A DNA stretch of 64,000 nt from Clostridia bacterium (GTDB lineage: Bacteria; Bacillota; Clostridia; Oscillospirales; CAG-272), in contig JAFTOI010000003.1 of assembly GCA_017463865.1 (NCBI GenBank), positions 5,219 through 69,218 on the forward strand, given 5' to 3'. Shown in pieces: positions 1 to 64,000 of the stretch. How positions within the stretch are numbered: position 1 is the first letter of the stretch; the number at the start of each line of letters is the position of its first letter. The position numbers and the translations under genes are program-made. The notes beneath the pieces were generated by a model. It saw only the letters and a list, made by a program, of their open reading frames with translations. It made no database searches and had not been told where the DNA came from.

Positions 1-106
1 TTGCAGGGCCGGCACCTCGATGGCGTCCGCGGGAAATTGCGCGATCTGCACAAATTGGCGGGGGAATTTTCGGTCATTCGGTACATGACATGATATGGGA
101 AGTGCG

Positions 107-115
107 TGATACAAT
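107..115 (+). promoter_or_regulatory. Candidate extended -10 element (TGaTACAAT) for the first MBL lipoprotein gene
   Basis: TGATACAAT at 107..115, about 60 nt upstream of ATG 178. No good -35 at 17 nt (GACATG). Confidence 0.35.
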
Positions 116-177
116 GATATCACTCGGAAAACCGATCAGCTCCGGAGAAAATCCCGCAAAAGTCCATGGAGGTACAA

Positions 178-1935
178 ATGCTGAAACGATCGACCGCCCT
201 GCTCATCGCCCTGCTGGCTGTGATGCTGCTCACCGCCTGCGGCGGCAGCGCCGCCCAGACCGACACGACCACCGACCTCACGTCAGCGGACACGCCCGAA
301 ACAACAGCGCCGGCCGAGGAGCTGGCGATCATCGAGAACGGTGCCGCCAACTACCGCATCATCCGCCACGAGGAGGCTTCATCGGCCGCCGTCAAGGCCG
401 CCACCCGCGTCCGCGAGCTGATCGGCCAGGAGACCGGCGTCTACCCCGACCTCTCGACCGACTGGCACCGAAAGGACGCCGACCTCGACCACACCACGCT
501 CGAGATCCTCGTCGGCGCCACCGACTACACAGAATCGGCCAGCGCGCTGGCGGGCATCCTCTACGGCGACTACATCGTCACCCGTGTCGACAACAAGCTG
601 GTCATCAACGCATGGTGTGACGCCGGCCTTGAGGCCGCCGTCACCGCCCTCGGCCGCGAGCTATTCAACCGCGCGGAGGCCGGCAGCTTCACCCTCCCCG
701 CCGACATCCGCCTCACCGGCACCAAGGTCGACATCGTCAACGCCCTCCCGGTCTACGACGGGGGCAATGTGCGGGCCATCTACGACGCGGGCAACCAGAA
801 TCAGGTGCTCATCGTCGACGACACCACCCCCGATGAGTACGCCGCCTACCGCCGTGCCATCGAGACCGCCGGTTACACCCTCTACACTGAGAATGCCATC
901 GCCGACAACCGCTTTGCCACCTACGTCAGTGACCAGTACGTCATCAACGCCGGCTACTACGCCTACGAGACGGCCTCCCGCATCATCATCGAGCCCCGCA
1001 CCACCCTGCCGGCGCTCGAGGACGAGAACAAGTATGAGAGCAAAATCCAGCCCAGCTTCGCCATGCTTGGGCTCGAGCATGACAGCAACGGCGTTCTGGT
1101 GCAGAACGGCCTCTGTTTCATCTTCCAGCTGGCCGACGGCAGTTATATCGTGGTCGACGGCGGCTTCCCGCGCCAGCGCGACGCCAAGGCCATCTACGAC
1201 TACCTGTACGCCCACGCGCCCGACCCGAACGACATCACCGTCGCCGGCTGGTTCATCACCCACGCCCACAGCGATCACTACGCCGCCTACAACCTGTTCA
1301 GCCAGACTTACGCAGACAAGGTGAAGGTCGAGTACGTCATCGGCAACTTCCCCAGCGATACGGCGCGGATCGAGGGCGGCCTGGGCACCGAGGGGTCGGT
1401 CGGCCCGCAGATCGAGCAAAATGTCGCCCGCTTCGAGGGGGCGCAGTTCATCAAGGCGCACACCGGCTACCAGTTCTTCATGCGCGACGCCAGGATCGAG
1501 GTGCTTTACACCCTCGAGAGCTATGCGCCGGGTGTGCTGAGTTATTTCAACACCACTTCGCTGATCTTCACTGTCGAGATTGCCGGGCAGAAGTTCAACA
1601 TCCTCGGCGACGCCTCCAACGACGCCTGCAATATTGCCTATAAAATGTACGGCGATACCCTCAAGAGCGACTTTGTGCAGACCGCACACCACGGCTACAC
1701 CACCGGCTCCACGGCCTACGGCGGGGTCACCGCGGTCTACAGCGCCTCGGCCGCTCCGGTCGTCCTCTGGCCGGTCGGCGAGAAGGACTACGCCGGCATG
1801 AGCAGCCGTGCCTACGACGCACATCTCCAGGAGCTCGCGGCCACCAAGGAGATCTTCGTCGCCGGCTCGCGCGAGGTCAGGTTCATGCTGCCCTACGCCG
1901 CCGGCACCAGCGGTTATGCAAGCATCCTCAAGTAA
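178..1935 (+). CDS. Exported lipoprotein, paralog A: N-terminal alpha/beta module plus metallo-beta-lactamase-fold (ComEC-type) hydrolase domain
   Basis: ORF 166..1935; start moved to ATG 178 (GGAGG 6 nt upstream, same layout as paralog B). Signal peptide with lipobox LLTAC. MBL motif ITHAHSDHY and distal TAHHGY. Confidence 0.8.
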   Translation: MLKRSTALLIALLAVMLLTACGGSAAQTDTTTDLTSADTPETTAPAEELAIIENGAANYRIIRHEEASSAAVKAATRVRELIGQETGVYPDLSTDWHRKDADLDHTTLEILVGATDYTESASALAGILYGDYIVTRVDNKLVINAWCDAGLEAAVTALGRELFNRAEAGSFTLPADIRLTGTKVDIVNALPVYDGGNVRAIYDAGNQNQVLIVDDTTPDEYAAYRRAIETAGYTLYTENAIADNRFATYVSDQYVINAGYYAYETASRIIIEPRTTLPALEDENKYESKIQPSFAMLGLEHDSNGVLVQNGLCFIFQLADGSYIVVDGGFPRQRDAKAIYDYLYAHAPDPNDITVAGWFITHAHSDHYAAYNLFSQTYADKVKVEYVIGNFPSDTARIEGGLGTEGSVGPQIEQNVARFEGAQFIKAHTGYQFFMRDARIEVLYTLESYAPGVLSYFNTTSLIFTVEIAGQKFNILGDASNDACNIAYKMYGDTLKSDFVQTAHHGYTTGSTAYGGVTAVYSASAAPVVLWPVGEKDYAGMSSRAYDAHLQELAATKEIFVAGSREVRFMLPYAAGTSGYASILK

Positions 1936-1947
1936 ATGAAAACAGCA

Positions 1948-1974
1948 ACGGCTGCCCGCACGGGCAGCCGTTTG
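1948..1974 (+). terminator. Rho-independent terminator
   Basis: Hairpin ACGGCTGCCC-GCAC-GGGCAGCCGT followed by TTT. The hairpin is identical to the one at 3848. Confidence 0.7.
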
Positions 1975-2014
1975 CGCGTATCGGCGGGATTTTTCCGCAA
2001 TTTGCCCAATACCG

Positions 2015-2043
2015 TTGACTTTTTCCGAAAAATACCGTATAAT
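2015..2043 (+). promoter_or_regulatory. Sigma-A promoter TTGACT-17-TATAAT
   Basis: -35 at 2015..2020, 17-nt spacer, -10 at 2038..2043, 30 nt upstream of ATG 2073. Confidence 0.8.
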
Positions 2044-2072
2044 GAAAACAACCTATAACATGGAGGTAAACA

Positions 2073-3833
2073 ATGAAACGATTGACTGCCCTGCTGATCG
2101 CTCTGCTGGCCATGACGGTGCTTTTCACCGCTTGCAGCGGCGACAGCCCTTCAACCACCGACACCACTGCCGCTCCGACCACGACGGCAGCCCCCGAAAC
2201 CGAGCCCCCTGTGACCGACCTTGAGATCGTCAAGGACGGTGTCGCCAACTACCGCGTCATCCGCGCGGAGGAAGCAACGCAGTCCACCATCGACGCCGCC
2301 ACCCTTGTCCGCTCGCAGATCGGCAAGGAGACCGGTGCCTTCCCCGACATCTCCACCGACTGGGTCAAGCGCGGCACCGAGCTTGACCACGAATCGCTGG
2401 AGATCCTCGTCGGCGCCACCGCCTATGAGGAATCGGCCAAGGCGCTGGAGGGTGTCCCCTACGGTGACTATATCGTCACCTGTGTTGGCAACAAGATCGT
2501 CATCAACGCCTGGAGCGACGCCGGCCTTGACGCCGCCGTCACCGCACTCGGCCGCGAGCTGATCTCGAATGCCGACACCGGCAGCTTCACCCTGCCCGCC
2601 GACTTCAAGCTCACCGGCACCAAGATCGAAATCGTCAATCAGCTGCCCACCTATGCCGGCGGCAGCCTCCGTTCCATCTATCATTCGGGCGACGATAACC
2701 AGGTGGTCATCATCGACGACACCACCCCCGATGAGTACGCCGCCTACCGCAAGACCCTCGAGTCGGCCGGCTACACCCTCTACACCGAGAACGACATCAC
2801 CGACAACAAGTTCGCCACCTACGTCAACGACAAGTACGTCGTCAACGCCGGCTACTACGCCTACGAGACCGCTGCCCGCATCATCATCGAGCCCCGTACC
2901 ACTCTGCCCGCGCTCGCATCTGAGAACAAGTACGAGAGCAAGGTTCAGCCCAGCTTCGCCATGCTCGGTCTTGAGTTTACCAGCGGCGATTCGCTGACTG
3001 AGAACGGCCTCTGCTTCATCTACCAGCTGGCGGATGGCAGCTACATCATCATCGACGGTGGCTTCAACCGCGCCCGCGATGCCAAGGCGCTCTACGACTA
3101 CATGCGTGAGCACGCGCCCGATAAAGACAACATCACCATCGCCGCATGGTTTATCACCCACTCGCACGGCGACCACAACGGCGCATGGTACAAGTTCAGC
3201 GAGACCTACGCAAGCAAGGTCAACCTTGAGCTGCTGGTCGGCAACTTCCCCAGCGACGAAGCGCGCCTGGACGGCGGCCTCGGCACCGAGGGCGGCGGCG
3301 GCCCCAAGACGATGAATTACGTCTACAACTACAAGGGAGCCGAGTTCATCAAGGCGCACACAGGCTACCAGTTCCATCTGCGCGACGCTGAGGTCGAGAT
3401 CCTCTACACCCTTGAGAGCTACGCACCCAGCGTTCTGAACTACTTAAATACCTCGTCGCTGATCTTCACCATCAAGATCGCCGGCCAGCAGTTCCTGATT
3501 CTTGGCGACGCCTCGAACTATGGCTGTGACATTGCCCAGAAGATGTACGGCGACTATCTGAAGAGCGATATTATCCAGACCGCGCACCATGGCTACGGCA
3601 CCGGTACGTCGTCCTACGGCGGTGTAACGGCTGTCTACACCAAGGCGGCCGCCCCTGTGGTCTTTTGGCCGGTCGGTGCGAAGGATTACGCAAACATGCA
3701 CACCCGCGCCTACGACGCCCACCTGCAGAACCTCGCGACAACCAAGGAGATCATCGTCGCCGGTTCGCGCGAAGTCCGCGTCATGCTGCCCTACACCATG
3801 GGCACCAGCGGCTACGAGACGATTCTGAAGTGA
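2073..3833 (+). CDS. Exported lipoprotein, paralog B: N-terminal alpha/beta module plus MBL-fold (ComEC-type) hydrolase domain
   Basis: 586-aa ORF collinear with paralog A over its whole length. Lipobox LFTAC, ITHSHGDHN and TAHHGY motifs, GGAGG RBS. Confidence 0.8.
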   Translation: MKRLTALLIALLAMTVLFTACSGDSPSTTDTTAAPTTTAAPETEPPVTDLEIVKDGVANYRVIRAEEATQSTIDAATLVRSQIGKETGAFPDISTDWVKRGTELDHESLEILVGATAYEESAKALEGVPYGDYIVTCVGNKIVINAWSDAGLDAAVTALGRELISNADTGSFTLPADFKLTGTKIEIVNQLPTYAGGSLRSIYHSGDDNQVVIIDDTTPDEYAAYRKTLESAGYTLYTENDITDNKFATYVNDKYVVNAGYYAYETAARIIIEPRTTLPALASENKYESKVQPSFAMLGLEFTSGDSLTENGLCFIYQLADGSYIIIDGGFNRARDAKALYDYMREHAPDKDNITIAAWFITHSHGDHNGAWYKFSETYASKVNLELLVGNFPSDEARLDGGLGTEGGGGPKTMNYVYNYKGAEFIKAHTGYQFHLRDAEVEILYTLESYAPSVLNYLNTSSLIFTIKIAGQQFLILGDASNYGCDIAQKMYGDYLKSDIIQTAHHGYGTGTSSYGGVTAVYTKAAAPVVFWPVGAKDYANMHTRAYDAHLQNLATTKEIIVAGSREVRVMLPYTMGTSGYETILK

Positions 3834-3847
3834 TCCCCAAACAGCAA

Positions 3848-3877
3848 ACGGCTGCCCGCACGGGCAGCCGTTTTTTT
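3848..3877. terminator. Bidirectional rho-independent terminator
   Basis: ACGGCTGCCC-GCAC-GGGCAGCCGT plus T7. It lies between convergent stops at 3833 (+) and 3881 (-). Confidence 0.8.
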
Positions 3878-3880
3878 CGT

Positions 3881-4630
3881 TCAATCGAACGCCAGCCAAG
3901 CGTCGGCGAGGGGGAGGGCGGTTGGGGTATGCGTGATGTGCGCGGCGCGGACGGGGATGTTGCCGTAGAAGCAGCCGACGCCGGCGAAGGCGCGGAGGAT
4001 GCGGTCGGCCTCGGCGGCGGTGGTGCTGGGGGTGATGGTCATGTCGGCCTCGGTGGGCTGGGGCCAGTATTCGCCGGCGGGCTGGGGCGTGCCGTTCGCC
4101 CACATGGTCGCGGGATCGGCGATGAAGCGGTGCAGGAGGGGCACTGCGGCCTGCTGGAGCTTCGCAGTGAGGGTGGGGAGGATCTCGTCGGGTGCGACAT
4201 CAACGGCGGCTTGGGCGAGGATATCGCCCTCGTCGAAGCGGGGGGCAAGCTTGTGGAGGGTGACGCCGCTCTGCGTCAGGCCGCGCAGGATGGTAACCGG
4301 CATGGGCCACGCGCCGCGGCCAACGGGGAGGAGCGCGGGGTGGAGATTGACGCCCCGCAGGCCGCAGGCCTTGACGGGGATGCGGTAGGCGTAGCCGGCG
4401 CTGACCATCCAGTCGCAGCCCCGCGCGGCGAGGGCGGCGAGGTCAGCCTCGGTCACGCGGCGGTCTGTGCAAGGGATGCCGCGGGCGGCGGCGAAGGCGG
4501 TGACGCGGTCGTTGAAGTCGCAGACGCCGTCCGAGGGGAAGGTATAGATGGCCATGATCTCGACGCCGAGCGCGGGGAGGGATTCGAGACAGTCGGCGAA
4601 GAGGTCGTAGCCGAAGTAGACGATTTTCAT
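3881..4630 (-). CDS. Formyltransferase-family protein (Fmt/PurN-like N-terminal fold)
   Basis: ORF 3881..4804 trimmed to ATG 4630 (MKIVYFGYD..., GGAGGTG RBS). Motifs VNLHPALLPVGRGAWP and DEGDIL match the formyltransferase Asn/His/Asp core. Confidence 0.7.
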   Translation of the reverse strand: MKIVYFGYDLFADCLESLPALGVEIMAIYTFPSDGVCDFNDRVTAFAAARGIPCTDRRVTEADLAALAARGCDWMVSAGYAYRIPVKACGLRGVNLHPALLPVGRGAWPMPVTILRGLTQSGVTLHKLAPRFDEGDILAQAAVDVAPDEILPTLTAKLQQAAVPLLHRFIADPATMWANGTPQPAGEYWPQPTEADMTITPSTTAAEADRILRAFAGVGCFYGNIPVRAAHITHTPTALPLADAWLAFD

Positions 4631-4715
4631 GGGCACCTCCGTGGGGTTGGTGAGGATAGTATACCACAAAATCGGGGCGGATGCAAGGGAAAAGCCCCCG
4701 GTGGGGGGCTTTTCG

Positions 4716-6137
4716 TTATTGGTTGATTTTAGGGATATCGACATATCTTGGCTGTGCGGCATGTACAGTGACAAATTCCAGATATATGCCGTATTGATCT
4801 CCATAAATGGAATCGAGCCGTTCGATCATTTTTGCTTCGGCTTCTTCGTCCACGCGACGGTATCTGTCTGTAGAAGTCCATGTATCTCCCTCGCCACGGC
4901 CTGTGCTGCGCGCCAAGTCATAGTATGTTCCATCCGCCGCGCGCAGATATGAAGATCTGTTCGTGCTCACTTGGAATCCGTTTTCCCATGTTCTATTCCC
5001 CTTCATATAAAGGATCAATTCGCCGTCCTTTGTGGACATCCCGACAACCTGGATCCATATGCCACCCTCATTAAAGATCGTCAGCGGTTCAGCAAAGGTA
5101 ACACGTTCCCCCTCTGCAGGAAGCGGCTCGGATAATGGAATTATACGTTCAACGACATACCGATAGTTTGATGAAATCAAAACATAATCCAGCGAACAAT
5201 CCACGATTCGCGACTGTGGGACTTCTTTAAGGAGAATCAACGTCTCAAAATCGCCCGCAACATAGTCTAGGTCTAGATCAATGCTTACGTTCATCGACGC
5301 CGTCAGCTTATTGCCATTCTCATCAATCGGGGCCACCAAATCAACAGACGGCACCCATCTTTCATCAAGTAATGTCGATTTGCCATCAACCAGCACATAG
5401 CGGCTGCCTTTGGCCAGCGGAAACATGCGTACACTTAATTTGTCGTTGCGCTTTTCCACAATGTGCGTCTTTTCATCATATTCGACCAGCGAGATCTCGG
5501 TCTCATCGCCCCGCGGGGTGCGCAGTGTGAACGAGGTCTGTTCTGGAAAATTGGCGCTGACATAAGTGTCAAGTCTTGTCAGGTAATTTTTCAAATTATC
5601 TTCTTCGGCAGATGTGGCTGTTATTTCCGCTGTCGAACCATCAGCAAAAACAGCTGTCAATGTACCGAAGTAGCTGTTCTTTTCCATGACAAGCATACCA
5701 TCTTCTCCTAGATACTGCCGATATACACTGTAATTCTCGTTCGTATCCTCCGCGCCGCGCGTGACGATGACGCGCAGCTCGTACCCGTCGCCTGTCGGCG
5801 CGAGCACGACGTAATCGACCTGCTTATCCCCAAGCGGGACGACCTCGTCCAGCACCCAGATCTGCATGTCTTCCAGCGACTCGCTGCCCTCGACCACAAC
5901 GTCAGTGATGCCCACACCGGGGATGAAGACGCTGCTCTGCCAGCGATAGATCGCGCTCGCGCCGACACCGACGCAGAGGGCGATGCACAGCGCCGCCGCG
6001 ACCAGCACCGCGCCAAGCTTGGCCGGGCGGATGCGTCTGTCGGGCGTGCTCCCTCTGGCGCGGGCACGCGCCAGCACGGTTTCCTCCAGCCCTGCCGGGG
6101 GCTGGATCTTTTCCATTTTTTCTCGATATTGCTTCAT
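4716..6137 (-). CDS. Anti-sigma-factor-like single-pass membrane protein with a large extracytoplasmic domain
   Basis: Its start overlaps the sigma gene stop by 4 bp. A short cytoplasmic N-terminus is followed by a TM helix (LGAVLVAAALCIALCVGVGASAI) and about 400 aa outside the membrane. Confidence 0.7.
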   Translation of the reverse strand: MKQYREKMEKIQPPAGLEETVLARARARGSTPDRRIRPAKLGAVLVAAALCIALCVGVGASAIYRWQSSVFIPGVGITDVVVEGSESLEDMQIWVLDEVVPLGDKQVDYVVLAPTGDGYELRVIVTRGAEDTNENYSVYRQYLGEDGMLVMEKNSYFGTLTAVFADGSTAEITATSAEEDNLKNYLTRLDTYVSANFPEQTSFTLRTPRGDETEISLVEYDEKTHIVEKRNDKLSVRMFPLAKGSRYVLVDGKSTLLDERWVPSVDLVAPIDENGNKLTASMNVSIDLDLDYVAGDFETLILLKEVPQSRIVDCSLDYVLISSNYRYVVERIIPLSEPLPAEGERVTFAEPLTIFNEGGIWIQVVGMSTKDGELILYMKGNRTWENGFQVSTNRSSYLRAADGTYYDLARSTGRGEGDTWTSTDRYRRVDEEAEAKMIERLDSIYGDQYGIYLEFVTVHAAQPRYVDIPKINQ

Positions 6138-6631
6138 TTTACAACCTCCCTTTCGTCGGATATGTCGGTCAGCCGATCGTGCAGCATGCGCCGGGCGCGG
6201 GTCAGCTGCATGCGTACTGTTCCCTCGCGCCGGCCAAGCGTTTTTGCGATCTCGGCGGTCGACAGCTCCTCGAAATAATGCAGATGGATCACAGCCCGAT
6301 AGGTCTCGGGCAGGCGGGCGAGCAGGTCGCGCAGCTCGTCGGCGGCCTGCGCCTCCTCGTCCCGCCGATCGGGGATGTCCTCGATCAGCTCGACTGTCGC
6401 TCGCCGCACCCGCGCGCGGTGCAGGCTGCGTGCGCAGTTGACCGTGACCCGGAGGAGCCAGGCTTTCTCGTGCTCGTCCGAGGCGAGGTCGGGTGACGTG
6501 CGCCAGTAGCGCAGAAAGACTTCCTGGTACACGTCGTCGGCGTCGGCCCGGCTGCCGCTCTGCGCAAACGCCAGCCGGTAGACGCTCGCCCCGTAGCGCG
6601 TCATGGCGGCTTCCAGCCGCTCTTCCGTCAT
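6134..6631 (-). CDS. ECF-type RNA polymerase sigma-70 factor
   Basis: ORF 6134..6649 trimmed to ATG 6631 (AGGGGGTG RBS). Region 2 (DDVYQEVFLRYW) and region 4 HTH (ELSTAEIAKTLGRREGTVRMQLTRAR). Confidence 0.85.
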   Translation of the reverse strand: MTEERLEAAMTRYGASVYRLAFAQSGSRADADDVYQEVFLRYWRTSPDLASDEHEKAWLLRVTVNCARSLHRARVRRATVELIEDIPDRRDEEAQAADELRDLLARLPETYRAVIHLHYFEELSTAEIAKTLGRREGTVRMQLTRARRMLHDRLTDISDEREVVK

Positions 6632-6651
6632 GGGATCACCCCCTTTCACCT

Positions 6652-6680
6652 ATAATACGCTTTTTTGGGGCGGATTGCAA
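6652..6680 (-). promoter_or_regulatory. Sigma-A-type promoter TTGCAA-17-TATTAT for the sigma/anti-sigma operon
   Basis: Minus strand: -35 at 6675..6680, -10 at 6652..6657, exact 17-nt spacer. The leader would be very short. Confidence 0.5.
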
Positions 6681-6681
6681 C

Positions 6682-6707
6682 ACGACAACAGAATTTTTTG
6701 GGGTTTC
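6682..6707 (-). promoter_or_regulatory. Weak ECF-type promoter candidate GAAAC-N18-CGTG
   Basis: Minus strand GAAAC (6703..6707) and CGT (6682..6684). The spacing is 1-2 nt longer than the usual AAC-N16/17-CGT. Confidence 0.25.
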
Positions 6708-6736
6708 TGCAATTTTTTTCGCGCTCCCGCGCGATG

Positions 6737-6840
6737 GAGGGCGGGGAGACACCATCTCAGACGCCGAAGTTTTCTCCCCGCCCTCTTGCCGCCCGTAGGG
6801 CGGCAATTCACCCACCCCACTTCCTTGGCTTTCCTTGGCT
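6737..6840 (+). repeat. Dispersed two-hairpin repeat, copy A
   Basis: Hairpin 1: GAGGGCGGGGAGA (6737..6749) pairs with TCTCCCCGCCCTC (6773..6785), 23-nt loop. Hairpin 2: TTGCCGCCC-GTA-GGGCGGCAA (6786..6806). Tail TTCACCCACCCCACTTCCTTGGCT. An inverted second copy lies at 53741..53846. Confidence 0.85.
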
Positions 6841-6887
6841 ACGGTGCGAAAAATCGTCGTACAAGCGCAAAAAATCCCCCTGATTGC

Positions 6888-6916
6888 TTGACTTTTTCGC
6901 ATGAAAATGCTATAAT
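6888..6916 (+). promoter_or_regulatory. Sigma-A promoter TTGACT-17-TATAAT (alaS)
   Basis: -35 at 6888..6893, -10 at 6911..6916. The leader is only about 25 nt, leaving no room for a T-box. Confidence 0.8.
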
Positions 6917-6947
6917 GATTTATCTATGATTTTTAACCAGAAAGGTT

Positions 6948-9590
<2,643 letters not shown>

Positions 9591-9612
9591 TCGCGCTGGA
9601 GGAGAAATCGCC

Positions 9613-10338
9613 ATGAACAGGATCATCACGTTTGAGACCATCCGCAACTTTGCCTATGTCAACCACGAGATCGTGAAAAAGCCCATCCGCGGCATCGTGC
9701 TTAACTTCTTCGGCCTCGGCAACAAGGACATGATCAAGGACGAGAACGCCGAGGGTGAATACTACGGTGATCAGGGCATTCTCTACGTTCACCCCTACAA
9801 CAACCCGTGGAACTGGATGAACCGCCAGGCCGTCGCCTACACCGACGAGCTTCTCGACGTGCTGATCGAGGCCATCGGCCTCGACGACAGCATCCCGGTC
9901 GTCTCGACCGGCGGCAGCATGGGCGGCATGTCGGCGCTGGTCTACAGCTATTACGCCAAGCGGACGCCTGTCGCCTGCGTGGCCAACTGCCCGGTCTGCG
10001 ATATGCCCTACCACCTGACCGAGCGCCCCGACCTGCCCCGCACTCTCTACAGCGCCTTCTGGCATGAGGAAGGTGAGCTCGCGCAGGTGCTCGAGGCCTA
10101 CTCCCCCCTGCACCTCGCCGCGAAGATGCCGCAGATCCCCTACACCATCTTCCACTGCACCAAGGACATGTCGGTCAACAAGGAGAAGCACTCCGACCGC
10201 TTCGTCGCCGCCATGCGCGAGAGCGGGCATGAGGTCAACTACGTCATCGTCCCCGACCGCGGCCACTGCGACCTGCCCTATGCAGTCAAGAAGCAGTACA
10301 AGGCCTGTATTGCCAACGCGATCCTGAATCGCGCTTAA
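9613..10338 (+). CDS. Alpha/beta-hydrolase (esterase/peptidase-like)
   Basis: Nucleophile elbow GGSMGG, candidate Asp (CTKDMS) and His (RGHCDL) of a catalytic triad. No signal peptide. Confidence 0.7.
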   Translation: MNRIITFETIRNFAYVNHEIVKKPIRGIVLNFFGLGNKDMIKDENAEGEYYGDQGILYVHPYNNPWNWMNRQAVAYTDELLDVLIEAIGLDDSIPVVSTGGSMGGMSALVYSYYAKRTPVACVANCPVCDMPYHLTERPDLPRTLYSAFWHEEGELAQVLEAYSPLHLAAKMPQIPYTIFHCTKDMSVNKEKHSDRFVAAMRESGHEVNYVIVPDRGHCDLPYAVKKQYKACIANAILNRA

Positions 10339-10348
10339 CCGAACAGAG

Positions 10349-10384
10349 AAATCCCCTGCGGTAAATTCCGCAGGGGATTTTTTT
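10349..10384. terminator. Bidirectional rho-independent terminator
   Basis: AAATCCCCTGCGG-TAAATT-CCGCAGGGGATTT plus a T-run, between convergent genes. Confidence 0.8.
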
Positions 10385-11648
10385 ACAGGATATAGTCGGT
10401 GATGCAGTCGTACCAGTGGACGTAGGTCTCGCCGTTGACGGTCAGACGCCCGTTATCGGGGAGCTGCTCGGTCCACGGGCGGCCGTAGCGGGCTATCGCC
10501 CAGTCGTCGCGGTTGAAGCGGCGCCAGAGGATGGTGCGGCCGGCTTGGTCGAGGTAATATTCACACAGCATTGCGCCATTCTTTGTCAACTCGATATCAA
10601 CTACACGGATCGTGTCATACACCCGTGCGCCCAACCTGACAGAATAGCGCCCCACTATGTCGGACACATCATCGTCCAATTGCGCGAGCAGCCCCTCCTC
10701 CGTCTGCACGATCTGTCCATGCGGCACACGCACAACTGGAAGACCGCAATTATTTTTACCGATGGCATATGCATCCGCAAAATCTTGGTCCAAAAAGGTC
10801 ACGATCTTGCGCACACCCTGCACATCCATATGCACACCGCCAAGATAGCGGCAGAAATCCTCGGTCAACTGGGCAAAGATGGTGCTTTCCTCCACTGTTT
10901 TTCCCTGCTCGTAGTATGCCGATTGGATCTCCACGCCGCGAATCCCATGGATCTCAACCTCCCCGGTCGCGCGCATGACATAGTACCCGCTCAGCGTTTT
11001 CTGCGGGAAATCATACATGCCAAAGATAAGTGTCTCCCCGCATTTCGGTACGATCATCATGCCCGCCAGCTCTTCGTGACGGACAGAAAACGGCGCTTCC
11101 TCCAGCCGCGTGATCGTATAGTCCGGCATCATGTTCGGCAGTTTCGTCATCTCATTCTCTCCTTTTCTCTCGTTCGGCGGATACGGATAGGCCTCGCGGA
11201 ACTGTGCCTTCGCGCGGTTCAAGCGGCTCTTCACCGTTCCCAGCGGCACGTTCAGCCGCTCTGCGATCTCAGCCTGCGGCAGGCCGCGGAAGTAGTACAG
11301 GTACAGCACCTGCCGCTCCACGCCGCCCAGTCGATCGAGCGTGTCACGCACGACCTCGCGCACGGTCACGCCCTGCCGGCCATAACTCAGAGCCGACTCA
11401 GTCAGCGCATCAAGCGGGATCTCCATCCGCTTGGCCTTGGCGCGGAAGTGATCCGTACACCGGCTTCGCGCGATACTCAGCAGCCACGCCTTCGCTGTGG
11501 CGGGACTGCGCAGATCGTCCCGCTTCTGGTAGGCGGTCAGCCAGACCTCCTGCAGCACGTCGTCTGCGTCAGTCGCCGGCAGGCGGAACTTCACGAACCG
11601 CTCGACTGCGCCGCGGTGCGCCTCCATCAGCGCCTCGAATGGCTCCAT
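10383..11648 (-). CDS. ECF sigma-70 factor fused in frame to a 255-aa C-terminal domain of unknown function
   Basis: ORF 10383..11687 trimmed to ATG 11648 (AAGGAGGTGAGG RBS). Region 2 (DDVLQEVWLTAY) and region 4 (LPQAEIAERLNVPLGTVKSRLNRAK) end near residue 166. The remaining domain is soluble, with no TM helix. Confidence 0.8.
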   Translation of the reverse strand: MEPFEALMEAHRGAVERFVKFRLPATDADDVLQEVWLTAYQKRDDLRSPATAKAWLLSIARSRCTDHFRAKAKRMEIPLDALTESALSYGRQGVTVREVVRDTLDRLGGVERQVLYLYYFRGLPQAEIAERLNVPLGTVKSRLNRAKAQFREAYPYPPNERKGENEMTKLPNMMPDYTITRLEEAPFSVRHEELAGMMIVPKCGETLIFGMYDFPQKTLSGYYVMRATGEVEIHGIRGVEIQSAYYEQGKTVEESTIFAQLTEDFCRYLGGVHMDVQGVRKIVTFLDQDFADAYAIGKNNCGLPVVRVPHGQIVQTEEGLLAQLDDDVSDIVGRYSVRLGARVYDTIRVVDIELTKNGAMLCEYYLDQAGRTILWRRFNRDDWAIARYGRPWTEQLPDNGRLTVNGETYVHWYDCITDYIL

Positions 11649-11692
11649 ATCCTCACCTCCTTGTGTTGTTCTTGAAATCGATTTCACTTATA

Positions 11693-11721
11693 TAGACGGA
11701 ATTTTCGCGCCAAAGGTTCAC
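11693..11721 (-). promoter_or_regulatory. ECF-type promoter GTGAAC-N17-CGTCTA upstream of the sigma-fusion gene
   Basis: Minus strand: GAAC at 11716..11719, CGTCTA at 11693..11698. Matches the general ECF AAC-N16/17-CGT architecture and lies about 45 nt upstream of the ATG. Confidence 0.55.
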
Positions 11722-11769
11722 GCTGCGCGAAAAATTTTATGTGCAGGCATGTTGATCGCGTATTTTCAA

Positions 11770-11798
11770 CAATTTATTGATTTTCAAACAATAAATTG
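11770..11798. promoter_or_regulatory. Inverted repeat CAATTTATTG-N9-CAATAAATTG (candidate operator)
   Basis: Perfect 10-bp arms at 11770..11779 and 11789..11798. It abuts the -35 of the XRE-family gene promoter. Confidence 0.5.
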
Positions 11799-11802
11799 AT
11801 GA

Positions 11803-11831
11803 TTGATTTCTCTCCCGTCATCTGCTACAAT
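11803..11831 (+). promoter_or_regulatory. Sigma-A promoter TTGATT-17-TGcTACAAT (extended -10)
   Basis: -35 at 11803..11808, TG at 11823..11824, -10 at 11826..11831. Confidence 0.65.
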
Positions 11832-11867
11832 ATAGACACATCGGTGAATCGATACGGAGGAAACGAT

Positions 11868-13052
11868 ATGCAGATCAAATTAGGCGAGCAAATGCGGGCG
11901 CTTCGCCGCAGGGACGGAAGAACGCAGGAGGAACTGGCGCAGGCGCTGGGCGTCACCGCGCAGGCTGTTTCGCGCTGGGAGAACAGCCTCTGTTACCCCG
12001 ATATGGCGCTGATCCCGTCGATGGCAAATTTTTTCGGCGTTTCGATCGACGAGCTGTTCGGCTACCAGAACGAGCGAACCCGCAGAGTGGACGAGCTTGT
12101 GCATCGGATCCGTTCGATGAACGAGGCAAACAACGGCAGGGACATATGCATGGACGAATGTATCAGGCTGGCCAGAGAGGGCTTGGCAGAATTTCCCGGG
12201 AACGAGAAGCTTATGCTGTGCCTCGCCTCTGTGCTCTATAACGCAGGCTATATCCGTTACGGCGAACACCATCTGACTGACGCGGAGGGCTGCGATGTGT
12301 ACGACACGGAGAGGCATCGCACCTATGCCGAATGGCAGGAGGCGATCAAGCTTTACGAGAAACTGCTGACCACGCTGAAGGATGGCCAACTGCGCCATCA
12401 GGCGGTGCGGGAATTGATCCAGCTTTATGCGAACATTGGCGAATCCGAAAAGGCCATTGCCGTCGCCGAAGCCTGCACGGAGCTGCGGGACTGCCGGGAA
12501 TTCATGCTGGCCAGCGCCTGCGACGGCAGAAAAAGAGCGGAACACCTCGGGAAAGCGCTGTTGGAACTGGTATCCACCTGTGTGGAGCAGATGGTGCAAT
12601 GCTTGATCGCGATCCCGAACGGTTCCGATCCTGTGCTGGCAGCACAGGTGATCCAAAACGCCATCGCGATGTTCGATCTGCTCTGCACGGACGGTCAATA
12701 CGGCCTGTACAACGAGCTGATCTCGCGGTTGTATCTGTATCTGTCCGAGCATCAATGGCGGGCGGGAGACCGCGACGGCGCTTTTGCCTCTTTAGAAAGG
12801 GCGCTTGACCATGCAAGGGCTTATGAAAGCTGCAACGGGAGGCAAGATATGCATTTCACCGCACCGCTGCTCCAAACGGTAAAGATCAATCCCGAGGGCT
12901 ATGACTGCCTGTGCGCTGCATCAAATCTGTCCGAAGCATGGCCGTGGTGGTGCGTGCCGGACTACAGCGACGTGAAGGAGGAAATACAACGGGATCCAAG
13001 GTGGCATGCCTGGGTCGAGCGGACAAAGCAGCCTGGTCAGCCACCAATTTAA
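11868..13052 (+). CDS. XRE-family HTH regulator with a long TPR-like helical-repeat C-terminal domain (RRNPP-like architecture)
   Basis: ORF 11796..13052 trimmed to ATG 11868 (GGAGG 7 nt upstream). HTH QEELAQALGVTAQAVSRWENSLCYPD, followed by about 320 aa of helical repeats. Confidence 0.75.
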   Translation: MQIKLGEQMRALRRRDGRTQEELAQALGVTAQAVSRWENSLCYPDMALIPSMANFFGVSIDELFGYQNERTRRVDELVHRIRSMNEANNGRDICMDECIRLAREGLAEFPGNEKLMLCLASVLYNAGYIRYGEHHLTDAEGCDVYDTERHRTYAEWQEAIKLYEKLLTTLKDGQLRHQAVRELIQLYANIGESEKAIAVAEACTELRDCREFMLASACDGRKRAEHLGKALLELVSTCVEQMVQCLIAIPNGSDPVLAAQVIQNAIAMFDLLCTDGQYGLYNELISRLYLYLSEHQWRAGDRDGAFASLERALDHARAYESCNGRQDMHFTAPLLQTVKINPEGYDCLCAASNLSEAWPWWCVPDYSDVKEEIQRDPRWHAWVERTKQPGQPPI

Positions 13053-13058
13053 GCAAAA

Positions 13059-13091
13059 CAAGGGCGAATCAAACGATTCGCCCTTGTTTTT
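13059..13091. terminator. Bidirectional rho-independent terminator
   Basis: CAAGGGCGAATC-AAAC-GATTCGCCCTTG plus T6, between convergent genes. Confidence 0.8.
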
Positions 13092-14137
13092 TACACCAGA
13101 TAGCGATTGACCACCGGGATCTTCCCCAGCGCCCACGACGCGGCCGCGCTTAGGACGAAGACGATCAGCGCGCTCAGCGGCACCGTGATGACCGGCGCGA
13201 ACGCATCGGCTGTCAGCCCCAAACCGGCCAGCAGCTTGATGAAGAAATCATGCACCAAGTAAATGCCAAAGGTCAGCCGGGACAGCGTCATGACCACCTT
13301 GCCGCGCAGTTCGGTCTTCGGCGCCGCATTGGCACGGCGCCGGAACAGGAGAAACATCGCGGCGGCGGTAAAATAGGTGTTGGGCAGGAGATTGCCGAAC
13401 CAGGTGGTATTCCCCACGCCATCCCGCACCGACAGGATCGCCGTCGCGGCAACCGTGAAAACCAGCGACACTCCGCCAAGCAGGCATATTGCTCGCTCGA
13501 ACCGGCGCGGGAGCGCGTAGGATGCGAGGTAATGCCCAAGCACGAAATAGCCGGTGCAGCCAAGGAAAAACTCAAGATGCAGCTTGGCCATCGTCGCCTC
13601 GACGATGGCGGTCAGCGGCGGGATCAGCTTCAGCGTGTTGACGCAGATGACCGCAAGGAAGGAAACGAGCAGGAAATACTCCGCGCACCGCCGCTCCCGG
13701 CAAATACAGCGCAGCATGGGCGTCGCGATGTAGAGCCCCATCATGGTGAAGAGGAACCACATGTGATAATGCCCGTAGGCAAAATCGCGCCAGAAGGCCG
13801 GCCAGTCGGCGGCATCGGGCAGCAGCACATTGAAGGTCACCGAATAGGCCAGCGACCAGAAGAGGAATGCCGTCACCATGCGCAGCAGATGCCGCCCAAA
13901 CAACCTGCGCGGCAGCACCTCACGCTCCGGCGCGAGGAAGACCGCCCCCGAGAGCATGAAGAATACCGGCACGCTGAAGCGCACCAGCGCATTGAACAGA
14001 TTGATCGCCTGCCACGTCAGCTCGGCCGGCGGCAGGCTCTGCCACGGGCCGGCGCAAACATGCAGTACGACAACGCAGAACGCTGCGAAGATCCGCAGGC
14101 GGTCAAGGTAAGGCACACGTTGTGCAGTTGTGGTCAT
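13091..14137 (-). CDS. Acyltransferase family 3 membrane protein (O-acyltransferase)
   Basis: About 10 TM helices. N-terminus RVPYLDRLRIFAAFCVVVLHV is typical of acyltransferase_3. GGAGGTG RBS. Confidence 0.75.
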   Translation of the reverse strand: MTTTAQRVPYLDRLRIFAAFCVVVLHVCAGPWQSLPPAELTWQAINLFNALVRFSVPVFFMLSGAVFLAPEREVLPRRLFGRHLLRMVTAFLFWSLAYSVTFNVLLPDAADWPAFWRDFAYGHYHMWFLFTMMGLYIATPMLRCICRERRCAEYFLLVSFLAVICVNTLKLIPPLTAIVEATMAKLHLEFFLGCTGYFVLGHYLASYALPRRFERAICLLGGVSLVFTVAATAILSVRDGVGNTTWFGNLLPNTYFTAAAMFLLFRRRANAAPKTELRGKVVMTLSRLTFGIYLVHDFFIKLLAGLGLTADAFAPVITVPLSALIVFVLSAAASWALGKIPVVNRYLV

Positions 14138-14161
14138 CGGACACCTCCGTCAAAGAAAACA

Positions 14162-14181
14162 GGGCGGACTTTCGTCCGCCC
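14162..14181 (-). terminator. Rho-independent terminator of the glycan-uptake operon
   Basis: Minus strand GGGCGGAC-GAAA-GTCCGCCC followed by TGTTTTCTTT. It lies 38 nt after stop 14219 and 25 nt before the acyltransferase ATG. Confidence 0.7.
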
Positions 14182-14218
14182 CGTTTGGAGTTTTGATTTG
14201 TTTGCTTCGGCCGCGGAA

Positions 14219-15277
14219 TTAACCGGTGATACCGGAGCGCTCGATACCCTGGATGAGGTAACGCTGGCAGAAGAGGTACATGATGATCAGAGGCATAATG
14301 ATCATCAGACCGCAGGTATTACGGATTGCAGCGTAATACAGGTTCTGGCCGGCATAGTTCATTTCCAGAGACTTCGGAATGTCGATGATATCGGGCATCA
14401 GAGTCGTCTTGGTGGTAGTGAAGAACAACGTCGTGTAGAAGTCGTCGGTCCACTGCCACGAGAAGGCGAACAGGAAGACGGTGATCATCATCGGGACGGA
14501 CAGCGGGAGGATGATCTGGATGAAGGTACGGAACACGCCCGAACCGTCAATATAAGCAGACTCCTCAAGTTCGTCCGGTACGCCGCGGAAGAACTGGCGA
14601 AGCATGAAGATGTACAGACCGTTCTTGAAGCCCAGGCCGCACATCGACAGGATGATCATCGGCCAGTAGGTGTTGGTGAGGTTGAGCTCCGCAAAGGGCA
14701 GAATCTTCAGAGACTCGATGACACCGCCGCCCAGCAGGCTGAAGATGCCGAGGATATCGAAGTAACGGAACTGCATGAACAGCGAGAGCTGCAGGGTCTG
14801 GTGCGGAACGACCATGGTCAGGACAACAGCCAGGAAAACCAGATTGTTACCCTTGAACTTGAACTTCGCAAGACCGTATGCAACAACGCAGCAGACGAAA
14901 GTCTGGATCAGCGCGGTGGAGACCGAGAGAACCAGCGTATTCACGAAGGCCTCCCAGTAACCGAGCTCATTGATGATCGCCTTGTAGATATCCAGCGTGA
15001 AGTGCTTGGGGATCAGGCGAACCGTTACATCAACGAAGTCTTCGGGAGCCATGAAAGAACCCGAGATCTTAGAGAAGAACGGGAAAAGGATGACGTAGGA
15101 GATACCCACGAGAAGAACGAGACGGAAGATAAACCAGACTACCTTCTGGACAAAGAACAGCGAGCCGAACTTGGCCATCAGTCTTTCCTTGAGAGGGGTT
15201 CTTTCGAAATCGACCTTGATCTTGTTCTTCGATTCCTTCATTACAGCAGGAGCTTTTTGCATGTTTTGTGCGTCCAT
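14219..15277 (-). CDS. Carbohydrate ABC transporter permease (MalG/LplC-like), second pair
   Basis: Six predicted TM helices, EAA-type loop (ESAYIDGSGVFRTFIQIILPLSVP), long basic N-terminal extension. Confidence 0.85.
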   Translation of the reverse strand: MDAQNMQKAPAVMKESKNKIKVDFERTPLKERLMAKFGSLFFVQKVVWFIFRLVLLVGISYVILFPFFSKISGSFMAPEDFVDVTVRLIPKHFTLDIYKAIINELGYWEAFVNTLVLSVSTALIQTFVCCVVAYGLAKFKFKGNNLVFLAVVLTMVVPHQTLQLSLFMQFRYFDILGIFSLLGGGVIESLKILPFAELNLTNTYWPMIILSMCGLGFKNGLYIFMLRQFFRGVPDELEESAYIDGSGVFRTFIQIILPLSVPMMITVFLFAFSWQWTDDFYTTLFFTTTKTTLMPDIIDIPKSLEMNYAGQNLYYAAIRNTCGLMIIMPLIIMYLFCQRYLIQGIERSGITG

Positions 15278-15289
15278 TGTTTACCCTCC

Positions 15290-16261
15290 TTAATCCCTTC
15301 TCTGGTAGAAGACATATGCCGACATGACACCAGCAACAGCCGCGATGATCAGCATGACGATAATGAAGTACATCCAGGACATTGCGGAGGAGATGACGTT
15401 ACCGTCAGCCTGCTCGTAAACGCCGGAGATAAAGGTCATGACTTGGTTCGATTCGGATGTGAAGGAGTCGATGATGGTATAAATGCCGTTTACCAGGATC
15501 ATGGGACTGATCATCGGGAAGGTGATCTTCCAGAAGGTTTCCCATGCGGTTGCGCCGTCGATCGAGCAGGACTCGTAGATGGCGGGCGAGATGGACTGCA
15601 GGCCGGAGAGGAAGATCAGCATCTGTACGCCGGAACGGTTGACGATGTTATAGATGTTGTTGATCATCGTTGTAACATAGGTAACCAGTTCTGAACCGAC
15701 CTTCATGTTGGCGAACAGTCGTTCGACGTCCATGGCGGAGACAAGCTCGGAGGCGACGCTCTCGCCGGAGCCATCGTTGATACCTTCGGAGCCTTCCATG
15801 TACTCAGACATGATGTTCTGTGCGTCGATCGACTCGATCAGACCGGTGGACAGGATGACCGGGACGAAGAAGATCGCACGGAACGCTGCACGGCCGAACA
15901 TCTTCTGGTTCAGCAGAACAGCCATGAACAGGGAGAAAATAACGATTGCGGGGATATCGAAGCAAAGCTGCTTCAGACCGGAGACCAGCGTCTTGACGAA
16001 GTCAGGGTCGACAAAGAGGGCCTCCTGATAGTTCTGCAGGCCAACCGGGAGCAGCTCGAAGCCGCCGCCCGTGATGGGCTTGATGCGATAGAAACTCAGA
16101 CGAATGGACTCGATGATAATGGGAAGGTAGATGATGAGGAAGCCAAGCACGAACGGGAGGACGAAGACCCAACCCGCGCGAGCCTTCTTCCGGTCAAGAG
16201 AAGCGGGCCGCTTATTTTTCGGCGCGGACTTAGCCGCAGTTTTTGTATTCGTCATATTCAC
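15290..16261 (-). CDS. Carbohydrate ABC transporter permease (MalF/LplB-like), second pair
   Basis: TM-rich. EAA loop ESCSIDGATAWETFWKITFPMISP. Confidence 0.85.
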   Translation of the reverse strand: MNMTNTKTAAKSAPKNKRPASLDRKKARAGWVFVLPFVLGFLIIYLPIIIESIRLSFYRIKPITGGGFELLPVGLQNYQEALFVDPDFVKTLVSGLKQLCFDIPAIVIFSLFMAVLLNQKMFGRAAFRAIFFVPVILSTGLIESIDAQNIMSEYMEGSEGINDGSGESVASELVSAMDVERLFANMKVGSELVTYVTTMINNIYNIVNRSGVQMLIFLSGLQSISPAIYESCSIDGATAWETFWKITFPMISPMILVNGIYTIIDSFTSESNQVMTFISGVYEQADGNVISSAMSWMYFIIVMLIIAAVAGVMSAYVFYQRRD

Positions 16262-16272
16262 ACCTCTCTTTC

Positions 16273-19200
16273 TTAGTTAATACGGATGAAACCAAACTCG
16301 GGGATGGTGTAGGTCGTGCCATTGTCAACAACGGTAACGGAGAAGTAGTTGTAGTTGAGGTAGAAGACGACGCCGCCTTCGTAGGTGACCTTCACAATAC
16401 GACCGTCATCGGTGGTGTACTTGGTGTACTGGTAGCCTTCCTCTTCCTCGGTCTCGATGATGAAGCTGGGCGTGCTGGTTGCAGGCTTCTCAGCGGGGAC
16501 ATAGACCTCGCCGGCCTCTTCGGCCTTACGCTTTGCGCGGGCCTCCTCGAGGGCTGCCTTGCGGGCTGCTTCCTCTTCCTTGGCCTTCTGCTCAGCTGCT
16601 TCAGCTTCAGCTGCGAGCTTATCTGCTTCGATCTCGTCTGCGTCGGGCACACGCTCACCGATGAGGAACTCATGGTCAACGATCAGCTTGGTCTGCAGAT
16701 CCTTGGTGACCTCATTGAGAGCCTGGTAGCGCTCGACGAGCTCGTCGAACCAGATATCATAGCGGACGGAGTAGTACTGGCTGAACTGATAGTCTTCCTT
16801 CAGCTTCTCGGTGTTCTGATAGGACAGCGTGAAGTAGAGGGATGCGCCGTTCTCGATGGCCTTAAGGAAATCGTAACCGATGTCACCGGCCATGTTGATC
16901 GGCGTGCCGGCGAACTGTACGCGGCCGTGGAGAACCATACCCATGAACGGGATGGAACGGCTGGCCTTGAGGAAACGGGAGGAATCCAGCGGTACATTGA
17001 GCAGGTGGTCGACATAGGGCAGCGCGTAAGCGTTACCGCCATCAGCCATGACATTCGCGTAATCCTCGCTGATCTGCTTGAGCATATCAACGGTGAATTC
17101 CTTGTTGTCCTCGCGGTTGTACGGTTCGTCTTCATCGAAGTCGGAGTTCAGATCGGATGCGAGGGTGGAGACCGAAATACCGGTGTTCTGGTATTCCTGG
17201 TACTCCTTGTTGAGCTTATCGTAGAAGTACGAGTAGTAAGCGGGCGAGATGGCCAGCTCACCGTAGCTCTCGAAGGACTGGTAAGTTGCGGAATAGTAAC
17301 GACGGGAAGTGTAACGGTCGTCGATGGTCTTGATGGCGTGCTTCTTGAGGTTCAGGCTGTCGAAGAGCATGTTCAAATCGGTGTACGCGAAGTCAAACTC
17401 AGGGTACACACCGAAGCCCTTCTCCTTGGAATAATCGACCAGATCCTGGAAGCCGTCGGCACCGCCGACTGCCTTTTCCCACTCCAGCTTGCCGGGGATC
17501 TCACTGTACATACCGCCATTGGCGAAGCCGGTGAGACGGAAGTTGATGTTGGTGATGCCCTCTGCGGAGAGCTCGTTGTACATGGTCTTGATATCCTCGA
17601 AGGTGGTCAGAGGCGTCATCACGTTGACCGGGATGGACATGATCTTCTCGAGGGTCTCAAGAGTACCGAACGACTCAATGTACAGCGGAACATCGGTCTT
17701 GACATCCGCCTCGGTAAGGCGGGTCAGGATGCCCTTGGATTCCCAGTAATCGCCGACCGCCTTAGCCATACCGGTGTAGGTAGGCTCATAGGTGTTCTCG
17801 AGCTTGTTAGCCTCAGCGATATCGGGATCGGTCAGCATGATGACGCGGATCTTGTAGTTGCCGACGTACTTACGGTCGGAAACGACAGTCCAAGTCGCGT
17901 TGGAGCCGACGGAGATGGCATCGCGGAGGTTGTAGGAGTCCTTCGGACGCGGCACGACGATGGTCGTGACCGAGTGGAACATGTGGAGCTGACCGCCGTG
18001 GATGGAGGAAACCTCAGCCAGTGCGTCACCCTCTTCAATGATGGCAACGAAACCGCGATCCTCGCTGTACTCGTAATCCTCGTTCTTGGTGCCCATCACA
18101 GCCTCGGTGGTGACGCCGGTGGTGGGATCGGTGGTCGCTTCGGAGATGACGTACTCCACTTCACGGGTACGGGTGTCGGTGATATTCTCAACCAGACCGT
18201 AGACAGGCATACGCATGGTCTCAAAGTGTGCACCCGAGACATTGTGGTATGCGAAGTCCATGCCGTAGAGCTTACCGGTCAGGGTGGTGGAGGACAAGGC
18301 TGCGACATCCTCAAAGTTGATGATGGCACCCGAGCCGTCGGGGATCAGGGTGTAACCGGTGTTCGGGGAAGCGCCGGCGCCCAGATAGGGCAGCACCTGA
18401 ATGTTGGTGAGCTGATACTCGGACTCGTCGAAACGCAGGCCGTTGAAGGGGACGCGGATGTTCATGCCCCACTCGTCGAGGGTATACTCGATGGCAAGGC
18501 GGAAGAGTGCGGGAGCGCGGTCGGCGCCTTCGTACTCGGTCTCAGCGTGGACTTCGTCCAGCGTTTCATAGGTGAACAGGGGGCACCATTCCTTGATGTA
18601 GCCCTCGATGGTGTTCAGGTCGTTCTCAGTTGCGGTGGGGTCGAAGACGTAGACCGCCATCTTCTTGGTGATCGGGAAGGTCGAGTGCAGCTCCAGAACG
18701 GCGCGCTCGGACTCTTCCTGAGAGGGATCCTTCAGGGTGTAGAAGGCTTCGACCTTCTTATAAGCCCAGCTGTCCTCAATGTTGGCCAGGATCAGATTTT
18801 CGAGCTTGGACTTCTCGATCATACGCGGGACCAGCTTACGGGTCTCCTCGCGGCCGATGGTGTACTCGATACGCACACCGTTCTTGATGCTCTTAACCTT
18901 GATCTGCTTACGGACAGCGGCCTCCTGGTAGCTGTAGAAATACTTCTCCTGGTCATTATCGGTGTACTTGATAATGATCTGGGACATCAGCTGCTTCTTG
19001 GTGGACTCAGAGCCATTGGAAGCAGCAACGTTGTAGGGGTTGGTGAACATGGTCTGGCCGCTTGCCAGATTGGTCCATGCGACCTCGCCCGAGTAGTAGT
19101 CTACATACACCTTAAAACCGTAAAGGTCTTCGATCATGACGTCCATGGTCGCAAGCTTTTCTTCGGGCGTCTTGAACTCCTTCGTCACATAGTTGATGAT

Positions 19201-19329
19201 GTCCTTCTCGACACCATCCTTGCCGATGTAGGTTTTTTCCTCATCGGCGGCGCTGACGGGGAGCACCGTGAGAGAACCGACCAGCATCAACACAGCTAAG
19301 AGGGCCGAAATAATTCTAAACTTTTTCAT
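16273..19329 (-). CDS. Large secreted protein of unknown function (possibly DUF5696-type, glycan-active)
   Basis: Type-I signal peptide (...LPVSA|ADEEK). 1018 aa with no catalytic motif recognisable by eye. Lys/Glu/Ala coiled-coil near the C-terminus (AAEAEAAEQKAKEEEAARKAALEEARAKRKAEEAG). The DUF5696 resemblance is from memory and unverified. Confidence 0.6.
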   Translation of the reverse strand: MKKFRIISALLAVLMLVGSLTVLPVSAADEEKTYIGKDGVEKDIINYVTKEFKTPEEKLATMDVMIEDLYGFKVYVDYYSGEVAWTNLASGQTMFTNPYNVAASNGSESTKKQLMSQIIIKYTDNDQEKYFYSYQEAAVRKQIKVKSIKNGVRIEYTIGREETRKLVPRMIEKSKLENLILANIEDSWAYKKVEAFYTLKDPSQEESERAVLELHSTFPITKKMAVYVFDPTATENDLNTIEGYIKEWCPLFTYETLDEVHAETEYEGADRAPALFRLAIEYTLDEWGMNIRVPFNGLRFDESEYQLTNIQVLPYLGAGASPNTGYTLIPDGSGAIINFEDVAALSSTTLTGKLYGMDFAYHNVSGAHFETMRMPVYGLVENITDTRTREVEYVISEATTDPTTGVTTEAVMGTKNEDYEYSEDRGFVAIIEEGDALAEVSSIHGGQLHMFHSVTTIVVPRPKDSYNLRDAISVGSNATWTVVSDRKYVGNYKIRVIMLTDPDIAEANKLENTYEPTYTGMAKAVGDYWESKGILTRLTEADVKTDVPLYIESFGTLETLEKIMSIPVNVMTPLTTFEDIKTMYNELSAEGITNINFRLTGFANGGMYSEIPGKLEWEKAVGGADGFQDLVDYSKEKGFGVYPEFDFAYTDLNMLFDSLNLKKHAIKTIDDRYTSRRYYSATYQSFESYGELAISPAYYSYFYDKLNKEYQEYQNTGISVSTLASDLNSDFDEDEPYNREDNKEFTVDMLKQISEDYANVMADGGNAYALPYVDHLLNVPLDSSRFLKASRSIPFMGMVLHGRVQFAGTPINMAGDIGYDFLKAIENGASLYFTLSYQNTEKLKEDYQFSQYYSVRYDIWFDELVERYQALNEVTKDLQTKLIVDHEFLIGERVPDADEIEADKLAAEAEAAEQKAKEEEAARKAALEEARAKRKAEEAGEVYVPAEKPATSTPSFIIETEEEEGYQYTKYTTDDGRIVKVTYEGGVVFYLNYNYFSVTVVDNGTTYTIPEFGFIRIN

Positions 19330-19355
19330 TCGTTCTTTCTCCTATCTGTTTTGTC

Positions 19356-21485
19356 TTAAAGTCGGTAGGTAATTTCGGTGATGATGTTGGTAACGAAGCT
19401 GACGATCTTACCAAGCAGGGTCGAGAAGAGGATACCGATGAACATGATGACAACCATGCCGACGATGGTGCAGAGCGAGATGACCAGGTTCTTCGTCATG
19501 GAGTAGTCATGGGTGACCATCATACCAAAGAAGATGAGCAAGCCGCACCAGATGAAACCGATGTTGACCAGCAGGTTCAGGATCGTCTTTTCACTGGAAA
19601 CAATGAAGTTGGAAGCGATGGTCGTGGGGATAATCATCAGCGGCAGAGGGATGAGCGAGTAGGAGGTTGCAATGAAGATATCCTTGAAGCTGCCTTCACC
19701 GTCGAACAGAGTGGTCAGACACCAGTTCGCGACGACCCACAGGAAGAGGGGAACCAGAACCGAGATGGCCTGGGAGAAGATTGTGGTGTACGAACCGCGG
19801 GGGTTCATAACATAACCGACACCGATCGCCTGGTAGAAGAAGGTAACAATGACGATGATGAGGTAGACGATAGCCGCACGCAGCGAGCCGCGCTTCTCAT
19901 GCTTGAGATCCCAGAAACCATCGAAGGGGTGGAACATCAGGTGGAAGCCATAGAGCAGCTCCTCCTTGAAGGTACGCTTGCCGCCCTTGGTTGCTGCCTT
20001 GAGGTTGACCTTAGCAGCATACTTGAAGAAGAAGACAAACGCGACAACAAGGACGATCACGGCCACAGGGATAAGCAGGATGTACTTGGTGATCCACTCT
20101 TTACGCAGTTCCTTGTAGGCATCCGAGTAGTTGGTGGTATCGTAAGCGGACTTGAAGTAGCTCAGTGCCTCCTTGTACTCGGCACTGCGGTACAGCGACT
20201 GACCGATACCGATGTATGCGGTGTCGAAGTTGGAGTTGCGCTTCAGGATCTCGGTCCAGTCATCAACAGCCAGCTCATACTGACGGTTGTTCTGGTGTGC
20301 GAGGGCCTGGATGATGGTGTCACCGTACTCGGTGCGCTTGAAGACGGTGAAGTTATCGGCCGTCTTATCGAGGACGAGCATGGTATCACCCTGGTAAACA
20401 ACTGCCTCGATGGAGGAGAGGTTACCGAGCTGCTGGCCCTTATCGCCGAAGGCGAAGAGGAGGTTACCGTCGAAGTCGTAGGTAAAGATCTTCTGACGCT
20501 TTTCGTCGATGATCGACCAGGTCTTCTCGGGGCCGACGGCAACATCGATGATCTTGGACGCGCCGCGGATCTCAGAGGTAGAGCTGCTGGAGACCTGAAC
20601 CTCACCGCCAGGGGCGAAGAAGCCGTTACGGCGCATAATCTCGGAACCGGCTGCGTTTAGCATCTTGACCGGTGCATAGTCGCCGGACTTGGACTTGATG
20701 GCAGCCTGCTGCTTGCTTGCATCGATGGAGGAGGTGGTAACATAAATGAAGCCATCCTCATTGATCGTGATGTTGTTGAACTCGGTCGGAACGTAGGAAG
20801 CAGTCAGTTCGCGCTGCTCCTTGGTCTGGAAGCGTCTCCAGATGATATCAAGCGCATTGGCGTAAACCTTCTGCGCACCGATGAAGCCGGTGAATTCACC
20901 CTCATCGGTCATAACGATGATACCCTGATAGGTGGTGGAGGAAACGACGTACAGACGGTTGTACTGGTCAACCGCGATGGCGACCGGCTTGTAGACGGCG
21001 CCCTCGGAGAAGAGGTTGGACTCAGGCTGGGGAATGATCTTGATGAAGTTACCCTCAAGGTCGAAGGTAACGATACGGTTTGCGTCGGTATCGCAGACGT
21101 AGATGGTGTCATCGGTGACGAAAACGCCGGAGGGAGAGGTAAGCTCATCCTTAACGCCCTGGTCATTGATGAACTGCTTTTCGCCGAGGCTGAACTTCAG
21201 CTTATAGTAACGGTCGAGAACATGAACCATGTTATTCTTTGCGTCAACAAGGTAAACGTTCATGTTCTTGTCAACGAAGAGGTCACGCGGGTCATCGAAG
21301 GCCTTCTTGAGGCCCATGTAGTTGGAGTCGACCGTCATGATGGGGGTATAAGCATCAGGGGAGTTCAGCGGGAAACCATCGATGGAGTAGGTGTAAGTCT
21401 GGTAAGGCTTTGCAGCGCTTACCGGAACAGCGAAGAGCATGACGGCGGCGAAAACCAACGCGACAATGCGAATAATCTTTTTCAT
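19356..21485 (-). CDS. NHL-repeat beta-propeller / TPR / Yip1-type polytopic membrane fusion protein
   Basis: Signal peptide (VPVSA|AKP). NHL-like repeats (DPRDLFVDKNMNVYLVDAKNN; SPSGVFVTDDTIYVCDTDANRIVTFD; KPVAIAVDQYNRLYVV). One TPR-like segment, then 5-6 TM helices in the C-terminal ~240 aa. Confidence 0.7.
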   Translation of the reverse strand: MKKIIRIVALVFAAVMLFAVPVSAAKPYQTYTYSIDGFPLNSPDAYTPIMTVDSNYMGLKKAFDDPRDLFVDKNMNVYLVDAKNNMVHVLDRYYKLKFSLGEKQFINDQGVKDELTSPSGVFVTDDTIYVCDTDANRIVTFDLEGNFIKIIPQPESNLFSEGAVYKPVAIAVDQYNRLYVVSSTTYQGIIVMTDEGEFTGFIGAQKVYANALDIIWRRFQTKEQRELTASYVPTEFNNITINEDGFIYVTTSSIDASKQQAAIKSKSGDYAPVKMLNAAGSEIMRRNGFFAPGGEVQVSSSSTSEIRGASKIIDVAVGPEKTWSIIDEKRQKIFTYDFDGNLLFAFGDKGQQLGNLSSIEAVVYQGDTMLVLDKTADNFTVFKRTEYGDTIIQALAHQNNRQYELAVDDWTEILKRNSNFDTAYIGIGQSLYRSAEYKEALSYFKSAYDTTNYSDAYKELRKEWITKYILLIPVAVIVLVVAFVFFFKYAAKVNLKAATKGGKRTFKEELLYGFHLMFHPFDGFWDLKHEKRGSLRAAIVYLIIVIVTFFYQAIGVGYVMNPRGSYTTIFSQAISVLVPLFLWVVANWCLTTLFDGEGSFKDIFIATSYSLIPLPLMIIPTTIASNFIVSSEKTILNLLVNIGFIWCGLLIFFGMMVTHDYSMTKNLVISLCTIVGMVVIMFIGILFSTLLGKIVSFVTNIITEITYRL

Positions 21486-21497
21486 TGGTTTCCTCCT

Positions 21498-22370
21498 TTA
21501 ATCCTTCATACCGCTCGAGCCCATGGTCTCGATGATATTCGACTGAGAAATAACGAAGACGAGAATCGGCACCATCATCATAACGACAGTGGAAGCCGCA
21601 CCCGCGCCGGCACGCTTGATACCGCCCGCGGTGATCTGACCGATTGCATAGTTGAAGGTCTTCAGCTGCTCCGAGTGGATGTAGATCGAGGCGCCCTCGT
21701 TCCACAGATCCTTGAAGCGGTAGATGATCAGGGTAAGCCAAGCGGGCTTAACCATCGGCATTGCGATCGTCCAGAAGATCTTCAGCTCATGCGCACCGTC
21801 CAGACGCGCCGACTCAAGGACGGCACCCGAGACGTTGGTCTCCATGAACTGCTTCATGAGGTACAGACCCAGGGTAGAAGCAAAACCGGGGATGATGACT
21901 GCGGCGTAGGTATCGACCCAGCCGAGCCAGGACATGATGATGAAGTTGACCAGACCGGTAACCGTCGCGTGGAACATCAGCGAGGTACGGATGGTCTTGA
22001 ACATCAGCTTTCCACCGGGGAAGTTGATCTTCGCAAAGGCGTAAGCAGCCAGCGAGGCGAAGAACAGGTGACCTGCGGTACCAACGACCGAGATGAACAC
22101 GGTGTTGAAGATGTAGCGGGAGAAGGGAACCCAGGAGTCATTCATCAGAGTGAACAGATCCTTGAAGTTCTTGAAGGTCGGCTTCACAACATAGAAGCGC
22201 GGGGGGAACATCCACAGCTCATCAAGGGGCTTCAGCGACTGCATGACAACATAAAGCATCGGCAGGAACATGAACGCGCCAAGAAGGACGAGCAGGATGG
22301 TAATGCCCGTATCACCGCCGGCCGAGCGGTTCAGGACAACTTTATGACCTCTTGTTCTTAATCTTGCCAT
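21498..22370 (-). CDS. Carbohydrate ABC transporter permease (MalG-like), first pair
   Basis: EAA loop ESARLDGAHELKIFWTIAMPMVKP and six TM helices. Confidence 0.85.
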   Translation of the reverse strand: MARLRTRGHKVVLNRSAGGDTGITILLVLLGAFMFLPMLYVVMQSLKPLDELWMFPPRFYVVKPTFKNFKDLFTLMNDSWVPFSRYIFNTVFISVVGTAGHLFFASLAAYAFAKINFPGGKLMFKTIRTSLMFHATVTGLVNFIIMSWLGWVDTYAAVIIPGFASTLGLYLMKQFMETNVSGAVLESARLDGAHELKIFWTIAMPMVKPAWLTLIIYRFKDLWNEGASIYIHSEQLKTFNYAIGQITAGGIKRAGAGAASTVVMMMVPILVFVISQSNIIETMGSSGMKD

Positions 22371-22371
22371 A

Positions 22372-23316
22372 TTACTGTCCCACCTTTGAGAGAATTTTCT
22401 TGACCAGGAAGTTAGCCCCGATCATGATCGCGAAGAGGACAACGGCGATGGCCGACGCGTAACCGACCTCGAAACGCGTGCTGCCGTAGTCATCCAGATG
22501 GTGCATGATGGTATGTGCGGCATAGTCGACAGACGGGAAGCCGCAAAGGTTGGTAACAACGCCGCCGAAGCCGAAGCAGGAGGTGATCTGCATGATTGCA
22601 CCGAACATCAGCTGAGGCTTCATGGACGGCAGGGTAACATACCAAAGCTCCTGCCAACGGTTGCGGATACCGTCAACGGCTGCAGCCTCATACATCGAGC
22701 GGTCGATACCCTGAAGACCGGCGATGAAGGACAGGAACGCGGTACCGAGCGAGGTCCAGAGGGCAACGACGATACAGAGGGGCATGACCCAGTCTGCATC
22801 CTCGAAGAACTGGATCTCAGTGGTGATGATACCCAGCTTCAGCAGGGTACCGTTGACCCAGCCGTAGGAGTCACCAGAGAACAGCGTCTTCCAGATGAGG
22901 TAGACGTTACCGGAGATGGAAGGTGCGTAGAAGATCAGCGTGACGACCGCGCGGATCTTGGGGGGCAGCTCATTGATGAACCATGCGACCATCAGTGCCA
23001 TGATGTAAGACACCGGGCCGACGATGACAGCGAAGACCATGGTGTTCTGCACTGCGATCATAAAGATATCGTCATCAAGGAACAGGCGGATGTAGTTGTC
23101 GAGGAACAGGAAGGTAGGCGGCTCGAGCAGGTTGAACTCGGTGAAGCTCAGGAAGATCGAGAAGACGACGGGGATGACAGTGAAGATGGTAAAGAGCAGA
23201 ACATAGGGGGCAACCATCAGGTACGCGACCTTGTTGCGCTTCATCTCTTTCCAGGTCCACTGCGCACGCGTCATGTCTTTGCGCGATACCGCTTTAGGTG
23301 CTGCTGTTTTTGACAT
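22372..23316 (-). CDS. Carbohydrate ABC transporter permease (MalF-like), first pair
   Basis: EAA loop EAAAVDGIRNRWQELWYVTLPSMKP. Only 1 nt separates it from the next gene. Confidence 0.85.
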   Translation of the reverse strand: MSKTAAPKAVSRKDMTRAQWTWKEMKRNKVAYLMVAPYVLLFTIFTVIPVVFSIFLSFTEFNLLEPPTFLFLDNYIRLFLDDDIFMIAVQNTMVFAVIVGPVSYIMALMVAWFINELPPKIRAVVTLIFYAPSISGNVYLIWKTLFSGDSYGWVNGTLLKLGIITTEIQFFEDADWVMPLCIVVALWTSLGTAFLSFIAGLQGIDRSMYEAAAVDGIRNRWQELWYVTLPSMKPQLMFGAIMQITSCFGFGGVVTNLCGFPSVDYAAHTIMHHLDDYGSTRFEVGYASAIAVVLFAIMIGANFLVKKILSKVGQ

Positions 23317-23362
23317 TTGCGCTCTCTCCTTATTTTAAGATTTCGTGGATCAAATGTATCGC

Positions 23363-26332
23363 TTATTCAGCGGCGCCGCCGGCTGCTTCAGCCTCGAGAT
23401 CAGCCAGCGTCTGGCCGAGCTCAAGCGTGCGCAGACCGAACTCGCTTCTCTTACGGGTGATCTCCTTGTTGATCGTCGGGATGTAGCTCAGCAGCTCGCT
23501 GACCGGGTCGGCCTTGTCGTTGTAGGCAGACAGGAACGCGAAGTTGGTGTAACGGTCAACGATGTAAGCACCGGGATAGTTCGGGATCGAAGCGAGGTTG
23601 TTGAACTGCATGGCGAGGTTCTGATACTCGGAGGTGGTCCAAGGCAGAGACTCGAGTGCAGTCATGTTTGCAGTTGCATGCTTAGCAGACGGGCCGAGGA
23701 TTGCAACCATCTCGTTGGAGTACTTGGTCTGGCAGTCAGCACCGACGTGCCACTTCATGAACTCCCATGCGCCTTCCTCATTGTCGCAGCCGTTCATCAT
23801 AACGATTGCGGAGACGGTGGAGACCGAGACGTTGTTGATGTTGCCATTCTCATCCATGATACCCGGCAGCGGGACGAACTCCCACAGACCGCGGATCTCG
23901 GTTGCGAAGACGATCATCTGGTTGTAAGTACCGTTGTAGGACGCGATACCGATCGGCATCTCACCGGTACGGAAGCGGTTCGCGAAGTCATAGGTATAGG
24001 GGAAGGAGTACATGGTGAACATGTTGCACATCATCTCGAAGGACTCGAGCGCGACGTTGGAGTCGAGGTTGATGCGCATACCGTTGTCGGCGAAGAGCTC
24101 GCCGCCCATCTGGTACAGGAACATCTTGTAGTCCTTGGAAAGACCGATGGTCATGTTGTTCGCCTGCAGGATCGGCACAGCGGCCAGCACGTCATCCCAA
24201 GTCTTCGGGATGTCGATGCCCAGCTCAGCCAGAACGTCCTTGCGGTAGAACATCATCGGGAAGTTCTGGGTCTCGGGCAGACCGTAGTAATGGAACTCAC
24301 CTTCGGCATTCTCGATACCCAGCGGAAGCATGGCAGCCTCGTTGAAATCCTTCAGGGTATCATCGAAGCCGGCATAGCCGTCAATCGGCATGATCGCGCT
24401 TCGGATCGCGTAGTTGATAACGTCGCCCTGGCCGAGACCGATGTAAACATCAGGACCCATGTTCGCCAGAACCGAGGGGAGCAGCGTACCGCCCGCGACC
24501 AGCTTCAGGTTGACCGGGATACCGGTCTGAGGCGTGAAGTCGTTGTTGATGAGGTTACGGATGACCTGTGTCTGGTCACGACCGTAAGCCAGCCAGACCT
24601 CAACCGCGTCATCGCTGGTAGAGTCCTCGGACATCGCGCCCATACGGTTGTAGTTGCGGAAGAAGGACTGGATGAAGGACTGGAACTCAAAGCCAAGGGA
24701 GGCGAAGAAGCCAGCCGTTGCCTGAGGCAGCTTGTTGCCGACAGGCTGGATCATGATGTAGTCAAGGCGCAGGGGCTGGGACTTGGCGTCGCCGACCCAG
24801 GTACCAAGCGAACCGATGTAGGACTTGAGCTGTTCGAGGTTCTTGGCGACCTCGTCCTCGTCCGTACCCATACGGTTGAGCAGGTATGCGACCTTGTCAA
24901 GGGTAGCAGTGTTCGAACCCTTGGTGCCTGCCAGATCGGCCAGCATGGTCGAAACCTCGGTAATGGTTCTCGACTGTACGATCAGGTCGATGATGGTGTC
25001 AGGCATGCTGCGGGAGAAGCCGTAGTCACGGTACTCGTCAGGCGTAGCGCCGGTCAGCTTGAGGATCTCAAGGTAGTCGGCGTTGATGCTTGCCAGCGAG
25101 TCGTCGATCTGGCGGATAACGTCACCCATCTCGCCGAGTGCAACCTCGAACTCGATGACGTAGGTCTTGCCGGCCTCGAAGTAGAACTCGAACTCAGTCA
25201 CGCCATTGTTCAGCGGAGCGGACTGCCAATCGGTCGAGTAGTTGAAGCGAAGCTCGGTGGCCTCCTTGAAGGGGATCTCACCGTTGATGCGCAGGGTACG
25301 CGAAACGAACATACCGTCGAGCAGCTCCTGCTTGAAGCGGGGCACGATCTGATACAGACCGCTTTCCGGAACGGTGAACTCGTAGCGGACCCACTGACCG
25401 GAGGTCTGCCACTTGTCGCCGCCGATGGTGTTCAGCAGAGAACGCGAAGCGTCATGCGGAACGGTAGCAGCCGAGGTTCTGTCCTCGAGCGGGTAGATGG
25501 TCTGAGAAGAGGTTGCAGTGGGGTACTCGGCGTCGATCGTCACGACACTGCCGGACGATGCTGCCTTGTAGCCGTTAGCTGCGTACTCAGCCTGGATCTC
25601 GCTGTAGGGACGCATTTCCTCGTGGGCAGCCAGAGTGATCGACTTGATCGCCATCGGCTCGTTGACAGCCTCGAGCGAAATGATGTTGTCGCCCTTCTCG
25701 AGGACAAACTCAAAGCTCTCGCTGTAGAAGCCGTCGGCGTCGCGGAACTCATAGGTGCGCCACTCGGGGGACTGTACCATGGTGGGGCGCAGCTCGTTGC
25801 CGTCGATGTCGGAACGGAAGAGTCGGCCCGCTTCATCGGGCGTCTCGTACTCGTTCTTCCAGACCTTGGACATGGTCAGGTAACGAGCCTCGGCGAAGGG
25901 GACCTTGCCATTGATCATAAAGATACGCTCAATGGAAGCAACCTTACCCTCGACCGGATAGTACTCGATGCTGATGCTGTACTTCGCGGTGGAGGGGATA
26001 TTCACCTTCCACGAAGCGGTACCCGAGTTGGGCAGCAGCAGACCGTTCTCACCGTCCCAGGTGCCCTTGGACACCTCAGCATCGGTGTTGTCCTTATCGT
26101 AATTGGTTGCGTCAATTACGATATCCTTCGAAGCTCTTGGAACATCTGCGTTCTTTTCCAAGTACTCTTCATACGAAATTGCATTAAGCAGCTCTTTGAC
26201 CTCGTCGATCGTCTGATCGGTAACAGACGTGCCCTTGCTGTCAGCTGCGCTGACGCCAAGCACCATACTGCCAGAGACCATAAGGATCGCGAGGAGAAGA
26301 GCTGTTAATTTTCTGAATTTCGCTTTCATCAT
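23363..26332 (-). CDS. Giant extracellular solute-binding protein: two CBM-like beta-sandwich modules plus a family-1 SBP domain
   Basis: Signal peptide ...LGVSA|ADS with no lipobox Cys. Internal duplication (ASWKVNIP...RIFMINGKVPFAEA versus QWVRYEFTVP...RTLRINGEIPFKEA). The C-terminal half is SBP-like (YGLPETQNFPMMFYRKDVLAELGIDIPKTWDD). AGGAGG RBS 8 nt upstream. Confidence 0.8.
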   Translation of the reverse strand: MMKAKFRKLTALLLAILMVSGSMVLGVSAADSKGTSVTDQTIDEVKELLNAISYEEYLEKNADVPRASKDIVIDATNYDKDNTDAEVSKGTWDGENGLLLPNSGTASWKVNIPSTAKYSISIEYYPVEGKVASIERIFMINGKVPFAEARYLTMSKVWKNEYETPDEAGRLFRSDIDGNELRPTMVQSPEWRTYEFRDADGFYSESFEFVLEKGDNIISLEAVNEPMAIKSITLAAHEEMRPYSEIQAEYAANGYKAASSGSVVTIDAEYPTATSSQTIYPLEDRTSAATVPHDASRSLLNTIGGDKWQTSGQWVRYEFTVPESGLYQIVPRFKQELLDGMFVSRTLRINGEIPFKEATELRFNYSTDWQSAPLNNGVTEFEFYFEAGKTYVIEFEVALGEMGDVIRQIDDSLASINADYLEILKLTGATPDEYRDYGFSRSMPDTIIDLIVQSRTITEVSTMLADLAGTKGSNTATLDKVAYLLNRMGTDEDEVAKNLEQLKSYIGSLGTWVGDAKSQPLRLDYIMIQPVGNKLPQATAGFFASLGFEFQSFIQSFFRNYNRMGAMSEDSTSDDAVEVWLAYGRDQTQVIRNLINNDFTPQTGIPVNLKLVAGGTLLPSVLANMGPDVYIGLGQGDVINYAIRSAIMPIDGYAGFDDTLKDFNEAAMLPLGIENAEGEFHYYGLPETQNFPMMFYRKDVLAELGIDIPKTWDDVLAAVPILQANNMTIGLSKDYKMFLYQMGGELFADNGMRINLDSNVALESFEMMCNMFTMYSFPYTYDFANRFRTGEMPIGIASYNGTYNQMIVFATEIRGLWEFVPLPGIMDENGNINNVSVSTVSAIVMMNGCDNEEGAWEFMKWHVGADCQTKYSNEMVAILGPSAKHATANMTALESLPWTTSEYQNLAMQFNNLASIPNYPGAYIVDRYTNFAFLSAYNDKADPVSELLSYIPTINKEITRKRSEFGLRTLELGQTLADLEAEAAGGAAE

Positions 26333-26805
26333 TCACTTTTCCTCCTACCAAGATTTTTTCATCAGAGCTTCCGCTCCATGAATGGGGGACGAACTTGCCA
26401 TCAACAATGCCCTGCCGTTTCCGCACCGGTCGAAGTTTATTCTTTCGCGCGGAAACCGAAGAACCGGACATTTCCACTTTCGGATAAACACAGCGGCACG
26501 GGGACGGCCGGGGGCTGTCCACAAGCTGCTATATTTATATGAAAGAATAAGCTGTGTTATTTGTACTTTTCTGCCGCAGTTGCCCCGGACGCAGATTCCC
26601 GGAGCCGCCTTTTCCCGTGCAGACGCCCGGGGAACCGGCAAAAACCTACAGCCAACATAACCTATACGCCCTGAGATGCCAAAGCGCACAGCATTATTGG
26701 TATGCAATTCTCCGCGCCGCCGAGGCGGACGCAGAAAGAAAACAAGGCCGAGGCGCACGCAACGTATGGCATTGCGTTGCTTTGAGCCCAATTTTCCATA
26801 CAAAT

Positions 26806-26834
26806 ATAATAGCACAGCCCCGCAAAATTGTCAA
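26806..26834 (-). promoter_or_regulatory. Sigma-A promoter TTGACA-17-TATTAT for the glycan-uptake operon
   Basis: Minus strand: -35 at 26829..26834, -10 at 26806..26811, exact 17-nt spacer. Predicted TSS near 26799, about 467 nt upstream of ATG 26332. Confidence 0.65.
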
Positions 26835-26969
26835 GTACGGCTGAAAATACACAAGTCGGTCACGTTCCCTTCATACACCGGCAATGAACCCGTCTTTTCC
26901 GCGTTGCGGGCGGCACAAAGCGCCTTCCAGATTCGACCATTTTCCCGCCCATCTGCAGAGCGGTTTAAG

Positions 26970-26986
26970 CGTAAATATTATTTACG
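26970..26986. promoter_or_regulatory. 17-bp perfect palindrome CGTAAATA-T-TATTTACG (candidate operator)
   Basis: Perfect 8-bp arms, about 140 bp upstream of the operon -35. Confidence 0.35.
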
Positions 26987-27130
26987 TTATTTTGTTAAGT
27001 TTCCAGCTTTCCGGGGCGTATTTTGTGCGGTTTTCGGCGTTTTTTTCGGTGATTCGAGAGAGCATGTCCGGGTTTGTAAATATGATTTACCCTCTGCCAA
27101 CGATTTGCTTGCGTGTGCAACCATTCCATC

Positions 27131-27148
27131 GCCCACAAATCTGTGGGC
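27131..27148. promoter_or_regulatory. 18-bp palindrome GCCCACA-AATC-TGTGGGC (candidate operator or hairpin)
   Basis: Perfect 7-bp arms with a 4-nt centre, in the divergent intergenic region. Confidence 0.3.
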
Positions 27149-27410
27149 AATTTGCACAATTTTGCGTCCAAAATTTCTACACCTGTACAAAATCACCAAA
27201 TCCCGCTTTTTAGCCAATTTTTTGCGTGAAATTCGTCGTTTTTCCTGATTTGCAGCACATTTTTATCCCTTTATTACCTTGTTTGTTATTTGTTCCCAAC
27301 ACTCGTCAAAAGCCTCCTGTGCCCGCGCCGACCACCCACCTCAGCACCGCACGGTCAATGCCCTTCCCTGCCCCATCGCGGAGATTTTCGCACAATCCTG
27401 CCGTAACCGC

Positions 27411-27439
27411 TTGACAAATGGAGCGCAATCTCTTATAAT
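27411..27439 (+). promoter_or_regulatory. Perfect consensus sigma-A promoter TTGACA-17-TATAAT (glcK)
   Basis: -35 at 27411..27416, -10 at 27434..27439, 45 nt upstream of ATG 27485. Confidence 0.85.
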
Positions 27440-27484
27440 AGGTACAGCGAAAACCGCCAAACTTCAACAAAGCGAGGATCAAAC

Positions 27485-28450
27485 ATGTATTATCTCGGGA
27501 TCGACCTGGGCGGCACCAACATCGCCGCCGGAATCGTAGACGAATCGTATCAGATGATCGCCAAAAAGAGCGTGCCCACCAACGCACAGCGCGCACCTGA
27601 GGCCATCATCGCCGACATGGGCCAGCTCTGCCTCGACCTGCTGGCCGAACACAACCTCACGCCGGCCAACATCGAATGCGCCGGCATTGCCTCCCCCGGT
27701 ATCGCCGACGGCCGCACTGGCATGGTCATGTACGCCAACAATCTCCCCTTCTCGAAGACGCCCATCTGCTCCATGCTGGCCGAGCAGACCGGCATCAAGC
27801 GCGTCTGCCTCGACAACGACGCCAACGCTGCCGCCTGGGGCGAGGCCGTTGCCGGCGCAGCGAAGGGGACGACCAACTCGGTCATGATTACCCTCGGCAC
27901 CGGTGTCGGCGGCGGTATCATCATCGACAACAAGGTCTACTCGGGCTTCAACGCGGCCGGCGCTGAGCTGGGCCACATCGTCATCGAGTACGAGGGCCGT
28001 CCCTGCTCCTGCGGCCGCAAGGGCTGCTGGGAGGCCTACAGCTCGGCCACCGGCCTCATCAACATGACCCGCGAAAAGATCGAGGAATGCATGCGCACCG
28101 GCCGTCCCTCGGCCATGATCGAGATGTCGGAGGGCGGCAAGACCGTCTCCGGCCGCACCTCCTTCAACGCCATGCGCGCCGGCGACGAGGCAGCTTCCGA
28201 GGTCGTCGACATGTACATCCGCTATCTGGCCTGCGGCCTGATCAACATCGTCAACATTTTCCAGCCTGAGGTCATCTCGCTGGGTGGCGGCATCTCGAAC
28301 GAGCGCGAGAACCTGCTGAAGCCCCTGATGCCCTTCATCACCGCACAGCAGTACGGTGCAGGTGCCGTCCCGCAGACCGATATTCGCATCGCACAGCTTG
28401 GCAACGACGCCGGCATCATCGGCGCGGCTCTGCTGGGGATGCAGAAGTAA
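27485..28450 (+). CDS. glcK: ROK-family glucokinase
   Basis: N-terminal GIDLGGTN, DNDANAAAWGE, ROK zinc motif CSCGRKGCWEAY. Confidence 0.9.
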   Translation: MYYLGIDLGGTNIAAGIVDESYQMIAKKSVPTNAQRAPEAIIADMGQLCLDLLAEHNLTPANIECAGIASPGIADGRTGMVMYANNLPFSKTPICSMLAEQTGIKRVCLDNDANAAAWGEAVAGAAKGTTNSVMITLGTGVGGGIIIDNKVYSGFNAAGAELGHIVIEYEGRPCSCGRKGCWEAYSSATGLINMTREKIEECMRTGRPSAMIEMSEGGKTVSGRTSFNAMRAGDEAASEVVDMYIRYLACGLINIVNIFQPEVISLGGGISNERENLLKPLMPFITAQQYGAGAVPQTDIRIAQLGNDAGIIGAALLGMQK

Positions 28451-28461
28451 GGACGAAGACC

Positions 28462-28503
28462 TTGGGGGAGGGGACTTTTTTGCAAAAAAGTCCCCTCCCC
28501 CAA
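28462..28503. repeat. 42-bp perfect palindrome with G-rich arms
   Basis: TTGGGGGAGGGGACTTTTTTGCAAAAAAGTCCCCTCCCCCAA is its own reverse complement. The arm motif GGAGGGG resembles the stems of the dispersed repeat. Confidence 0.85.
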
Positions 28504-28538
28504 ACCCCCACCTTCAAAAACTCCCCAACAAATGAATT

Positions 28539-28582
28539 GACCTTTGTGCGCATCAGATTTGCGGCGCACAAAGGTCTTTTTT
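28539..28582. terminator. Rho-independent terminator between convergent glcK and the methyltransferase gene
   Basis: GACCTTTGTGCGC-12 nt-GCGCACAAAGGTC plus T6. Confidence 0.8.
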
Positions 28583-28586
28583 CTCA

Positions 28587-29819
28587 TCACACCACCTGGA
28601 AGGTGTAGAATTTGAGGTAGTCGGTCTCGGGGATGGTTGGCACGATGGGGTGGTCGGGCGACTGCTGGCGGGCTTCGATCTGGCGCAGGGTCACCTGCGC
28701 GTCGGCGGCGGCCTGACGGAGCATATCGCGGAAATAATCGTCGCGCATAAAGTGCGAGCAGGAGCAGGTCGCGAGGTAGCCGCCTCGCGGCAGCAGCTGC
28801 ATGGCGCGCCGGTTGATCTCACGATAGCCGCGGATGGCGCTCTTGAGCGTGTCGCGGCTCTTGGTGAAGGCCGGCGGGTCGAGGATGATCATGTCGTAGT
28901 CGCACTTTTTCGCCTCGCCCATCTGCGTGAGCAGCTCAAATACATCGGCACAGAGGAAGTCCATCCTGCCCTCGAGGCCATTGAGCGCCGCGTTCGCCCG
29001 CGCGCTGGCGATGGCATGCTCAGACACATCGACGGCTGTCACATGCTCAGCTCCGCCTGCGGCGGCATTGAGCGCGAACGCGCCGGTGTGCGTAAAGCAA
29101 TCAAGCACCCGCCGCCCGCGCGCCAGCTTGGCGACGGCGGCGCGGTTGTACTTCTGATCGAGGAAAAAGCCGGTCTTCTGCCCGTCAAAGTAGTCAACGG
29201 CATAGCGGATCCCGTTTTCGACGATCTCGACGCTGCCGTCGAGATCAGTGCGCAGGCCTTCGCCCGGCCAGAAGGCCGTGTACTGCTCCAACCCCTCCAG
29301 CTCGCGGATCTTGACGTCGTTGCGCTCGTACAGCGCATCGATTTGCTCGCCGCGGGCACGCAGATCGTCCACAATCAGTCGATAAAGCATCGGCTTGATC
29401 CGCTCGATCCCGCGCGACAGGCACTGCGTCACCAGCACTGGGCCAAAGCGATCGACCGTCAGTCCGGGAAAACAGTCCGCCTCCCCGAAGATGAGCCGAC
29501 AGCAGGCAAAATCGGCGTCGCTGCCCATGACAGTGCGGCGGTAATCGATGGCATATTTGATGCGGCGGGCAAAAAACGCCTCGTCAAAGCGGTCGTTGGC
29601 GTTGGTCGAGATGATGCGCACGCGGATCTTCGACTGCTCACAGACAAAGCCGGTGCCAAGAAAACGCCCCTTCAGCGAGCGCACCTGCACCAGGCCGCCG
29701 TTCTCGTACTCACCGTCCACCGCGCGGATCTCCTCTGCGAACACCCACGGGTGCCCGCCCTTGATGCTCCGCTCCGCCTTCTCGCTGACCTGCATGATCG
29801 CCATTTGTGTGTTTTCCAT
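28587..29819 (-). CDS. Class I SAM-dependent rRNA (cytosine-C5) methyltransferase, RlmI-like (PUA + MTase)
   Basis: ORF trimmed to ATG 29819 (AAGGAG RBS). GGHPWVF PUA-type start, SAM-binding VLDCFTHTGAFAL, DPPAF motif. Confidence 0.8.
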   Translation of the reverse strand: MENTQMAIMQVSEKAERSIKGGHPWVFAEEIRAVDGEYENGGLVQVRSLKGRFLGTGFVCEQSKIRVRIISTNANDRFDEAFFARRIKYAIDYRRTVMGSDADFACCRLIFGEADCFPGLTVDRFGPVLVTQCLSRGIERIKPMLYRLIVDDLRARGEQIDALYERNDVKIRELEGLEQYTAFWPGEGLRTDLDGSVEIVENGIRYAVDYFDGQKTGFFLDQKYNRAAVAKLARGRRVLDCFTHTGAFALNAAAGGAEHVTAVDVSEHAIASARANAALNGLEGRMDFLCADVFELLTQMGEAKKCDYDMIILDPPAFTKSRDTLKSAIRGYREINRRAMQLLPRGGYLATCSCSHFMRDDYFRDMLRQAAADAQVTLRQIEARQQSPDHPIVPTIPETDYLKFYTFQVV

Positions 29820-29932
29820 AGCTGCTCCTTCAAATTTTACTTCCAATATTATACCAAAAACCCCGATGATTTTCAATACCTTTTGCGCAATCACCGCAAT
29901 TCGATCGGTATCGAACGTCATCGGGGTTTTAT

Positions 29933-31507
29933 TTAGATCAGCAGATACTGCACTCCTTCCAGCGAGGCCGGCAGGTCACTGCCCTCGCTGGGCTGCAGAT
30001 GGTTTGCCGAGGCAACCTTGGCGCAGCTGACGCGGTAGCGCTTGCAGATCGACCAGATCGAGTCGCCCGGCTCCGGGTAGCAGACGACGCAAGCCGCTTC
30101 GCGCGCCACATCGCTTGGCCGATAGGCCGCGCGGGCGAGGATGCGCTGCTTCTGCCGCGCGAACAGGCGGGTCGCGGCGGCGATCTCCGCATCAACACTC
30201 AGCCGTCGGGCATCGCCATCGCCCTCACAACGGGTGCGAAGGCCGCAAACCGTCATCTCAACCGCGTGATCGGTCACCATTGCCTCACCGCAATCGACTG
30301 TGTACGCGAGCGGGAGCACCATCTCCCCTGCCCCATACTCGCCGTCGAGCCGGTAGATCACGCTCAACCGACAGCTGCCGTTCAGCTTGCAGCGGCCGTT
30401 CGCCAGTTCCATGCTCTCGATTTGCGGCGCGGCGGCAACATCAACGATCTCAGCGGCCGGATCGATCCCGGCCTCCTTGAGCGGCTCCGCGCCGGTCATC
30501 GTAAAACTGCCGTTCGCACAGCGCGCAAGGCTCGAAACCTCGATCTCGCGGTAGTTCGCGTCCTCGATCTCGCCGTCGGTGGCGTAGAGATCGGCAGTCA
30601 GCGCCAACTCAGCCTCCCCTGCGGCTTCGGCTTCGAGCCACATGGTCGCGTCGCAGAGGATGCGCCCATCCTCGATCTGCACGGCCAGATCGCCGCAGCG
30701 GCCCCAGGCGCGCGCCGCCATGCCGGGCGCGGCGTCGGGGAGCGCGAGCTGCTCCTCAAAGGGGAGCTTGCGCAGAGTCACCTCCGGCTCGCTCACCATG
30801 CCGTCCTGCTCAACGCAGGTGAGCAGCTGCAGGATCAGCTCGCCGCGGCAGGTGACAGTACCGTCACCGACGGTGGCGTCGGTGACATTGACACAGCCAT
30901 CGGCGCGGATAACGCGGGTCTCCCCCGCCCCGTCGGCGAGCGGGATCTCGTCGCCGAGGTCGATCGGCTCGCTTGCGGCGCGGAGCAGGCGCATGGCGCG
31001 GCAGGGTTTTGTCAGGCGCTCGAGGGAGGCGGGGGAGGGATTGCCGTCAATCTCGGGCTCAACGGGCTCATCGCCCCAGGCGTGGACGTGGGTGCGGAGA
31101 CGTGCGCGCATGTTGAGCTTGCGCGGGCCGGTGACGCGGCTGACGACTGAGTCGACCGTCGTGTCGGCGGCGGGATCGAGGCCGTGGGCGAGCTGGTCGG
31201 CGTCGACGGGGGTGGAGGCGGCGTAGTCCTGGCGGAGGCGGGTGGACCAGAGGTTGCCGTCGGCGCCGGCGTAGGTGACGAGGTATTCGACGGCGCCGCT
31301 GAATTCGGCGGAGCTGGCGCCGAGGTAGCGCGACTCGGGGAGGACTGCGGGGGTGACGCGCAGGAGGCGCTTGATTTCGGGGAGGTAGTCGGGGAGGGCG
31401 AAGTCGGTGGCGAGGTCGGTGGCGACGGTGCGGTCGAGGAGGGGAGCTGGGAGCGCGGCGGGGGGCGCGAGGGTGAAGGCGGCGGCGGGGCGGGTGTTGT
31501 TGTCCAT
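29933..31507 (-). CDS. DUF3794-like repeat protein with a C-terminal LysM domain (sporulation/cell-wall associated)
   Basis: The C-terminal 45 aa (GDSIWSICKRYRVSCAKVASANHL) fit LysM. The start is ambiguous (ATG 31516 or 31507); 31507 has better SD spacing. The DUF3794 assignment is from memory. Confidence 0.6.
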   Translation of the reverse strand: MDNNTRPAAAFTLAPPAALPAPLLDRTVATDLATDFALPDYLPEIKRLLRVTPAVLPESRYLGASSAEFSGAVEYLVTYAGADGNLWSTRLRQDYAASTPVDADQLAHGLDPAADTTVDSVVSRVTGPRKLNMRARLRTHVHAWGDEPVEPEIDGNPSPASLERLTKPCRAMRLLRAASEPIDLGDEIPLADGAGETRVIRADGCVNVTDATVGDGTVTCRGELILQLLTCVEQDGMVSEPEVTLRKLPFEEQLALPDAAPGMAARAWGRCGDLAVQIEDGRILCDATMWLEAEAAGEAELALTADLYATDGEIEDANYREIEVSSLARCANGSFTMTGAEPLKEAGIDPAAEIVDVAAAPQIESMELANGRCKLNGSCRLSVIYRLDGEYGAGEMVLPLAYTVDCGEAMVTDHAVEMTVCGLRTRCEGDGDARRLSVDAEIAAATRLFARQKQRILARAAYRPSDVAREAACVVCYPEPGDSIWSICKRYRVSCAKVASANHLQPSEGSDLPASLEGVQYLLI

Positions 31508-31580
31508 GGTTTTCATCCTTTCGGCAGTGCGGTTTTGTGGTACAAGATATGCGCCGGCGGGATGGATTATGCGGAAAAGC

Positions 31581-31605
31581 AAAAAAGAAGCCCCCTTGCG
31601 GGGGC
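31581..31605 (-). terminator. Rho-independent terminator of the SLH protein gene
   Basis: Minus strand GCCCCC-GCAA-GGGGGC followed by TTCTTTTTT. Confidence 0.75.
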
Positions 31606-31630
31606 CCCTTTTTTGTGACTAATTTGTTAA

Positions 31631-34600
31631 TTAGCCGCAGATGATAGCCTCAGATGCAAATTCAGCACCAGTAGTGATGAACTTGTAGGTGTTGCCAGTG
31701 GTCAGAACAGGAGTTACAGTACCAAAGTCATCTACATAAGCAATGGTAAGAACACCGTTGTCACCAGTGCGAGTCCAAGTAACCTTCGCGCTGGAACCAG
31801 TGGAAGCAGGACCCCAACCAAGGGTCAGAGCGTTTGCATCAACGGTTGCCCACAGAGTGGCGGTGCCATTCTCAGCAACATTGTAGATCTTAACGCCAGA
31901 GAAGGTCTGGTTGCTAACATTCTGGATAGTGATAACCGAGCCGGTCTCGCCATTTGCAACAGCAACTACGCCTTCCTTAGCAGCCTCAGCATCAGCAGCA
32001 GCCTTATCAGCAGCGGCGATAGCAGCGGTAATCTGAGCAGGACCGTTTGCCTTGATGACATCGGCACGAGCAACGGTGATATCAGCGCCTGCAAGCTCAG
32101 CAGTCAGACGATCGTAGGTTGCCTTTGCAGCAGCTACATCTGCACGATCGTTGTAAGCAGCATCCAGAGCAGCCTGAGCAGCCTTAACAGCTTCAGTAAG
32201 AGCGGTTGCAGCAGCATTCTTGTCTGCATCAGCCTTGTCAGCAGCGGCAGCAGCGGTAACGATCGGGAGGTGCTTAGCAAGCATTGCATTGACCTCAGCG
32301 ATGGTCAGGGAGCCATTGATGGCAGCCTTAGCCACAGCGAGCTCGTCAGCAGCGTAAGCGCCAGCAGCGGCACTCAGAGTCTTGATTGCATCAGACTTTG
32401 CACCAGCAAGAGTAGTGGTGGGAGTGCTGGGAGTGTAATCGTTGATAGCTGCACCCTTGATAACGGTAGCAACGAAGCTCTTACCTGCGACATAGTCGTA
32501 GTACATAGCACCATTGTACTTACCGCCGTCATTGGCGCTGGACTTAGCGTCGTTTACAAGCTCGATGCGGTAGTAACCGTCATCGCAAACATTCTTGATT
32601 GCAGCATTCTCAGTGTAGATCAGAACATCATACGCGAAGGTAACAGCTGCATCATAGAAGTCGTTGTCACCGCTAACAAGCAGGACATTGTTGCTGGGAG
32701 TATCGCCACTCAGAGTAGCAGCAGAATCGTATACAGGAGCATACGCCTTGCCATCCTTTACAAGACCGCCATAGAGGAGATCCTCAAGAACTGCCTTGGA
32801 GTCGGTAGCATACTTAGCAGTGGTAATAGAAGTGGTACCAATGGTAGCGATCGGGATGAGCTTCTCCTCATCGGTCAGCATGGTCCACTCGCCGTTCTTC
32901 TCAGCGTAGATAGCGCCGATCGGCTTGGGAGTGTTGTAGAAGTAACCGCCATAGATAGCATTTGCAGAGTTGTACTCATCCAGGCCACCAACAACCGTTA
33001 CAGTCTCGGTAGCACCAGTGGAGATGTTGTACAGGCCAGTATAGGTGTAAACGATCTTACCGGTCGTAGCGTCGTAAGCTGCAGTTACAGCAGTCTCGTT
33101 GTCAAGATACTCAGCAGAGTTACGGCCAAGAACCATGTAATAGTTGTAACCGCTGGTGGTGTTGGTGGTATCCCAATCGCCATACCAGATGTCCTCGCAG
33201 TTCACATCAGCACTTGCAACAAGGATGAAGTCGTTGCTGATAGAATATGCATAGACAGGGCGAACAGCAGCGGTGGTCTCGGTAGCAGGGACATAGTGGA
33301 AGTCGAGAGTACCGTCCAGAACACCGGTGTAGGTCTTCATGCCGTTCTTACCGATAACGACGAGCTTAGACTCCTCATCGGTAACAACAGCGTACTGAGT
33401 GCTGGTGCTTGCGTTGGTCCAAACAACCTTAGTGGAAATACCATTGATGAAGGAGATGTTAGCAGTCTGCTTCATGTAGGAAGGCTGACGATAGCTTACG
33501 CCATTGTTGCCCCAGTAGAGCTCGTGGTCAGTGTAGATCTCATAAACACCGTCCTCGGAAATACCGGTAACGATGAAGAGATACTGACGCTCGACATTCT
33601 CAACAACTTCAGTTTTAGGATCATCCTTGGTGTTAGGATCATCAACATCAGCAGTCAGGGTCTTGAAGAAGTCAGCGATAACAGCCTTCTTCATGGTCTC
33701 CATAGCATTGTTGCCAAGAGAACCGATACCAGAGAACTGGAACTGGAGAGCTGCGTAGTCCTCAACGAGGAGGCCATAGGAGAAGCCGTTGATAGCACCG
33801 ATCTTGACGATCTGCTGCTCACCGGTCTTGTCAACGTAAGCCTTAACGAGGATGTTACCCTCTGCGTCAACGCCAACGATGTCGCCTTCGTACTCATACG
33901 AAGTGTAAGCAAGGCCATTGACCTTGTTATAGGTGCCGTAGTCGAATGCCATCCAGCCGCAATCATTGCCAGCGTCGCCAACCTTGATTACGCGGCCTGC
34001 AAGAACGAGGTAGCTCATCTTCTTGTAGGTGTTACCAACAAGAGAAGCATAGATGGTCTCGGAGTAGCCGTAGCTGGAGAGATACTCGTCGATGGTCTTC
34101 AGGTCATAAACCTTGGAACCGCCGTAAGGAGTAACAGCAGTCTCGTTCCAACGATAGCCGAGCTTATAGGTCTCGCCGTCGATGGTAACAGTTGCATTGT
34201 TGTAGATGTAGGTAGAAGTACCGCTATTCCAAGCGTAGGTACCCTGGGTCATGTTCTGGACAGTACCAGCAACAGGCTTGCCAAGGTTCTCAACGACGGT
34301 CATAGTGCGGGAGTAGGGGTTGTAGTAGTAAACTACATACTCACCAGATGCAGGACGGCCTTCGCCAAGGAAGAACATCTCGCTCTGCTGAACCTTGCTA
34401 GCGCGAGGAGAGGTACCCCAATCGCCAGAAGTGTTGGTAGCCCAAGCCTTCAGGTCAACATCATTGACCTCAACAATGTACTTCTTGGTGGAGTCAGTGT
34501 AAGCCTTGGACTGATCAAATCTCCAAGCGCCGGTCTCGTTGGAAGCTTCATACTTACCAACAGAGTAAGGGATGTAGATAGCACGATCCCAGTTGCCATC

Positions 34601-36004
34601 GTTGTTATCATCAATCAGAGTGATCTCAGAGAACGAAACAGTGGTCAGATCGCTTGCAGTGGTGGTGATACCATACTGCTGAACAGAGAGGTTGGTACCA
34701 ACTGCAACATCGGCAAAATCTTCCTCGGTAGCAACACGGTAACCAAGGCTGGTGGTACCATCAGTTGCGAAGACCTCTACATAGTAGGTATTGGTCCAGT
34801 GGTTGTACATCAGTGCAACCTTACCGGTTTCAGGATTAAGGATGTTGAATGCGCTGTCATAGATATAGTACGAAGCGGTGGTGTCGGTAGCACCCTTGTA
34901 CATGGAGTGAACAATCAGCTCGGGCTGCTTGTTGGTGTAAGTAGCCTTGTTGTTCAGATCGGTGAACTCCTTAACCAGCTTATAAGTGGTGCCATCGATC
35001 TTAACAATGTTATCCGTGACGTTCATGTACTTGGTACCAGCAACAATAGCCTTACCCTCGTCACCATAGTTCTTAACAGTCTTGGTAGCGTTAGCAACTA
35101 CATTGTAAACGCCAGCATAGTTGTTATAGGTGTAGATGGTGTAAGAGTAACCAAGCTTGGTCTCAGACTCACGCTGTGCCAGGCCGAGTTCAGCCTCAGT
35201 CAGGTGAATGATGTTGTTGAGATCGTAAGTACCGTCAGCATTCAGGGGAGCGAGTGCGACGTACTTGGTCTGCTCGTTAGCAGCTGCGCCTTCGTAGTCA
35301 ACGCGGTAAACGCGATCAGCGCCTACGAGGTACTGCAGCTCAGTAGCAACAACAACGTAAACCTTCTCCTCAAGGCCGAAATTCTGCTGAGCGAAGGAAG
35401 CAGCGCCGTCAACCTTGACATAGAGCATGTTCTTCAGGATCTGGATCATCTGACCGCGGGTCAGTGCAGCATCCTGTGCGAGGGGCTCGAGGCCCTCCAT
35501 CAGACCCAGCTCCTCACCAACTGCGAGGAAGCCATTGGGGTAAGCCAGCTGCTTGCTACCAAGGGCGCGAACTGCCATGGTAATAGCATCCTGGTAGGTA
35601 ATGGCGCCGTTAGGATCGAAGCAGTTGTCGCCAACGCCGGGGATCCAGCCCTTACCCTTGATGATGCCGTTCTCGTCAGCAAACGAGATAGCACCGAAGT
35701 AGTTGACAACATCGCTGTAAGGAGTGGTGTTGTCGGAGACCTTGTTCCAGTACTGGTCATTGGTCTCGCCGGTCATGATACGTGCAATGAAGAGCGCCAT
35801 CTGCCAACGAGTGACACCGTTCTCAAGAGCGAAGTCAATGCCGTCGCCCTTCAGGATGCCAAGCGCTGCCAGATCCTCTGCAGCTGCGGTGTAGTCGTAA
35901 ACGACTTCTTCAGCAGCAGCAGTCTCTTCTGCAGCAGATACCGTGACCATGCCGCCCAGAACCATCATGGTTGCAAGGACGAGTGCAAGAATTTTCTTGA
36001 ACAT
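31631..36004 (-). CDS. SLH-domain cell-surface protein (S-layer-type), 1457 aa
   Basis: Signal peptide (VTVSA|AEE). N-terminal SLH repeats (...DLAALGILKGDG...VTRWQMALFIARIM...; ...PYSDV...ISFADENGIIKGKG...AITYQDAITMAVRAL). Thr/Tyr/Asn/Gly-rich body. AAGGAG RBS. Confidence 0.85.
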   Translation of the reverse strand: MFKKILALVLATMMVLGGMVTVSAAEETAAAEEVVYDYTAAAEDLAALGILKGDGIDFALENGVTRWQMALFIARIMTGETNDQYWNKVSDNTTPYSDVVNYFGAISFADENGIIKGKGWIPGVGDNCFDPNGAITYQDAITMAVRALGSKQLAYPNGFLAVGEELGLMEGLEPLAQDAALTRGQMIQILKNMLYVKVDGAASFAQQNFGLEEKVYVVVATELQYLVGADRVYRVDYEGAAANEQTKYVALAPLNADGTYDLNNIIHLTEAELGLAQRESETKLGYSYTIYTYNNYAGVYNVVANATKTVKNYGDEGKAIVAGTKYMNVTDNIVKIDGTTYKLVKEFTDLNNKATYTNKQPELIVHSMYKGATDTTASYYIYDSAFNILNPETGKVALMYNHWTNTYYVEVFATDGTTSLGYRVATEEDFADVAVGTNLSVQQYGITTTASDLTTVSFSEITLIDDNNDGNWDRAIYIPYSVGKYEASNETGAWRFDQSKAYTDSTKKYIVEVNDVDLKAWATNTSGDWGTSPRASKVQQSEMFFLGEGRPASGEYVVYYYNPYSRTMTVVENLGKPVAGTVQNMTQGTYAWNSGTSTYIYNNATVTIDGETYKLGYRWNETAVTPYGGSKVYDLKTIDEYLSSYGYSETIYASLVGNTYKKMSYLVLAGRVIKVGDAGNDCGWMAFDYGTYNKVNGLAYTSYEYEGDIVGVDAEGNILVKAYVDKTGEQQIVKIGAINGFSYGLLVEDYAALQFQFSGIGSLGNNAMETMKKAVIADFFKTLTADVDDPNTKDDPKTEVVENVERQYLFIVTGISEDGVYEIYTDHELYWGNNGVSYRQPSYMKQTANISFINGISTKVVWTNASTSTQYAVVTDEESKLVVIGKNGMKTYTGVLDGTLDFHYVPATETTAAVRPVYAYSISNDFILVASADVNCEDIWYGDWDTTNTTSGYNYYMVLGRNSAEYLDNETAVTAAYDATTGKIVYTYTGLYNISTGATETVTVVGGLDEYNSANAIYGGYFYNTPKPIGAIYAEKNGEWTMLTDEEKLIPIATIGTTSITTAKYATDSKAVLEDLLYGGLVKDGKAYAPVYDSAATLSGDTPSNNVLLVSGDNDFYDAAVTFAYDVLIYTENAAIKNVCDDGYYRIELVNDAKSSANDGGKYNGAMYYDYVAGKSFVATVIKGAAINDYTPSTPTTTLAGAKSDAIKTLSAAAGAYAADELAVAKAAINGSLTIAEVNAMLAKHLPIVTAAAAADKADADKNAAATALTEAVKAAQAALDAAYNDRADVAAAKATYDRLTAELAGADITVARADVIKANGPAQITAAIAAADKAAADAEAAKEGVVAVANGETGSVITIQNVSNQTFSGVKIYNVAENGTATLWATVDANALTLGWGPASTGSSAKVTWTRTGDNGVLTIAYVDDFGTVTPVLTTGNTYKFITTGAEFASEAIICG

Positions 36005-36179
36005 GGTTGGTTTTCTCCTTCAAAAATAATTATTTTTTCAGGTGAAACTGCTCTATGTTCAACCGCACCTCCGGGCTCGAGCCGTTCGCTCATACCCGAT
36101 TTAGCTAGAACCGGGTATCAACCCGTTCCGCGGATGCACGGCATCCCACAGAGATTTCCCTGTGAGCATATGATACCCT

Positions 36180-36208
36180 ATCCAGGGATTTTTTGCAAGA
36201 GGTATTTG
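36180..36208 (-). promoter_or_regulatory. Sigma-A promoter TTGCAA-17-TATCAT for the SLH protein gene
   Basis: Minus strand: -35 at 36203..36208, -10 at 36180..36185. Predicts a 5' UTR of about 168 nt. Confidence 0.55.
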
Positions 36209-36260
36209 CCTTTTGTAACGGGAGTGTAATAATAAACCGTGTTTAATATTACGCTTTGTC

Positions 36261-36295
36261 AAAAAAGCCGCCAAAATTGCGGATTTTGGCGGCTT
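36261..36295 (-). terminator. Rho-independent terminator
   Basis: AAGCCGCCAAAAT-5 nt-ATTTTGGCGGCTT with a T6 run on the minus strand, 27 nt after stop 36322. Confidence 0.8.
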
Positions 36296-36321
36296 TCCAG
36301 GGAATTATGCGGCAGATTATG

Positions 36322-36921
36322 TCACACCCACTGGTCGTTTGTCGGGCCCGGACGGTTGACCGGCTGGCGGTTGCGCAGGATAAAGATCAGGATAGGCGTG
36401 ATATTGAACAGGATTGTCAGCACGAGGAAGACCACCGCCAGATTCGGGGCGAAGAGCGAATAAATCTTCCAATATATAATATAAAGCACGATCGAATACA
36501 CCGTCGACAGCAGCGAGAGAGGCGCCATCAGGCCGAACATGCTGCCGTAGAGGGAGAGCATATCATATTCGCTGTACTCTCCACCAGCTGCCATCACATT
36601 GAACATATCGCCGATCATAAAGATACACAGTGCTACAGCGAGGGCAGTGATCACGATCTCACCGATCAGCGCAATATGCCGCCACGGCCAGGATTTTTTC
36701 CCCTGTGTGGGGTTCTGTTCGGCCAATTGACCGATCAAATATGTGCTGGCAAAGGGTACAAACCCCATCCAGGGATGGCGCAAACCGCAGGTTTTGGCCA
36801 TTTTCATCAGGCCAAGACCGTTCAATACGTACATTGCAACACTGAATGCAAGCACAAGCAGATAAAAAATGATGATCAGCACACTCACTACGCCCATTGC
36901 GACCACACTTGCTCCAGCCAT
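36322..36921 (-). CDS. Small polytopic membrane protein, unknown function
   Basis: 199 aa with 4-5 hydrophobic helices. Strong RBS (GGAGGAGGAAGG). The antisense 282-aa ORF is His/Asp/Gln-rich shadow sequence. Confidence 0.7.
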   Translation of the reverse strand: MAGASVVAMGVVSVLIIIFYLLVLAFSVAMYVLNGLGLMKMAKTCGLRHPWMGFVPFASTYLIGQLAEQNPTQGKKSWPWRHIALIGEIVITALAVALCIFMIGDMFNVMAAGGEYSEYDMLSLYGSMFGLMAPLSLLSTVYSIVLYIIYWKIYSLFAPNLAVVFLVLTILFNITPILIFILRNRQPVNRPGPTNDQWV

Positions 36922-37059
36922 TTTCCTTCCTCCTCCGTTAAATCATTAGATCAACGTCTAATTCTGATTTTATTATCGATATCGTTTTTGATGTTAGTGA
37001 AATATTCGTTCGAATCATTTCTAACGATCTATTACAAACAACACGGCTCAAACAAAGCA

Positions 37060-37083
37060 GGGAGAGGCTGTACAGCCCCTCCC
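37060..37083 (-). terminator. Probable terminator of pckG
   Basis: 9-bp G/C stem with one mismatch (GGGAGAGGC / GCCCCTCCC), followed on the minus strand by CTTTGTTTG. Confidence 0.55.
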
Positions 37084-37100
37084 CACGAGTTTGTTGTAAA

Positions 37101-38882
37101 TTAGCCCAGTCTCTTCTCGAGGGCAGCGAGCTCTTCCTTCATCTCTGCGGGAACGCGGTCGCCGACCAGAGCGTAGAACTCCTTGATGTTCTCGACATCG
37201 GCCTTCCAGGATTCGGTATCGACCGAGAGGAGGTCCTTGATGGTGTCGAGGGTAACATCGGACAGGCCTTCGATGTTGATGTCCTCAGCCTTCGGCACGT
37301 AACCGATTGCGGTCTCAACAGCGTCAACCTTACCCTCGCAGCGAGCGAGGATCCACATCAGGACGCGCATATTGTCGCCGAAGCCGGGCCAGATGAAGTG
37401 GCCTTCGTCATCGGTGCGGAACCAGTTGACGTGGAAGATCTTCGGTGCGTTCGGGATCTTCTTACCCATGTCGATCCAGTGCTGGAAGTAGTCGCCCATG
37501 TCGTAGCCGACGAAGGGACGCATTGCCATCGGGTCGCGGCGAACGACACCGACTGCACCAGCGGCTGCTGCAGTGGTCTCGGAAGCCATGATGGAACCGA
37601 CGAAGGAACCGTGCTGCCAGTTGAAGGACTGGTAAACCAGCGGAGCGGTCTTTGCGCGGCGGCCGCCGAAGACGATAGCGGAAACCGGAACGCCGTTTGC
37701 GTTCTCGAACTCCTTGGAGAGGCAGGGGCAGTTGACAGCCTTTGCGGTGAAGCGGCTGTTCGGATGAGCGCCGCAGGTGGACTTATCCTTCTTGTCGTAC
37801 TTGGTGTAATCCCACTTGTTGCCCTTCCAGTCGATGGCATTTGCAGGCGGGTTGTTGTCGAGGCCTTCCCACCAAACGGTGTTGTCGTCGAGGTTGTGGA
37901 CAACATTGGTGAAGATGGTGTCCTTCATGGTGGTGTGGAGTGCGTTGGGGTTGGACTTCTCGTTGGTACCGGGAGCAACGCCGAAGAAGCCGTTCTCGGG
38001 GTTCATTGCCCACAGGCGGCCGTCGGAACCGACGCGCAGCCACGAAATATCGTCACCGACGCACCAGACCTTGTAGCCCTGCTTAGCGTAGATTTCCGGC
38101 GGAATGAGCATAGCGAGGTTGGTCTTGCCGCAGGCAGACGGGAATGCAGCGCAGATATACTTGGTCTCGCCGTTCGGGAACTCAACGCCGAGGATGAGCA
38201 TGTGCTCAGCCATCCAGCCTTCCTTGCGGCCGAGGTAGGATGCGATACGGAGTGCGAAGCACTTCTTACCGAGCAGGACGTTTCCACCGTAGCCCGAGTT
38301 GATGGACCAGATGGTGTTGTCTTCCGGGAAGTGGCAGATGTAGCGGTTCTCCTCGTCGATATCAGCCTTGGCATGCAGGCCCTTGATGAAGCCGGCATCG
38401 TTGCCCATTGCGTCCATAACTTCCTTACCGACGCGGGTCATGATGAGCATGTTGAGGACGACGTAGATGGAGTCGGTCAGCTCGATGCCGTACTTGGCGA
38501 ACTCGGAGCCGACGATACCCATGGAGTAGGGGATGACGTACATCGTTCTGCCCTTCATCGAGCCGCGATACAGCTTGGACAGCTTGTAGTAGCACTCGTA
38601 GGGATCCATCCAGTTGTTGATGTTGCCGGCGTCTTCCTTGTTGGTGGTGCAGATGAAGGTACGACCCTCAACGCGGGCAACGTCGTTGATTGCGGTTCTG
38701 TGCAGGTAGCAGCCGGGAAGCTTATCCTGATTGAGCTCGATAATCTCGCCGGTCGAAATAGCCTGCTTGCGGAGCTCGTTGGCCTGCTCCTCGCTGCCGT
38801 CGATCCAGACGATCTGATCAGGGCGGGTCAGAAGAGCCATTTCTTCAACCCAGCTGCTAACATAGGTGTTCTTGATTTCCAT
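37101..38882 (-). CDS. pckG: Phosphoenolpyruvate carboxykinase (GTP)
   Basis: 593 aa. Kinase-1a loop FPSACGKTN. Full-length GTP-PEPCK-type sequence. Confidence 0.93.
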   Translation of the reverse strand: MEIKNTYVSSWVEEMALLTRPDQIVWIDGSEEQANELRKQAISTGEIIELNQDKLPGCYLHRTAINDVARVEGRTFICTTNKEDAGNINNWMDPYECYYKLSKLYRGSMKGRTMYVIPYSMGIVGSEFAKYGIELTDSIYVVLNMLIMTRVGKEVMDAMGNDAGFIKGLHAKADIDEENRYICHFPEDNTIWSINSGYGGNVLLGKKCFALRIASYLGRKEGWMAEHMLILGVEFPNGETKYICAAFPSACGKTNLAMLIPPEIYAKQGYKVWCVGDDISWLRVGSDGRLWAMNPENGFFGVAPGTNEKSNPNALHTTMKDTIFTNVVHNLDDNTVWWEGLDNNPPANAIDWKGNKWDYTKYDKKDKSTCGAHPNSRFTAKAVNCPCLSKEFENANGVPVSAIVFGGRRAKTAPLVYQSFNWQHGSFVGSIMASETTAAAAGAVGVVRRDPMAMRPFVGYDMGDYFQHWIDMGKKIPNAPKIFHVNWFRTDDEGHFIWPGFGDNMRVLMWILARCEGKVDAVETAIGYVPKAEDINIEGLSDVTLDTIKDLLSVDTESWKADVENIKEFYALVGDRVPAEMKEELAALEKRLG

Positions 38883-39144
38883 GTTCTATCTCCTTGCAAA
38901 ATTTAGATTTTTCAAGTTACAGATACCCTTGTTATCCAGCATATATTTTACACTATTTCTGCAGAAAAAGCAAGAGGAAAAATGCAATTTTTTCAATTTA
39001 ACACTGCGTTAATATTTGTCCCGCAGACTGCACACACAACGCGGGCCCGGTGTGCGGAATTTTTTACAAACTTCCCCTTTTCAAATCGGGCCGAATGTGA
39101 TATAATAATATAATCGGTATATTTTTATCAAAAGGAGTTCTTCC

Positions 39145-39627
39145 ATGTCCATTGAAGCTGTCCGCGCCTATCTGGCCGACTTCGGTCTTGACGGGCGCGT
39201 CATCGAATTCAACGTATCCTCCGCCACCGTCGCCCTCGCCGCCGAGGCGCTGGGCTGCGACGGGGCGCACATTGCCAAGTCGCTGACCTTTCACGGCAAG
39301 ACGGGCACCATCCTGCTCGTCGCCGCCGGAGATGCAAGAATCGACAACGCAAAATTCAAATCGCAGTTCGGCCTCAAGGCCAAGATGCTCACCCCCGAGG
39401 AGGTCATCGCCGCGACCGGCCATGCCGTCGGCGGGGTCTGCCCCTTTGCCCTGCCCGAGACCGGCGTCGAGGTCTGGCTCGACGTCTCGCTGCGCCGGTT
39501 TGAGACGGTCTATCCCGCCTGCGGCACAGCCAGCAGCGCCATCCCGCTCGACTGCGAGACCCTCTATCGCGCCTCGGGCGCGCTGGGCTGGGTCGATGTC
39601 TGCCGCGGCTGGGAGACCGAGGCGTGA
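39145..39627 (+). CDS. YbaK/ProX-type aminoacyl-tRNA editing (deacylase) domain protein
   Basis: 160 aa. Motifs IAKSL and GGVCPF. Confidence 0.8.
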   Translation: MSIEAVRAYLADFGLDGRVIEFNVSSATVALAAEALGCDGAHIAKSLTFHGKTGTILLVAAGDARIDNAKFKSQFGLKAKMLTPEEVIAATGHAVGGVCPFALPETGVEVWLDVSLRRFETVYPACGTASSAIPLDCETLYRASGALGWVDVCRGWETEA

Positions 39628-40985
39628 GCCATTATGTCGGCTGGTTTCTGCAGGTCTTCTCCCTCGCACTGAGCGTCCTGCTCTTCGGCGGGCTGATCTG
39701 GCTCTGCATCCGCCGCTGGCGGATCGCGCGGGGCAAGCCCCTGCCGCCGATCCGGCCATGGCGCGCACTGCTGACCTTCGCCCTGGCCGGCGATGTGCTG
39801 ATGACCGTCATCCTGACGCTCATCTCACGCGGCACCGTCACCATGACGCAGTTTCATCCCCTCGCCAGCTGGTGGGAGGCGTGGAACGCCTGGTCGCCGC
39901 ATCTCTTCGCGCAGCTTTTCCTCAATATCGGCGTCTTCGTCCCCTTCGGCGCGCTGCTGTCGCTGCGCTTCGCGCGGCTGCGGCGGGTCTGGGCGGTGGG
40001 CGTGATCTCGTTCGGCTTCTCGCTCGGCATTGAGACACTGCAGCTGATCTTCCAGCGCGGCGTGTTTGATGTCGATGATCTCCTCTGCAACACGCTGGGC
40101 GGCATCCTCGGCGGTGCGCTGGTCTGCTTCGCCGTGCATCTGCACGGCCGACGGCCGTGGCGTGCGGCGCTCGCCGCCCTGCCCATTCTTGCGGGCGGAG
40201 CCGCATGTGCGCTCTTCTTCGGCAGCTACGCCGCGCAGCCGTATGGCAACCTCGCCATTGCGCCGAACTACCGCTACCCGATGCGCGGCGTGGCGTTCAC
40301 GACGGAGACCGAGCTGGCGGACGAGCCCTCGACCGCACCTGTCTTCGTCAAGCGCAGCTTCACCGCGCAGGAGGCAGTCGCCGCCGCCGAGGGCATCCTC
40401 GCCGGGCTCGGACTGTCGGCGACTGACGGCGTGACCGAGCATTTCACCAGCGCCAGCTGCTTCAATTTCGCCGACGACGGCGTCTATCTCACCTACGACC
40501 GCGACGGCAGCTGGTATCTCTGCCACGACGCCGGCGGCGCGCGGCCAGCACCCGCCATCGGCTCCGCCGAGGCGTTGGCCGGCTGGCTGAGCGGCTTCGG
40601 GCTTGATTTGGCCGACGCTGATATCGTCTACGCCGGCAGACGCCTCTGGCACGTCACCCCCGCGCAGCCGGCCAACGGCGCGCCGGCCGGCAGCATCACC
40701 TGCACCTTCTACGACGACGGCGCGTGGACGGTCGAAGCCGACACCCCCAGCCTTGTGCCGGTCGCCGTTGAGCCTATCCTCACCCCCGCCGAGGCGGCCG
40801 CGGCCATCCGCGAAGGCCGCTTCCGCTGGTTCTATGACCAGATGCCATCCTTCTCTTCCCTCTCGCTGCGCGGGCTGACGCTCGTCTACCGCACCGACAC
40901 CAAGGGCTATCAGGTGCCGGTCTGGCAGGCCTCGCTCACCGTCGACGGGCAGAATGCTGCCATCCTCATCCCCGCACTCAAGTAA
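39624..40985 (+). CDS. VanZ-family membrane protein with a ~260-aa extracytoplasmic C-terminal extension
   Basis: GTG start overlaps the ybaK-like stop (GTGA). VanZ core FLNIGVFVPFG...ETLQLIFQRGVFDVDDLLCNTLGGILG. Confidence 0.7.
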   Translation: MSHYVGWFLQVFSLALSVLLFGGLIWLCIRRWRIARGKPLPPIRPWRALLTFALAGDVLMTVILTLISRGTVTMTQFHPLASWWEAWNAWSPHLFAQLFLNIGVFVPFGALLSLRFARLRRVWAVGVISFGFSLGIETLQLIFQRGVFDVDDLLCNTLGGILGGALVCFAVHLHGRRPWRAALAALPILAGGAACALFFGSYAAQPYGNLAIAPNYRYPMRGVAFTTETELADEPSTAPVFVKRSFTAQEAVAAAEGILAGLGLSATDGVTEHFTSASCFNFADDGVYLTYDRDGSWYLCHDAGGARPAPAIGSAEALAGWLSGFGLDLADADIVYAGRRLWHVTPAQPANGAPAGSITCTFYDDGAWTVEADTPSLVPVAVEPILTPAEAAAAIREGRFRWFYDQMPSFSSLSLRGLTLVYRTDTKGYQVPVWQASLTVDGQNAAILIPALK

Positions 40986-41003
40986 CATCATCCGGAGGTA
41001 ATC

Positions 41004-43010
41004 ATGGCAAAAAAAGCCACCGAAACCAAGAAACCGCAATACAATAACCAATCCATCACCATGCTCAAGGGCGCCGACCGCGTCCGCAAGCGCCCAGCTG
41101 TCATCTTCGGCTCGGACGGCCTCGAGGGCTGCGAGCATTCCTTCTTCGAGATTCTCTCAAACGCCGTTGACGAGGCCCGCGAGGGCTACGGCACGGTAAT
41201 CAAGGTCACCGCCTACGCCGACCACTCGCTCGAGGTCGACGACCACGGCCGCGGCGTGCCGCTGGGCTGGAATGAGGCCGAGGGCAAGTTCAACTGGGAG
41301 CTGGTCTACTGCGAGCTTTACGCCGGCGGCAAGTACAACAACAACGACGATGACGCCGCCTACGAGTATTCGCTCGGCCTCAACGGCCTCGGCGCCTGCG
41401 CGACGCAGTACAGCTCCGAGTATATGGAAGTGCGCTCCTACGACGGTGAGAATCTGCACAAGATCAGCTTCGCCAAGGGTGAGCCGGTCAGCGAACTTGA
41501 AACCATCCCCTTGGGCAAAAACGAGCGCCGCACCGGCACCGTCATCCGCTGGAAGCCCGACCTCGAGGTCTTCACCGACATTGCCATCCCGCAAGAGTTT
41601 TTCTCCGACACCCTGCGCCGTCAGTCGGTCACTACCGCCGGCCTCGAGTTTGATCTGTGCCTCGAGCAGCCTGACGGCAGCTTCACCGAGCAGACCTTCG
41701 TCTACCCCAACGGCATCTCCGATTACATTGCCGAGCTGGCGGGCGAGACCTCACTGACCGCGCCTGTCCTCTGGAAGATGGAGGCCCAGGGCCGCGACCG
41801 CGCCGACAAGGAGCCGTACAAGCTCAAGGCCGAGATCTCCTTCTGCGTCTCGAACACCGTCAATGTGCTCGAGTATTACCACTGCTCCTCCTACCTCGAG
41901 CACGGCGGATCGCCCGATAAGGCGGTGCGCTCGGCCTTCGTCTACGCGCTGGACAAGTACATGAAGGCGAACGGCAAGTACAACAAGAACGAATCGAAGA
42001 TCACCTTCGCCGACGTCGAGGACTGCCTGGTGCTGGTCATCAACTCGGTTTCGACCCAGACTTCCTACGAAAACCAGACAAAAAAGGCCATCAACAACCG
42101 CTTCATCGCCGAGGCGCTGACCGACTTTCTCAAGGAAAACCTCGACCTCTACCTCGTCGAGAACCCGACCGCCGCCGAGCAGTTCGCCAATCAGGTGCTG
42201 GTCAACAAGCGCAGCCGCGAGAGCGCTGAGAGCACCCGCCTCAACCTCAAGAAAAAGCTAACCGGCACCATGGACATTGCCAACCGGGTCGAGAAGTTCG
42301 TCAACTGCCGCTCGAAGGATCCCGGGCTGCGCGAGCTCTATATCGTGGAGGGCGACTCGGCGCTGACCTCGGTCAAGCTGGCCCGCAACGCCGAGTTTCA
42401 GGCCGTCATCCCGGTGCGCGGCAAGACACTGAACTGCCTCAAGGCCACCTATGACAAGATCTTCAAGAGCGACATTATCCTCGATCTGCTCCGGGTCATC
42501 GGCTGCGGCGTCGAGATCAAGGGCAAGGTGAAGGGAGACATCGTCCCGTTTGATCTGTCTGCCCTGCGCTGGTCGAAGATCATCATCTGCACCGATGCTG
42601 ATGAGGACGGGTTCCAGATCCGCACCCTGCTGCTGACCCTCTTCTACCGCCTGCTGCCCACCCTGCTGGCCGAGGGCAAGGTCTTCATTGCCGAGTCCCC
42701 GCTCTTCGAGATCACCACCAAGGACGACACCTTCTTCGCCTACAACGAAGCCGAGAAGGCACAGATTCTGCGCCAGCTGGGGAGCAAGAAATACACCCTC
42801 CAGCGCTCGAAGGGTCTGGGTGAGAACGCGCCCGACATGATGTCCAAGACCACCATGAACCCCGCAACCCGCCGGCTCATCGCCGTCACCCCCGCTGATG
42901 CCGCCGCGACCGAGATCATCTTCGACACCCTGCTCGGCGACAACCTCCCCGCCCGCAAGGCCTTCATTGCCGCGCACGGCAGCGAATATATGCTCGAGGC
43001 GGATATCTAA
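41004..43010 (+). CDS. Type IIA DNA topoisomerase subunit B (GyrB/ParE family, divergent N-terminus)
   Basis: GHKL ATPase start (LKGADRVRKRPAVIFG...ILSNAVDEA). Toprim motifs YIVEGDSA, PVRGKTLN, CTDADEDGFQI. Confidence 0.85.
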   Translation: MAKKATETKKPQYNNQSITMLKGADRVRKRPAVIFGSDGLEGCEHSFFEILSNAVDEAREGYGTVIKVTAYADHSLEVDDHGRGVPLGWNEAEGKFNWELVYCELYAGGKYNNNDDDAAYEYSLGLNGLGACATQYSSEYMEVRSYDGENLHKISFAKGEPVSELETIPLGKNERRTGTVIRWKPDLEVFTDIAIPQEFFSDTLRRQSVTTAGLEFDLCLEQPDGSFTEQTFVYPNGISDYIAELAGETSLTAPVLWKMEAQGRDRADKEPYKLKAEISFCVSNTVNVLEYYHCSSYLEHGGSPDKAVRSAFVYALDKYMKANGKYNKNESKITFADVEDCLVLVINSVSTQTSYENQTKKAINNRFIAEALTDFLKENLDLYLVENPTAAEQFANQVLVNKRSRESAESTRLNLKKKLTGTMDIANRVEKFVNCRSKDPGLRELYIVEGDSALTSVKLARNAEFQAVIPVRGKTLNCLKATYDKIFKSDIILDLLRVIGCGVEIKGKVKGDIVPFDLSALRWSKIIICTDADEDGFQIRTLLLTLFYRLLPTLLAEGKVFIAESPLFEITTKDDTFFAYNEAEKAQILRQLGSKKYTLQRSKGLGENAPDMMSKTTMNPATRRLIAVTPADAAATEIIFDTLLGDNLPARKAFIAAHGSEYMLEADI

Positions 43011-43014
43011 AGCA

Positions 43015-43055
43015 AAAAAGTCTGTGCCACCCGATCGGATGGGCACAGACTTTTT
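43015..43055. terminator. Bidirectional rho-independent terminator
   Basis: AAAAAGTCTGTGCC-13 nt-GGCACAGACTTTTT between convergent genes. Confidence 0.8.
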
Positions 43056-43060
43056 GTTGT

Positions 43061-43468
43061 TTATTTGCCGGCAGGCCCGCGGAAACCGGCGGCGGTCAGC
43101 CGCCGGACGGCCTCGGCGTCGCGGTCGACGCGCAGAATGATGCAGGCACCATCGCCGGATGAAACATAGGTGTACATATATTCGATCTGGATATCCTCCA
43201 ACAGGCGAAGCAGCTCGACCAGGCCGCCCGGCTTGTCGTTGATGCAGACCGCGAGCACCGACGTGATCGACGCGGTGATGTGATGCTCCCGCAAGATGCC
43301 CTCCAGACGCTCGGGGTCGTCGACGATCAGGCGCAGGATGCCGAAGCTGGTCGTGTCGGCCACCGACAATGCGCGGATGTTGATCCCATTCTTGGCGATG
43401 ATGTCGGTCACCTCGGCCAGACGTCCCTGGCGATTTTCAATAAAGATCGAAACTTGCTTCGTGGTCAT
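43061..43468 (-). CDS. ACT-domain protein (tandem ACT)
   Basis: ORF 43061..43657 trimmed to ATG 43468 (AGGAGGAA RBS). MTTKQVSIFIENRQGRLAEVTDIIAKNGINIRAL is a typical ACT start. Confidence 0.75.
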   Translation of the reverse strand: MTTKQVSIFIENRQGRLAEVTDIIAKNGINIRALSVADTTSFGILRLIVDDPERLEGILREHHITASITSVLAVCINDKPGGLVELLRLLEDIQIEYMYTYVSSGDGACIILRVDRDAEAVRRLTAAGFRGPAGK

Positions 43469-43598
43469 GTTATTCCTCCTGCTTTGTGGGCTTGATGCGG
43501 TCAGCGCGGACAGATCAAAGTCATACCACCGTTCATTATACCAAATCTCCCCGCCTCCGTCAAGAGGGCGGGGAGATTTTCTCATACCATTTCGCCGC

Positions 43599-45014
43599 TC
43601 AGAGCCCCAGCTCACGCCGCCAGACGGCGATATAGCGCTCCGCGATCGCCGCCTCACCTGCCTCGGCGAAGATGCGCAGCAGCGGCTCGGTGCCCGAGAA
43701 GCGGCAGATCACAAACGATCCGTCGGCGAAGTACAGCTTGCAGCCGTCCTCGCGATTGACGCGCACCAGCTCCGCACCGAAGTCGGGATAGCTCTCCCGC
43801 TCCATGACAGCGCGGCCGATCGCCTCGCGCGACTCGGCCGGGAAGCGCAGATTGGCCTCCACCATCTCGTAGCTGCCGTAGCGCTCGCGCAGGCTGTCGA
43901 TCAGCTCGCTGGCCGAGCGGCCCAGCACCGACAGCATCTCGACAAAAAGCACAGCGGCGTAGATCGAGTCCTTGCCGTTGATGTGCCCGCGCACCGTCAG
44001 GCCGCCCGACGACTCGCCGCCAAGCACCGCGTCGACCTCGTCGATCTTGGCCGAGATGTACTTGAACCCGACCGGCACCTCGTAGCAGGTCTCGCCGAAG
44101 GACTCGGCGATGGCGTCAAGCATGTGCGTCGTGGCGAGGTTGCGCACGACCGGGCCCTTCCAGCCCTTGTGCTCGTGCAGATAGTAGTAGAGCAGGCAGA
44201 GGATCTCATTGGCGTCGATGTAGCGGCCGTTCGAGTCGATGATGCCCAGCCGGTCGCCGTCGCCGTCGACGGCGATGCCGAGGTCATATTTTCCGTCGAC
44301 GACCTTGTCCATCAGATCATTCAGGCTGTGCGCAGACGGCGCGGGCATGCTGCCCCCAAAGTAGGCGTCCTTATTGCTGTTGATGAGGTCGACCGTGCAG
44401 CGCGCCGTGAAGAGCAGCACCAGCAGCGGGTAGGTACCCGAGCCGTGCATCGGGTCGAAGAGAACGCGCAGACCACGGGCGCGGATGGCGTCGGTATCCA
44501 TGACAGCGAGGATGTCGTCAAGGAAGTCGTTGAAGGGGTTCTGGATATAGGAGATCTTCCCGGCCGCGCAGGCGTCGGTGAAGGGCAGGCTGACAATGTC
44601 AGCCTCGCCCAGCGCGTCGATCAGCGCCTCCAACCGCGCCGTCGTCTCGAGAGGGGCGTCCCGCCCCTCCTCGACGATCAGCTTAATGCCGTTGTACTCG
44701 GCCGGATTGTGGCTGGCCGTCACCTCGAGGCCAACGTAAAATCCCTGCTTCTTGACGGTGTGCATGATGAGCGGCGTCGGCGCACTGCGGCGCAGGAAGA
44801 GCACCTGCACGCCATTGCCGGCCAGCACCTCGGCGATCCACTCAGCCGCCTTGTTCGAGATAAAGCGGCGGTCGTAGCCGATGATGACCGGACGGTCGGT
44901 CTTGCCCTGCTCAGCCATGAGGGCATAGACGCCCTGCGCCACGCGGCGGATATTCTCGCGGGTGAAGTCGTCGCCGATCACGGCGCGCCAGCCGCCTGTT
45001 CCAAATCGGATCAT
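43599..45014 (-). CDS. Phosphoglucomutase/phosphomannomutase-family enzyme
   Basis: Trimmed to ATG 45014 (MIRFGTGGWR). Active-site TASHNP. Metal loop DGDGDR. Confidence 0.9.
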   Translation of the reverse strand: MIRFGTGGWRAVIGDDFTRENIRRVAQGVYALMAEQGKTDRPVIIGYDRRFISNKAAEWIAEVLAGNGVQVLFLRRSAPTPLIMHTVKKQGFYVGLEVTASHNPAEYNGIKLIVEEGRDAPLETTARLEALIDALGEADIVSLPFTDACAAGKISYIQNPFNDFLDDILAVMDTDAIRARGLRVLFDPMHGSGTYPLLVLLFTARCTVDLINSNKDAYFGGSMPAPSAHSLNDLMDKVVDGKYDLGIAVDGDGDRLGIIDSNGRYIDANEILCLLYYYLHEHKGWKGPVVRNLATTHMLDAIAESFGETCYEVPVGFKYISAKIDEVDAVLGGESSGGLTVRGHINGKDSIYAAVLFVEMLSVLGRSASELIDSLRERYGSYEMVEANLRFPAESREAIGRAVMERESYPDFGAELVRVNREDGCKLYFADGSFVICRFSGTEPLLRIFAEAGEAAIAERYIAVWRRELGL

Positions 45015-46240
45015 TTGCTGTCCCCCCCGAGGTGCGCGTCGCACCAGATCATGTAGTGGTCGGAGTGCTTGACCTCCAGCATGCCGTCGTCGATCACCGA
45101 CCAGCCCGCCGACATGGCGATGTTATCGATGGCACTGCTCGACGAGTAGAAGGAGCCCAGCTGATTGTCGGGCCGATTGAGCAGCGTGGTGTAGTTCAGC
45201 ACGGCGAACTCGGCGAAATCGCCGGTGTTGAAGTCGCCGGTGAGCAGCCAGGGCGCATCCTTCGGCAGCAGCTCGGCGATCTGCGCGAACTGTTTTGTAC
45301 GCACCTCTTTGCTCTCGTAGGAAAGATGGGTGTTGAAGAAATGGACATGCGTGCCGTTGACGTCCAGCACGGCATGGCCGATCGAGCGCTGCTCATGCGT
45401 CCCCGACTCAAGCGGCGTCACCTCAAAGGAGACGATCGGCCAGCGGGACAGGATACCAGTGCCATATTCGCCGGTGCCGAGCGGAATGCCCTTCGCGAAG
45501 GCGTAGTATTCCATGCCCGACGCCTCGGAGAGCAGCTTCATGGTGTCGATATAGCCCGAGCGCTTGGCGTTCTGGTCGATCTCCTGCAGGCCAACCACGT
45601 CGATGTTCAGCCCCGTAAGGTCATCGGCCAGCACCTGCATATTCATGTCAACGTCGGCGCCGTGCCGGATATTGTAGGATGCAACTCTCAGCATTACTTC
45701 ACCCTCCTGAATGTTGTCTTCGTAGAGATATGTGTAGTCCATCGTTCCCTGCCCTGCGGCGAGCAGCTCGATGAATTTGTCGGCGGCAAGGGAGAGCGCG
45801 TAGTCGCTCCCGCCCACCACCACGATATCGTCGCCGACCGTGCGGATCAGATAGTCGAAGGCGCCAAGCTCTTCCATCGCCTCAACACTGGCCGTGCGAT
45901 TGGTCGCACCGAAGAGCAGCTCCCGCTCGCCGGCGGCGTCGGGATCGCTTCCCCGCTTGACCCAGTCGGTGGTGATCGTCATCTCCACCCCGGTCTCGGC
46001 CTGGATGTTCAGCCGGAAATCGAGCACAGTGTCGAGCAGATACTGTGTCCCCACATCGGGACGAACGAGCGTATACGCCGCCAGCCGCTCAGCGAGCGGC
46101 TGCTCGGTCTCGGGGGCGGCGGTGGTCATGGCCGACGCAATATCCTCGACCGGCAGTTCGGACGCGCAGGCCGTGACGGTCAGCATCAACGCGCCGAGCG
46201 CCGCGGCGCCCAGACGGCAAAAAAATCGGTTAGTTCGCAT
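45011..46240 (-). CDS. Exported lipoprotein: shared N-terminal module plus endonuclease/exonuclease/phosphatase (EEP) domain
   Basis: Trimmed to ATG 46240 (GGAGG RBS). Lipobox LTVTAC. EEP motifs SYNIRHG, GLQEID, GDFN, SDHY. The N-terminal module contains TDWVKRG, as in the two MBL lipoproteins. Confidence 0.8.
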   Translation of the reverse strand: MRTNRFFCRLGAAALGALMLTVTACASELPVEDIASAMTTAAPETEQPLAERLAAYTLVRPDVGTQYLLDTVLDFRLNIQAETGVEMTITTDWVKRGSDPDAAGERELLFGATNRTASVEAMEELGAFDYLIRTVGDDIVVVGGSDYALSLAADKFIELLAAGQGTMDYTYLYEDNIQEGEVMLRVASYNIRHGADVDMNMQVLADDLTGLNIDVVGLQEIDQNAKRSGYIDTMKLLSEASGMEYYAFAKGIPLGTGEYGTGILSRWPIVSFEVTPLESGTHEQRSIGHAVLDVNGTHVHFFNTHLSYESKEVRTKQFAQIAELLPKDAPWLLTGDFNTGDFAEFAVLNYTTLLNRPDNQLGSFYSSSSAIDNIAMSAGWSVIDDGMLEVKHSDHYMIWCDAHLGGDSK

Positions 46241-46250
46241 AAATACCTCC

Positions 46251-46286
46251 AAAAAGGCCGCGGAAACAGCTCCCTGCTCCGCGGCC
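46251..46286 (-). terminator. Rho-independent terminator after tktB, abutting the next gene's RBS
   Basis: Minus strand GGCCGCGGA-13 nt-TCCGCGGCC plus TTTTT, running directly into GGAGG of the EEP gene. Confidence 0.65.
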
Positions 46287-46299
46287 GTCAGGTTTTGGA

Positions 46300-47244
46300 T
46301 TATTTCTTGAGTGCGATGGCAGCCTTTGCCTTGGCGGTGATGTTCGCGGGGGTCAGGCCGTAGTGCTCAAGCAGAGCGGGAACCTTGCCCGAGTGGCCGA
46401 AGGTATCCTCGACACCGACGCGGAGCATCGGAACGGGGCAAGCCTCGCACAGGCACTCGGCGACAGCCGAGCCCAGACCGCCGATGATGTTGTGCTCCTC
46501 AGCGACGACCAGCGCACCGGTCTCACGAGCGGCGGCAAGGATGATCTCGCGGTCGAGGGGCTTGATGGTATGGATGTTGATGACGCGTGCGTCGATGCCC
46601 TCAGCAGCCAGGGTAGCGCGAGCGGAGAGGGCCATGTCGACCATGATACCGGTAGCAACGATGGTGACATCCTTGCCCTCGGCCAGCTGAATGCCCTTGC
46701 CCAGTTCGAACTTGTAGCTCGATGCGTCGAAGATGACCGGCACAGCCAGACGGCCGAAGCGCATGTAAACAGGGCCGTTGAAGTTGAGGGCGGCCTCGAC
46801 AGCGGCGCGAGCCTCAACAGCATCGGCGGGATTGATGATGGTCATGCCGGGGATGGAGCGCATGGTGGCGATATCCTCGTTGCACTGGTGGGTCGCGCCG
46901 TCCTCACCGACCGTGATGCCGGCGTGGGTCGCGCCGATCTTGACGTTGAGATGGGGGTAGCCGATCGAGTTACGGATCTGCTCGAAAGCGCGGCCAGCGG
47001 CGAACATAGCAAACGTAGAAGCGAAGGGGATCTTGCCGGCAGCGGCGAGGCCTGCTGCGACGGTCATCATGTTGCCCTCCGCGATACCGCAGTCGAAGAA
47101 GCGGTCGGGGAACTTTTTCTTAAAAACGCCGGTCTTAGTCGCGGCGGCGAGGTCAGCATCGAGCACCACAAAATTCGGATATTTGTCACCGAGCTCTGCC
47201 AGCGCGTTGCCGTAGGCCTCTCTGGTTGCAATCTTTTCAGCCAT
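46300..47244 (-). CDS. tktB: Transketolase, C-terminal (pyrimidine-binding) subunit
   Basis: 314 aa. Split-transketolase C-terminal half (FFDCGIAEGNM...). Confidence 0.9.
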   Translation of the reverse strand: MAEKIATREAYGNALAELGDKYPNFVVLDADLAAATKTGVFKKKFPDRFFDCGIAEGNMMTVAAGLAAAGKIPFASTFAMFAAGRAFEQIRNSIGYPHLNVKIGATHAGITVGEDGATHQCNEDIATMRSIPGMTIINPADAVEARAAVEAALNFNGPVYMRFGRLAVPVIFDASSYKFELGKGIQLAEGKDVTIVATGIMVDMALSARATLAAEGIDARVINIHTIKPLDREIILAAARETGALVVAEEHNIIGGLGSAVAECLCEACPVPMLRVGVEDTFGHSGKVPALLEHYGLTPANITAKAKAAIALKK

Positions 47245-47268
47245 TGTAAAATACCTTCCTTTCGTGAT

Positions 47269-48108
47269 TTAGCCCAGCTCGGCCATTGCTGCCTTGATCT
47301 CGGCAACAGCCTGCTCGTACTGCTCGGCATTGGGCGCGGTGCCGTGCCAGGATGCCTGATCCTCCATGAAGGAGACGCCCTTGCCCTTGATGGTCGTGGC
47401 AATGATGGCGGTGGGCTTGCCCTTGCATGCCTTGGCAGCCTCAAACGCGGCGGCGATCTGCTCGAAATCGTGGCCGTCGATGGAGATGACGTTCCAACCG
47501 AAGGCCTCGAGCTTCTTGTCGTGGGGAGTGGGATTCATGACATCGGTGATGCGGCCGTCGATCTGCAGGCCGTTCCAGTCGATGACCATGACGAGGTTGT
47601 CCAGCTTGTAGTGAGCGGCAAACATCGCGGCCTCCCAAACCTGACCCTCCTGGCTCTCACCGTCGCCGACCATGGCGTAGGTGCGGTAATCCTTGCCGTC
47701 GATCTTGGCGGCAAGCGCCATACCGCAGGCGGCGGAGATGCCGAGACCCAGCGAACCTGTGGTCATGTCGACGCCGGGGGTATGTTTCATATCGGGGTGA
47801 CCCTGCAGGAAGCTGTCCAGCTGGCGGAGATTCTTCAGCTCGGCGGGATCGAAGAAGCCGCGCTGAGCGAGAACCGAATAAAGAGCGGGAGCGGTGTGAC
47901 CCTTCGAGAGCACAAGACGGTCGCGGTCGGCCATCTGGGGATTTGCGGGATCAATGTTCATCTCCTCAAAGTAGAGATAGGTCAGAATATCGGTGATCGA
48001 GAGCGAGCCGCCGGGATGACCCGAGCTTGCGCTGAAGACCCCCTCAAGCACACCGAGACGAACCTTCGCCGCGATCTGCTTCAGGGCTTTGATTTTAGCC
48101 TGTTCCAT
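47269..48108 (-). CDS. tktA: Transketolase, N-terminal (TPP-binding) subunit
   Basis: 279 aa. SGHPGGSLS and GDGESQEGQVWEA TPP-binding motifs. Confidence 0.9.
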   Translation of the reverse strand: MEQAKIKALKQIAAKVRLGVLEGVFSASSGHPGGSLSITDILTYLYFEEMNIDPANPQMADRDRLVLSKGHTAPALYSVLAQRGFFDPAELKNLRQLDSFLQGHPDMKHTPGVDMTTGSLGLGISAACGMALAAKIDGKDYRTYAMVGDGESQEGQVWEAAMFAAHYKLDNLVMVIDWNGLQIDGRITDVMNPTPHDKKLEAFGWNVISIDGHDFEQIAAAFEAAKACKGKPTAIIATTIKGKGVSFMEDQASWHGTAPNAEQYEQAVAEIKAAMAELG

Positions 48109-48162
48109 GAGTATCCTCCTGTTTTGTTCCGGCGCGTAACGGCCGAAATTTCTTCATGTTAT

Positions 48163-48191
48163 ATTATAACGCATGAAATGGCCGTTGTCAA
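48163..48191 (-). promoter_or_regulatory. Perfect consensus sigma-A promoter TTGACA-17-TATAAT (tktAB)
   Basis: Minus strand: -35 at 48186..48191, -10 at 48163..48168. Confidence 0.85.
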
Positions 48192-48272
48192 GGTGGGGCG
48201 GGGATGTTATTTATTTAACGCACGAAATTGCGCAAAACCGCAACAAATCTAATGGATCAAGCCCTTCCCCGC

Positions 48273-48304
48273 AAAAAAGGTGCCGCAGCATCCGCTGCGG
48301 CACC
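48273..48304 (-). terminator. Rho-independent terminator
   Basis: Minus strand GGTGCCGCAGC-GGAT-GCTGCGGCACC plus T6, 15 nt after stop 48319. Confidence 0.85.
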
Positions 48305-48318
48305 CGCCTGTTTCAAAC

Positions 48319-49428
48319 TCAATACTGATAATTCGCATTCACCGACTTCAGCGAATACAGATCCGCCACCTCGTCGTACACGATGACATCCTCCATATAA
48401 GGCGCCATCGCGTCGGTGAAAGCCTGCACCGTCAGGTTGCTCTCGAAATCGGTGAAGAAGTCGGCATTGGCCTCCAGCGCGTAGCCGCCGTCCTCCAGCG
48501 GCAGGCGGCGGATGATGTGGTAGCCGAGGTCGCTCTCGACGCACTGCCATGTGTTCTCCTCCATCGCGAAGGTCGCGTCGATGACCTCGGTGACATAGCT
48601 CGAGGTGCGGGTGAAGTAGTAACCGTTCGGGTACTGCGTCGTCGCCGTATCCTCGGTGTAGGTCGGCAGCAGGGCGGCGAAATCCTCGCCGGCCGTCAGC
48701 TTGGCCACGACCTCGTCGGCCTTCTGCTTCTGCGCCGCCAGCTCCGCCTCAGTCAGCTCGACTGTGACTGGCTCGCCGTTCTCGTCGGTCACATACGCAC
48801 CGGTCTCGTCCATCTGGTACTTGGCGCCGGTGCTGATGAAAATATGTTCGATGCGGGCGTAGTTCTCGGTGTAGTACTGCTGCTTCTGCGCGTCGGTCAG
48901 CACGTTGGGGCCGCCGGCGGCGAACATGTAGTCCTGCAGCTGATTCACCTTTGCCTCGATGGTGTAGATCTCCTTGAGGATATCGTAGTTGACCGCGTAG
49001 TTGGCCAGCTCGGCGTTCAGTGCCGTCTTGCCGTCCATCGACGCTACCAGCTCGGCCATGTCGTCCTCAATCTGCTGCTTGGCGGCGGCAGACAGCTTCA
49101 GCCCGTACTGGTCATAGAGGTAGAGCGCCGCGACATAGGTGCGGGCGTTATCCTTGACGTAGTCGGTAAAGGTCTCGTTGAGGGTCTTGCCGTTCTCGCC
49201 GACAGCCAGATTCCACATTTCGTCGCTTTCCTGGTTGTTCATGTAGTAGTAGACGAAGAAGGCCTTGTAGCGTGCCAGCCAGAAGGCGTACATGTTAGCC
49301 GTGATGGACTGATTGCCCAGTTCCATGACGACTTCGCCCCGCGAGGAACAGCCGGCCATGCAGCCGAGACACAGGACAATGGCCAGCACCGCGCACAGCG
49401 CGCGGACGGCTCGGTTGAATCGTTTCAT
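48319..49428 (-). CDS. Lipoprotein with a parvulin-type PPIase domain (PrsA/SurA-like foldase)
   Basis: Trimmed to ATG 49428. Lipobox CMAGC. C-terminal ESDLGYHIIRRL parvulin-like motif. Confidence 0.6.
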   Translation of the reverse strand: MKRFNRAVRALCAVLAIVLCLGCMAGCSSRGEVVMELGNQSITANMYAFWLARYKAFFVYYYMNNQESDEMWNLAVGENGKTLNETFTDYVKDNARTYVAALYLYDQYGLKLSAAAKQQIEDDMAELVASMDGKTALNAELANYAVNYDILKEIYTIEAKVNQLQDYMFAAGGPNVLTDAQKQQYYTENYARIEHIFISTGAKYQMDETGAYVTDENGEPVTVELTEAELAAQKQKADEVVAKLTAGEDFAALLPTYTEDTATTQYPNGYYFTRTSSYVTEVIDATFAMEENTWQCVESDLGYHIIRRLPLEDGGYALEANADFFTDFESNLTVQAFTDAMAPYMEDVIVYDEVADLYSLKSVNANYQY

Positions 49429-49482
49429 AACAAACCTCATTTTTGTGTATTCGGCTGAAAAAAATCAACCGTGATCGACAAT

Positions 49483-49511
49483 ATTGTACCGCGTTTTGCG
49501 CGGGCTGTCAA
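49483..49511 (-). promoter_or_regulatory. Sigma-A promoter TTGACA-17-TACAAT
   Basis: Minus strand: -35 at 49506..49511, -10 at 49483..49488. Confidence 0.75.
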
Positions 49512-49541
49512 GCGGGTGGGGAGAGAATTCACAATTTGGTG

Positions 49542-50102
49542 TTATTTGAGCGTGATCGGAACGGTCAGCGAACAGAAGAACGGCTCGGTCAGGGCTTCAT
49601 CGAGGTAGAAGTGGATATTGACGGTAACGGTATAATTGCCTGGCTCGAGCCTGCTGCCCTGCTCGTTGAGGCGTTCGACAACGCTCTCACCCTGCCAGAT
49701 GTGGATGGTCTGGTCAGCCTTCGTCATACGGAGGGCAGTCGCGGTCGGCTGGGTGTGGGCGTCGTTTGGGGCGGTGTCGGATGACTCTTCGTCGACGAAG
49801 ACGGGGTAAAGATCAGGAATGCCGCCGATGGAGAAGGAATACCACGAGTCGCCCGTCATCCAAACGGTTTTGCCGAAGTCGTCTCCCGCGAGATTGAAGT
49901 AGAGCCTGATCTTGAGCGGATGGGCCGGGTTGACCTCGTCGAGGTCGTAAACGGTGTGCGTCGAAGTCAGGCGGACGCGGAAATCGCCCACGCGGGCCGA
50001 GGCAGTGATCTCGGCCGAGCCCTTTCCGCTCGAGCGCACGCACGACGCGAGCAGGAGCGGCAGAACGAGCAGCAGGCACAGGATGGAAATGCGTCGTTTC
50101 AC
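49542..50102 (-). CDS. Small lipoprotein, unknown function
   Basis: GTG start at 50102 (AAGGAGG 8 nt upstream). Lipobox LLLASC. Confidence 0.6.
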   Translation of the reverse strand: MKRRISILCLLLVLPLLLASCVRSSGKGSAEITASARVGDFRVRLTSTHTVYDLDEVNPAHPLKIRLYFNLAGDDFGKTVWMTGDSWYSFSIGGIPDLYPVFVDEESSDTAPNDAHTQPTATALRMTKADQTIHIWQGESVVERLNEQGSRLEPGNYTVTVNIHFYLDEALTEPFFCSLTVPITLK

Positions 50103-50134
50103 GGGGAGGCCTCCTTTGTGATATTGATATAAAT

Positions 50135-50163
50135 ATTGTAGCAAACCGACCGCACACTGTCAA
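50135..50163 (-). promoter_or_regulatory. Sigma-A promoter TTGACA-17-TGcTACAAT
   Basis: Minus strand: -35 at 50158..50163, -10 at 50135..50140, with TG extension. Confidence 0.75.
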
Positions 50164-50191
50164 TATCCGCACAAAAAAGTTTACATTATCG

Positions 50192-50220
50192 TTGACCCGG
50201 CGCGCCATTCGTGGTATAAT
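50192..50220 (+). promoter_or_regulatory. Sigma-A promoter TTGACC-17-TATAAT (ABC exporter operon)
   Basis: -35 at 50192..50197, -10 at 50215..50220. Confidence 0.8.
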
Positions 50221-50254
50221 ATGCAATTGAAACTATCACCGAACGGAGACTCAC

Positions 50255-51988
50255 ATGAAAACCATCCTAACCCACCTCCGCGCCTACCGCCGCGACTGCG
50301 TGCTGGCGCCGCTGTTCAAGATGCTCGAGGCCATCTTCGAGCTGTTCGTCCCGCTCGTCGTTGCGGCCATCATCGACCGCGGCATCGAGGGAGGCGACCG
50401 CACCGTTGTCTGGCAGATGGGCAGCATCCTCGTCGCGCTGGGGATCATCGGCCTGTGCTGCTCGGTCACCGCGCAGTATTTTGCCGCCCGCGCAGCCGTC
50501 GGCTCGGCCGCGTCGCTGCGCCGAGCCCTCTTCGCGCACATCCAGTCGCTTTCCTACACCGAGCTTGACCAGCTCGGCACCTCCACCCTCATCACCCGCA
50601 TGACGGCCGACGTCAATCAGGTGCAGTCGGGCGTCAACCTTGTCCTGCGCCTCTTCCTGCGCTCGCCCTTCATCGTCTTCGGCTCGATGATCATGGCCTT
50701 CACCATCGACGTGCCGGCGGCGCTGGTCTTCGTTGTCACCATTCCAGTGCTGTCGCTGGTTGTCTTCGGCATCATGTGCTGGAGCATCCCCCGCTTCAAG
50801 CAGGTGCAGGGTGCGCTCGACCGGGTGCTGGGCAGCACCCGCGAGAATCTCTCGGGTGCGCGTGTCATCCGCGCCTTCGGCCGCGAGGCGGCTGAGCGGG
50901 ACGAATTCGACGCCCGCAACAGCGCGCTGACCGCCCTTCAGCTGAAGGTCGGCCGCATGTCGGCGCTGATGAACCCGCTGACCTACGTCATCGTCAACCT
51001 GGCCGTCATCGCCCTGGTGCAGGTCGGCGCACTGCGCGTCGATGACGGCATCCTCACCCAGGGGCAGGTCGTGGCGCTCTATAACTACATGAGTCAGATC
51101 CTCGTCGAGCTCATCAAGCTGGCCAACCTCATCATCACCATCAACAAATCGCTTGCCTGCGCCGGGCGCATCACGTCGGTCTTCGGCGTCAAGTCGTCGA
51201 TGACCGTCTCCGCGTCGCCGCGTGCGAGCGGCGACCCCACCGCGCCCGCAGTCGAGTTTCGCGGCGTCAGCTTCGCCTACGCCGGCGCGGCCGAGCCGTC
51301 GCTGGAGCGGCTCAACCTCACCGTCCCGCGCGGGCAGACGATCGGCGTCATCGGCGGCACCGGCTCGGGCAAGACGACGCTGGTCAACCTCATTCCCCGC
51401 TTCTACGACGCGACCGACGGCGCCGTGCTGATCGACGGCGTCGACGTGCGCGACTACGCCCCCGACGCCCTGCGCCAGAAGATCGGCGTCGTGCCGCAAA
51501 AGGCCTCGCTCTTCGCCGGCACCATCCGCGACAACCTGCTCTGGGGTGCCCACGCGGGCGACCCGACCGACGATGCTGCCCTGTGGCAGGCCCTTGAGCT
51601 GGCGCAGGCAAAGGAGATCATCGAGCGCAAGGAGGGCGGCCTCGACGCCCGCGTCGAGCAGAACGGCCGTAACCTCTCGGGCGGTCAGCGCCAGCGCCTG
51701 ACCATCGCCCGCGCGCTGGTCGGCCGGCCGGAAATTCTCATCCTCGACGACAGCGCGTCTGCCCTCGACTACGCCACTGACGCAGCACTCCGGCAGTCGC
51801 TGCGCAGTCTGACCGACACCACCACCTTCATCGTCTCCCAGCGCGCCGCCTCCATCCGCCACGCCGACCAGATCGTCGTCCTCGACGACGGCGCGGTCGT
51901 CGGCATCGGCACGCATGATCAGCTGCTGGCCGAGTGCCCGGTCTATGCCGAAATCTACTACTCGCAGTTTGAGAAGGAGGAGAAGTAA
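50255..51988 (+). CDS. ABC exporter permease/ATPase, heterodimer subunit 1 (degenerate Walker B)
   Basis: Six TM helices plus NBD. Walker A GGTGSGKTT, signature LSGGQRQR, Walker B ILILDDS (Asp in place of the catalytic Glu). Confidence 0.9.
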   Translation: MKTILTHLRAYRRDCVLAPLFKMLEAIFELFVPLVVAAIIDRGIEGGDRTVVWQMGSILVALGIIGLCCSVTAQYFAARAAVGSAASLRRALFAHIQSLSYTELDQLGTSTLITRMTADVNQVQSGVNLVLRLFLRSPFIVFGSMIMAFTIDVPAALVFVVTIPVLSLVVFGIMCWSIPRFKQVQGALDRVLGSTRENLSGARVIRAFGREAAERDEFDARNSALTALQLKVGRMSALMNPLTYVIVNLAVIALVQVGALRVDDGILTQGQVVALYNYMSQILVELIKLANLIITINKSLACAGRITSVFGVKSSMTVSASPRASGDPTAPAVEFRGVSFAYAGAAEPSLERLNLTVPRGQTIGVIGGTGSGKTTLVNLIPRFYDATDGAVLIDGVDVRDYAPDALRQKIGVVPQKASLFAGTIRDNLLWGAHAGDPTDDAALWQALELAQAKEIIERKEGGLDARVEQNGRNLSGGQRQRLTIARALVGRPEILILDDSASALDYATDAALRQSLRSLTDTTTFIVSQRAASIRHADQIVVLDDGAVVGIGTHDQLLAECPVYAEIYYSQFEKEEK

Positions 51989-51989
51989 C

Positions 51990-53726
51990 ATGAAGAAAAC
52001 CTCCACCCTCCGCACCGTCCTGCGCCGACTCCGCCCCTATCGCGGGCGCATCGCGCTCACCCTCATCTTCGCCATGGCGCAGGTCGCGGCGACCCTCTAC
52101 GTTCCCATCCTCGTCGGCCGCGCCATCGACTGCATCATTGCCCCCGGTCAGGTCGACTTTGCCGCCATCGCCGCACTGCTCGTCACCATCGCCGTCGTCA
52201 CCGGCATCGGCGCGCTGGCCCAGTGGCTGATGAACCTCACCAACAACGCCATCACCTACGGCATGGTGCAGGACATGCGCCGCGACGCCTTCCGCAAGAT
52301 CCAGATCCTGCCCCTCTCTTACCTCGACCGGCACCCGGTCGGGGAGATCGTCAGCCGCGTCGTGGCTGACGTCGATCAGTTCGCCGACGGCCTGCTGATG
52401 GGCTTCACTCAGCTCTTCACCGGCGTTGTGACCATTGTCGGCACCATCGGCTTCATGCTCTCGATCCACCTCGGCATCACCCTGATTGTGGTGCTCATCA
52501 CCCCCCTCTCGCTCTTCGTCGCCGCCTTCATCGCCAAGCGGACGCACACCTTCTTCCGTGCCCAATCGGAAGCGCGCGGCGAGCAGACGGGGCTGATCGA
52601 CGAGATGATCGGCGGCCAGAAGGTCGTCCAGGCCTTCGGCATGGAGGCGCGCGTCCTCGACCGCTTCGACGCCATCAATGAAAAGCTGCGCGCCGCCAGC
52701 CTCAAGGCCATCTTCTTCTCGTCGCTGACCAACCCCTGCACCCGCTTCGTCAACTCGATGGTCTACGCCGCCGTCGGCGTCGTCGGCGCCTTCGTCGCCA
52801 TCGCCGGCGGCCTGAGCGTCGGCGGCCTGTCAACCTTCCTCAGCTACGCCAACCAGTACACCAAGCCCTTCAACGAAATTTCCGGCGTCATCACCGAGCT
52901 GCAGAACGCCCTCACCTGCGCCGCCCGCGTCTTCGAGCTGATCGACGAGACTCCGCAGATCCCCGACGCCGACGACGCCGTCGTCCTCGCCGAGCCGGCA
53001 GGCGCGGTCGAGATGCAGGACGTCGCGTTCAGCTATTCCCCCGACCGCCCGTTGATCGAAGGGCTGAGCCTCACCGTCAAGCCCGGACAGCGCGTCGCCA
53101 TCGTCGGCCCCACCGGCTGCGGCAAAACAACGCTGATCAACCTGCTCATGCGCTTCTACGACGTGAACAGCGGCGCGATCACCGTCGACGGCCACGATAT
53201 CCGCACCGTCACCCGCCATTCCCTGCGCCAGAGCTACGGCATGGTGCTGCAGGAGACCTGGCTCAAAGCCGGCACCATCCGCGACAACATCACCATGGGC
53301 CGCCCCGACGCCACCGACGAGGAGGTTATCGCCGCCGCGAAAGCCGCCCACGCCCATAGCTTCATCAAGCGCCTGCCCGACGGCTACAATACCGTCATCG
53401 GCGAAGACGGCGGCGCCCTCTCGCAGGGCCAGAAGCAGCTGCTCTGCATCACCCGCGTCATGCTCTGCCTGCCCCCCATGCTCATCCTCGACGAAGCCAC
53501 CTCCTCCATCGACACCCGCACCGAGCACAAAATCCAAGCCGCCTTCGCCACCCTCACCGCCGGCCACACCTCCTTCATCGTCGCCCACCGCCTCTCCACC
53601 ATCCGCGAAGCCGACATCATCCTCGTCATGAAAGACGGCCACATCATCGAGCAAGGCAATCACGAAAGCCTCCTCGCCAGAAAAGGCTTCTATTATACGC
53701 TCTACCGCAGTCAATTCGCCCAATAA
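51990..53726 (+). CDS. ABC exporter permease/ATPase, heterodimer subunit 2 (degenerate signature)
   Basis: ORF trimmed to ATG 51990 (1 nt after the upstream stop). Walker A GPTGCGKTT, signature LSQGQKQ (degenerate), Walker B LILDEAT. Confidence 0.9.
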   Translation: MKKTSTLRTVLRRLRPYRGRIALTLIFAMAQVAATLYVPILVGRAIDCIIAPGQVDFAAIAALLVTIAVVTGIGALAQWLMNLTNNAITYGMVQDMRRDAFRKIQILPLSYLDRHPVGEIVSRVVADVDQFADGLLMGFTQLFTGVVTIVGTIGFMLSIHLGITLIVVLITPLSLFVAAFIAKRTHTFFRAQSEARGEQTGLIDEMIGGQKVVQAFGMEARVLDRFDAINEKLRAASLKAIFFSSLTNPCTRFVNSMVYAAVGVVGAFVAIAGGLSVGGLSTFLSYANQYTKPFNEISGVITELQNALTCAARVFELIDETPQIPDADDAVVLAEPAGAVEMQDVAFSYSPDRPLIEGLSLTVKPGQRVAIVGPTGCGKTTLINLLMRFYDVNSGAITVDGHDIRTVTRHSLRQSYGMVLQETWLKAGTIRDNITMGRPDATDEEVIAAAKAAHAHSFIKRLPDGYNTVIGEDGGALSQGQKQLLCITRVMLCLPPMLILDEATSSIDTRTEHKIQAAFATLTAGHTSFIVAHRLSTIREADIILVMKDGHIIEQGNHESLLARKGFYYTLYRSQFAQ

Positions 53727-53740
53727 ATCCTCCACGATCA

Positions 53741-53846
53741 GCCAAGAATGAGCCAAGGATGTGGGGTGGGTGAATTTCCGCCCCCACGGGGCGGAAAGAG
53801 GGAGGGGCGAAAACTTCGGCGTCTGAGATGGTTTCGCCCCTCCCTC
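53741..53846 (-). repeat. Dispersed two-hairpin repeat, copy B (inverted relative to copy A)
   Basis: Hairpins at 53775..53797 (TTTCCGCCCC-CAC-GGGGCGGAAA) and 53798..53846 (GAGGGAGGGGCGA-23 nt-TCGCCCCTCCCTC). The loop matches copy A at 22 of 23 nt. Confidence 0.85.
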
Positions 53847-53876
53847 CCCACCGAACGATTTCCGCAATCTTCACCC

Positions 53877-53905
53877 TTGACATCCCCCGAAAAAAATAGT
53901 ATAAT
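53877..53905 (+). promoter_or_regulatory. Perfect consensus sigma-A promoter TTGACA-17-TATAAT (rnpB)
   Basis: -35 at 53877..53882, -10 at 53900..53905. TSS predicted near 53912. Confidence 0.85.
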
Positions 53906-53911
53906 ATACCC

Positions 53912-54277
53912 GGTACTCCGCTGAACGATCGCGTGGCGTCAGGCCGAAAGGTATCGCCATGAGGAAAGTCCGGGCTTCACAGGGCAGGATAGCTGATAAC
54001 GTCAGCCGAAGGCGACTTCAGGGAAAGTGCAACAGAAATAGACCGCCGCCATCTGGCGGCAAGGATGGAAAGGCGAGGTAAGAGCTCACCGGCACGACAG
54101 GCGACTGTGTGCAAATGTAAACCCTATCCGAAGCAACACCGCAGTCGGAGGCTTGCCCGGCATATCTCCGCAGGTGGCATGCGGCGACCGAAAGGGACCC
54201 GCGGAGCGGTATGGCGACATACCGCACAGATAGATGATCGTTCACGACAGAACCCGGCTTACAGGCGAAGTACCACC
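53912..54277 (+). ncRNA. rnpB: RNase P RNA (bacterial, type-A-like)
   Basis: Universal GAGGAAAGTCCGGGC near the 5' end, GGGAAAGTGCAACAGAAA, and ACAGAACCCGGCTTAC near the 3' end. P1 pairing GGTACTCCGC / GCGAAGTACC. Ends are approximate (+/-5 nt). Confidence 0.92.
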
Positions 54278-54280
54278 AAA

Positions 54281-54310
54281 AGGGCGGCAAGGATCTCCTT
54301 GCCGCCCTTT
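54281..54310. terminator. Bidirectional rho-independent terminator
   Basis: AGGGCGGCAAGGA-TC-TCCTTGCCGCCCT, flanked by AAA and TTT, between rnpB and the convergent AraC gene. Confidence 0.85.
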
Positions 54311-54321
54311 CTCACATTTTC

Positions 54322-55044
54322 TCACATCTGCGCGCGAAACGCCTTCCAGAAGCCGCTGTAGGACTGATATCCCACCTCAAGTGCGATCTCGGACAGCGAC
54401 AGTTGCCCCTCCGCCATCAGCTGACGCGCCGCCTCAAGCCGACTGCGGGTCAGCATTTCGCGAAAGCCGCAGCCGGTGTGCCGACGCACCAGCCGCGCTG
54501 TCTGCTTCTCGGACAGCCCCAGACGGCCGGCCAGTTCCCCAAGCGTCGCTTCGCGGGCATAGTTTTTGGCAAAAAATTCGGCGATCAGAAAGCCGCGGTC
54601 GCGGATCGGCTCGGTCGGATCTGCCTGCGCGGCAACGATCTCGGCACAGATCACAGCCAGCACCGGGGCCAGCCGATGACTGCTCCCGACCGCAAGATAG
54701 CGCTCAATCGCGGCGCAAAGCTGATCGGCGATCCCGTCCGGCAGCGCGATACAGCGCACCGTCTCGACTGGATACAGCATCTGAAACGCAATGTGGCGCG
54801 TTCCCGGTGCATACACCCGGCTGGCGTGAAAAAGGCCGGGCGGCACGACCAGCATCTCGCCCGCCCCAACCGTCAGCCGCCGCCCCTCGGCGGTATACTC
54901 CCCCCGCCCCGACGCGATGATCTGCACCTCGGTGCAGTGGTGCCGGTGGAGCGCATTGGACTGTGCGCGAAAGGAGAAAAAGCCCTCCTGCATAAAAATG
55001 CGGACAGCCTGGTCAGCGACAGTAACGGTCATCTCTCGATCCAT
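54322..55044 (-). CDS. AraC-family transcriptional regulator (cupin sensor + HTH)
   Basis: Trimmed to ATG 55044 (GAGG RBS). C-terminal AraC HTH (LSLSEIALEVGYQSYSGFWKAFR). Confidence 0.85.
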   Translation of the reverse strand: MDREMTVTVADQAVRIFMQEGFFSFRAQSNALHRHHCTEVQIIASGRGEYTAEGRRLTVGAGEMLVVPPGLFHASRVYAPGTRHIAFQMLYPVETVRCIALPDGIADQLCAAIERYLAVGSSHRLAPVLAVICAEIVAAQADPTEPIRDRGFLIAEFFAKNYAREATLGELAGRLGLSEKQTARLVRRHTGCGFREMLTRSRLEAARQLMAEGQLSLSEIALEVGYQSYSGFWKAFRAQM

Positions 55045-55185
55045 ACATTTCCTCAACAGACATCACACGCGCGTGATGTCCCTTTTCAATATTGCAATCC
55101 CCCTCGCTTTGTGGTAGGATAATACCAAAGGGGGGGTCCTCTTTATTATACCAGCAAATCTGCAGAAAGTCAAAGGAATTTCACA

Positions 55186-56283
55186 ATGAAAATCGAACTT
55201 CTCGGCGCGCCGCGCGTCATCATGCAGAACCCCGGCAGCCTTCATAATTACTTCGCCTGGCCCTCGGTGACCCGCCTGCCCGACGGCCGCATTGCCGCAG
55301 CCGCCTCGGGATACCGCCTCGCCCACATCTGTCCATTTGGGAAAGCCGTCATGGCCGTCTCGGCCGACGAGGGCGAGACCTACGCCCCGCCCATGCCGGT
55401 CATCGACACCGTCCTCGACGACCGCGATGCCGGCCTCTGCCCCTTCGGCGAGTCGGGGCTGATCCTGACCTCCTTCAACAACACGACTGCCTTCCAGCGC
55501 AAATCCGGCCAGGGCGGCGCTTACCGCGACGCCTACCTCGACCGCGTCACGCCCGAGGCTGAGCAGGCAGCCCTCGGCGCGACCTTCCGCATCAGCCCCG
55601 ACTGCGGCATCACCTGGGGCCCGCTCCATCACTCGCCCATCACATCCCCCCACGGCCCGACCGTTCTCGCTGACGGCACTATACTCTGGGTCGGCCGCAC
55701 CTTCAGCCAGAACAACGCCTTCCGCATCGACGTCGACTGCGTCATGGCCTACACCCTCGATCCCACCACCGGTGAGATGACCTATCGCGGCCGCATCGAC
55801 GACATCTTCGACGGCGACACCAAGCTCCTCTCCTGCGAGCCGCACGCCCTCCAAATGCCCGACGGACGCATTATCTGCCACATCCGCGTCCAGGGATACG
55901 GCACCACGAATGATCGCTGGTTCTTCACCACGTATCAGAGCGAATCGGCCGACGGCGGCTATACCTGGTCGACACCAATCCCCCTGCTGCCCCGGGACGA
56001 TGGCGCACCGCCCCACCTGCTTCGCCTGACGAACGGCATTACCGTCTCATCCTATGCGATTCGCCGCAAGGATGCGTACAGTATTCGCGTGATGCTCAGC
56101 CGTGACGACTGCCGCAGCTGGGAGACTGATTTTGTTCTGGCCTGCCATGATGTGACCCCCGATCTGGGCTATCCCGCTACCGTTGAACTAAATGACGGCA
56201 GCCTGCTGACCGTCTATTATGCACACCCCGCCAAGGGAGAACCGGCTGTGATTATGCAGCAGAAATGGAGGATTGTCGAATGA
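55186..56283 (+). CDS. Cytoplasmic BNR/Asp-box beta-propeller protein (sialidase-like)
   Basis: Four Asp-box motifs (SADEGETYA, SPDCGITWG, SADGGYTWS, SRDDCRSWE). Possible RIP-type motif TRLPDG. No signal peptide. Confidence 0.7.
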   Translation: MKIELLGAPRVIMQNPGSLHNYFAWPSVTRLPDGRIAAAASGYRLAHICPFGKAVMAVSADEGETYAPPMPVIDTVLDDRDAGLCPFGESGLILTSFNNTTAFQRKSGQGGAYRDAYLDRVTPEAEQAALGATFRISPDCGITWGPLHHSPITSPHGPTVLADGTILWVGRTFSQNNAFRIDVDCVMAYTLDPTTGEMTYRGRIDDIFDGDTKLLSCEPHALQMPDGRIICHIRVQGYGTTNDRWFFTTYQSESADGGYTWSTPIPLLPRDDGAPPHLLRLTNGITVSSYAIRRKDAYSIRVMLSRDDCRSWETDFVLACHDVTPDLGYPATVELNDGSLLTVYYAHPAKGEPAVIMQQKWRIVE

Positions 56284-57173
56284 ATCCCAACAACATCAAA
56301 TTCACCGGCGTCATGCCCGCCCTCATCACCCCGCTGACCGCTGACGAGCAGGTCAACGTCCCTGTCCTGCATCAGCTGATCGACACCCTGCTCGCACAGG
56401 GGGCCGACGGCTTCTACATCGGCGGCGCCACCGGTGAGGGCATCGCCCTGCGGCAGGATGTCCGCGAGGTGCTTGCCGCCGAGTCGATCAAGGCCATCGC
56501 CGGCCGCAAGCCGGCCATCATTCACATCGCCTCGGCCGATTTCGGCGAAGCAGTTACCCTGGCCAAGCAAGCCGAAGCGGTGGGCGCTGACTGCATCTCG
56601 GCCATCCCGCCGATGTTCTACAGCTACGACGAAGACGAGGTCTACAACTACTACAAAGCCCTCGCCGACGCCGTGTCGATCCCGCTGCTGGTCTACTACA
56701 ACCCCGCCGCTGGCTTCAACATGCGCGCCGACTTCGCCGCCCGCCTCTTCACCATCGACAACGTGACGGCCATCAAGTGGACCAGCTCCGACTATTACGG
56801 CATGCTGCGGCTGAAGGATCTCACCCACGGCGAGATGAACATCATCAACGGCCCCGACGAGATGCTGCTGATGGGCCTCGGCGCCGGCGCCGACGGCGGC
56901 ATCGGCTCGACCTACAACGTCATCCTGCCGCTCATCAAGGGCGTCTACGAAAGCTTCCGCTCCGGCAATATCGCCCAGGCACAGCTGTGCCAGACCAAGG
57001 CCGACCGCATCATCGCGGTGCTGATCAAGTACAAGGTCATCCCCAGCATCAAGGCTGTGCTGGAGGGACAGGGCATCCCTGTCGGCAATGCGGTGTTCCC
57101 GATGAAGCGGTACAGCGCGGAGGAGAAGGCGCAGCTCTACGCCGACCTGCGCACGGCCGGAATGGAGATCTGA
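56280..57173 (+). CDS. nanA: N-acetylneuraminate lyase-like enzyme (DapA/NanA family)
   Basis: ATGA overlap with the upstream stop. GVMPALITPL...GGATGEG. Schiff-base lysine context AIKWTSSDYYGMLRL resembles E. coli NanA ALKQTSGDLYQMEQI (from memory). Confidence 0.7.
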   Translation: MNPNNIKFTGVMPALITPLTADEQVNVPVLHQLIDTLLAQGADGFYIGGATGEGIALRQDVREVLAAESIKAIAGRKPAIIHIASADFGEAVTLAKQAEAVGADCISAIPPMFYSYDEDEVYNYYKALADAVSIPLLVYYNPAAGFNMRADFAARLFTIDNVTAIKWTSSDYYGMLRLKDLTHGEMNIINGPDEMLLMGLGAGADGGIGSTYNVILPLIKGVYESFRSGNIAQAQLCQTKADRIIAVLIKYKVIPSIKAVLEGQGIPVGNAVFPMKRYSAEEKAQLYADLRTAGMEI

Positions 57174-57178
57174 CAGTG

Positions 57179-57212
57179 AAAAAGGCTTTCCCGCACGGGA
57201 AAGCCTTTTTTT
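57179..57212. terminator. Bidirectional rho-independent terminator
   Basis: AAAAAGGCTTTCCC-GCAC-GGGAAAGCCTTTTTTT between convergent genes. Confidence 0.85.
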
Positions 57213-57216
57213 ATGC

Positions 57217-58464
57217 TCAGATATGCCCGATATCCTCAGTCTCGATCTTCGTCTTATCGGCCGGGATGAGCGCATCATCGAAGTGGATCATCACATTCTC
57301 GCCCGCCAGCCGCGCCTGCAGCGTCGGCACGTCGATCGCTGTGATCGCGCAGCCGGCGTCAATGGCCTGCGCGCAGGCCGCGCCGGCCGCCTGGCCGGTC
57401 AGAATGGCCGGCGGAATGACGCGCAGAACGTCCCACGCATAGCCCTCGCCCGCCGCGCAGCGGCCGACGGCGATGACGTTGTCATAGCCGTCCCGCACCA
57501 GCGTGCCGTAGGGCACCTCGTAGAGGAAATCACGGCGGTCAAAGTCGCAGATAGCTGCGATCGAGTCGTCGAAGTGGCGGTAGGCATCCTCAACCTGCAG
57601 GGTGTAGTTGCCGTCGATACGCCGCGTCGTGCGGAACTGCGGCATGATGGGCAGCAGCGTGATGTCGCGGCTCTTGCGGTCCTCATCCTTGATCTTCTCT
57701 AACAGCTCGATCTGGTTCTGGCAGAGGTAGGCGGTGACATCGTCGCCGTTCGTGCCGTCCCAGAGGCGCATGCCCTCGGGATGGTTGCCGCCGTAGAGGT
57801 TTGCGTGACCGCCGCTCCGGGTGGCGCGCAGCTTGCCAATATCCTCCGCCTCTACCGCCTTCCGGCAGGACTCGAGGGTCGCCGCGAAGGCGATATAGGT
57901 GTGAAAATTGCCCCGCGTAACGGTCGGCACGCCGGCCTGATACAGCACATCAGCGTCGCCGGTGGCGTCAACAAACATGTCGGCGGTGTAAAGCGAATAC
58001 CCCGACTTGTTGAAAACGACCAGCCCGTCGATATGCCCGCCTGTGGTACGCGCCTCGGTGACAATGGTATCGAAGCAGATGTCGACGCCCGCCTCAGTCA
58101 GCGTTTTGCAGAGCACCAGCGAGAAAATGGGCGCCGAATAGCGACAGGTCAGGCGGCGGTCGGTCTTGCCCTGCCCCGGCTCGCCATTCTGCCAAACGGC
58201 GGGTATGGTGTCAAAGCCGTACTCGACCGACAGCCGCAGGAACTCGTCGGCCATGCCCTTGATGATCTGCACGCCCCGCCCATTGCACAGGGGAACAAAG
58301 AGGTTGATCAAGCCAATGGTGCCAAGCCCGCCCAACTGCGTGGTCTTCTCGATCAGCGCGACCTTCTTGCCGCTGCGCGCGGCCTCCAGCGCGGCGGCGC
58401 AGCCGGCGACACCGCCGCCGGCGACGAGGATATCATAATGACGTTCGTGAACGAATTGCATCAA
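57217..58464 (-). CDS. FAD-dependent oxidoreductase
   Basis: N-terminal dinucleotide fold YDILVAGGGVAGCAAALEAARSGKKVALIEK. 415 aa. Confidence 0.8.
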   Translation of the reverse strand: MMQFVHERHYDILVAGGGVAGCAAALEAARSGKKVALIEKTTQLGGLGTIGLINLFVPLCNGRGVQIIKGMADEFLRLSVEYGFDTIPAVWQNGEPGQGKTDRRLTCRYSAPIFSLVLCKTLTEAGVDICFDTIVTEARTTGGHIDGLVVFNKSGYSLYTADMFVDATGDADVLYQAGVPTVTRGNFHTYIAFAATLESCRKAVEAEDIGKLRATRSGGHANLYGGNHPEGMRLWDGTNGDDVTAYLCQNQIELLEKIKDEDRKSRDITLLPIMPQFRTTRRIDGNYTLQVEDAYRHFDDSIAAICDFDRRDFLYEVPYGTLVRDGYDNVIAVGRCAAGEGYAWDVLRVIPPAILTGQAAGAACAQAIDAGCAITAIDVPTLQARLAGENVMIHFDDALIPADKTKIETEDIGHI

Positions 58465-58547
58465 ACATGTCTCCTTTTCTGTCGATATCAGATCATCAAG
58501 TCAAATCAGCGCAACTTTGTATGACATTGCGTCTGCGATGTTATGGT

Positions 58548-58576
58548 TATTATATCAGGCATATTCCGCATTGTCA
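58548..58576 (-). promoter_or_regulatory. Perfect consensus sigma-A promoter TTGACA-17-TATAAT (FAD oxidoreductase)
   Basis: Minus strand: -35 at 58571..58576, -10 at 58548..58553. Confidence 0.85.
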
Positions 58577-58643
58577 AGGGAACAACCAATATTTTGTCTG
58601 GCGTTATTTCACATATTCGCTGCCTTTATGCAAGGCAGTCAAG

Positions 58644-59543
58644 TCAATTCTGCAAGACGCTGAACACATACAATGGATGGCCGTCGACGATCGTATAGAC
58701 CTTGCACACGCACATCACCGAGCTTGCCCGTGAAATGCTGAACAACAGCTCAGCGCTCCCGTCTCCGTCCGCGTCGCCGAATTGAACCGTGGGCGTGTAC
58801 CGCAGATCGCGCAGATCAAGCTCACCCTGCATCGTGGTGAACACGGGGCAGGTGATCCACGCGCCGTTCTCGTCGGTCTGGATCACGGAGAAACCATGAT
58901 CGAATTGAATCTCCGTCCCGGCCATCGGCGGCGCATAAGAAGATGACACCCCCTCCGACCCCAGCGCCGCCGTGTGGATCGGACAGATCATTTCGTGCAG
59001 AAGAATAGGCGGCTCCTCACCCCGAAGCAGGACAGAGATGGAGTAGATGCAGGTCTGCGCGGCAGCAGGGCAAACGGGCGCCGGATAGTCGCCGTCGGCC
59101 GTGTAGATGACAGCACTGCCGCTCTCCACGGCATTGCTCGCGGTCACGATCACCGTTTCCTGCCCTTCCCACGCATATGCCCATGCCTCCCGGATCACCA
59201 CAGGCACATCGGAGAAGCCAGCCTCGGCCAAGCGGGCGCGGATCGCTTCGCTCCACGCGGCCTGCCCCGGCTGAGCCTCGGGGGTATATGCGGTATAGGC
59301 CGCCGCCTCGGTTTCGATGGCTTCGAATTCGGCAAAGGTGAGCTGAACGTCCGTCACGGCGTCAGCTGTGTCAACCACAGGTTCTGCCTGCGCGGGCTTG
59401 ACGGCAGGCTCGACTGCTCCGATCGCAATGGGAGGCGGCTCTGGCTGGTGTTGACAGCCAACAACAGTTAGGCAAGCAGGAATGAGCAGGCATACAGCCA
59501 GCACGGCGGGCCTGCGATGTACATACTTGGGATATTGCATCAT
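58644..59543 (-). CDS. Lipoprotein, unknown function (one FG-GAP/VCBS-like DADGDGSAELL motif)
   Basis: Lipobox LTVVGC. Pro/Ala-rich linker. 299 aa. Confidence 0.6.
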   Translation of the reverse strand: MMQYPKYVHRRPAVLAVCLLIPACLTVVGCQHQPEPPPIAIGAVEPAVKPAQAEPVVDTADAVTDVQLTFAEFEAIETEAAAYTAYTPEAQPGQAAWSEAIRARLAEAGFSDVPVVIREAWAYAWEGQETVIVTASNAVESGSAVIYTADGDYPAPVCPAAAQTCIYSISVLLRGEEPPILLHEMICPIHTAALGSEGVSSSYAPPMAGTEIQFDHGFSVIQTDENGAWITCPVFTTMQGELDLRDLRYTPTVQFGDADGDGSAELLFSISRASSVMCVCKVYTIVDGHPLYVFSVLQN

Positions 59544-59628
59544 GGGTTCCTTCTTTAATTTATCTTTAATCTTTAATGAAAAGAAATTGAAGCGGTTGTC
59601 AAGCTATTTCGGCGCACGGGAGCTGTTA

Positions 59629-61062
59629 TCAGCCTGCCCCATACAGGAACAGGATCCGTTCCATCTCCATTTGTCCATTCCGGTACGCATACTCGATCAG
59701 GATCTCGCCGCAGGTCTCCCGCCCCCCGGACTGACAGAGCGACCGGCAGACCAGGCGGTCATTTTCGATGGTATAATAAAAATAATGATCATAGGACAGC
59801 GTGTCAGCGGTTTTTGGGAAGGTATACGTCGTCCGCCCTGCGGTGAGGCGCCAGACCGACGCATCGCTGGCCAGCCGCACCTGCTCCGCCAGGATCTGCT
59901 CAGCGGGGACATAGGGGATCTCCTGCAGGGTAACGCCGTCAAAGAGGCAGGGCATTTCGGTATAGACAACGATATCCGCGCTGTCGTCCGGGTTCAGACA
60001 AACCGCAGCCATGCCGGGGACAGACAGTGTCGATTCGCCGGTGAAGGTGACGGTCTGATCCCCGGCGGCGAGGGTGAATGTACCGGCCTGCTCCCCGGGG
60101 GTGATGCTGACCGGTGAGGCTTCGGTGCCGCTGTCGGCGGACGGGAGCATCTGCATCGGATCGCGGCACTCTACCGTTTCGATAGTGCCGTCCTCCAGTC
60201 TGATCACATGGGTGCGGTCATGCAGGCTGAAGCGGAAATGCCCAGTCTGCGTCTCGCCCTCCAGCACATTTTCCTCCGCCCAGCGCAGGCAGCCCTTCAG
60301 GTATTCTTCGCTCGTCTGGGCAAACCAGCGCACATAGGGCAAAAGCGTGTTTGCATGTCCGTAATACATCGCGCTGGAAAAATCCATGACATAAAACTGC
60401 CCATGGCCGATCTGCACTGTTACCCTGTCCGCCCCGTTCCATGTGAACGTCAGCTGATCTTGCAGACCAGCTCCCACCTCCAGATACATGCTATATCCGG
60501 TGGACAGATCGATGCCCTTCACCAGCCGTTCGGGATAATCACGCACATAAATGCAGATATCACCAAACCGAACATAGGGCTCGGCGATGCCGTCGGAGAC
60601 AGGGATGAAATAGGCAAGATTCGGGTGCCACCCGATGCCCGCCACCTCCTCCGGTGAGCGAACCTCGGTGCTCCACGGCTCAAAACCCACATAGAGGAAA
60701 TAGTCCCCCACCCGGTATTTCAGCTGGATCGGCCATTGGGTACGGGTATCGTTGGAAAGGATCTCGGCATTTTCCAGCGTCAGTGGCTCGGTCAGCGCAA
60801 GTCCCTCCGGCAATGGTTCATAGTGGATCGGGTAGTACGGAGTGTCGGGCTGGCCGTTGTAATAGGCGCACAGCTCGTCCAGCTTGGTCTGCACATAGGC
60901 CAGATCCGACGCAAGAAACATTTCCCGTGCGTCCAGTTCGCCGCGGCAGTAGGCAATGTGGATCTCCTCGCCGGTCATGTGGGCAAAGGGAGGAACTGGG
61001 GTATCGACGGGGGGGCTCAGTAGGCTGAGCAGGAGAATGGCAGCAATCAAAGCAGGCTTCAT
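59629..61062 (-). CDS. Secreted protein, unknown function
   Basis: 477 aa with an N-terminal hydrophobic signal (MKPALIAAILLLSLLSPP). The start overlaps the radical-SAM gene stop by 4 bp. Confidence 0.6.
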   Translation of the reverse strand: MKPALIAAILLLSLLSPPVDTPVPPFAHMTGEEIHIAYCRGELDAREMFLASDLAYVQTKLDELCAYYNGQPDTPYYPIHYEPLPEGLALTEPLTLENAEILSNDTRTQWPIQLKYRVGDYFLYVGFEPWSTEVRSPEEVAGIGWHPNLAYFIPVSDGIAEPYVRFGDICIYVRDYPERLVKGIDLSTGYSMYLEVGAGLQDQLTFTWNGADRVTVQIGHGQFYVMDFSSAMYYGHANTLLPYVRWFAQTSEEYLKGCLRWAEENVLEGETQTGHFRFSLHDRTHVIRLEDGTIETVECRDPMQMLPSADSGTEASPVSITPGEQAGTFTLAAGDQTVTFTGESTLSVPGMAAVCLNPDDSADIVVYTEMPCLFDGVTLQEIPYVPAEQILAEQVRLASDASVWRLTAGRTTYTFPKTADTLSYDHYFYYTIENDRLVCRSLCQSGGRETCGEILIEYAYRNGQMEMERILFLYGAG

Positions 61063-61703
61063 GGCAGCTCCTTTCCGGTTGATTTGCTCGGCAGGCGGTA
61101 GGTGAAGCGGTCGAGCTGGGTCACGCCCATGGCACGCAGGCAGTCGGCTGCCGCGTCTGCGGCGGCATCATCGGCGTAGCCGGGAATGGTGGGCACGCGG
61201 GCGATGATGCGCGCAGGACCGACGCGGTCGAGCAGCCAGCCGAGGTTGTCCCGGACACGCTCGCTCCCCTGCCCCGTGTAGGCGCGGTAGGCCGCGTCGT
61301 CGCCGGCTTTGATGTCGACGATGAAGATGTCGACCGCCTCGGCGGCCAGCTCGACCGCAGAGCGGTCGACGGCGAGGCTGGTCTCGAGATTGATCGTCCA
61401 GTCGGGGCCGCAGACGGCGCGGAAAGCGGGGAGAAAATCGGCGTAGAGCAGCGGTTCGCCGCCCCCGAAGGTGACGCCGCCTCCCGTCGCGCGGAAGTAG
61501 AGGTCGTCGATCTTGAGGATACGATACAGCCCCTCGGGCGTATAGTCGCGGGTGGGCGTCCCTGCCGCCCACGACTGCGGATTGAGGCAATACCGGCAGC
61601 GCAGGGGGCAGCCGTAGCCGCAGACCAGCGTGGTCACACCGACGCCGTCGCTGGCCATGCGCAGCCGTGAGATGCCGAACGCGCGGAAAATGGGCGCGCT
61701 CAC
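61059..61703 (-). CDS. Small radical-SAM enzyme, glycyl-radical-activase/NrdG-like
   Basis: 214 aa. DGVGVTTLVCGYGCPLRCRYCLNPQSW carries the CxxxCxxC cluster motif in the activase-type context. GGGEPLL SAM-binding motif. Confidence 0.75.
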   Translation of the reverse strand: MSAPIFRAFGISRLRMASDGVGVTTLVCGYGCPLRCRYCLNPQSWAAGTPTRDYTPEGLYRILKIDDLYFRATGGGVTFGGGEPLLYADFLPAFRAVCGPDWTINLETSLAVDRSAVELAAEAVDIFIVDIKAGDDAAYRAYTGQGSERVRDNLGWLLDRVGPARIIARVPTIPGYADDAAADAAADCLRAMGVTQLDRFTYRLPSKSTGKELP

Positions 61704-62299
61704 GGGTTTTTGCGCGGCTCGGTGACTGCGACAGTCACGGCCTCACGCACCTCATCGGGATCGGGCAGGTCGGGCGTGGGGCCGATGCCGCCGGCGATGG
61801 CCGTTTCGAGGGCTGTGGTTTCGGTTTCGGGTACAGGCAGGGCAATGTCGCCCATCAGTGTCTCGACCGCCGGCTCGCCCTGCAGGGGTTCGGGAATAGG
61901 CAGGACCCCCATTTCTGCGGTCATCGGCGGCTCGGTGGTGGTCTCGGCGGCGATCAGTTCACCGGGGATAGCGGTGGCTGTCTCAGTCTGCTCGGTGCCG
62001 GTCGATTCGGGCATCATGGCGCCCTGCAGCGTTGTGCCACGGCTGAACGGATTATCGCAGGACGACAGATTGGTCGCTAAGAGGCCCATCGACAGCCCCA
62101 TCACCGCGATGCGCTGGCCCAGCGAGCGGCGCTGGGCCAGCTCGCCCTCGAGCCGCTTCAGCTGTGCCTCGCAGTAGGGGCAGGTGCCCCGGCAGTCGCC
62201 CGTGTGGGTGCAGTCGCGCTCGTTGTAGTCAAGCTGGTTGGCCGCGGCGATGTCGCGGCGGATCTGGCGCAGGATATTGCATTTTTGCTTGCCGGTCAT
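61700..62299 (-). CDS. Cys-motif (C-x5-C-x3-C-x2-C) single-pass membrane protein with an acidic Pro/Thr/Glu-rich ectodomain
   Basis: 199 aa. N-terminal KCNILRQIRRDIA...DCTHTGDCRGTCPYCE, a coiled-coil segment, a TM helix (IAVMGLSMGLLATNL), then a low-complexity tail. GGAGG RBS. The stop overlaps the radical-SAM start by 4 bp. Confidence 0.65.
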   Translation of the reverse strand: MTGKQKCNILRQIRRDIAAANQLDYNERDCTHTGDCRGTCPYCEAQLKRLEGELAQRRSLGQRIAVMGLSMGLLATNLSSCDNPFSRGTTLQGAMMPESTGTEQTETATAIPGELIAAETTTEPPMTAEMGVLPIPEPLQGEPAVETLMGDIALPVPETETTALETAIAGGIGPTPDLPDPDEVREAVTVAVTEPRKNP

Positions 62300-62413
62300 G
62301 GTGGTGTACCTCCGTATCGTACTTACCCTTTAGACGGAAAAAACGCCATTTTGTTCCGCCCGCACGCAAATTTTTCTCAAATCTTCCTGCCAACGTACAG
62401 GCAAAAACCCGGA

Positions 62414-64000
62414 TCAGCCGATCTCAACCAGACCTGCGCAAGGCACGTCGAAGAGGTAAGTGCCAGCCTCCAGGGTAAACTGCCGCTCCTCGATCAGCTC
62501 GCCCGTGCAGGCATAGACGCGCAGCGTCTTCTCGCCGCTCGGGGCGGCGGTGCGGAGGTAGAGCCAGCCGTCCGCGGTGGCGTTGAACATGCTCAGCCGC
62601 TCGACGCGCTCGACCGACAGGACGGGCTTGGTGTGCAGGGCGGCGATAAGGTGGCCGTCGCGCTCGGCCTTGACGACGGTATAGAGGGCCTCGGGATTCT
62701 CGGCACTGAAACTGCCGTGGAGCAGGGTGTCGCGGTTGGTGCGCCAGAAGCGCAGGAAGTGGGCGAGAGCCTTCCGGTGCGATTCGGGGATCTCATCGAG
62801 CTTGACCGAGATCTGCGGGACGTAGAAAAGGGTGTCGATCAGCTGCATGGCGACCGACTCGACGGGGTCGTCGTTGTGCCACATCAGCATATCCGAGTGG
62901 GGGGCCGAGCCGCCGAGGGCGAGGCGGAGGTTAGTGCCGCGGGTATGATTGGCGAGGCCGCTGTTCGGGCAGTCGCTGACGCGGATCATGTTGCCGTAGT
63001 GACAGATATTGGGGCCGTAGTAGGACTGACGGAATTCGATCATCATGTCGGGGTTGATGGACAGCAGGGCCTCGGTCACGTCGCGCAGCAGCCAGTCGAC
63101 GCCCTGCTCGAGCGAGCGGGTGTCCCAGCGTTCGTCAAAGGCGGGGGTGTGCGGGCCCAGCTTGAAGGAGTCGATGAAGTCGAGCTTGAAGCCGTCGAGG
63201 CCCCATTCGCGGGCGGCGCGGGTGTAGATGTCGGTCAGGTAGGCGCGCACGGCGGGGAAACGGGGGTCGAGGCAGGCGGCGCCGAGGTGATTGACCGGCC
63301 CGAGGAACATGCGCTCGGCCTCGAAGTGGGAGAATATCTTGCTTTCCTTGCCCACGAAGGGCACTGAGTACCAGAGGACGAACTTCATCCCCTCGGCGTG
63401 GACGCGGTCGACAAATTCGCGCATATCGGCCACCTTTTCGGAGATCGGCTCCCAGTCGCCGCAGGTGATGTAGCCCCGCTTGCCCCAGGCGATCTGCCAG
63501 CCGTCGTCAACAATGATGGTATCCATGCCCATGGCCTTGGCCATGCGGCACTGGGCAACGATGGCATCGACGTCGACGGCCTGATGGAAGGAATACCAGG
63601 TCGAATAGACCGGCCATTCGGCGGCGTCGGGGACGGGCGCGGGGGCGTAGCCCGCGTCGCGCCAGAAGGCGTGGACGCCGCGCATGGCCGCCTCGTAGGG
63701 GATATCGGTGGTGTCGATGCGGACGGAGGCGTGGTAGCGCTCGAGCTCATTGATGGGCTCGGTGAAGAATTTGACGGTGCAGACAAACTCGGCCGTGTGC
63801 TCATCGATGCCGGTGGTGATGGCAGTGGGGGTGGCGGCGTCGGAGAGGGCGACGGTGAGGCGGTTGCGGCCGCCGAGCGAGATGAGCTGCTGGACGGGCG
63901 CGCCCGACGCGAGGCGCGCGTCGGAGACGCGGGGGCTCCAGCTGACGCCGATCTCGCGGTTGTGGGCGTGGCCAGGGCAGTAGACCGAGTAGACATCGGC
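62414..64000 (-). CDS. Glycoside hydrolase, alpha-galactosidase-like (GH36/clan GH-D); 5' end lies beyond the window
   Basis: The ORF track starts at Met 63685, but the frame stays open to position 64000 (I translated 63686..64000 by hand and found no stop). Motifs STWYSF, IIVDDGW, CGDW, GMKFVLW, LDGFKLDF. Confidence 0.7.
   Translation of the reverse strand, partial: ADVYSVYCPGHAHNREIGVSWSPRVSDARLASGAPVQQLISLGGRNRLTVALSDAATPTAITTGIDEHTAEFVCTVKFFTEPINELERYHASVRIDTTDIPYEAAMRGVHAFWRDAGYAPAPVPDAAEWPVYSTWYSFHQAVDVDAIVAQCRMAKAMGMDTIIVDDGWQIAWGKRGYITCGDWEPISEKVADMREFVDRVHAEGMKFVLWYSVPFVGKESKIFSHFEAERMFLGPVNHLGAACLDPRFPAVRAYLTDIYTRAAREWGLDGFKLDFIDSFKLGPHTPAFDERWDTRSLEQGVDWLLRDVTEALLSINPDMMIEFRQSYYGPNICHYGNMIRVSDCPNSGLANHTRGTNLRLALGGSAPHSDMLMWHNDDPVESVAMQLIDTLFYVPQISVKLDEIPESHRKALAHFLRFWRTNRDTLLHGSFSAENPEALYTVVKAERDGHLIAALHTKPVLSVERVERLSMFNATADGWLYLRTAAPSGEKTLRVYACTGELIEERQFTLEAGTYLFDVPCAGLVEIG

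Follow-up and report, generated by a model that had tools for sequence, protein, structure and literature searches.

Gene content and organization of the locus

The 64-kb stretch of DNA analysed in this study, hereafter called the window, contains seven minus-strand open reading frames (14219-26332) with gaps of 46, 1, 12, 26, 11 and 12 nt, and thus the co-directional operon that was claimed in the initial annotation. Its borders, a near-consensus promoter and a hairpin terminator, were likewise found as described there (Table 1). An internal terminator was sought in the gap between the genes of the solute-binding protein (SBP) and the first permease and was not found, while promoter-like and terminator-like matches in the operon interior did not exceed the shuffled expectation. 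Apart from the CBM-like modules treated below, the domain calls made earlier for the seven proteins were upheld by a Pfam scan, the check that had been proposed for them. The seven-gene set is a genuine operon, probably for sugar-chain uptake.

Table 1. Features of the seven-gene cassette and its upstream region (positions in the window)
Feature	Position	Strand	Basis or remark
Conserved non-coding blocks, consensus TTTG-TGCAATTTGTACAGG-TGTAGAAAATT ... AATTTTGTGCAAA	27144..27206	-	80-99% column identity, 32 species
Distal palindrome GTAAAT-N3-ATTTAC, 15 bp, operator-like	27076..27090		~245 bp upstream of -35
Proximal palindrome GTAAAT-N3-ATTTAC	26971..26985		~140-150 bp upstream of -35
Sigma-70-type promoter TTGACA-17-TATTAT, TG extended -10	26806..26834	-	11/12 consensus positions matched
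5' leader, ~470 nt, conserved RBS at 3' end	26333..26805	-	Comparison with relatives
Giant SBP, 989 aa	23363..26332	-	Pfam, AF2, Foldseek, PDB profile
Permease 1a (P1a), MalF/UgpA-type, 314 aa	22372..23316	-	Pfam BPD_transp_1; NCBIfam UgpA/GlcT-like
Permease 1b (P1b), MalG/UgpE-type, 290 aa	21498..22370	-	BPD_transp_1 below cut-off; NCBIfam UgpE/GlcU-like
NHL/TPR/Yip1 membrane fusion, 709 aa	19356..21485	-	Pfam, PDB profile, hydropathy
DUF5696 protein, 1018 aa	16273..19329	-	PF18952, AF2, Foldseek
Permease 2a (P2a), MalF-type, 323 aa	15290..16261	-	Pfam, NCBIfam, EAA motif
Permease 2b (P2b), MalG-type, 352 aa	14219..15277	-	Pfam, NCBIfam, EAA motif
Intrinsic terminator hairpin GGGCGGAC-GAAA-GTCCGCCC, then T-run TGTTTTCTTT	14162..14181	-	Read from sequence

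The cassette is flanked by the housekeeping genes iscS, nifU, mnmA and alaS, which is an atypical setting for a nutrient locus. No classified GH, regulator or ordinary SBP adjoins it in the window. The divergent ROK gene (27485-28450) was considered as a regulator of the cassette and rejected, since its product is kinase-sized and lacks an HTH.

Upstream region and expression

The promoter is shared by many relatives. The strict pattern TTGAC[AT]-N14-TGnTATTAT precedes the SBP gene in 33 of 66 relatives, and conservation across 32 species extends over the -35, the TGn, the -10 and the following 20 nt or so. The blocks farther upstream are 80-99% identical per column, although the SBPs of the same 32 species are only about 50% identical; they presumably represent a regulator-binding region. 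In addition, the palindrome GTAAAT-N3-ATTTAC has two matches in the window, both within this intergenic region, against 0.02 expected. Of 85 loci, 29 have an exact match ahead of their SBP gene, and matches of the relaxed form GTAAA[TA]-N3-[AT]TTTAC fall mostly about 150 or 235-255 bp from the -35. The leader varies among relatives from 98 to 599 nt and is poorly conserved in sequence; consequently, a 156-aa ORF inside it (26345-26815) was rejected as a gene. An Rfam scan of positions 12000-29000 gave no match to a riboswitch or leader RNA.

Codon usage points to high expression, as was suggested earlier. In the seven genes GGT accounts for 0.33-0.61 of the Gly codons and CGT for 0.30-0.56 of the Arg codons, compared to 0.02-0.20 in ordinary genes. 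The proposed likeness to pckG and an S-layer gene held in part: a 1457-aa ORF (31631-36004) shows the same bias (GGT 0.48, CGT 0.54), whereas pckG shares it only partially (0.29, 0.12). A Pfam search for an S-layer identity of the 1457-aa ORF gave no match. Given the strong conserved promoter and the codon optimisation, the cassette is, judged by its sequence, probably a core and highly expressed nutrient-acquisition system in the clade of the window.

The giant solute-binding protein

The 989-aa SBP comprises a type-I signal peptide, two beta-sandwiches (residues ~60-235 and 260-397), a helical bundle (~400-513) and a CUT1 family-1 domain (~570-980). Pfam assigned SBP_bac_1 to residues 590-861 (E 1e-21) and SBP_bac_8 with E 3e-19, a profile search against the PDB led to Lin1841 (E 8e-11), and the Foldseek matches include MalE, GL-BP, RafE and CBM35. 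In the AF2 model the N-terminal modules appear as two confident beta-sandwiches and the family-1 domain is of poor confidence (pLDDT 30-70). Both modules are weakly alike in sequence (E 5e-4) and resemble CBM35 (Foldseek 2vzp, TMt 0.68, E 1e-6) as well as the CBM-bearing regions of 5x7o and 6f2p. Since Pfam gave no match to a CBM family in these modules, we keep the earlier designation as CBM-like for their fold only. Orthologues of the giant SBP share 35% identity in Butyrivibrio and 28% in Paenibacillus.

All three exported proteins of the operon carry a signal peptide ending VSA|A without a lipobox Cys, exactly as had been read. Elsewhere in the window at least four proteins with a clear lipobox were found, instead of the seven originally counted. 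In every example examined the giant SBP and the DUF5696 protein lack a lipobox, whereas one is present in the ordinary SBPs and surface GHs next to them.

Permeases and ATPase

Pfam BPD_transp_1 matches all four permeases, P1b with 23.7 bits and thus below the gathering cut-off of 26.4 bits, and all four match NCBIfam models of the UgpA/UgpE/MalG type. The EAA coupling motif is kept in each of them: it reads EAAAVDG...LP in P1a (EA[AG]AxDG in the most frequent variants among 69 aligned orthologues), ESARLDG in P1b (motif in 71 of 72 orthologues), ESCSIDG in P2a (70 of 76) and ESAYIDG in P2b (67 of 77). The pairs are only distantly related, P2b and P1b being 22-24% identical and P2a, which has a divergent N-terminal half and a long extracytoplasmic loop, 24% identical to P1a.

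No nucleotide-binding importer subunit is encoded in the operon or its flanks. This earlier observation extends over the 64-kb window, in which we found no importer ATPase; its sole ABC ATPase (50255-51988) forms one protein with a membrane domain of the exporter type. Adjacent to the cassette no importer ATPase was found in 84 related loci either. ABC ATPase motifs near three loci (L038, L039 and L081) were rejected as importer ATPases: the ORF at L038 is SufC-like, and the other two agree with it in motif and position. CUT1 importers of Firmicutes often share an orphan ATPase, such as MsmK in Streptococcus and MsmX in Bacillus subtilis. The idea that such a shared ATPase also serves the present operon gains support because in Paenibacillus cellulosilyticus a ugpC/msmX-type ATPase gene is located in cis, immediately upstream of the core.

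The NHL/TPR/Yip1 fusion and the DUF5696 protein

In the 709-aa protein a signal peptide is followed by an extracellular NHL propeller (residues ~30-380), a TPR region (~390-455, Pfam TPR_16), a transmembrane segment (469-487) and a Yip1 domain (~515-690). The latter (PF04893, residues 515-682, E 4e-16) scores 59.9 bits (cut-off 28.6) and comprises five transmembrane segments by hydropathy. The NHL repeat (PF01436) reaches 22.6 bits, the cut-off being 20, and the NHL region matched Thin (E 2e-7) and the PknD sensor (E 1e-3) in the PDB. In nine distant loci the fusion is split into separate NHL-TM and Yip1 genes.

The 1018-aa protein is a member of DUF5696 (PF18952, E 2.5e-134). Its AF2 model (pLDDT 77) shows a signal peptide, an N-terminal beta-sandwich, a (beta/alpha)8 barrel (~545-880) and a C-terminal beta-sandwich with a helical insertion (896-965); the terminal coiled coil noticed in the initial annotation corresponds to the helix 896-937. 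Foldseek placed the GH129 structure 5opq on top (E 7e-23, TMt 0.67), followed by 5wzr (E 2e-17), GH101 entries at about 1e-10 and then GH31 and GH36, the range reaching 1e-8. As far as the model tells, this likeness to GH129, GH101, GH36 and GH31 glycosidases is one of fold only. A profile of 28 DUF5696 sequences matched no GH entry in the PDB, and a Pfam search of the 1018-aa protein with E up to 10 returned DUF5696 alone. The predicted structure assigns a GH-like fold to a Pfam domain hitherto of unknown function.

Four acidic residues, D729 and E825 of the barrel and D330 and D357 of the N-domain, are at least 90% conserved in both DUF5696 subfamilies, whose overall identity is 22-25%. D729 is placed after barrel strand 4. 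Position 718, at the end of the same strand, is Asp in two aligned distant members and an invariant Ser in the subfamily of the window; the wider short subfamily shows no conservation there, and neither D718 nor D731 nor D781 is conserved across the DUF5696 family. The helical insertion is absent from distant members and comprises 450-1500 aa in some others, within which no Pfam domain was found. As the distant members lack the coiled coil, we rejected the idea of a stalk that joins an enzyme to a C-terminal anchor domain and regard it as an insertion within the C-terminal beta-sandwich. The C-terminal beta-domain was also discarded as a shared docking module, its HMM matching DUF5696 proteins alone. 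The lengths of the SBP and the DUF5696 protein co-vary (Spearman 0.77, n=62, kinship ignored).

Conservation and genomic context in relatives

The order SBP-P1a-P1b-NHL/Yip1-DUF5696-P2a-P2b is identical in 84 of 84 related loci, all of them from uncultured gut Clostridia. Cultured Bacillota and MAGs contribute ten distant loci with the identical core order, namely Butyrivibrio fibrisolvens, three Paenibacillus, Cohnella, a Roseburia MAG, an Acetatifactor MAG and three further contigs. In the co-occurrence check the linkage of the large proteins to the permeases was thus absolute in the 84 related and the ten distant loci. Together with the GH fold (GH129, E 7e-23), this conserved linkage speaks against the objection which the initial annotation had raised to its own reading, i.e., that the large proteins might be unrelated to glycan processing and their linkage to the permeases not conserved in relatives. 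The gene set occurs in at least 558 species-level genomes and its carriers are gut and soil Firmicutes, in the hundreds; the DUF5696 profile matched 5,457 cluster representatives (50% identity) at E ≤ 0.001.

Genes of GH43, GH53, GH26, GH113, GH16, GH3, GH35 or GH42 and one or two ordinary lipoprotein SBPs accompany the core in nine of the ten distant loci, seven of which also have a LacI, AraC or histidine-kinase (HK) gene inside the fetched flanks. Among the relatives, GH53 is found with LacI, GH43 with HK, and GH26/GH113 with LacI. The earlier count of four transmembrane subunits for one binding protein therefore holds in the window but not in these relatives; having a single binding protein is peculiar to the window's clade. 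This clade of uncultured gut and rumen Clostridia possesses the bare chassis, to which no GH, regulator or ordinary SBP is linked. A 486-aa lipoprotein encoded downstream of the cassette in four loci was considered as a further SBP, but is not recognisable as one.

The machine had initially been described as a dedicated polysaccharide machine. A dedication to one polysaccharide has to be given up, as the same core stands beside GH26/GH113, GH53, GH43 or GH16/GH3 genes in different organisms. Since the core stays the same while the GH genes differ, the cassette looks like a substrate-agnostic, generic uptake chassis. In the distant loci a lipoprotein GH distinct from the DUF5696 protein is the substrate-specific enzyme of the surface, and for this reason the glycan processing ascribed to the 1018-aa protein is unproven, although the GH fold itself was found. 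The DUF5696 protein is probably not a substrate-specific depolymerase.

Comparison with known systems

The operon resembles CUT1 importers in its family-1 SBP domain, in its MalF/MalG heterodimers with EAA loops and in the absence of the ATPase from the operon. Judged against such an importer, the family-1 domain is present, the heterodimer with its EAA loop is present twice, and a MalK/MsmX/UgpC ATPase (in operon and window) as well as a lipoprotein anchor on the SBP are missing. Moreover, it differs from CUT1 importers in having two permease pairs instead of one and in NHL/TPR, Yip1 and DUF5696 as conserved components embedded between them. Its SBP reaches about 2.5 times the usual size and has CBM-like modules and a helical bundle, unlike CUT1 SBPs, and no lipid anchor.

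A Yip1-family membrane protein that acts with an ABC transporter is known from YknWXYZ of Bacillus subtilis, where YknXYZ, an exporter of the MacB type, has a part in toxin resistance. In both cases a Yip1-domain membrane protein is encoded, and presumably assembles, with an ABC transporter. However, YknWXYZ lacks the NHL/TPR ectodomain, an SBP and the glycan context.

GH129 comprises the alpha-N-acetylgalactosaminidase NagBb and the 3,6-anhydro-D-galactosidase ZgGH129, while GH101 contains endo-alpha-GalNAc-ases. The DUF5696 protein shares with them the succession of beta-sandwich, (beta/alpha)8 barrel and beta-sandwich. It differs by an identity of about 10% without detectable sequence relationship, by the helical insertion in its C-terminal domain and by its obligatory place in an operon with ABC permeases. 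The fold relatives of DUF5696 cleave alpha-linked sugars, whereas most partner GH families target beta-linked backbones.

By analogy, the operon might also be compared to the Sus-like systems of Bacteroidota, which combine SusC/D with surface glycan-binding proteins and a surface GH; both would then couple surface capture and a GH-fold protein physically to a transporter and reuse the chassis per glycan. Homology is absent, and the carriers are monoderm and would employ ABC translocators instead of a TonB-dependent transporter.

Among Gram-positive bacteria, a polysaccharide utilization locus (gpPUL) is defined as combining a transporter and a regulator with one or more enzymes that degrade polysaccharides (Sheridan et al., 2016; PMC5320581). 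Such loci were described for Roseburia and Eubacterium rectale and include '2 x ABC' loci with hypothetical genes (PMC5320581). The distant relatives of our cassette similarly pair the ABC transporter with GHs and regulators, seven of ten showing all three elements inside the flanks that were fetched. The cassette of the window, in contrast, falls outside this definition, as it consists of the transporter only, with neither a linked regulator nor a classified GH. We searched the literature for DUF5696, for PF18952 and for Yip1, NHL and ABC in combination and found nothing relevant; the chassis components themselves are new to description.

Proposed function and alternatives

We consider it reasonably probable that the operon is the conserved core of a Gram-positive ABC glycan-uptake family with a four-part mechanism, the presumed direction of transport being inward and the presumed substrate a glycan. 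The secreted giant SBP would capture glycan chains by its two CBM35-like modules and its C-terminal CUT1-type domain would hand over oligosaccharides. Import would proceed through two anciently diverged MalF/MalG-type heterodimers, each able to dock an ATPase, and energy would be provided by a shared, unlinked ATPase of the MsmX/UgpC type. The NHL/TPR/Yip1 protein and the GH-fold DUF5696 protein may form a membrane-tethered extracellular platform, at which glycan and non-lipidated SBP would be kept close to the translocators.

Going further, the seven-gene core might be a distinct multiprotein surface machine of monoderm bacteria and a functional counterpart of SusC/D, in which DUF5696 would have a generic role as loader, gate or clamp or in the cell's own wall instead of hydrolysing a specific substrate. 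The non-lipidated, CBM-bearing SBP, the GH-fold protein with its variable helical arm and the NHL/TPR/Yip1 platform would then assemble on the two translocators and capture and feed long glycan chains. We put this forward as a tentative and rather doubtful proposal; if true, it would give type-I ABC importers an accessory mechanism of a new kind.

The DUF5696 protein could also be a non-hydrolytic receptor that, together with NHL-Yip1, loads P2a/P2b in place of an SBP. The cassette would then consist of two modules, [SBP + P1a/P1b] and [NHL-Yip1 + DUF5696 + P2a/P2b], and the gene order of every locus indeed divides cleanly in this way. The four permeases with one SBP in the window's clade fit this division, the substrate-agnostic chassis speaks against a specific hydrolase, and so might the Asp at position 718 of two distant members, which is an invariant Ser in the window's subfamily. 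However, the conservation of D729, E825, D330 and D357 (at least 90%) is a pattern typical of an active site, and the ordinary SBPs in nine of ten distant loci could serve the second pair. To our knowledge, no GH-fold protein loads a type-I importer, which likewise counts against a receptor, and we regard this explanation as unlikely.

Improbable to a similar degree is an active glycosidase that trims a common feature of plant glycans prior to import, e.g., alpha-galactosyl or arabinosyl side chains, which would take the processing proposed in the initial annotation at its word. Alpha-linked side chains occur in galactomannan, arabinogalactan and arabinoxylan alike, and such an activity would suit the secretion signal of DUF5696, its fold shared with GH129, GH101, GH36 and GH31, and the conserved acidic, polar and aromatic residues of its barrel. 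Yet the core is also found beside a GH16/GH3 locus of the beta-glucan type, whose substrates lack such side chains, and CAZy-type entries of the PDB gave no sequence-level match.

We regard it as very unlikely that, in the window's clade, the cassette works on the envelope of its own cell instead of importing dietary glycan, be it that wall or S-layer glycans are recycled or remodelled or that the wall is opened to large ligands: the stand-alone position amid housekeeping genes without a GH, regulator or ordinary SBP nearby, the strong conserved promoter, the codon bias like that of the 1457-aa surface-protein candidate and the co-varying lengths of DUF5696 insertions and SBP extensions, as if spanning an envelope layer, would suit such a role, but the homologous core of cultured relatives sits in plant-polysaccharide loci and the SBP domain and permeases are of CUT1 sugar-importer types.

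A rigid gene set, seemingly codon-optimised for high expression in abundant uncultured Clostridia of rumen and gut, is reused across mannan, galactan, arabinan/xylan and beta-glucan loci, in a field where Gram-positive fibre uptake in the gut is far less understood than the Sus paradigm of Bacteroides. Cultured carriers exist with Butyrivibrio fibrisolvens D1, several Paenibacillus and Cohnella, and thus the roles of the three accessory proteins, the need for two translocators and the retention of a non-lipidated SBP are directly testable.

A conserved seven-gene core

The cassette, from an uncultured Clostridia bacterium of the animal gut, was confirmed as a whole. It comprises seven ORFs encoding proteins of 989, 314, 290, 709, 1018, 323 and 352 aa, separated by gaps of 46, 1, 12, 26, 11 and 12 nt. 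The domain calls of the initial annotation were borne out by Pfam and NCBIfam: SBP_bac_1 and SBP_bac_8 fall within the last 400 residues of the 989-aa protein (the giant solute-binding protein, SBP), the 709-aa protein combines NHL, TPR and Yip1 domains, and the 1018-aa protein belongs to PF18952 (DUF5696; E 2.5e-134). All four small proteins match BPD_transp_1 (Pfam), P1b with a score of 23.7 bits, below the 26.4-bit cut-off. Each of the permease pairs, P1a/P1b and P2a/P2b, combines a MalF/UgpA-like with a MalG/UgpE-like protein.

A DUF5696 relative is encoded in at least 558 genomes (scan of one genome per species), and in a metagenome-scale library clustered at 50% identity, 5,457 representatives match the DUF5696 profile at E ≤ 0.001. 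Gene order was read by tblastn in 80 fetched loci and in five obtained through contig look-ups. Wherever the contig allows, the order SBP-P1a-P1b-NHL/Yip1-DUF5696-P2a-P2b is kept without exception. The flanks are partly conserved and of housekeeping character (iscS, nifU and mnmA upstream, alaS downstream), a ROK kinase gene is located upstream in about ten related loci, and no GH, regulator, ordinary SBP (a normal-sized lipoprotein) or importer ATPase was found near the cassette in the window or its relatives. A Clostridia-type cassette also occurs under archaeal and erysipelotrich MAG names, in L073 (a record titled Methanocorpusculum sp.) and L015 (Bulleidia sp.); both contigs are probably binning contaminants. 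Elsewhere, the window encodes a tandem pair of paralogous lipoproteins (~590 aa each) with a metallo-beta-lactamase-fold domain; in five related loci (e.g. L014), the cassette is followed downstream by a similar lipoprotein of 742 aa.

Features of the cassette and its surroundings
Feature	Position	Strand	Remarks
Tandem lipoprotein genes	166-1935 and 2073-3833	+	
Terminator hairpin GGGCGGAC-GAAA-GTCCGCCC	14181..14162	minus	followed by T-run; downstream of cassette
Cassette, seven ORFs	14219-26332	minus	
5' leader, ~470 nt	26333-26805	minus	sequence poorly conserved; 98-599 nt among relatives
Promoter TTGACA-17-TATTAT	26834..26806	minus	TG extended -10; upstream of cassette
Palindrome GTAAAT-N3-ATTTAC, two copies	26971-26985 and 27076-27090		15 bp; copies ~105 bp apart
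Conserved non-coding blocks (TTTGTACAGGTGTAGAAA..., AATTTTGTGCAAA)	27144-27206		80-99% across 32 species, proteins only ~50% identical
ROK-family sugar kinase gene	27485-28450	+	321 aa, no HTH; divergent from the cassette's control region
1457-aa ORF	31631-36004	minus	low GC3 (0.57), GGT/CGT/GCT bias as in cassette

The same core beside different glycan-degrading enzymes

DUF5696 genes at 22-25% identity were found in Butyrivibrio fibrisolvens D1 and Paenibacillus cellulosilyticus (tblastn of plasmids). In both, the core has the same order as in the window and all components are orthologous, with identities in core order of 35, 57, 59, 30 and 42 (NHL and Yip1), 25, 42 and 46% for Butyrivibrio. 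A search with the Butyrivibrio protein revealed a short DUF5696 subfamily (~830-860 aa) in Lachnospiraceae, Paenibacillus and Cohnella, and eight further loci (L088-L095) in which the core, its NHL and Yip1 parts encoded by separate, overlapping genes, is kept inside classic Gram-positive polysaccharide utilization loci (gpPULs) for different substrates. The neighbouring enzymes vary: GH113 and GH2 in P. alkalitolerans (L088), GH26 in Cohnella nanjingensis (L089), GH26 and GH113 in P. catalpae (L092), two copies of GH53 in a Roseburia sp. MAG (L090), and GH43 in an Acetatifactor MAG (L091) and B. fibrisolvens (L086). Three metagenome contigs carry GH9 and GH26 (L093), GH43, GH35 and GH42 (L094), and GH16 and GH3 (L095). 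Ordinary SBPs, one or two per locus, are encoded in all nine GH-bearing loci, and in seven the fetched flanks include a LacI, AraC or histidine-kinase gene. These SBPs are lipoproteins, as are the large surface GHs; small GHs are cytoplasmic, and neither the giant SBP nor DUF5696 carries a lipobox in these loci.

Since the core is constant beside varied GH families, it appears to be a substrate-agnostic chassis that would obtain its specificity from variable neighbours. Glycan uptake as the cassette's function is well supported. The initial annotation was right in kind, while the dedicated system it proposed is rather a generic one; likewise, the single binding protein holds for the window's clade but not in general, given the ordinary SBPs of the nine distant loci. 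In this genome, the cassette falls outside the published definition of a gpPUL (Sheridan et al., 2016; PMC5320581). No characterisation of the system was found in the searched literature, and it is best described as a variant of Firmicutes ABC-importer-based glycan uptake.

The large exported proteins

An AF2 model of DUF5696 (28 homologues; pLDDT 77, pTM 0.73) places a (beta/alpha)8 barrel between two beta-sandwiches, one N-terminal and one C-terminal. Its best eleven PDB matches in Foldseek are all GH129, among them ZgGH129 (5opq, E 7e-23, TMt 0.67) and NagBb, followed by GH101, GH31 and GH36. Identity to these matches is about 10% and the sequence profile found no GH entry in the PDB; judged from the model, the kinship is one of fold, not of family membership. 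Ten residues, D259, D330 (PDGxG motif), D357, E431, D729, R738, N765, N811, E825 and H885, are each at least 90% conserved in both subfamilies, and this acidic/polar/aromatic pattern looks active-site-like. Fold and residues fit the processing step envisioned initially, yet fall short of proving it. However, its fold relatives act on alpha-linked sugars whereas most partner GH families attack beta-linked backbones, and the specific depolymerases of the distant loci are separate genes. Consequently, we favour DUF5696 as a generic part of a membrane-tethered platform, serving capture, retention or trimming, over DUF5696 as the pathway's primary enzyme.

The coiled coil of the window's subfamily is an insertion of ~40 residues within the C-terminal beta-sandwich, absent from distant members. 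Elsewhere, the insertion at this position reaches 450-1500 aa, is helical and Ala/Glu/Lys/Thr-rich (related loci L011, L014, L018, L029, L049, L056, L070 and others; P0048, P0259), and yielded no Pfam domain. Total DUF5696 length follows SBP length (Spearman 0.77, n=62 loci; a statistic that ignores kinship), which suggests that both proteins associate or must cross the same envelope layer.

The giant SBP was modelled confidently in its N-terminal half only. Two beta-sandwiches with weak mutual similarity (residues ~60-235 and 260-397) match CBM35 and CBM-bearing enzymes in Foldseek, and are followed by a helical bundle. The C-terminal domain matches the sugar SBPs MalE, GL-BP, GltA and RafE by structure and the sophorooligosaccharide-binding protein Lin1841 by sequence.

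The window's clade and P. cellulosilyticus encode NHL and Yip1 as one fused protein, while nine short-subfamily loci among L086-L095 encode NHL-TM and Yip1 separately with ~10-22 nt overlap. Such a fusion/fission pair argues for physical association of both parts. The split NHL protein keeps its C-terminal TM helix, so that the propeller-TPR ectodomain should be membrane-anchored beside Yip1.

Export signals and energisation

As previously noted, each of the three exported cassette proteins has a type-I signal peptide with VSA|A at its end and lacks a lipobox. At least four other ORFs of the window possess one. No importer ATPase was found in the 64 kb; the sole ABC ATPase is a fusion with an exporter-type membrane domain. 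The suggestion of a shared ATPase gained direct support from P. cellulosilyticus, where a ugpC-type ATPase gene precedes that of the giant SBP by 37 nt. The EAA coupling motif is retained by all four permeases (P1b, P2a and P2b: 67-71 of 72-77 orthologues; P1a: EA[AG]AxDG in the most frequent variants among 69 aligned orthologues), so that both pairs should dock an ATPase. With only 22-24% identity between P1a and P2a and between P1b and P2b, the pairs diverged anciently.

Expression and regulation

In the seven genes, 33-61% of Gly codons are GGT and 30-56% of Arg codons are CGT, compared with 2-20% in ordinary genes, a pattern that fits translational selection for high expression. This bias is common to the 1457-aa surface-protein candidate, initially called an S-layer gene and without Pfam match, and in part to pckG. 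Phylogenetic footprinting over 32 species showed a conserved promoter and RBS. The long 5' leader, which has no Rfam match, may make the transcript of a highly expressed operon more stable.

The palindrome GTAAAT-N3-ATTTAC matches twice in 64 kb, both times upstream of the cassette, against 0.02 expected. Of 85 related loci, 29 have exact copies upstream of the SBP gene; slightly relaxed ones lie mostly ~150 or ~235-255 bp upstream of the -35 element. An unlinked regulator probably binds at these copies, whose core, GTNA-N7-TNAC, bears a possible resemblance to TnrA/GlnR-type boxes.

Follow-up and report, generated by a model that had tools for sequence, protein, structure and literature searches.

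What does a small radical-SAM enzyme of the type that activates glycyl-radical enzymes (GREs) act upon when its neighbor encodes a Cys-rich exported protein and no GRE? The question is posed by four open reading frames on the minus strand of the window (the whole 64,000-nucleotide stretch that was analyzed), and re-reading their coordinates reproduced the original prediction of four genes with two 4-bp overlaps and one 85-nt gap. Gene 1 (61700-62299, minus strand, 199 aa) and gene 2 (61059-61703, minus strand, 214 aa; GenBank MBQ8396645.1) overlap at GTGA (61700..61703, minus strand; CCGTGAGC), where the GTG start of gene 2 lies within the TGA stop of gene 1, implying from the sequence that the two are translationally coupled. 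Likewise, the ATG of gene 3 (59629-61062, minus strand, 477 aa) overlaps the TGA of gene 2 by 4 bp (ATGA, 61059-61062, minus strand; GCCATGAAG), with a ribosome-binding site, GGAAAGGAG, upstream of this overlap. Gene 4 (58644-59543, minus strand, 299 aa) lies beyond the 85-nt gap.

Gene 2 carries GYGCPLRCRYCLNPQSW and matches the Pfam families Radical_SAM (63 bits) and Fer4_12, and the Pfam search returned no auxiliary-cluster domain. The protein has a C32-x3-C36-x2-C39 motif, a DGxG 'loop A' (D19/G20/G22) and the sequence GGGEP at residues 80-84, and its E107/T108/D130 align with the cation-site ligands D104/T105/D129 of PflA. The DGxG stretch aligns with the loop A region of PflA, which closes over the peptide substrate, and D19, G20 and G22 are invariant among the relatives of gene 2, as is the GGE motif. 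More than 6,000 homologues of gene 2 were found, and the family profile matches PflA (3c8f) with an E value of 6e-26. An AF2 model of the protein (pLDDT 92.6) was aligned by Foldseek with the PflA structures 3c8f and 3cb8 at a TM score of 0.82 and an rmsd of 2.1-2.4 Å, making PflA the nearest solved structure by sequence and by fold; the second-best fold match is QueE, a small-molecule enzyme (TM 0.72). Gene 2 thus shares with PflA and the GRE activases a partial TIM barrel and a similar size, and with PflA the CX3CX2C motif, the DGxG loop, the GGE SAM motif, the monovalent-cation site and the lack of the ferredoxin insert found in larger TIGR02494-type activases. Unlike the activases of TIGR02493, TIGR02494 and NrdG, it scores below every curated activase cut-off in NCBIfam (best match TIGR02494, 121 bits versus 174; PflA model, 86 versus 232; NrdG model, 47 versus 131) and has no GRE nearby. 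The Pfam/NCBIfam, profile and Foldseek results agree in supporting the predicted activase-type enzyme without an auxiliary-cluster domain, and by sequence and model gene 2 is a minimal, stand-alone PflA-like radical-SAM enzyme of the GRE-activase type.

That no GRE gene neighbors gene 2 had also been proposed, and it was borne out by a tblastn search with the glycyl-radical domain of Escherichia coli GrcA, which found no such domain in the window or in 22 related loci (L001-L022). The same search detected glycyl-radical domains 2.5-3 kb downstream of two more distant homologues of the enzyme gene, L023 and L024 (31-41% identity), which served as the positive control. Close orthologues of gene 2 are not adjacent to nrdD or pfl, and the substrate of the enzyme is probably not a GRE.

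Gene 1 begins with a conserved cytoplasmic N-terminal Cys domain, hereafter the tag (residues 1-60; 62120..62299, minus strand). Two predicted helices (residues 3-20 and 41-60; pLDDT 72-90 across the tag) flank a loop, C30-x5-C36-x3-C40-P-x-C43, that together with C7 makes up the Cys motif (CTHTGDCRGTCPYC at residues 30-43). Across 317 unique sequences, 16 of the 60 residues in the tag show at least 98% invariance (G3, C7, L10, R14, A18, N21, C30, G34, C36, G38, T39, C40, P41, C43, E44 and E51), a set that holds five Cys and three Gly. The tag occurs in at least 2,571 protein clusters from Clostridia and Bacteroidales, and it is located at or near the N-terminus in the best 150 of the 2,571 cluster representatives. 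Searches of Pfam, NCBIfam and PADLOC and a fold search of the PDB gave no match to residues 1-60.

Sequence and model both agree with the order first described for gene 1: the Cys motif and Cys7 come first, then a helix where a coiled coil had been noted, next a hydrophobic stretch and finally the ectodomain. The hydrophobic stretch had been taken for a transmembrane helix; its hydrophobicity stands, but it ends in a canonical lipobox that had been missed. This signal-peptide-like segment (residues 61-81; 62057..62119, minus strand) reads from the sequence as a positive edge, RRSLGQR, a hydrophobic region of about 17 residues and the lipobox L-S-S-C81. C81 is nearly invariant in the family alignment (A1), and a lipobox-like motif is present in 185 of 212 members, most commonly as LSSC, LTAC, LTSC, LASC or LAAC. 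The remainder of the protein (residues 82-199; 61703..62056, minus strand) is a predicted exported, disordered region (pLDDT <50) rich in Thr, Pro, Glu and Ala, with three copies of the motif [LIVMF]-x-G-[DE]-hydrophobic: IPGEL (61955-61969), LQGEP (61871-61885) and LMGDI (61844-61858), all on the minus strand. In a non-redundant set of 309 members that have a hydrophobic (TM-like) segment, this motif was observed 487 times versus 58.5 expected from shuffling, an approximately 8-fold enrichment. The C-terminal parts of the tag proteins vary, ranging from nothing at all to disordered acidic linkers and the domains TonB_C and CarboxypepD_reg.

Clustering of neighboring open reading frames at more than 100 loci yielded only two conserved families and no third gene, and the conserved unit is genes 1 and 2 only. 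Starting from the enzyme, the Cys gene is adjacent in 15 of 22 loci and within 3-5 kb in one more; five have no linked Cys gene (L013, L016, L017, L020 and the truncated L019), and some Bacteroidales enzyme genes are found alone among housekeeping genes. Starting from the Cys domain, the enzyme gene lies alongside in 46 of 53 evaluable loci and is absent in seven, with 27 further loci too short to judge left out of the 53. Of those 46, 35 have the enzyme gene immediately downstream of the Cys gene, in the same orientation. As in the window, the two genes overlap or directly abut on one strand in L001, L003, L004 and L006-L008. The distances of the paired proteins correlate (Mantel r 0.56, reached in 0 of 2,000 permutations), and the pair is carried on a Segatella copri plasmid and on an integrase-bearing element. 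The linkage extends beyond one genome, as the pair recurs in Clostridia and Bacteroidales, mostly adjacent and on the same strand. There are also tandem arrays of two to seven Cys-domain genes, whose products share nearly the same tag but diverge at the C-terminus. The enzyme gene is single in the arrays of L097 (five Cys-domain genes), L092, L098, L078 and S. copri, and no radical-SAM gene was present within the sequence examined for the arrays of L091, L060 and L072.

Genes 3 and 4 do not share this distribution. Gene 3 encodes an N-terminal hydrophobic signal or anchor and has no match in Pfam, NCBIfam or PADLOC; by tblastn of about 27 related loci, its only homologue is in L005, the closest relative, and in L007 the gene that comes after the pair is unrelated and runs in the opposite direction. 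For gene 4, none of these loci has a homologue. The description of gene 4 as a lipoprotein with an FG-GAP-like motif holds in so far as lipobox-like sequences (IPAC, VVGC) and an FGDADGDG motif (within FGDADGDGSAELL) are present; Pfam FG-GAP did not match at E<=1, nor did any Pfam or NCBIfam family, and from its sequence gene 4 is a putative lipoprotein. With only two conserved families, the four-gene envelope module of the original prediction finds no support, and on sequence comparison genes 3 and 4 are lineage-specific neighbors outside the conserved system.

The explanation that we favor, with a probability of roughly one half, is that genes 1 and 2 make up a maturation system complete in itself, in which the enzyme modifies the cytoplasmic tag that gene 1 and its many paralogues elsewhere bear ahead of a signal peptide, usually a lipoprotein-type one. 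The gene 1 pre-protein would be made first, and its N-terminal domain would fold in the cytoplasm around a metal center (Fe-S or Zn) at C30, C36, C40 and C43. The gene 2 enzyme would then dock on the tag, cleave SAM reductively and abstract a hydrogen from a backbone C-alpha, the likeliest target being an invariant Gly: G3, or one of the two in the G-x-C-x-G-T-C-P loop, G34 and G38. This would leave either a radical on the protein or a covalent modification of radical origin, for instance a thioether between Cys and C-alpha, after which the hydrophobic segment would carry the variable C-terminal part across the membrane. We infer the tag as substrate, as well as the residue attacked, the chemistry and the biological purpose. 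The observed pattern is substrate-like: an extremely conserved tag is joined to variable cargo and one enzyme gene accompanies many partners, and as many as seven paralogues in tandem, differing in their cargo domains, resemble a substrate set. Against this proposal, five enzyme loci and seven Cys-domain loci are unlinked, the spacings C-x3-C-P and C-x3-C-x2-C are compatible with a small Fe-S electron carrier as well, and gene 2 lacks the auxiliary SPASM or twitch clusters that thioether-forming radical-SAM enzymes normally have. To our knowledge, the protein substrates of the PflA-type clade are all large GREs, and no motif of the RVxG[YF] type occurs in the tag.

The same spacings among five invariant Cys raise an alternative, in part already put forward in the original prediction and considered unlikely here, that an Fe-S tag supplies an electron or a cluster to the enzyme at the membrane and that the real substrate is an unlinked GRE or a small molecule elsewhere. 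The missing ferredoxin insert and the second-best fold match, QueE, are consistent with such a role. So are weak matches of the tag, one to Fer4_7 (E 0.07) and one to the part of TIGR02494 that holds the ferredoxin insert (E 0.17), although neither is significant. The idea fits poorly because of the tandem paralogues with different cargo: an electron donor needs no fusion ahead of signal peptides on up to seven cargo proteins per locus. Moreover, PflA-type enzymes normally use soluble flavodoxin, and no candidate substrate gene is conserved nearby.

The repeated motif of the exported region points to another, rather improbable arrangement resembling RiPP leaders and cores, in which the tag serves for docking only and the enzyme attacks the Gly of the C-terminal motifs while the chain is unfolded and not yet exported. 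The motif is found in 74% of the 309 members and in both phyla, its hydrophobic-x-Gly format recalls the V-x-G at glycyl-radical sites, it is kept in two tag variants without the hydrophobic segment (L021 and the fifth gene of L097), and RiPP loci typically have several precursor genes for one enzyme. However, the motif is missing from about a quarter of members and scarce in the long ones of the TonB_C type, and it is low in information and lies within sequence of biased composition. No precedent is known for a signal peptide that separates leader from core, and a radical on the backbone of an exported chain that is not folded would have no obvious stable product.

It is very unlikely that gene 2 is an ordinary activase whose pyruvate formate-lyase or anaerobic ribonucleotide reductase is encoded at another site and whose position beside the Cys gene is without functional significance. 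The PflA fold and motifs, the solitary Bacteroidales enzyme genes and an NrdR regulator gene just upstream of the cassette in L001 would suit such a role, but scores far under the PflA and NrdG cut-offs, same-strand adjacency in dozens of loci from two phyla with stop/start overlap in several, shared mobile elements and correlated divergence argue otherwise. A membrane-bound zinc anti-sigma or signaling protein whose tag holds a transcription factor, with an unrelated role for the enzyme, is the least likely reading. In its favor, C7...C36-x3-C40-x2-C43 resembles the RsrA zinc site (which we take to be C11...H37-x3-C41-x2-C44), the cytoplasmic-domain/TM/outside-domain layout is that of anti-sigma factors and the end of P0312, a member without the hydrophobic segment, resembles by eye the C-terminal domain of RNA polymerase alpha, but Pfam (no zf-HC2 or other anti-sigma match at E<=1), hhalign against RsrA (probability 0.2%) and the neighbors (no conserved sigma-factor gene) reveal no recognizable zinc anti-sigma domain, and two helices are predicted rather than a four-helix bundle.

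We found no published description of the enzyme/Cys-tag pair, and its occurrence in thousands of bacteria from gut and rumen suggests an undescribed protein-modification system. GRE activases target a glycyl-radical domain of about 60 residues that forms the C-terminus of a large enzyme of ~85 kDa, whereas the conserved partner of gene 2 is a Cys-rich tag plus signal peptide of about 80 residues. The proposed logic is that of the anaerobic sulfatase-maturating enzymes (anSME), one cytoplasmic radical-SAM enzyme that modifies an N-proximal motif of many exported paralogues before export and whose gene is sometimes adjacent to sulfatase genes and sometimes scattered. Unlike gene 2, anSME has about 370 aa, a SPASM domain and two auxiliary clusters, and its target is the Cys/Ser in C/S-x-P-x-R of the mature enzyme rather than a folded domain ahead of a signal peptide. 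As with the RiPP maturases of the SCIFF, sactipeptide and ranthipeptide systems, a Cys-rich region is encoded beside a radical-SAM gene and tandem precursors share one enzyme; gene 2 differs in lacking SPASM/twitch and RRE domains, the proteins headed by the conserved Cys region are of full size and are membrane-bound or exported, and no NCBIfam precursor or maturase model matches the pair. The ESPR (of autotransporters), YSIRK and KxYKxGKxW extensions are similarly conserved at the N-termini of unrelated exported passengers, but these are short, lack structure and come without a radical enzyme of their own, whereas the tag is a 60-residue, Cys-rich domain that is probably metal-binding and probably folded. 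Many Bacteroidales tag proteins end in TonB_C (PF03544) and bear the annotation 'energy transducer TonB'. The N-terminus of canonical TonB is short, with neither a Cys domain nor a lipobox, and gene 1, while lacking TonB_C, shares with TonB the layout of an anchor and a proline-rich linker.

The four open reading frames of the locus lie on the minus strand exactly where the original prediction placed them, and the motifs it quoted are present as well. Gene 1 (61700-62299) encodes a 199-aa protein with an N-terminal cysteine domain, gene 2 (61059-61703) a 214-aa PflA-like radical-SAM protein, gene 3 (59629-61062) a 477-aa protein, and gene 4 (58644-59543) a 299-aa putative lipoprotein. Read directly, gene 1 ends ...AAA AAC CCG TGA, and the GTG embedded in the GTGA overlap (61700-61703) is the start codon of gene 2, which itself ends ...CTG CCA TGA with an embedded ATG that starts gene 3 (overlap 61059-61062). 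The ribosome-binding site GGAAAGGAG precedes the gene 3 start, GGAGG is found approximately 9 nt upstream of the gene 1 ATG, and 85 nt separate gene 3 from gene 4. Genes 1 and 2 are deposited in GenBank as MBQ8396646.1 ('hypothetical protein') and MBQ8396645.1 ('radical SAM protein'), both from a Clostridia metagenome-assembled genome. No Rfam match to a riboswitch or other control RNA was found near the operon.

The surrounding genes include a melibiase-like glycosidase upstream (62414-63685, minus strand) and ABC exporters. Downstream of gene 4 are genes for an FAD-dependent oxidoreductase (FAD_oxidored, 57217-58464, minus strand), a DHDPS/NanA-like lyase (56265-57173, plus strand), a BNR_2 sialidase-like protein (55186-56283, plus strand) and an AraC regulator (54322-55056, minus strand), which form a carbohydrate or sialic-acid-like utilisation cluster (54322-58464). 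Just downstream of gene 4 is a perfect sigma-70 consensus (58549-58577, minus strand; TTGACA, 17 nt, TATAAT, with an extended-10 TG) that faces the oxidoreductase gene, which suggests that this gene has its own transcription unit. Apart from a full-length bacterial RNase P RNA of class A (53913-54277, plus strand; 234 bits, E 8e-75), Rfam matched nothing in the window, and no tRNA genes were found within its 64 kb.

What kind of enzyme does gene 2 encode? Pfam recognizes Radical_SAM and Fer4_12 in the protein and nothing else, and its best NCBIfam matches are all activases of glycyl-radical enzymes (GREs), each far under its curated cut-off: TIGR02494 (121.4 bits; cut-off 174.35), TIGR02493, the PflA model (86.1; 231.75), TIGR04041 (49.3; 250.2) and TIGR02495, the NrdG2 model (47.3; 131.15). 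The TIGR02494 match is split in two, as gene 2 lacks the ferredoxin insert that the family carries. With a profile built from 46 homologues, the nearest solved structure is that of E. coli PflA (E 6e-26), and the AlphaFold model (pLDDT 92.6) is a PflA-like partial TIM-barrel that Foldseek places closest to 3c8f/3cb8 (TM 0.82, rmsd 2.1-2.4 A), followed by QueE (TM 0.72). The cluster cysteines of the CX3CX2C motif (C32, C36 and C39) are invariant across the 46 homologues and align with their PflA counterparts, as do D19, G20 and G22 of the DGxG loop, which match PflA DGPGIR, and the GGGEP SAM motif together with E107, T108 and D130. In PflA, the residues matching E107, T108 and D130 form a monovalent-cation site, and loop A closes over the peptide substrate (PMC10267522). 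Since the fold and the cluster, SAM, loop and cation residues are all kept, gene 2 looks catalytically competent, as judged from alignment and model. The protein stops with the core barrel; an auxiliary-cluster (SPASM/twitch) domain is absent, and SPASM-family NCBIfam models gave only matches with E>0.008, over the core. Gene 2 is thus within the clade whose enzymes take a hydrogen from a backbone glycine, yet outside every curated activase family.

An activase would be expected to have a GRE nearby, and the original prediction had remarked that none was evident. This was borne out by tblastn with the E. coli GrcA domain, which found no match in the 64-kb window or in 22 loci with close homologues of the enzyme (L001-L022). 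The same search did find a glycyl-radical domain downstream of the enzyme in L023 and L024, whose enzymes (31-41% identity) are the most distant of the homologues retrieved, which shows that the test works. Matches to the glycyl-radical motif R[VIT]xG[YFW] in the window were limited to an antisense ORF and the BNR sialidase-like protein, and we took both as chance.

The partner of the enzyme is instead the product of gene 1, which has no Pfam, NCBIfam or PADLOC family match and whose model has no match in a fold search of the PDB. AlphaFold predicts a helix (residues 3-20), a cysteine loop (21-40) and a second helix (41-60) with pLDDT 72-90, and the remainder is disordered. A HMMER scan with residues 1-82 found this N-terminal domain of about 60 residues, hereafter the tag, in at least 2,571 cluster representatives at 50% identity. 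Among the best 150 of the 2,571, the tag is at or near the N-terminus of proteins of 83-415 residues, and judging by length and match position none is a fusion of the tag to a radical-SAM domain. Over 317 unique sequences, 16 positions of the tag are at least 98% invariant (G3, C7, L10, R14, A18, N21, C30, G34, C36, G38, T39, C40, P41, C43, E44 and E51). His32 is conserved in 76% of these sequences and is otherwise Tyr or Phe, which makes a role as metal ligand unlikely.

The tag is followed by a positively charged edge, a hydrophobic stretch of approximately 17 residues and a cysteine in a lipobox context, which in the window protein is ...LLATNLSSC81 with C81 nearly invariant in the family. 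With a loose pattern, lipobox-like motifs were found in 185 of 212 members (LSSC, LTAC, LTSC, LASC and LAAC being the commonest), and some Bacteroidales members have an Ala-x-Ala-like site in place of the lipobox. Lipoprotein precursors, the substrates of Lgt and Lsp, have a positively charged region of roughly 5-7 residues ahead of the hydrophobic core, whereas gene 1 and its relatives have the conserved 60-residue helical cysteine domain there. From sequence and model, gene 1 looks like a folded cytoplasmic cysteine domain joined to an apparent signal peptide and a variable exported part. The sequence RRSLGQR superficially resembles a twin-arginine signal (R57 is Arg in 86% of members, R58 in 60%), and since only R57 is largely conserved we rejected that reading.

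In contrast to the tag, the exported part varies across the family. It may be a disordered acidic Thr/Pro/Glu linker, as in the window protein, or consist of unknown domains or almost nothing. In other members it is TonB_C (PF03544), alone or with CarboxypepD_reg, and such proteins are annotated 'energy transducer TonB'; TonB_C is present in Bacteroidales (P0179-P0187, P0290, loci L109 and L110, and Segatella copri) and absent from the window's gene 1 protein. Rare members have no hydrophobic segment (the 199-aa P0312; L021, 5295-5765; L097, 6756-7154), and by eye the end of P0312 is similar to the C-terminal domain of the RNA polymerase alpha subunit, a helix-hairpin-helix domain.

The original prediction envisaged a four-gene envelope module, of which only the first two genes hold together. 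When approximately 27 related loci were searched by tblastn for genes 3 and 4, only a partial gene 3 homologue was found, in L005. Clustering the ORFs of more than 100 loci gave the two families of the pair plus antisense shadows, with no third conserved component. The pair itself recurs from both sides. On three unrelated contigs with enzymes approximately 54% identical, a tagged gene is immediately upstream of the enzyme gene, overlapping or abutting it, and L001 has two. Searching from the enzyme, a tagged gene was adjacent in 15 of 22 loci and present as two copies 3-5 kb away in one more; the five loci with none within the flanks are four from Paludibacteraceae/Porphyromonadaceae, where the enzyme lies among housekeeping genes, and one that is incomplete. 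Searching from the tag, the enzyme (>100 bits) was found in 46 of 80 metagenomic loci, and in 35 of these 46 it follows the tagged gene immediately, on the same strand; 27 loci were too short, and seven had no enzyme despite at least 2.5 kb on each side. Divergence of enzyme and tag is correlated (Mantel r 0.56, reached in 0 of 2,000 permutations), which shows co-inheritance and not necessarily contact. The genes around the pair differ from locus to locus. In L007 it is flanked by an MFS transporter gene and an opposite-strand phosphodiesterase-like gene, in L001 by an NrdR regulator upstream (4237-4794) and a DUF4349 protein downstream (6666-7589), and in L026 a ThiF-family gene (6696-7424) overlaps the enzyme's stop; the NrdR, DUF4349 and ThiF-family neighbours do not recur across loci.

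A single enzyme gene may be accompanied by several tagged genes. Tagged genes form tandem arrays in which the tags are nearly identical and the C-terminal parts are different. L091 has seven such genes, L097 has five that follow the enzyme gene, L060 and L072 have four each, and L092, L098 and L078 have two each. Loci with one enzyme gene thus have up to five tagged genes (L097), and S. copri has two with one enzyme. In the DNA examined, which for L091 was 8 kb, no enzyme gene accompanies the arrays of four to seven in L060, L072 and L091, and in Bacteroidales enzyme and tag genes also occur unlinked. The seven paralogues of L091 (800-8192; contig Ga0310696_10000025) are approximately 1 kb apart and have an A-x-A-like site and no lipobox; their C-terminal parts are CarboxypepD_reg- and TonB_C-like by eye, and the last gene reaches the locus end.

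Together, the arrays and the unlinked occurrence fit a modifying enzyme with a set of substrates. The original prediction had left room for the cysteine protein to be either the enzyme's target or a donor of electrons or a cluster. An array of tagged genes is not expected of a dedicated electron donor. The closest analogies to one enzyme with many partners are anaerobic sulfatase maturation and multi-precursor RiPP loci. Like the pair, SPASM/twitch RiPP systems (SCIFF, sactipeptides, ranthipeptides) combine one maturase with adjacent precursors that share a common region, but their maturases have an auxiliary-cluster domain C-terminal to the core, which gene 2 lacks.

The model we favour is that the tag is the substrate: the PflA-like enzyme would dock on the cytoplasmic cysteine domain and remove a hydrogen from its backbone, with the invariant G34, G38 and G3 as the likeliest sites, leaving either a radical on the protein or a covalent change of radical origin. 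The analysis itself shows the enzyme's fold and motifs, the lack of a neighbouring GRE, the linkage, the many partners and a tag far better conserved than its cargo; that the tag is the substrate, which residue is attacked, the chemistry and the purpose are inferred. The main weaknesses of the model are that cross-linking radical-SAM enzymes normally have auxiliary clusters, which gene 2 does not, and that the cysteine spacing of the tag suits a small Fe-S carrier equally well. In its most far-reaching form, a tentative reading to which we assign a probability of roughly 0.3, the enzyme would put a glycyl (backbone) radical, or a cross-link derived from a radical, on a 60-residue, presumably metal-binding tag that precedes the signal peptide of envelope proteins.

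A leader-and-core model, in which the enzyme may act on a motif in the exported part, is based on the enrichment of [LIVMF]-x-G-[DE]-hydrophobic, after which Pro is frequent. Surveyed family-wide (proteins P0121-P0333 and loci L028-L107), this motif is enriched approximately 8-fold in the exported regions in both phyla (487 observed versus 58.5 expected from shuffling), and of 309 non-redundant members 74% have at least one copy; in the window protein the copies read IPGEL, LQGEP and LMGDI (within 61844-61969, minus strand). A zinc anti-sigma factor (ZAS, zf-HC2) was rejected because the tag has no such Pfam match at E<=1, hhalign of its profile against RsrA gave a probability of 0.2%, His32 is only 76% conserved, and no conserved sigma gene lies beside the pair in more than 100 loci; in the window its neighbours are the melibiase-like glycosidase and secreted proteins. 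A defence system was dismissed, since PADLOC gave only insignificant viperin-like matches to the radical-SAM core.

A full-text literature search found no published description of the pair, and no curated model in Pfam or NCBIfam covers the tag. The pair appears to consist of a radical-SAM enzyme and its cognate protein substrate, which is a known kind of system; unusual here are the clade of the enzyme, the family of the substrate and the placement of the tag in front of a signal peptide. To our knowledge, the glycyl-radical activase clade acts on a single type of protein target, and a large sister family (over 6,000 homologues of the enzyme) with another conserved partner would widen the known scope of the minimal radical-SAM scaffold. 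Modification of the tag, if it occurs, would give the clade its first family of protein substrates other than GREs and would be a new anaerobiosis-dependent post-translational mark, which could control export or anchoring, or serve as an oxygen-cleavable switch, for TonB-like and other surface proteins of Clostridia and Bacteroidales from gut and rumen, S. copri among them. Many of the partners, which are envelope proteins of anaerobes abundant in gut and rumen, are currently annotated 'energy transducer TonB' or 'hypothetical'.

The pair is carried by Clostridia (Oscillospiraceae) and Bacteroidales (Paludibacteraceae, Prevotellaceae and Bacteroides) from the guts of ruminants, horses and humans. 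In a cultured isolate, S. copri HDE06, plasmid NZ_CP137558.1 has two tagged 'energy transducer TonB' genes, predicted to encode TonB_C lipoproteins, followed by a 'radical SAM protein' gene (13820-16308; L108, 7992-10480). One tag and enzyme pair of this strain is WP_218413588.1 with WP_218413590.1. The cassette lies between transposases, integrases and a relaxase/MobC pair and therefore travels with a mobile element as its cargo. As the system has only two genes, is small and is present on a plasmid of a cultured S. copri, it should be readily testable by co-expression. One fecal scaffold holds three tagged TonB genes and the enzyme gene together with genes for a ParA-like protein and an integrase. 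A phage origin was rejected, as the tag occurs in only 3 of 2.9 million viral contigs and the two unverified 'Bacteriophage sp.' fecal scaffolds hold bacterial or integrative-element genes. MT838070.1, labelled 'UNVERIFIED Bacteriophage sp.', looks like a bacterial rather than a phage record. In this record (L110, 141-7215) the pair, with the enzyme first and then a tagged TonB_C protein, lies between an AddA-like gene (UvrD helicase plus nuclease) and an AddB-like gene (PD-(D/E)XK), and the enzyme's start overlaps the helicase stop.
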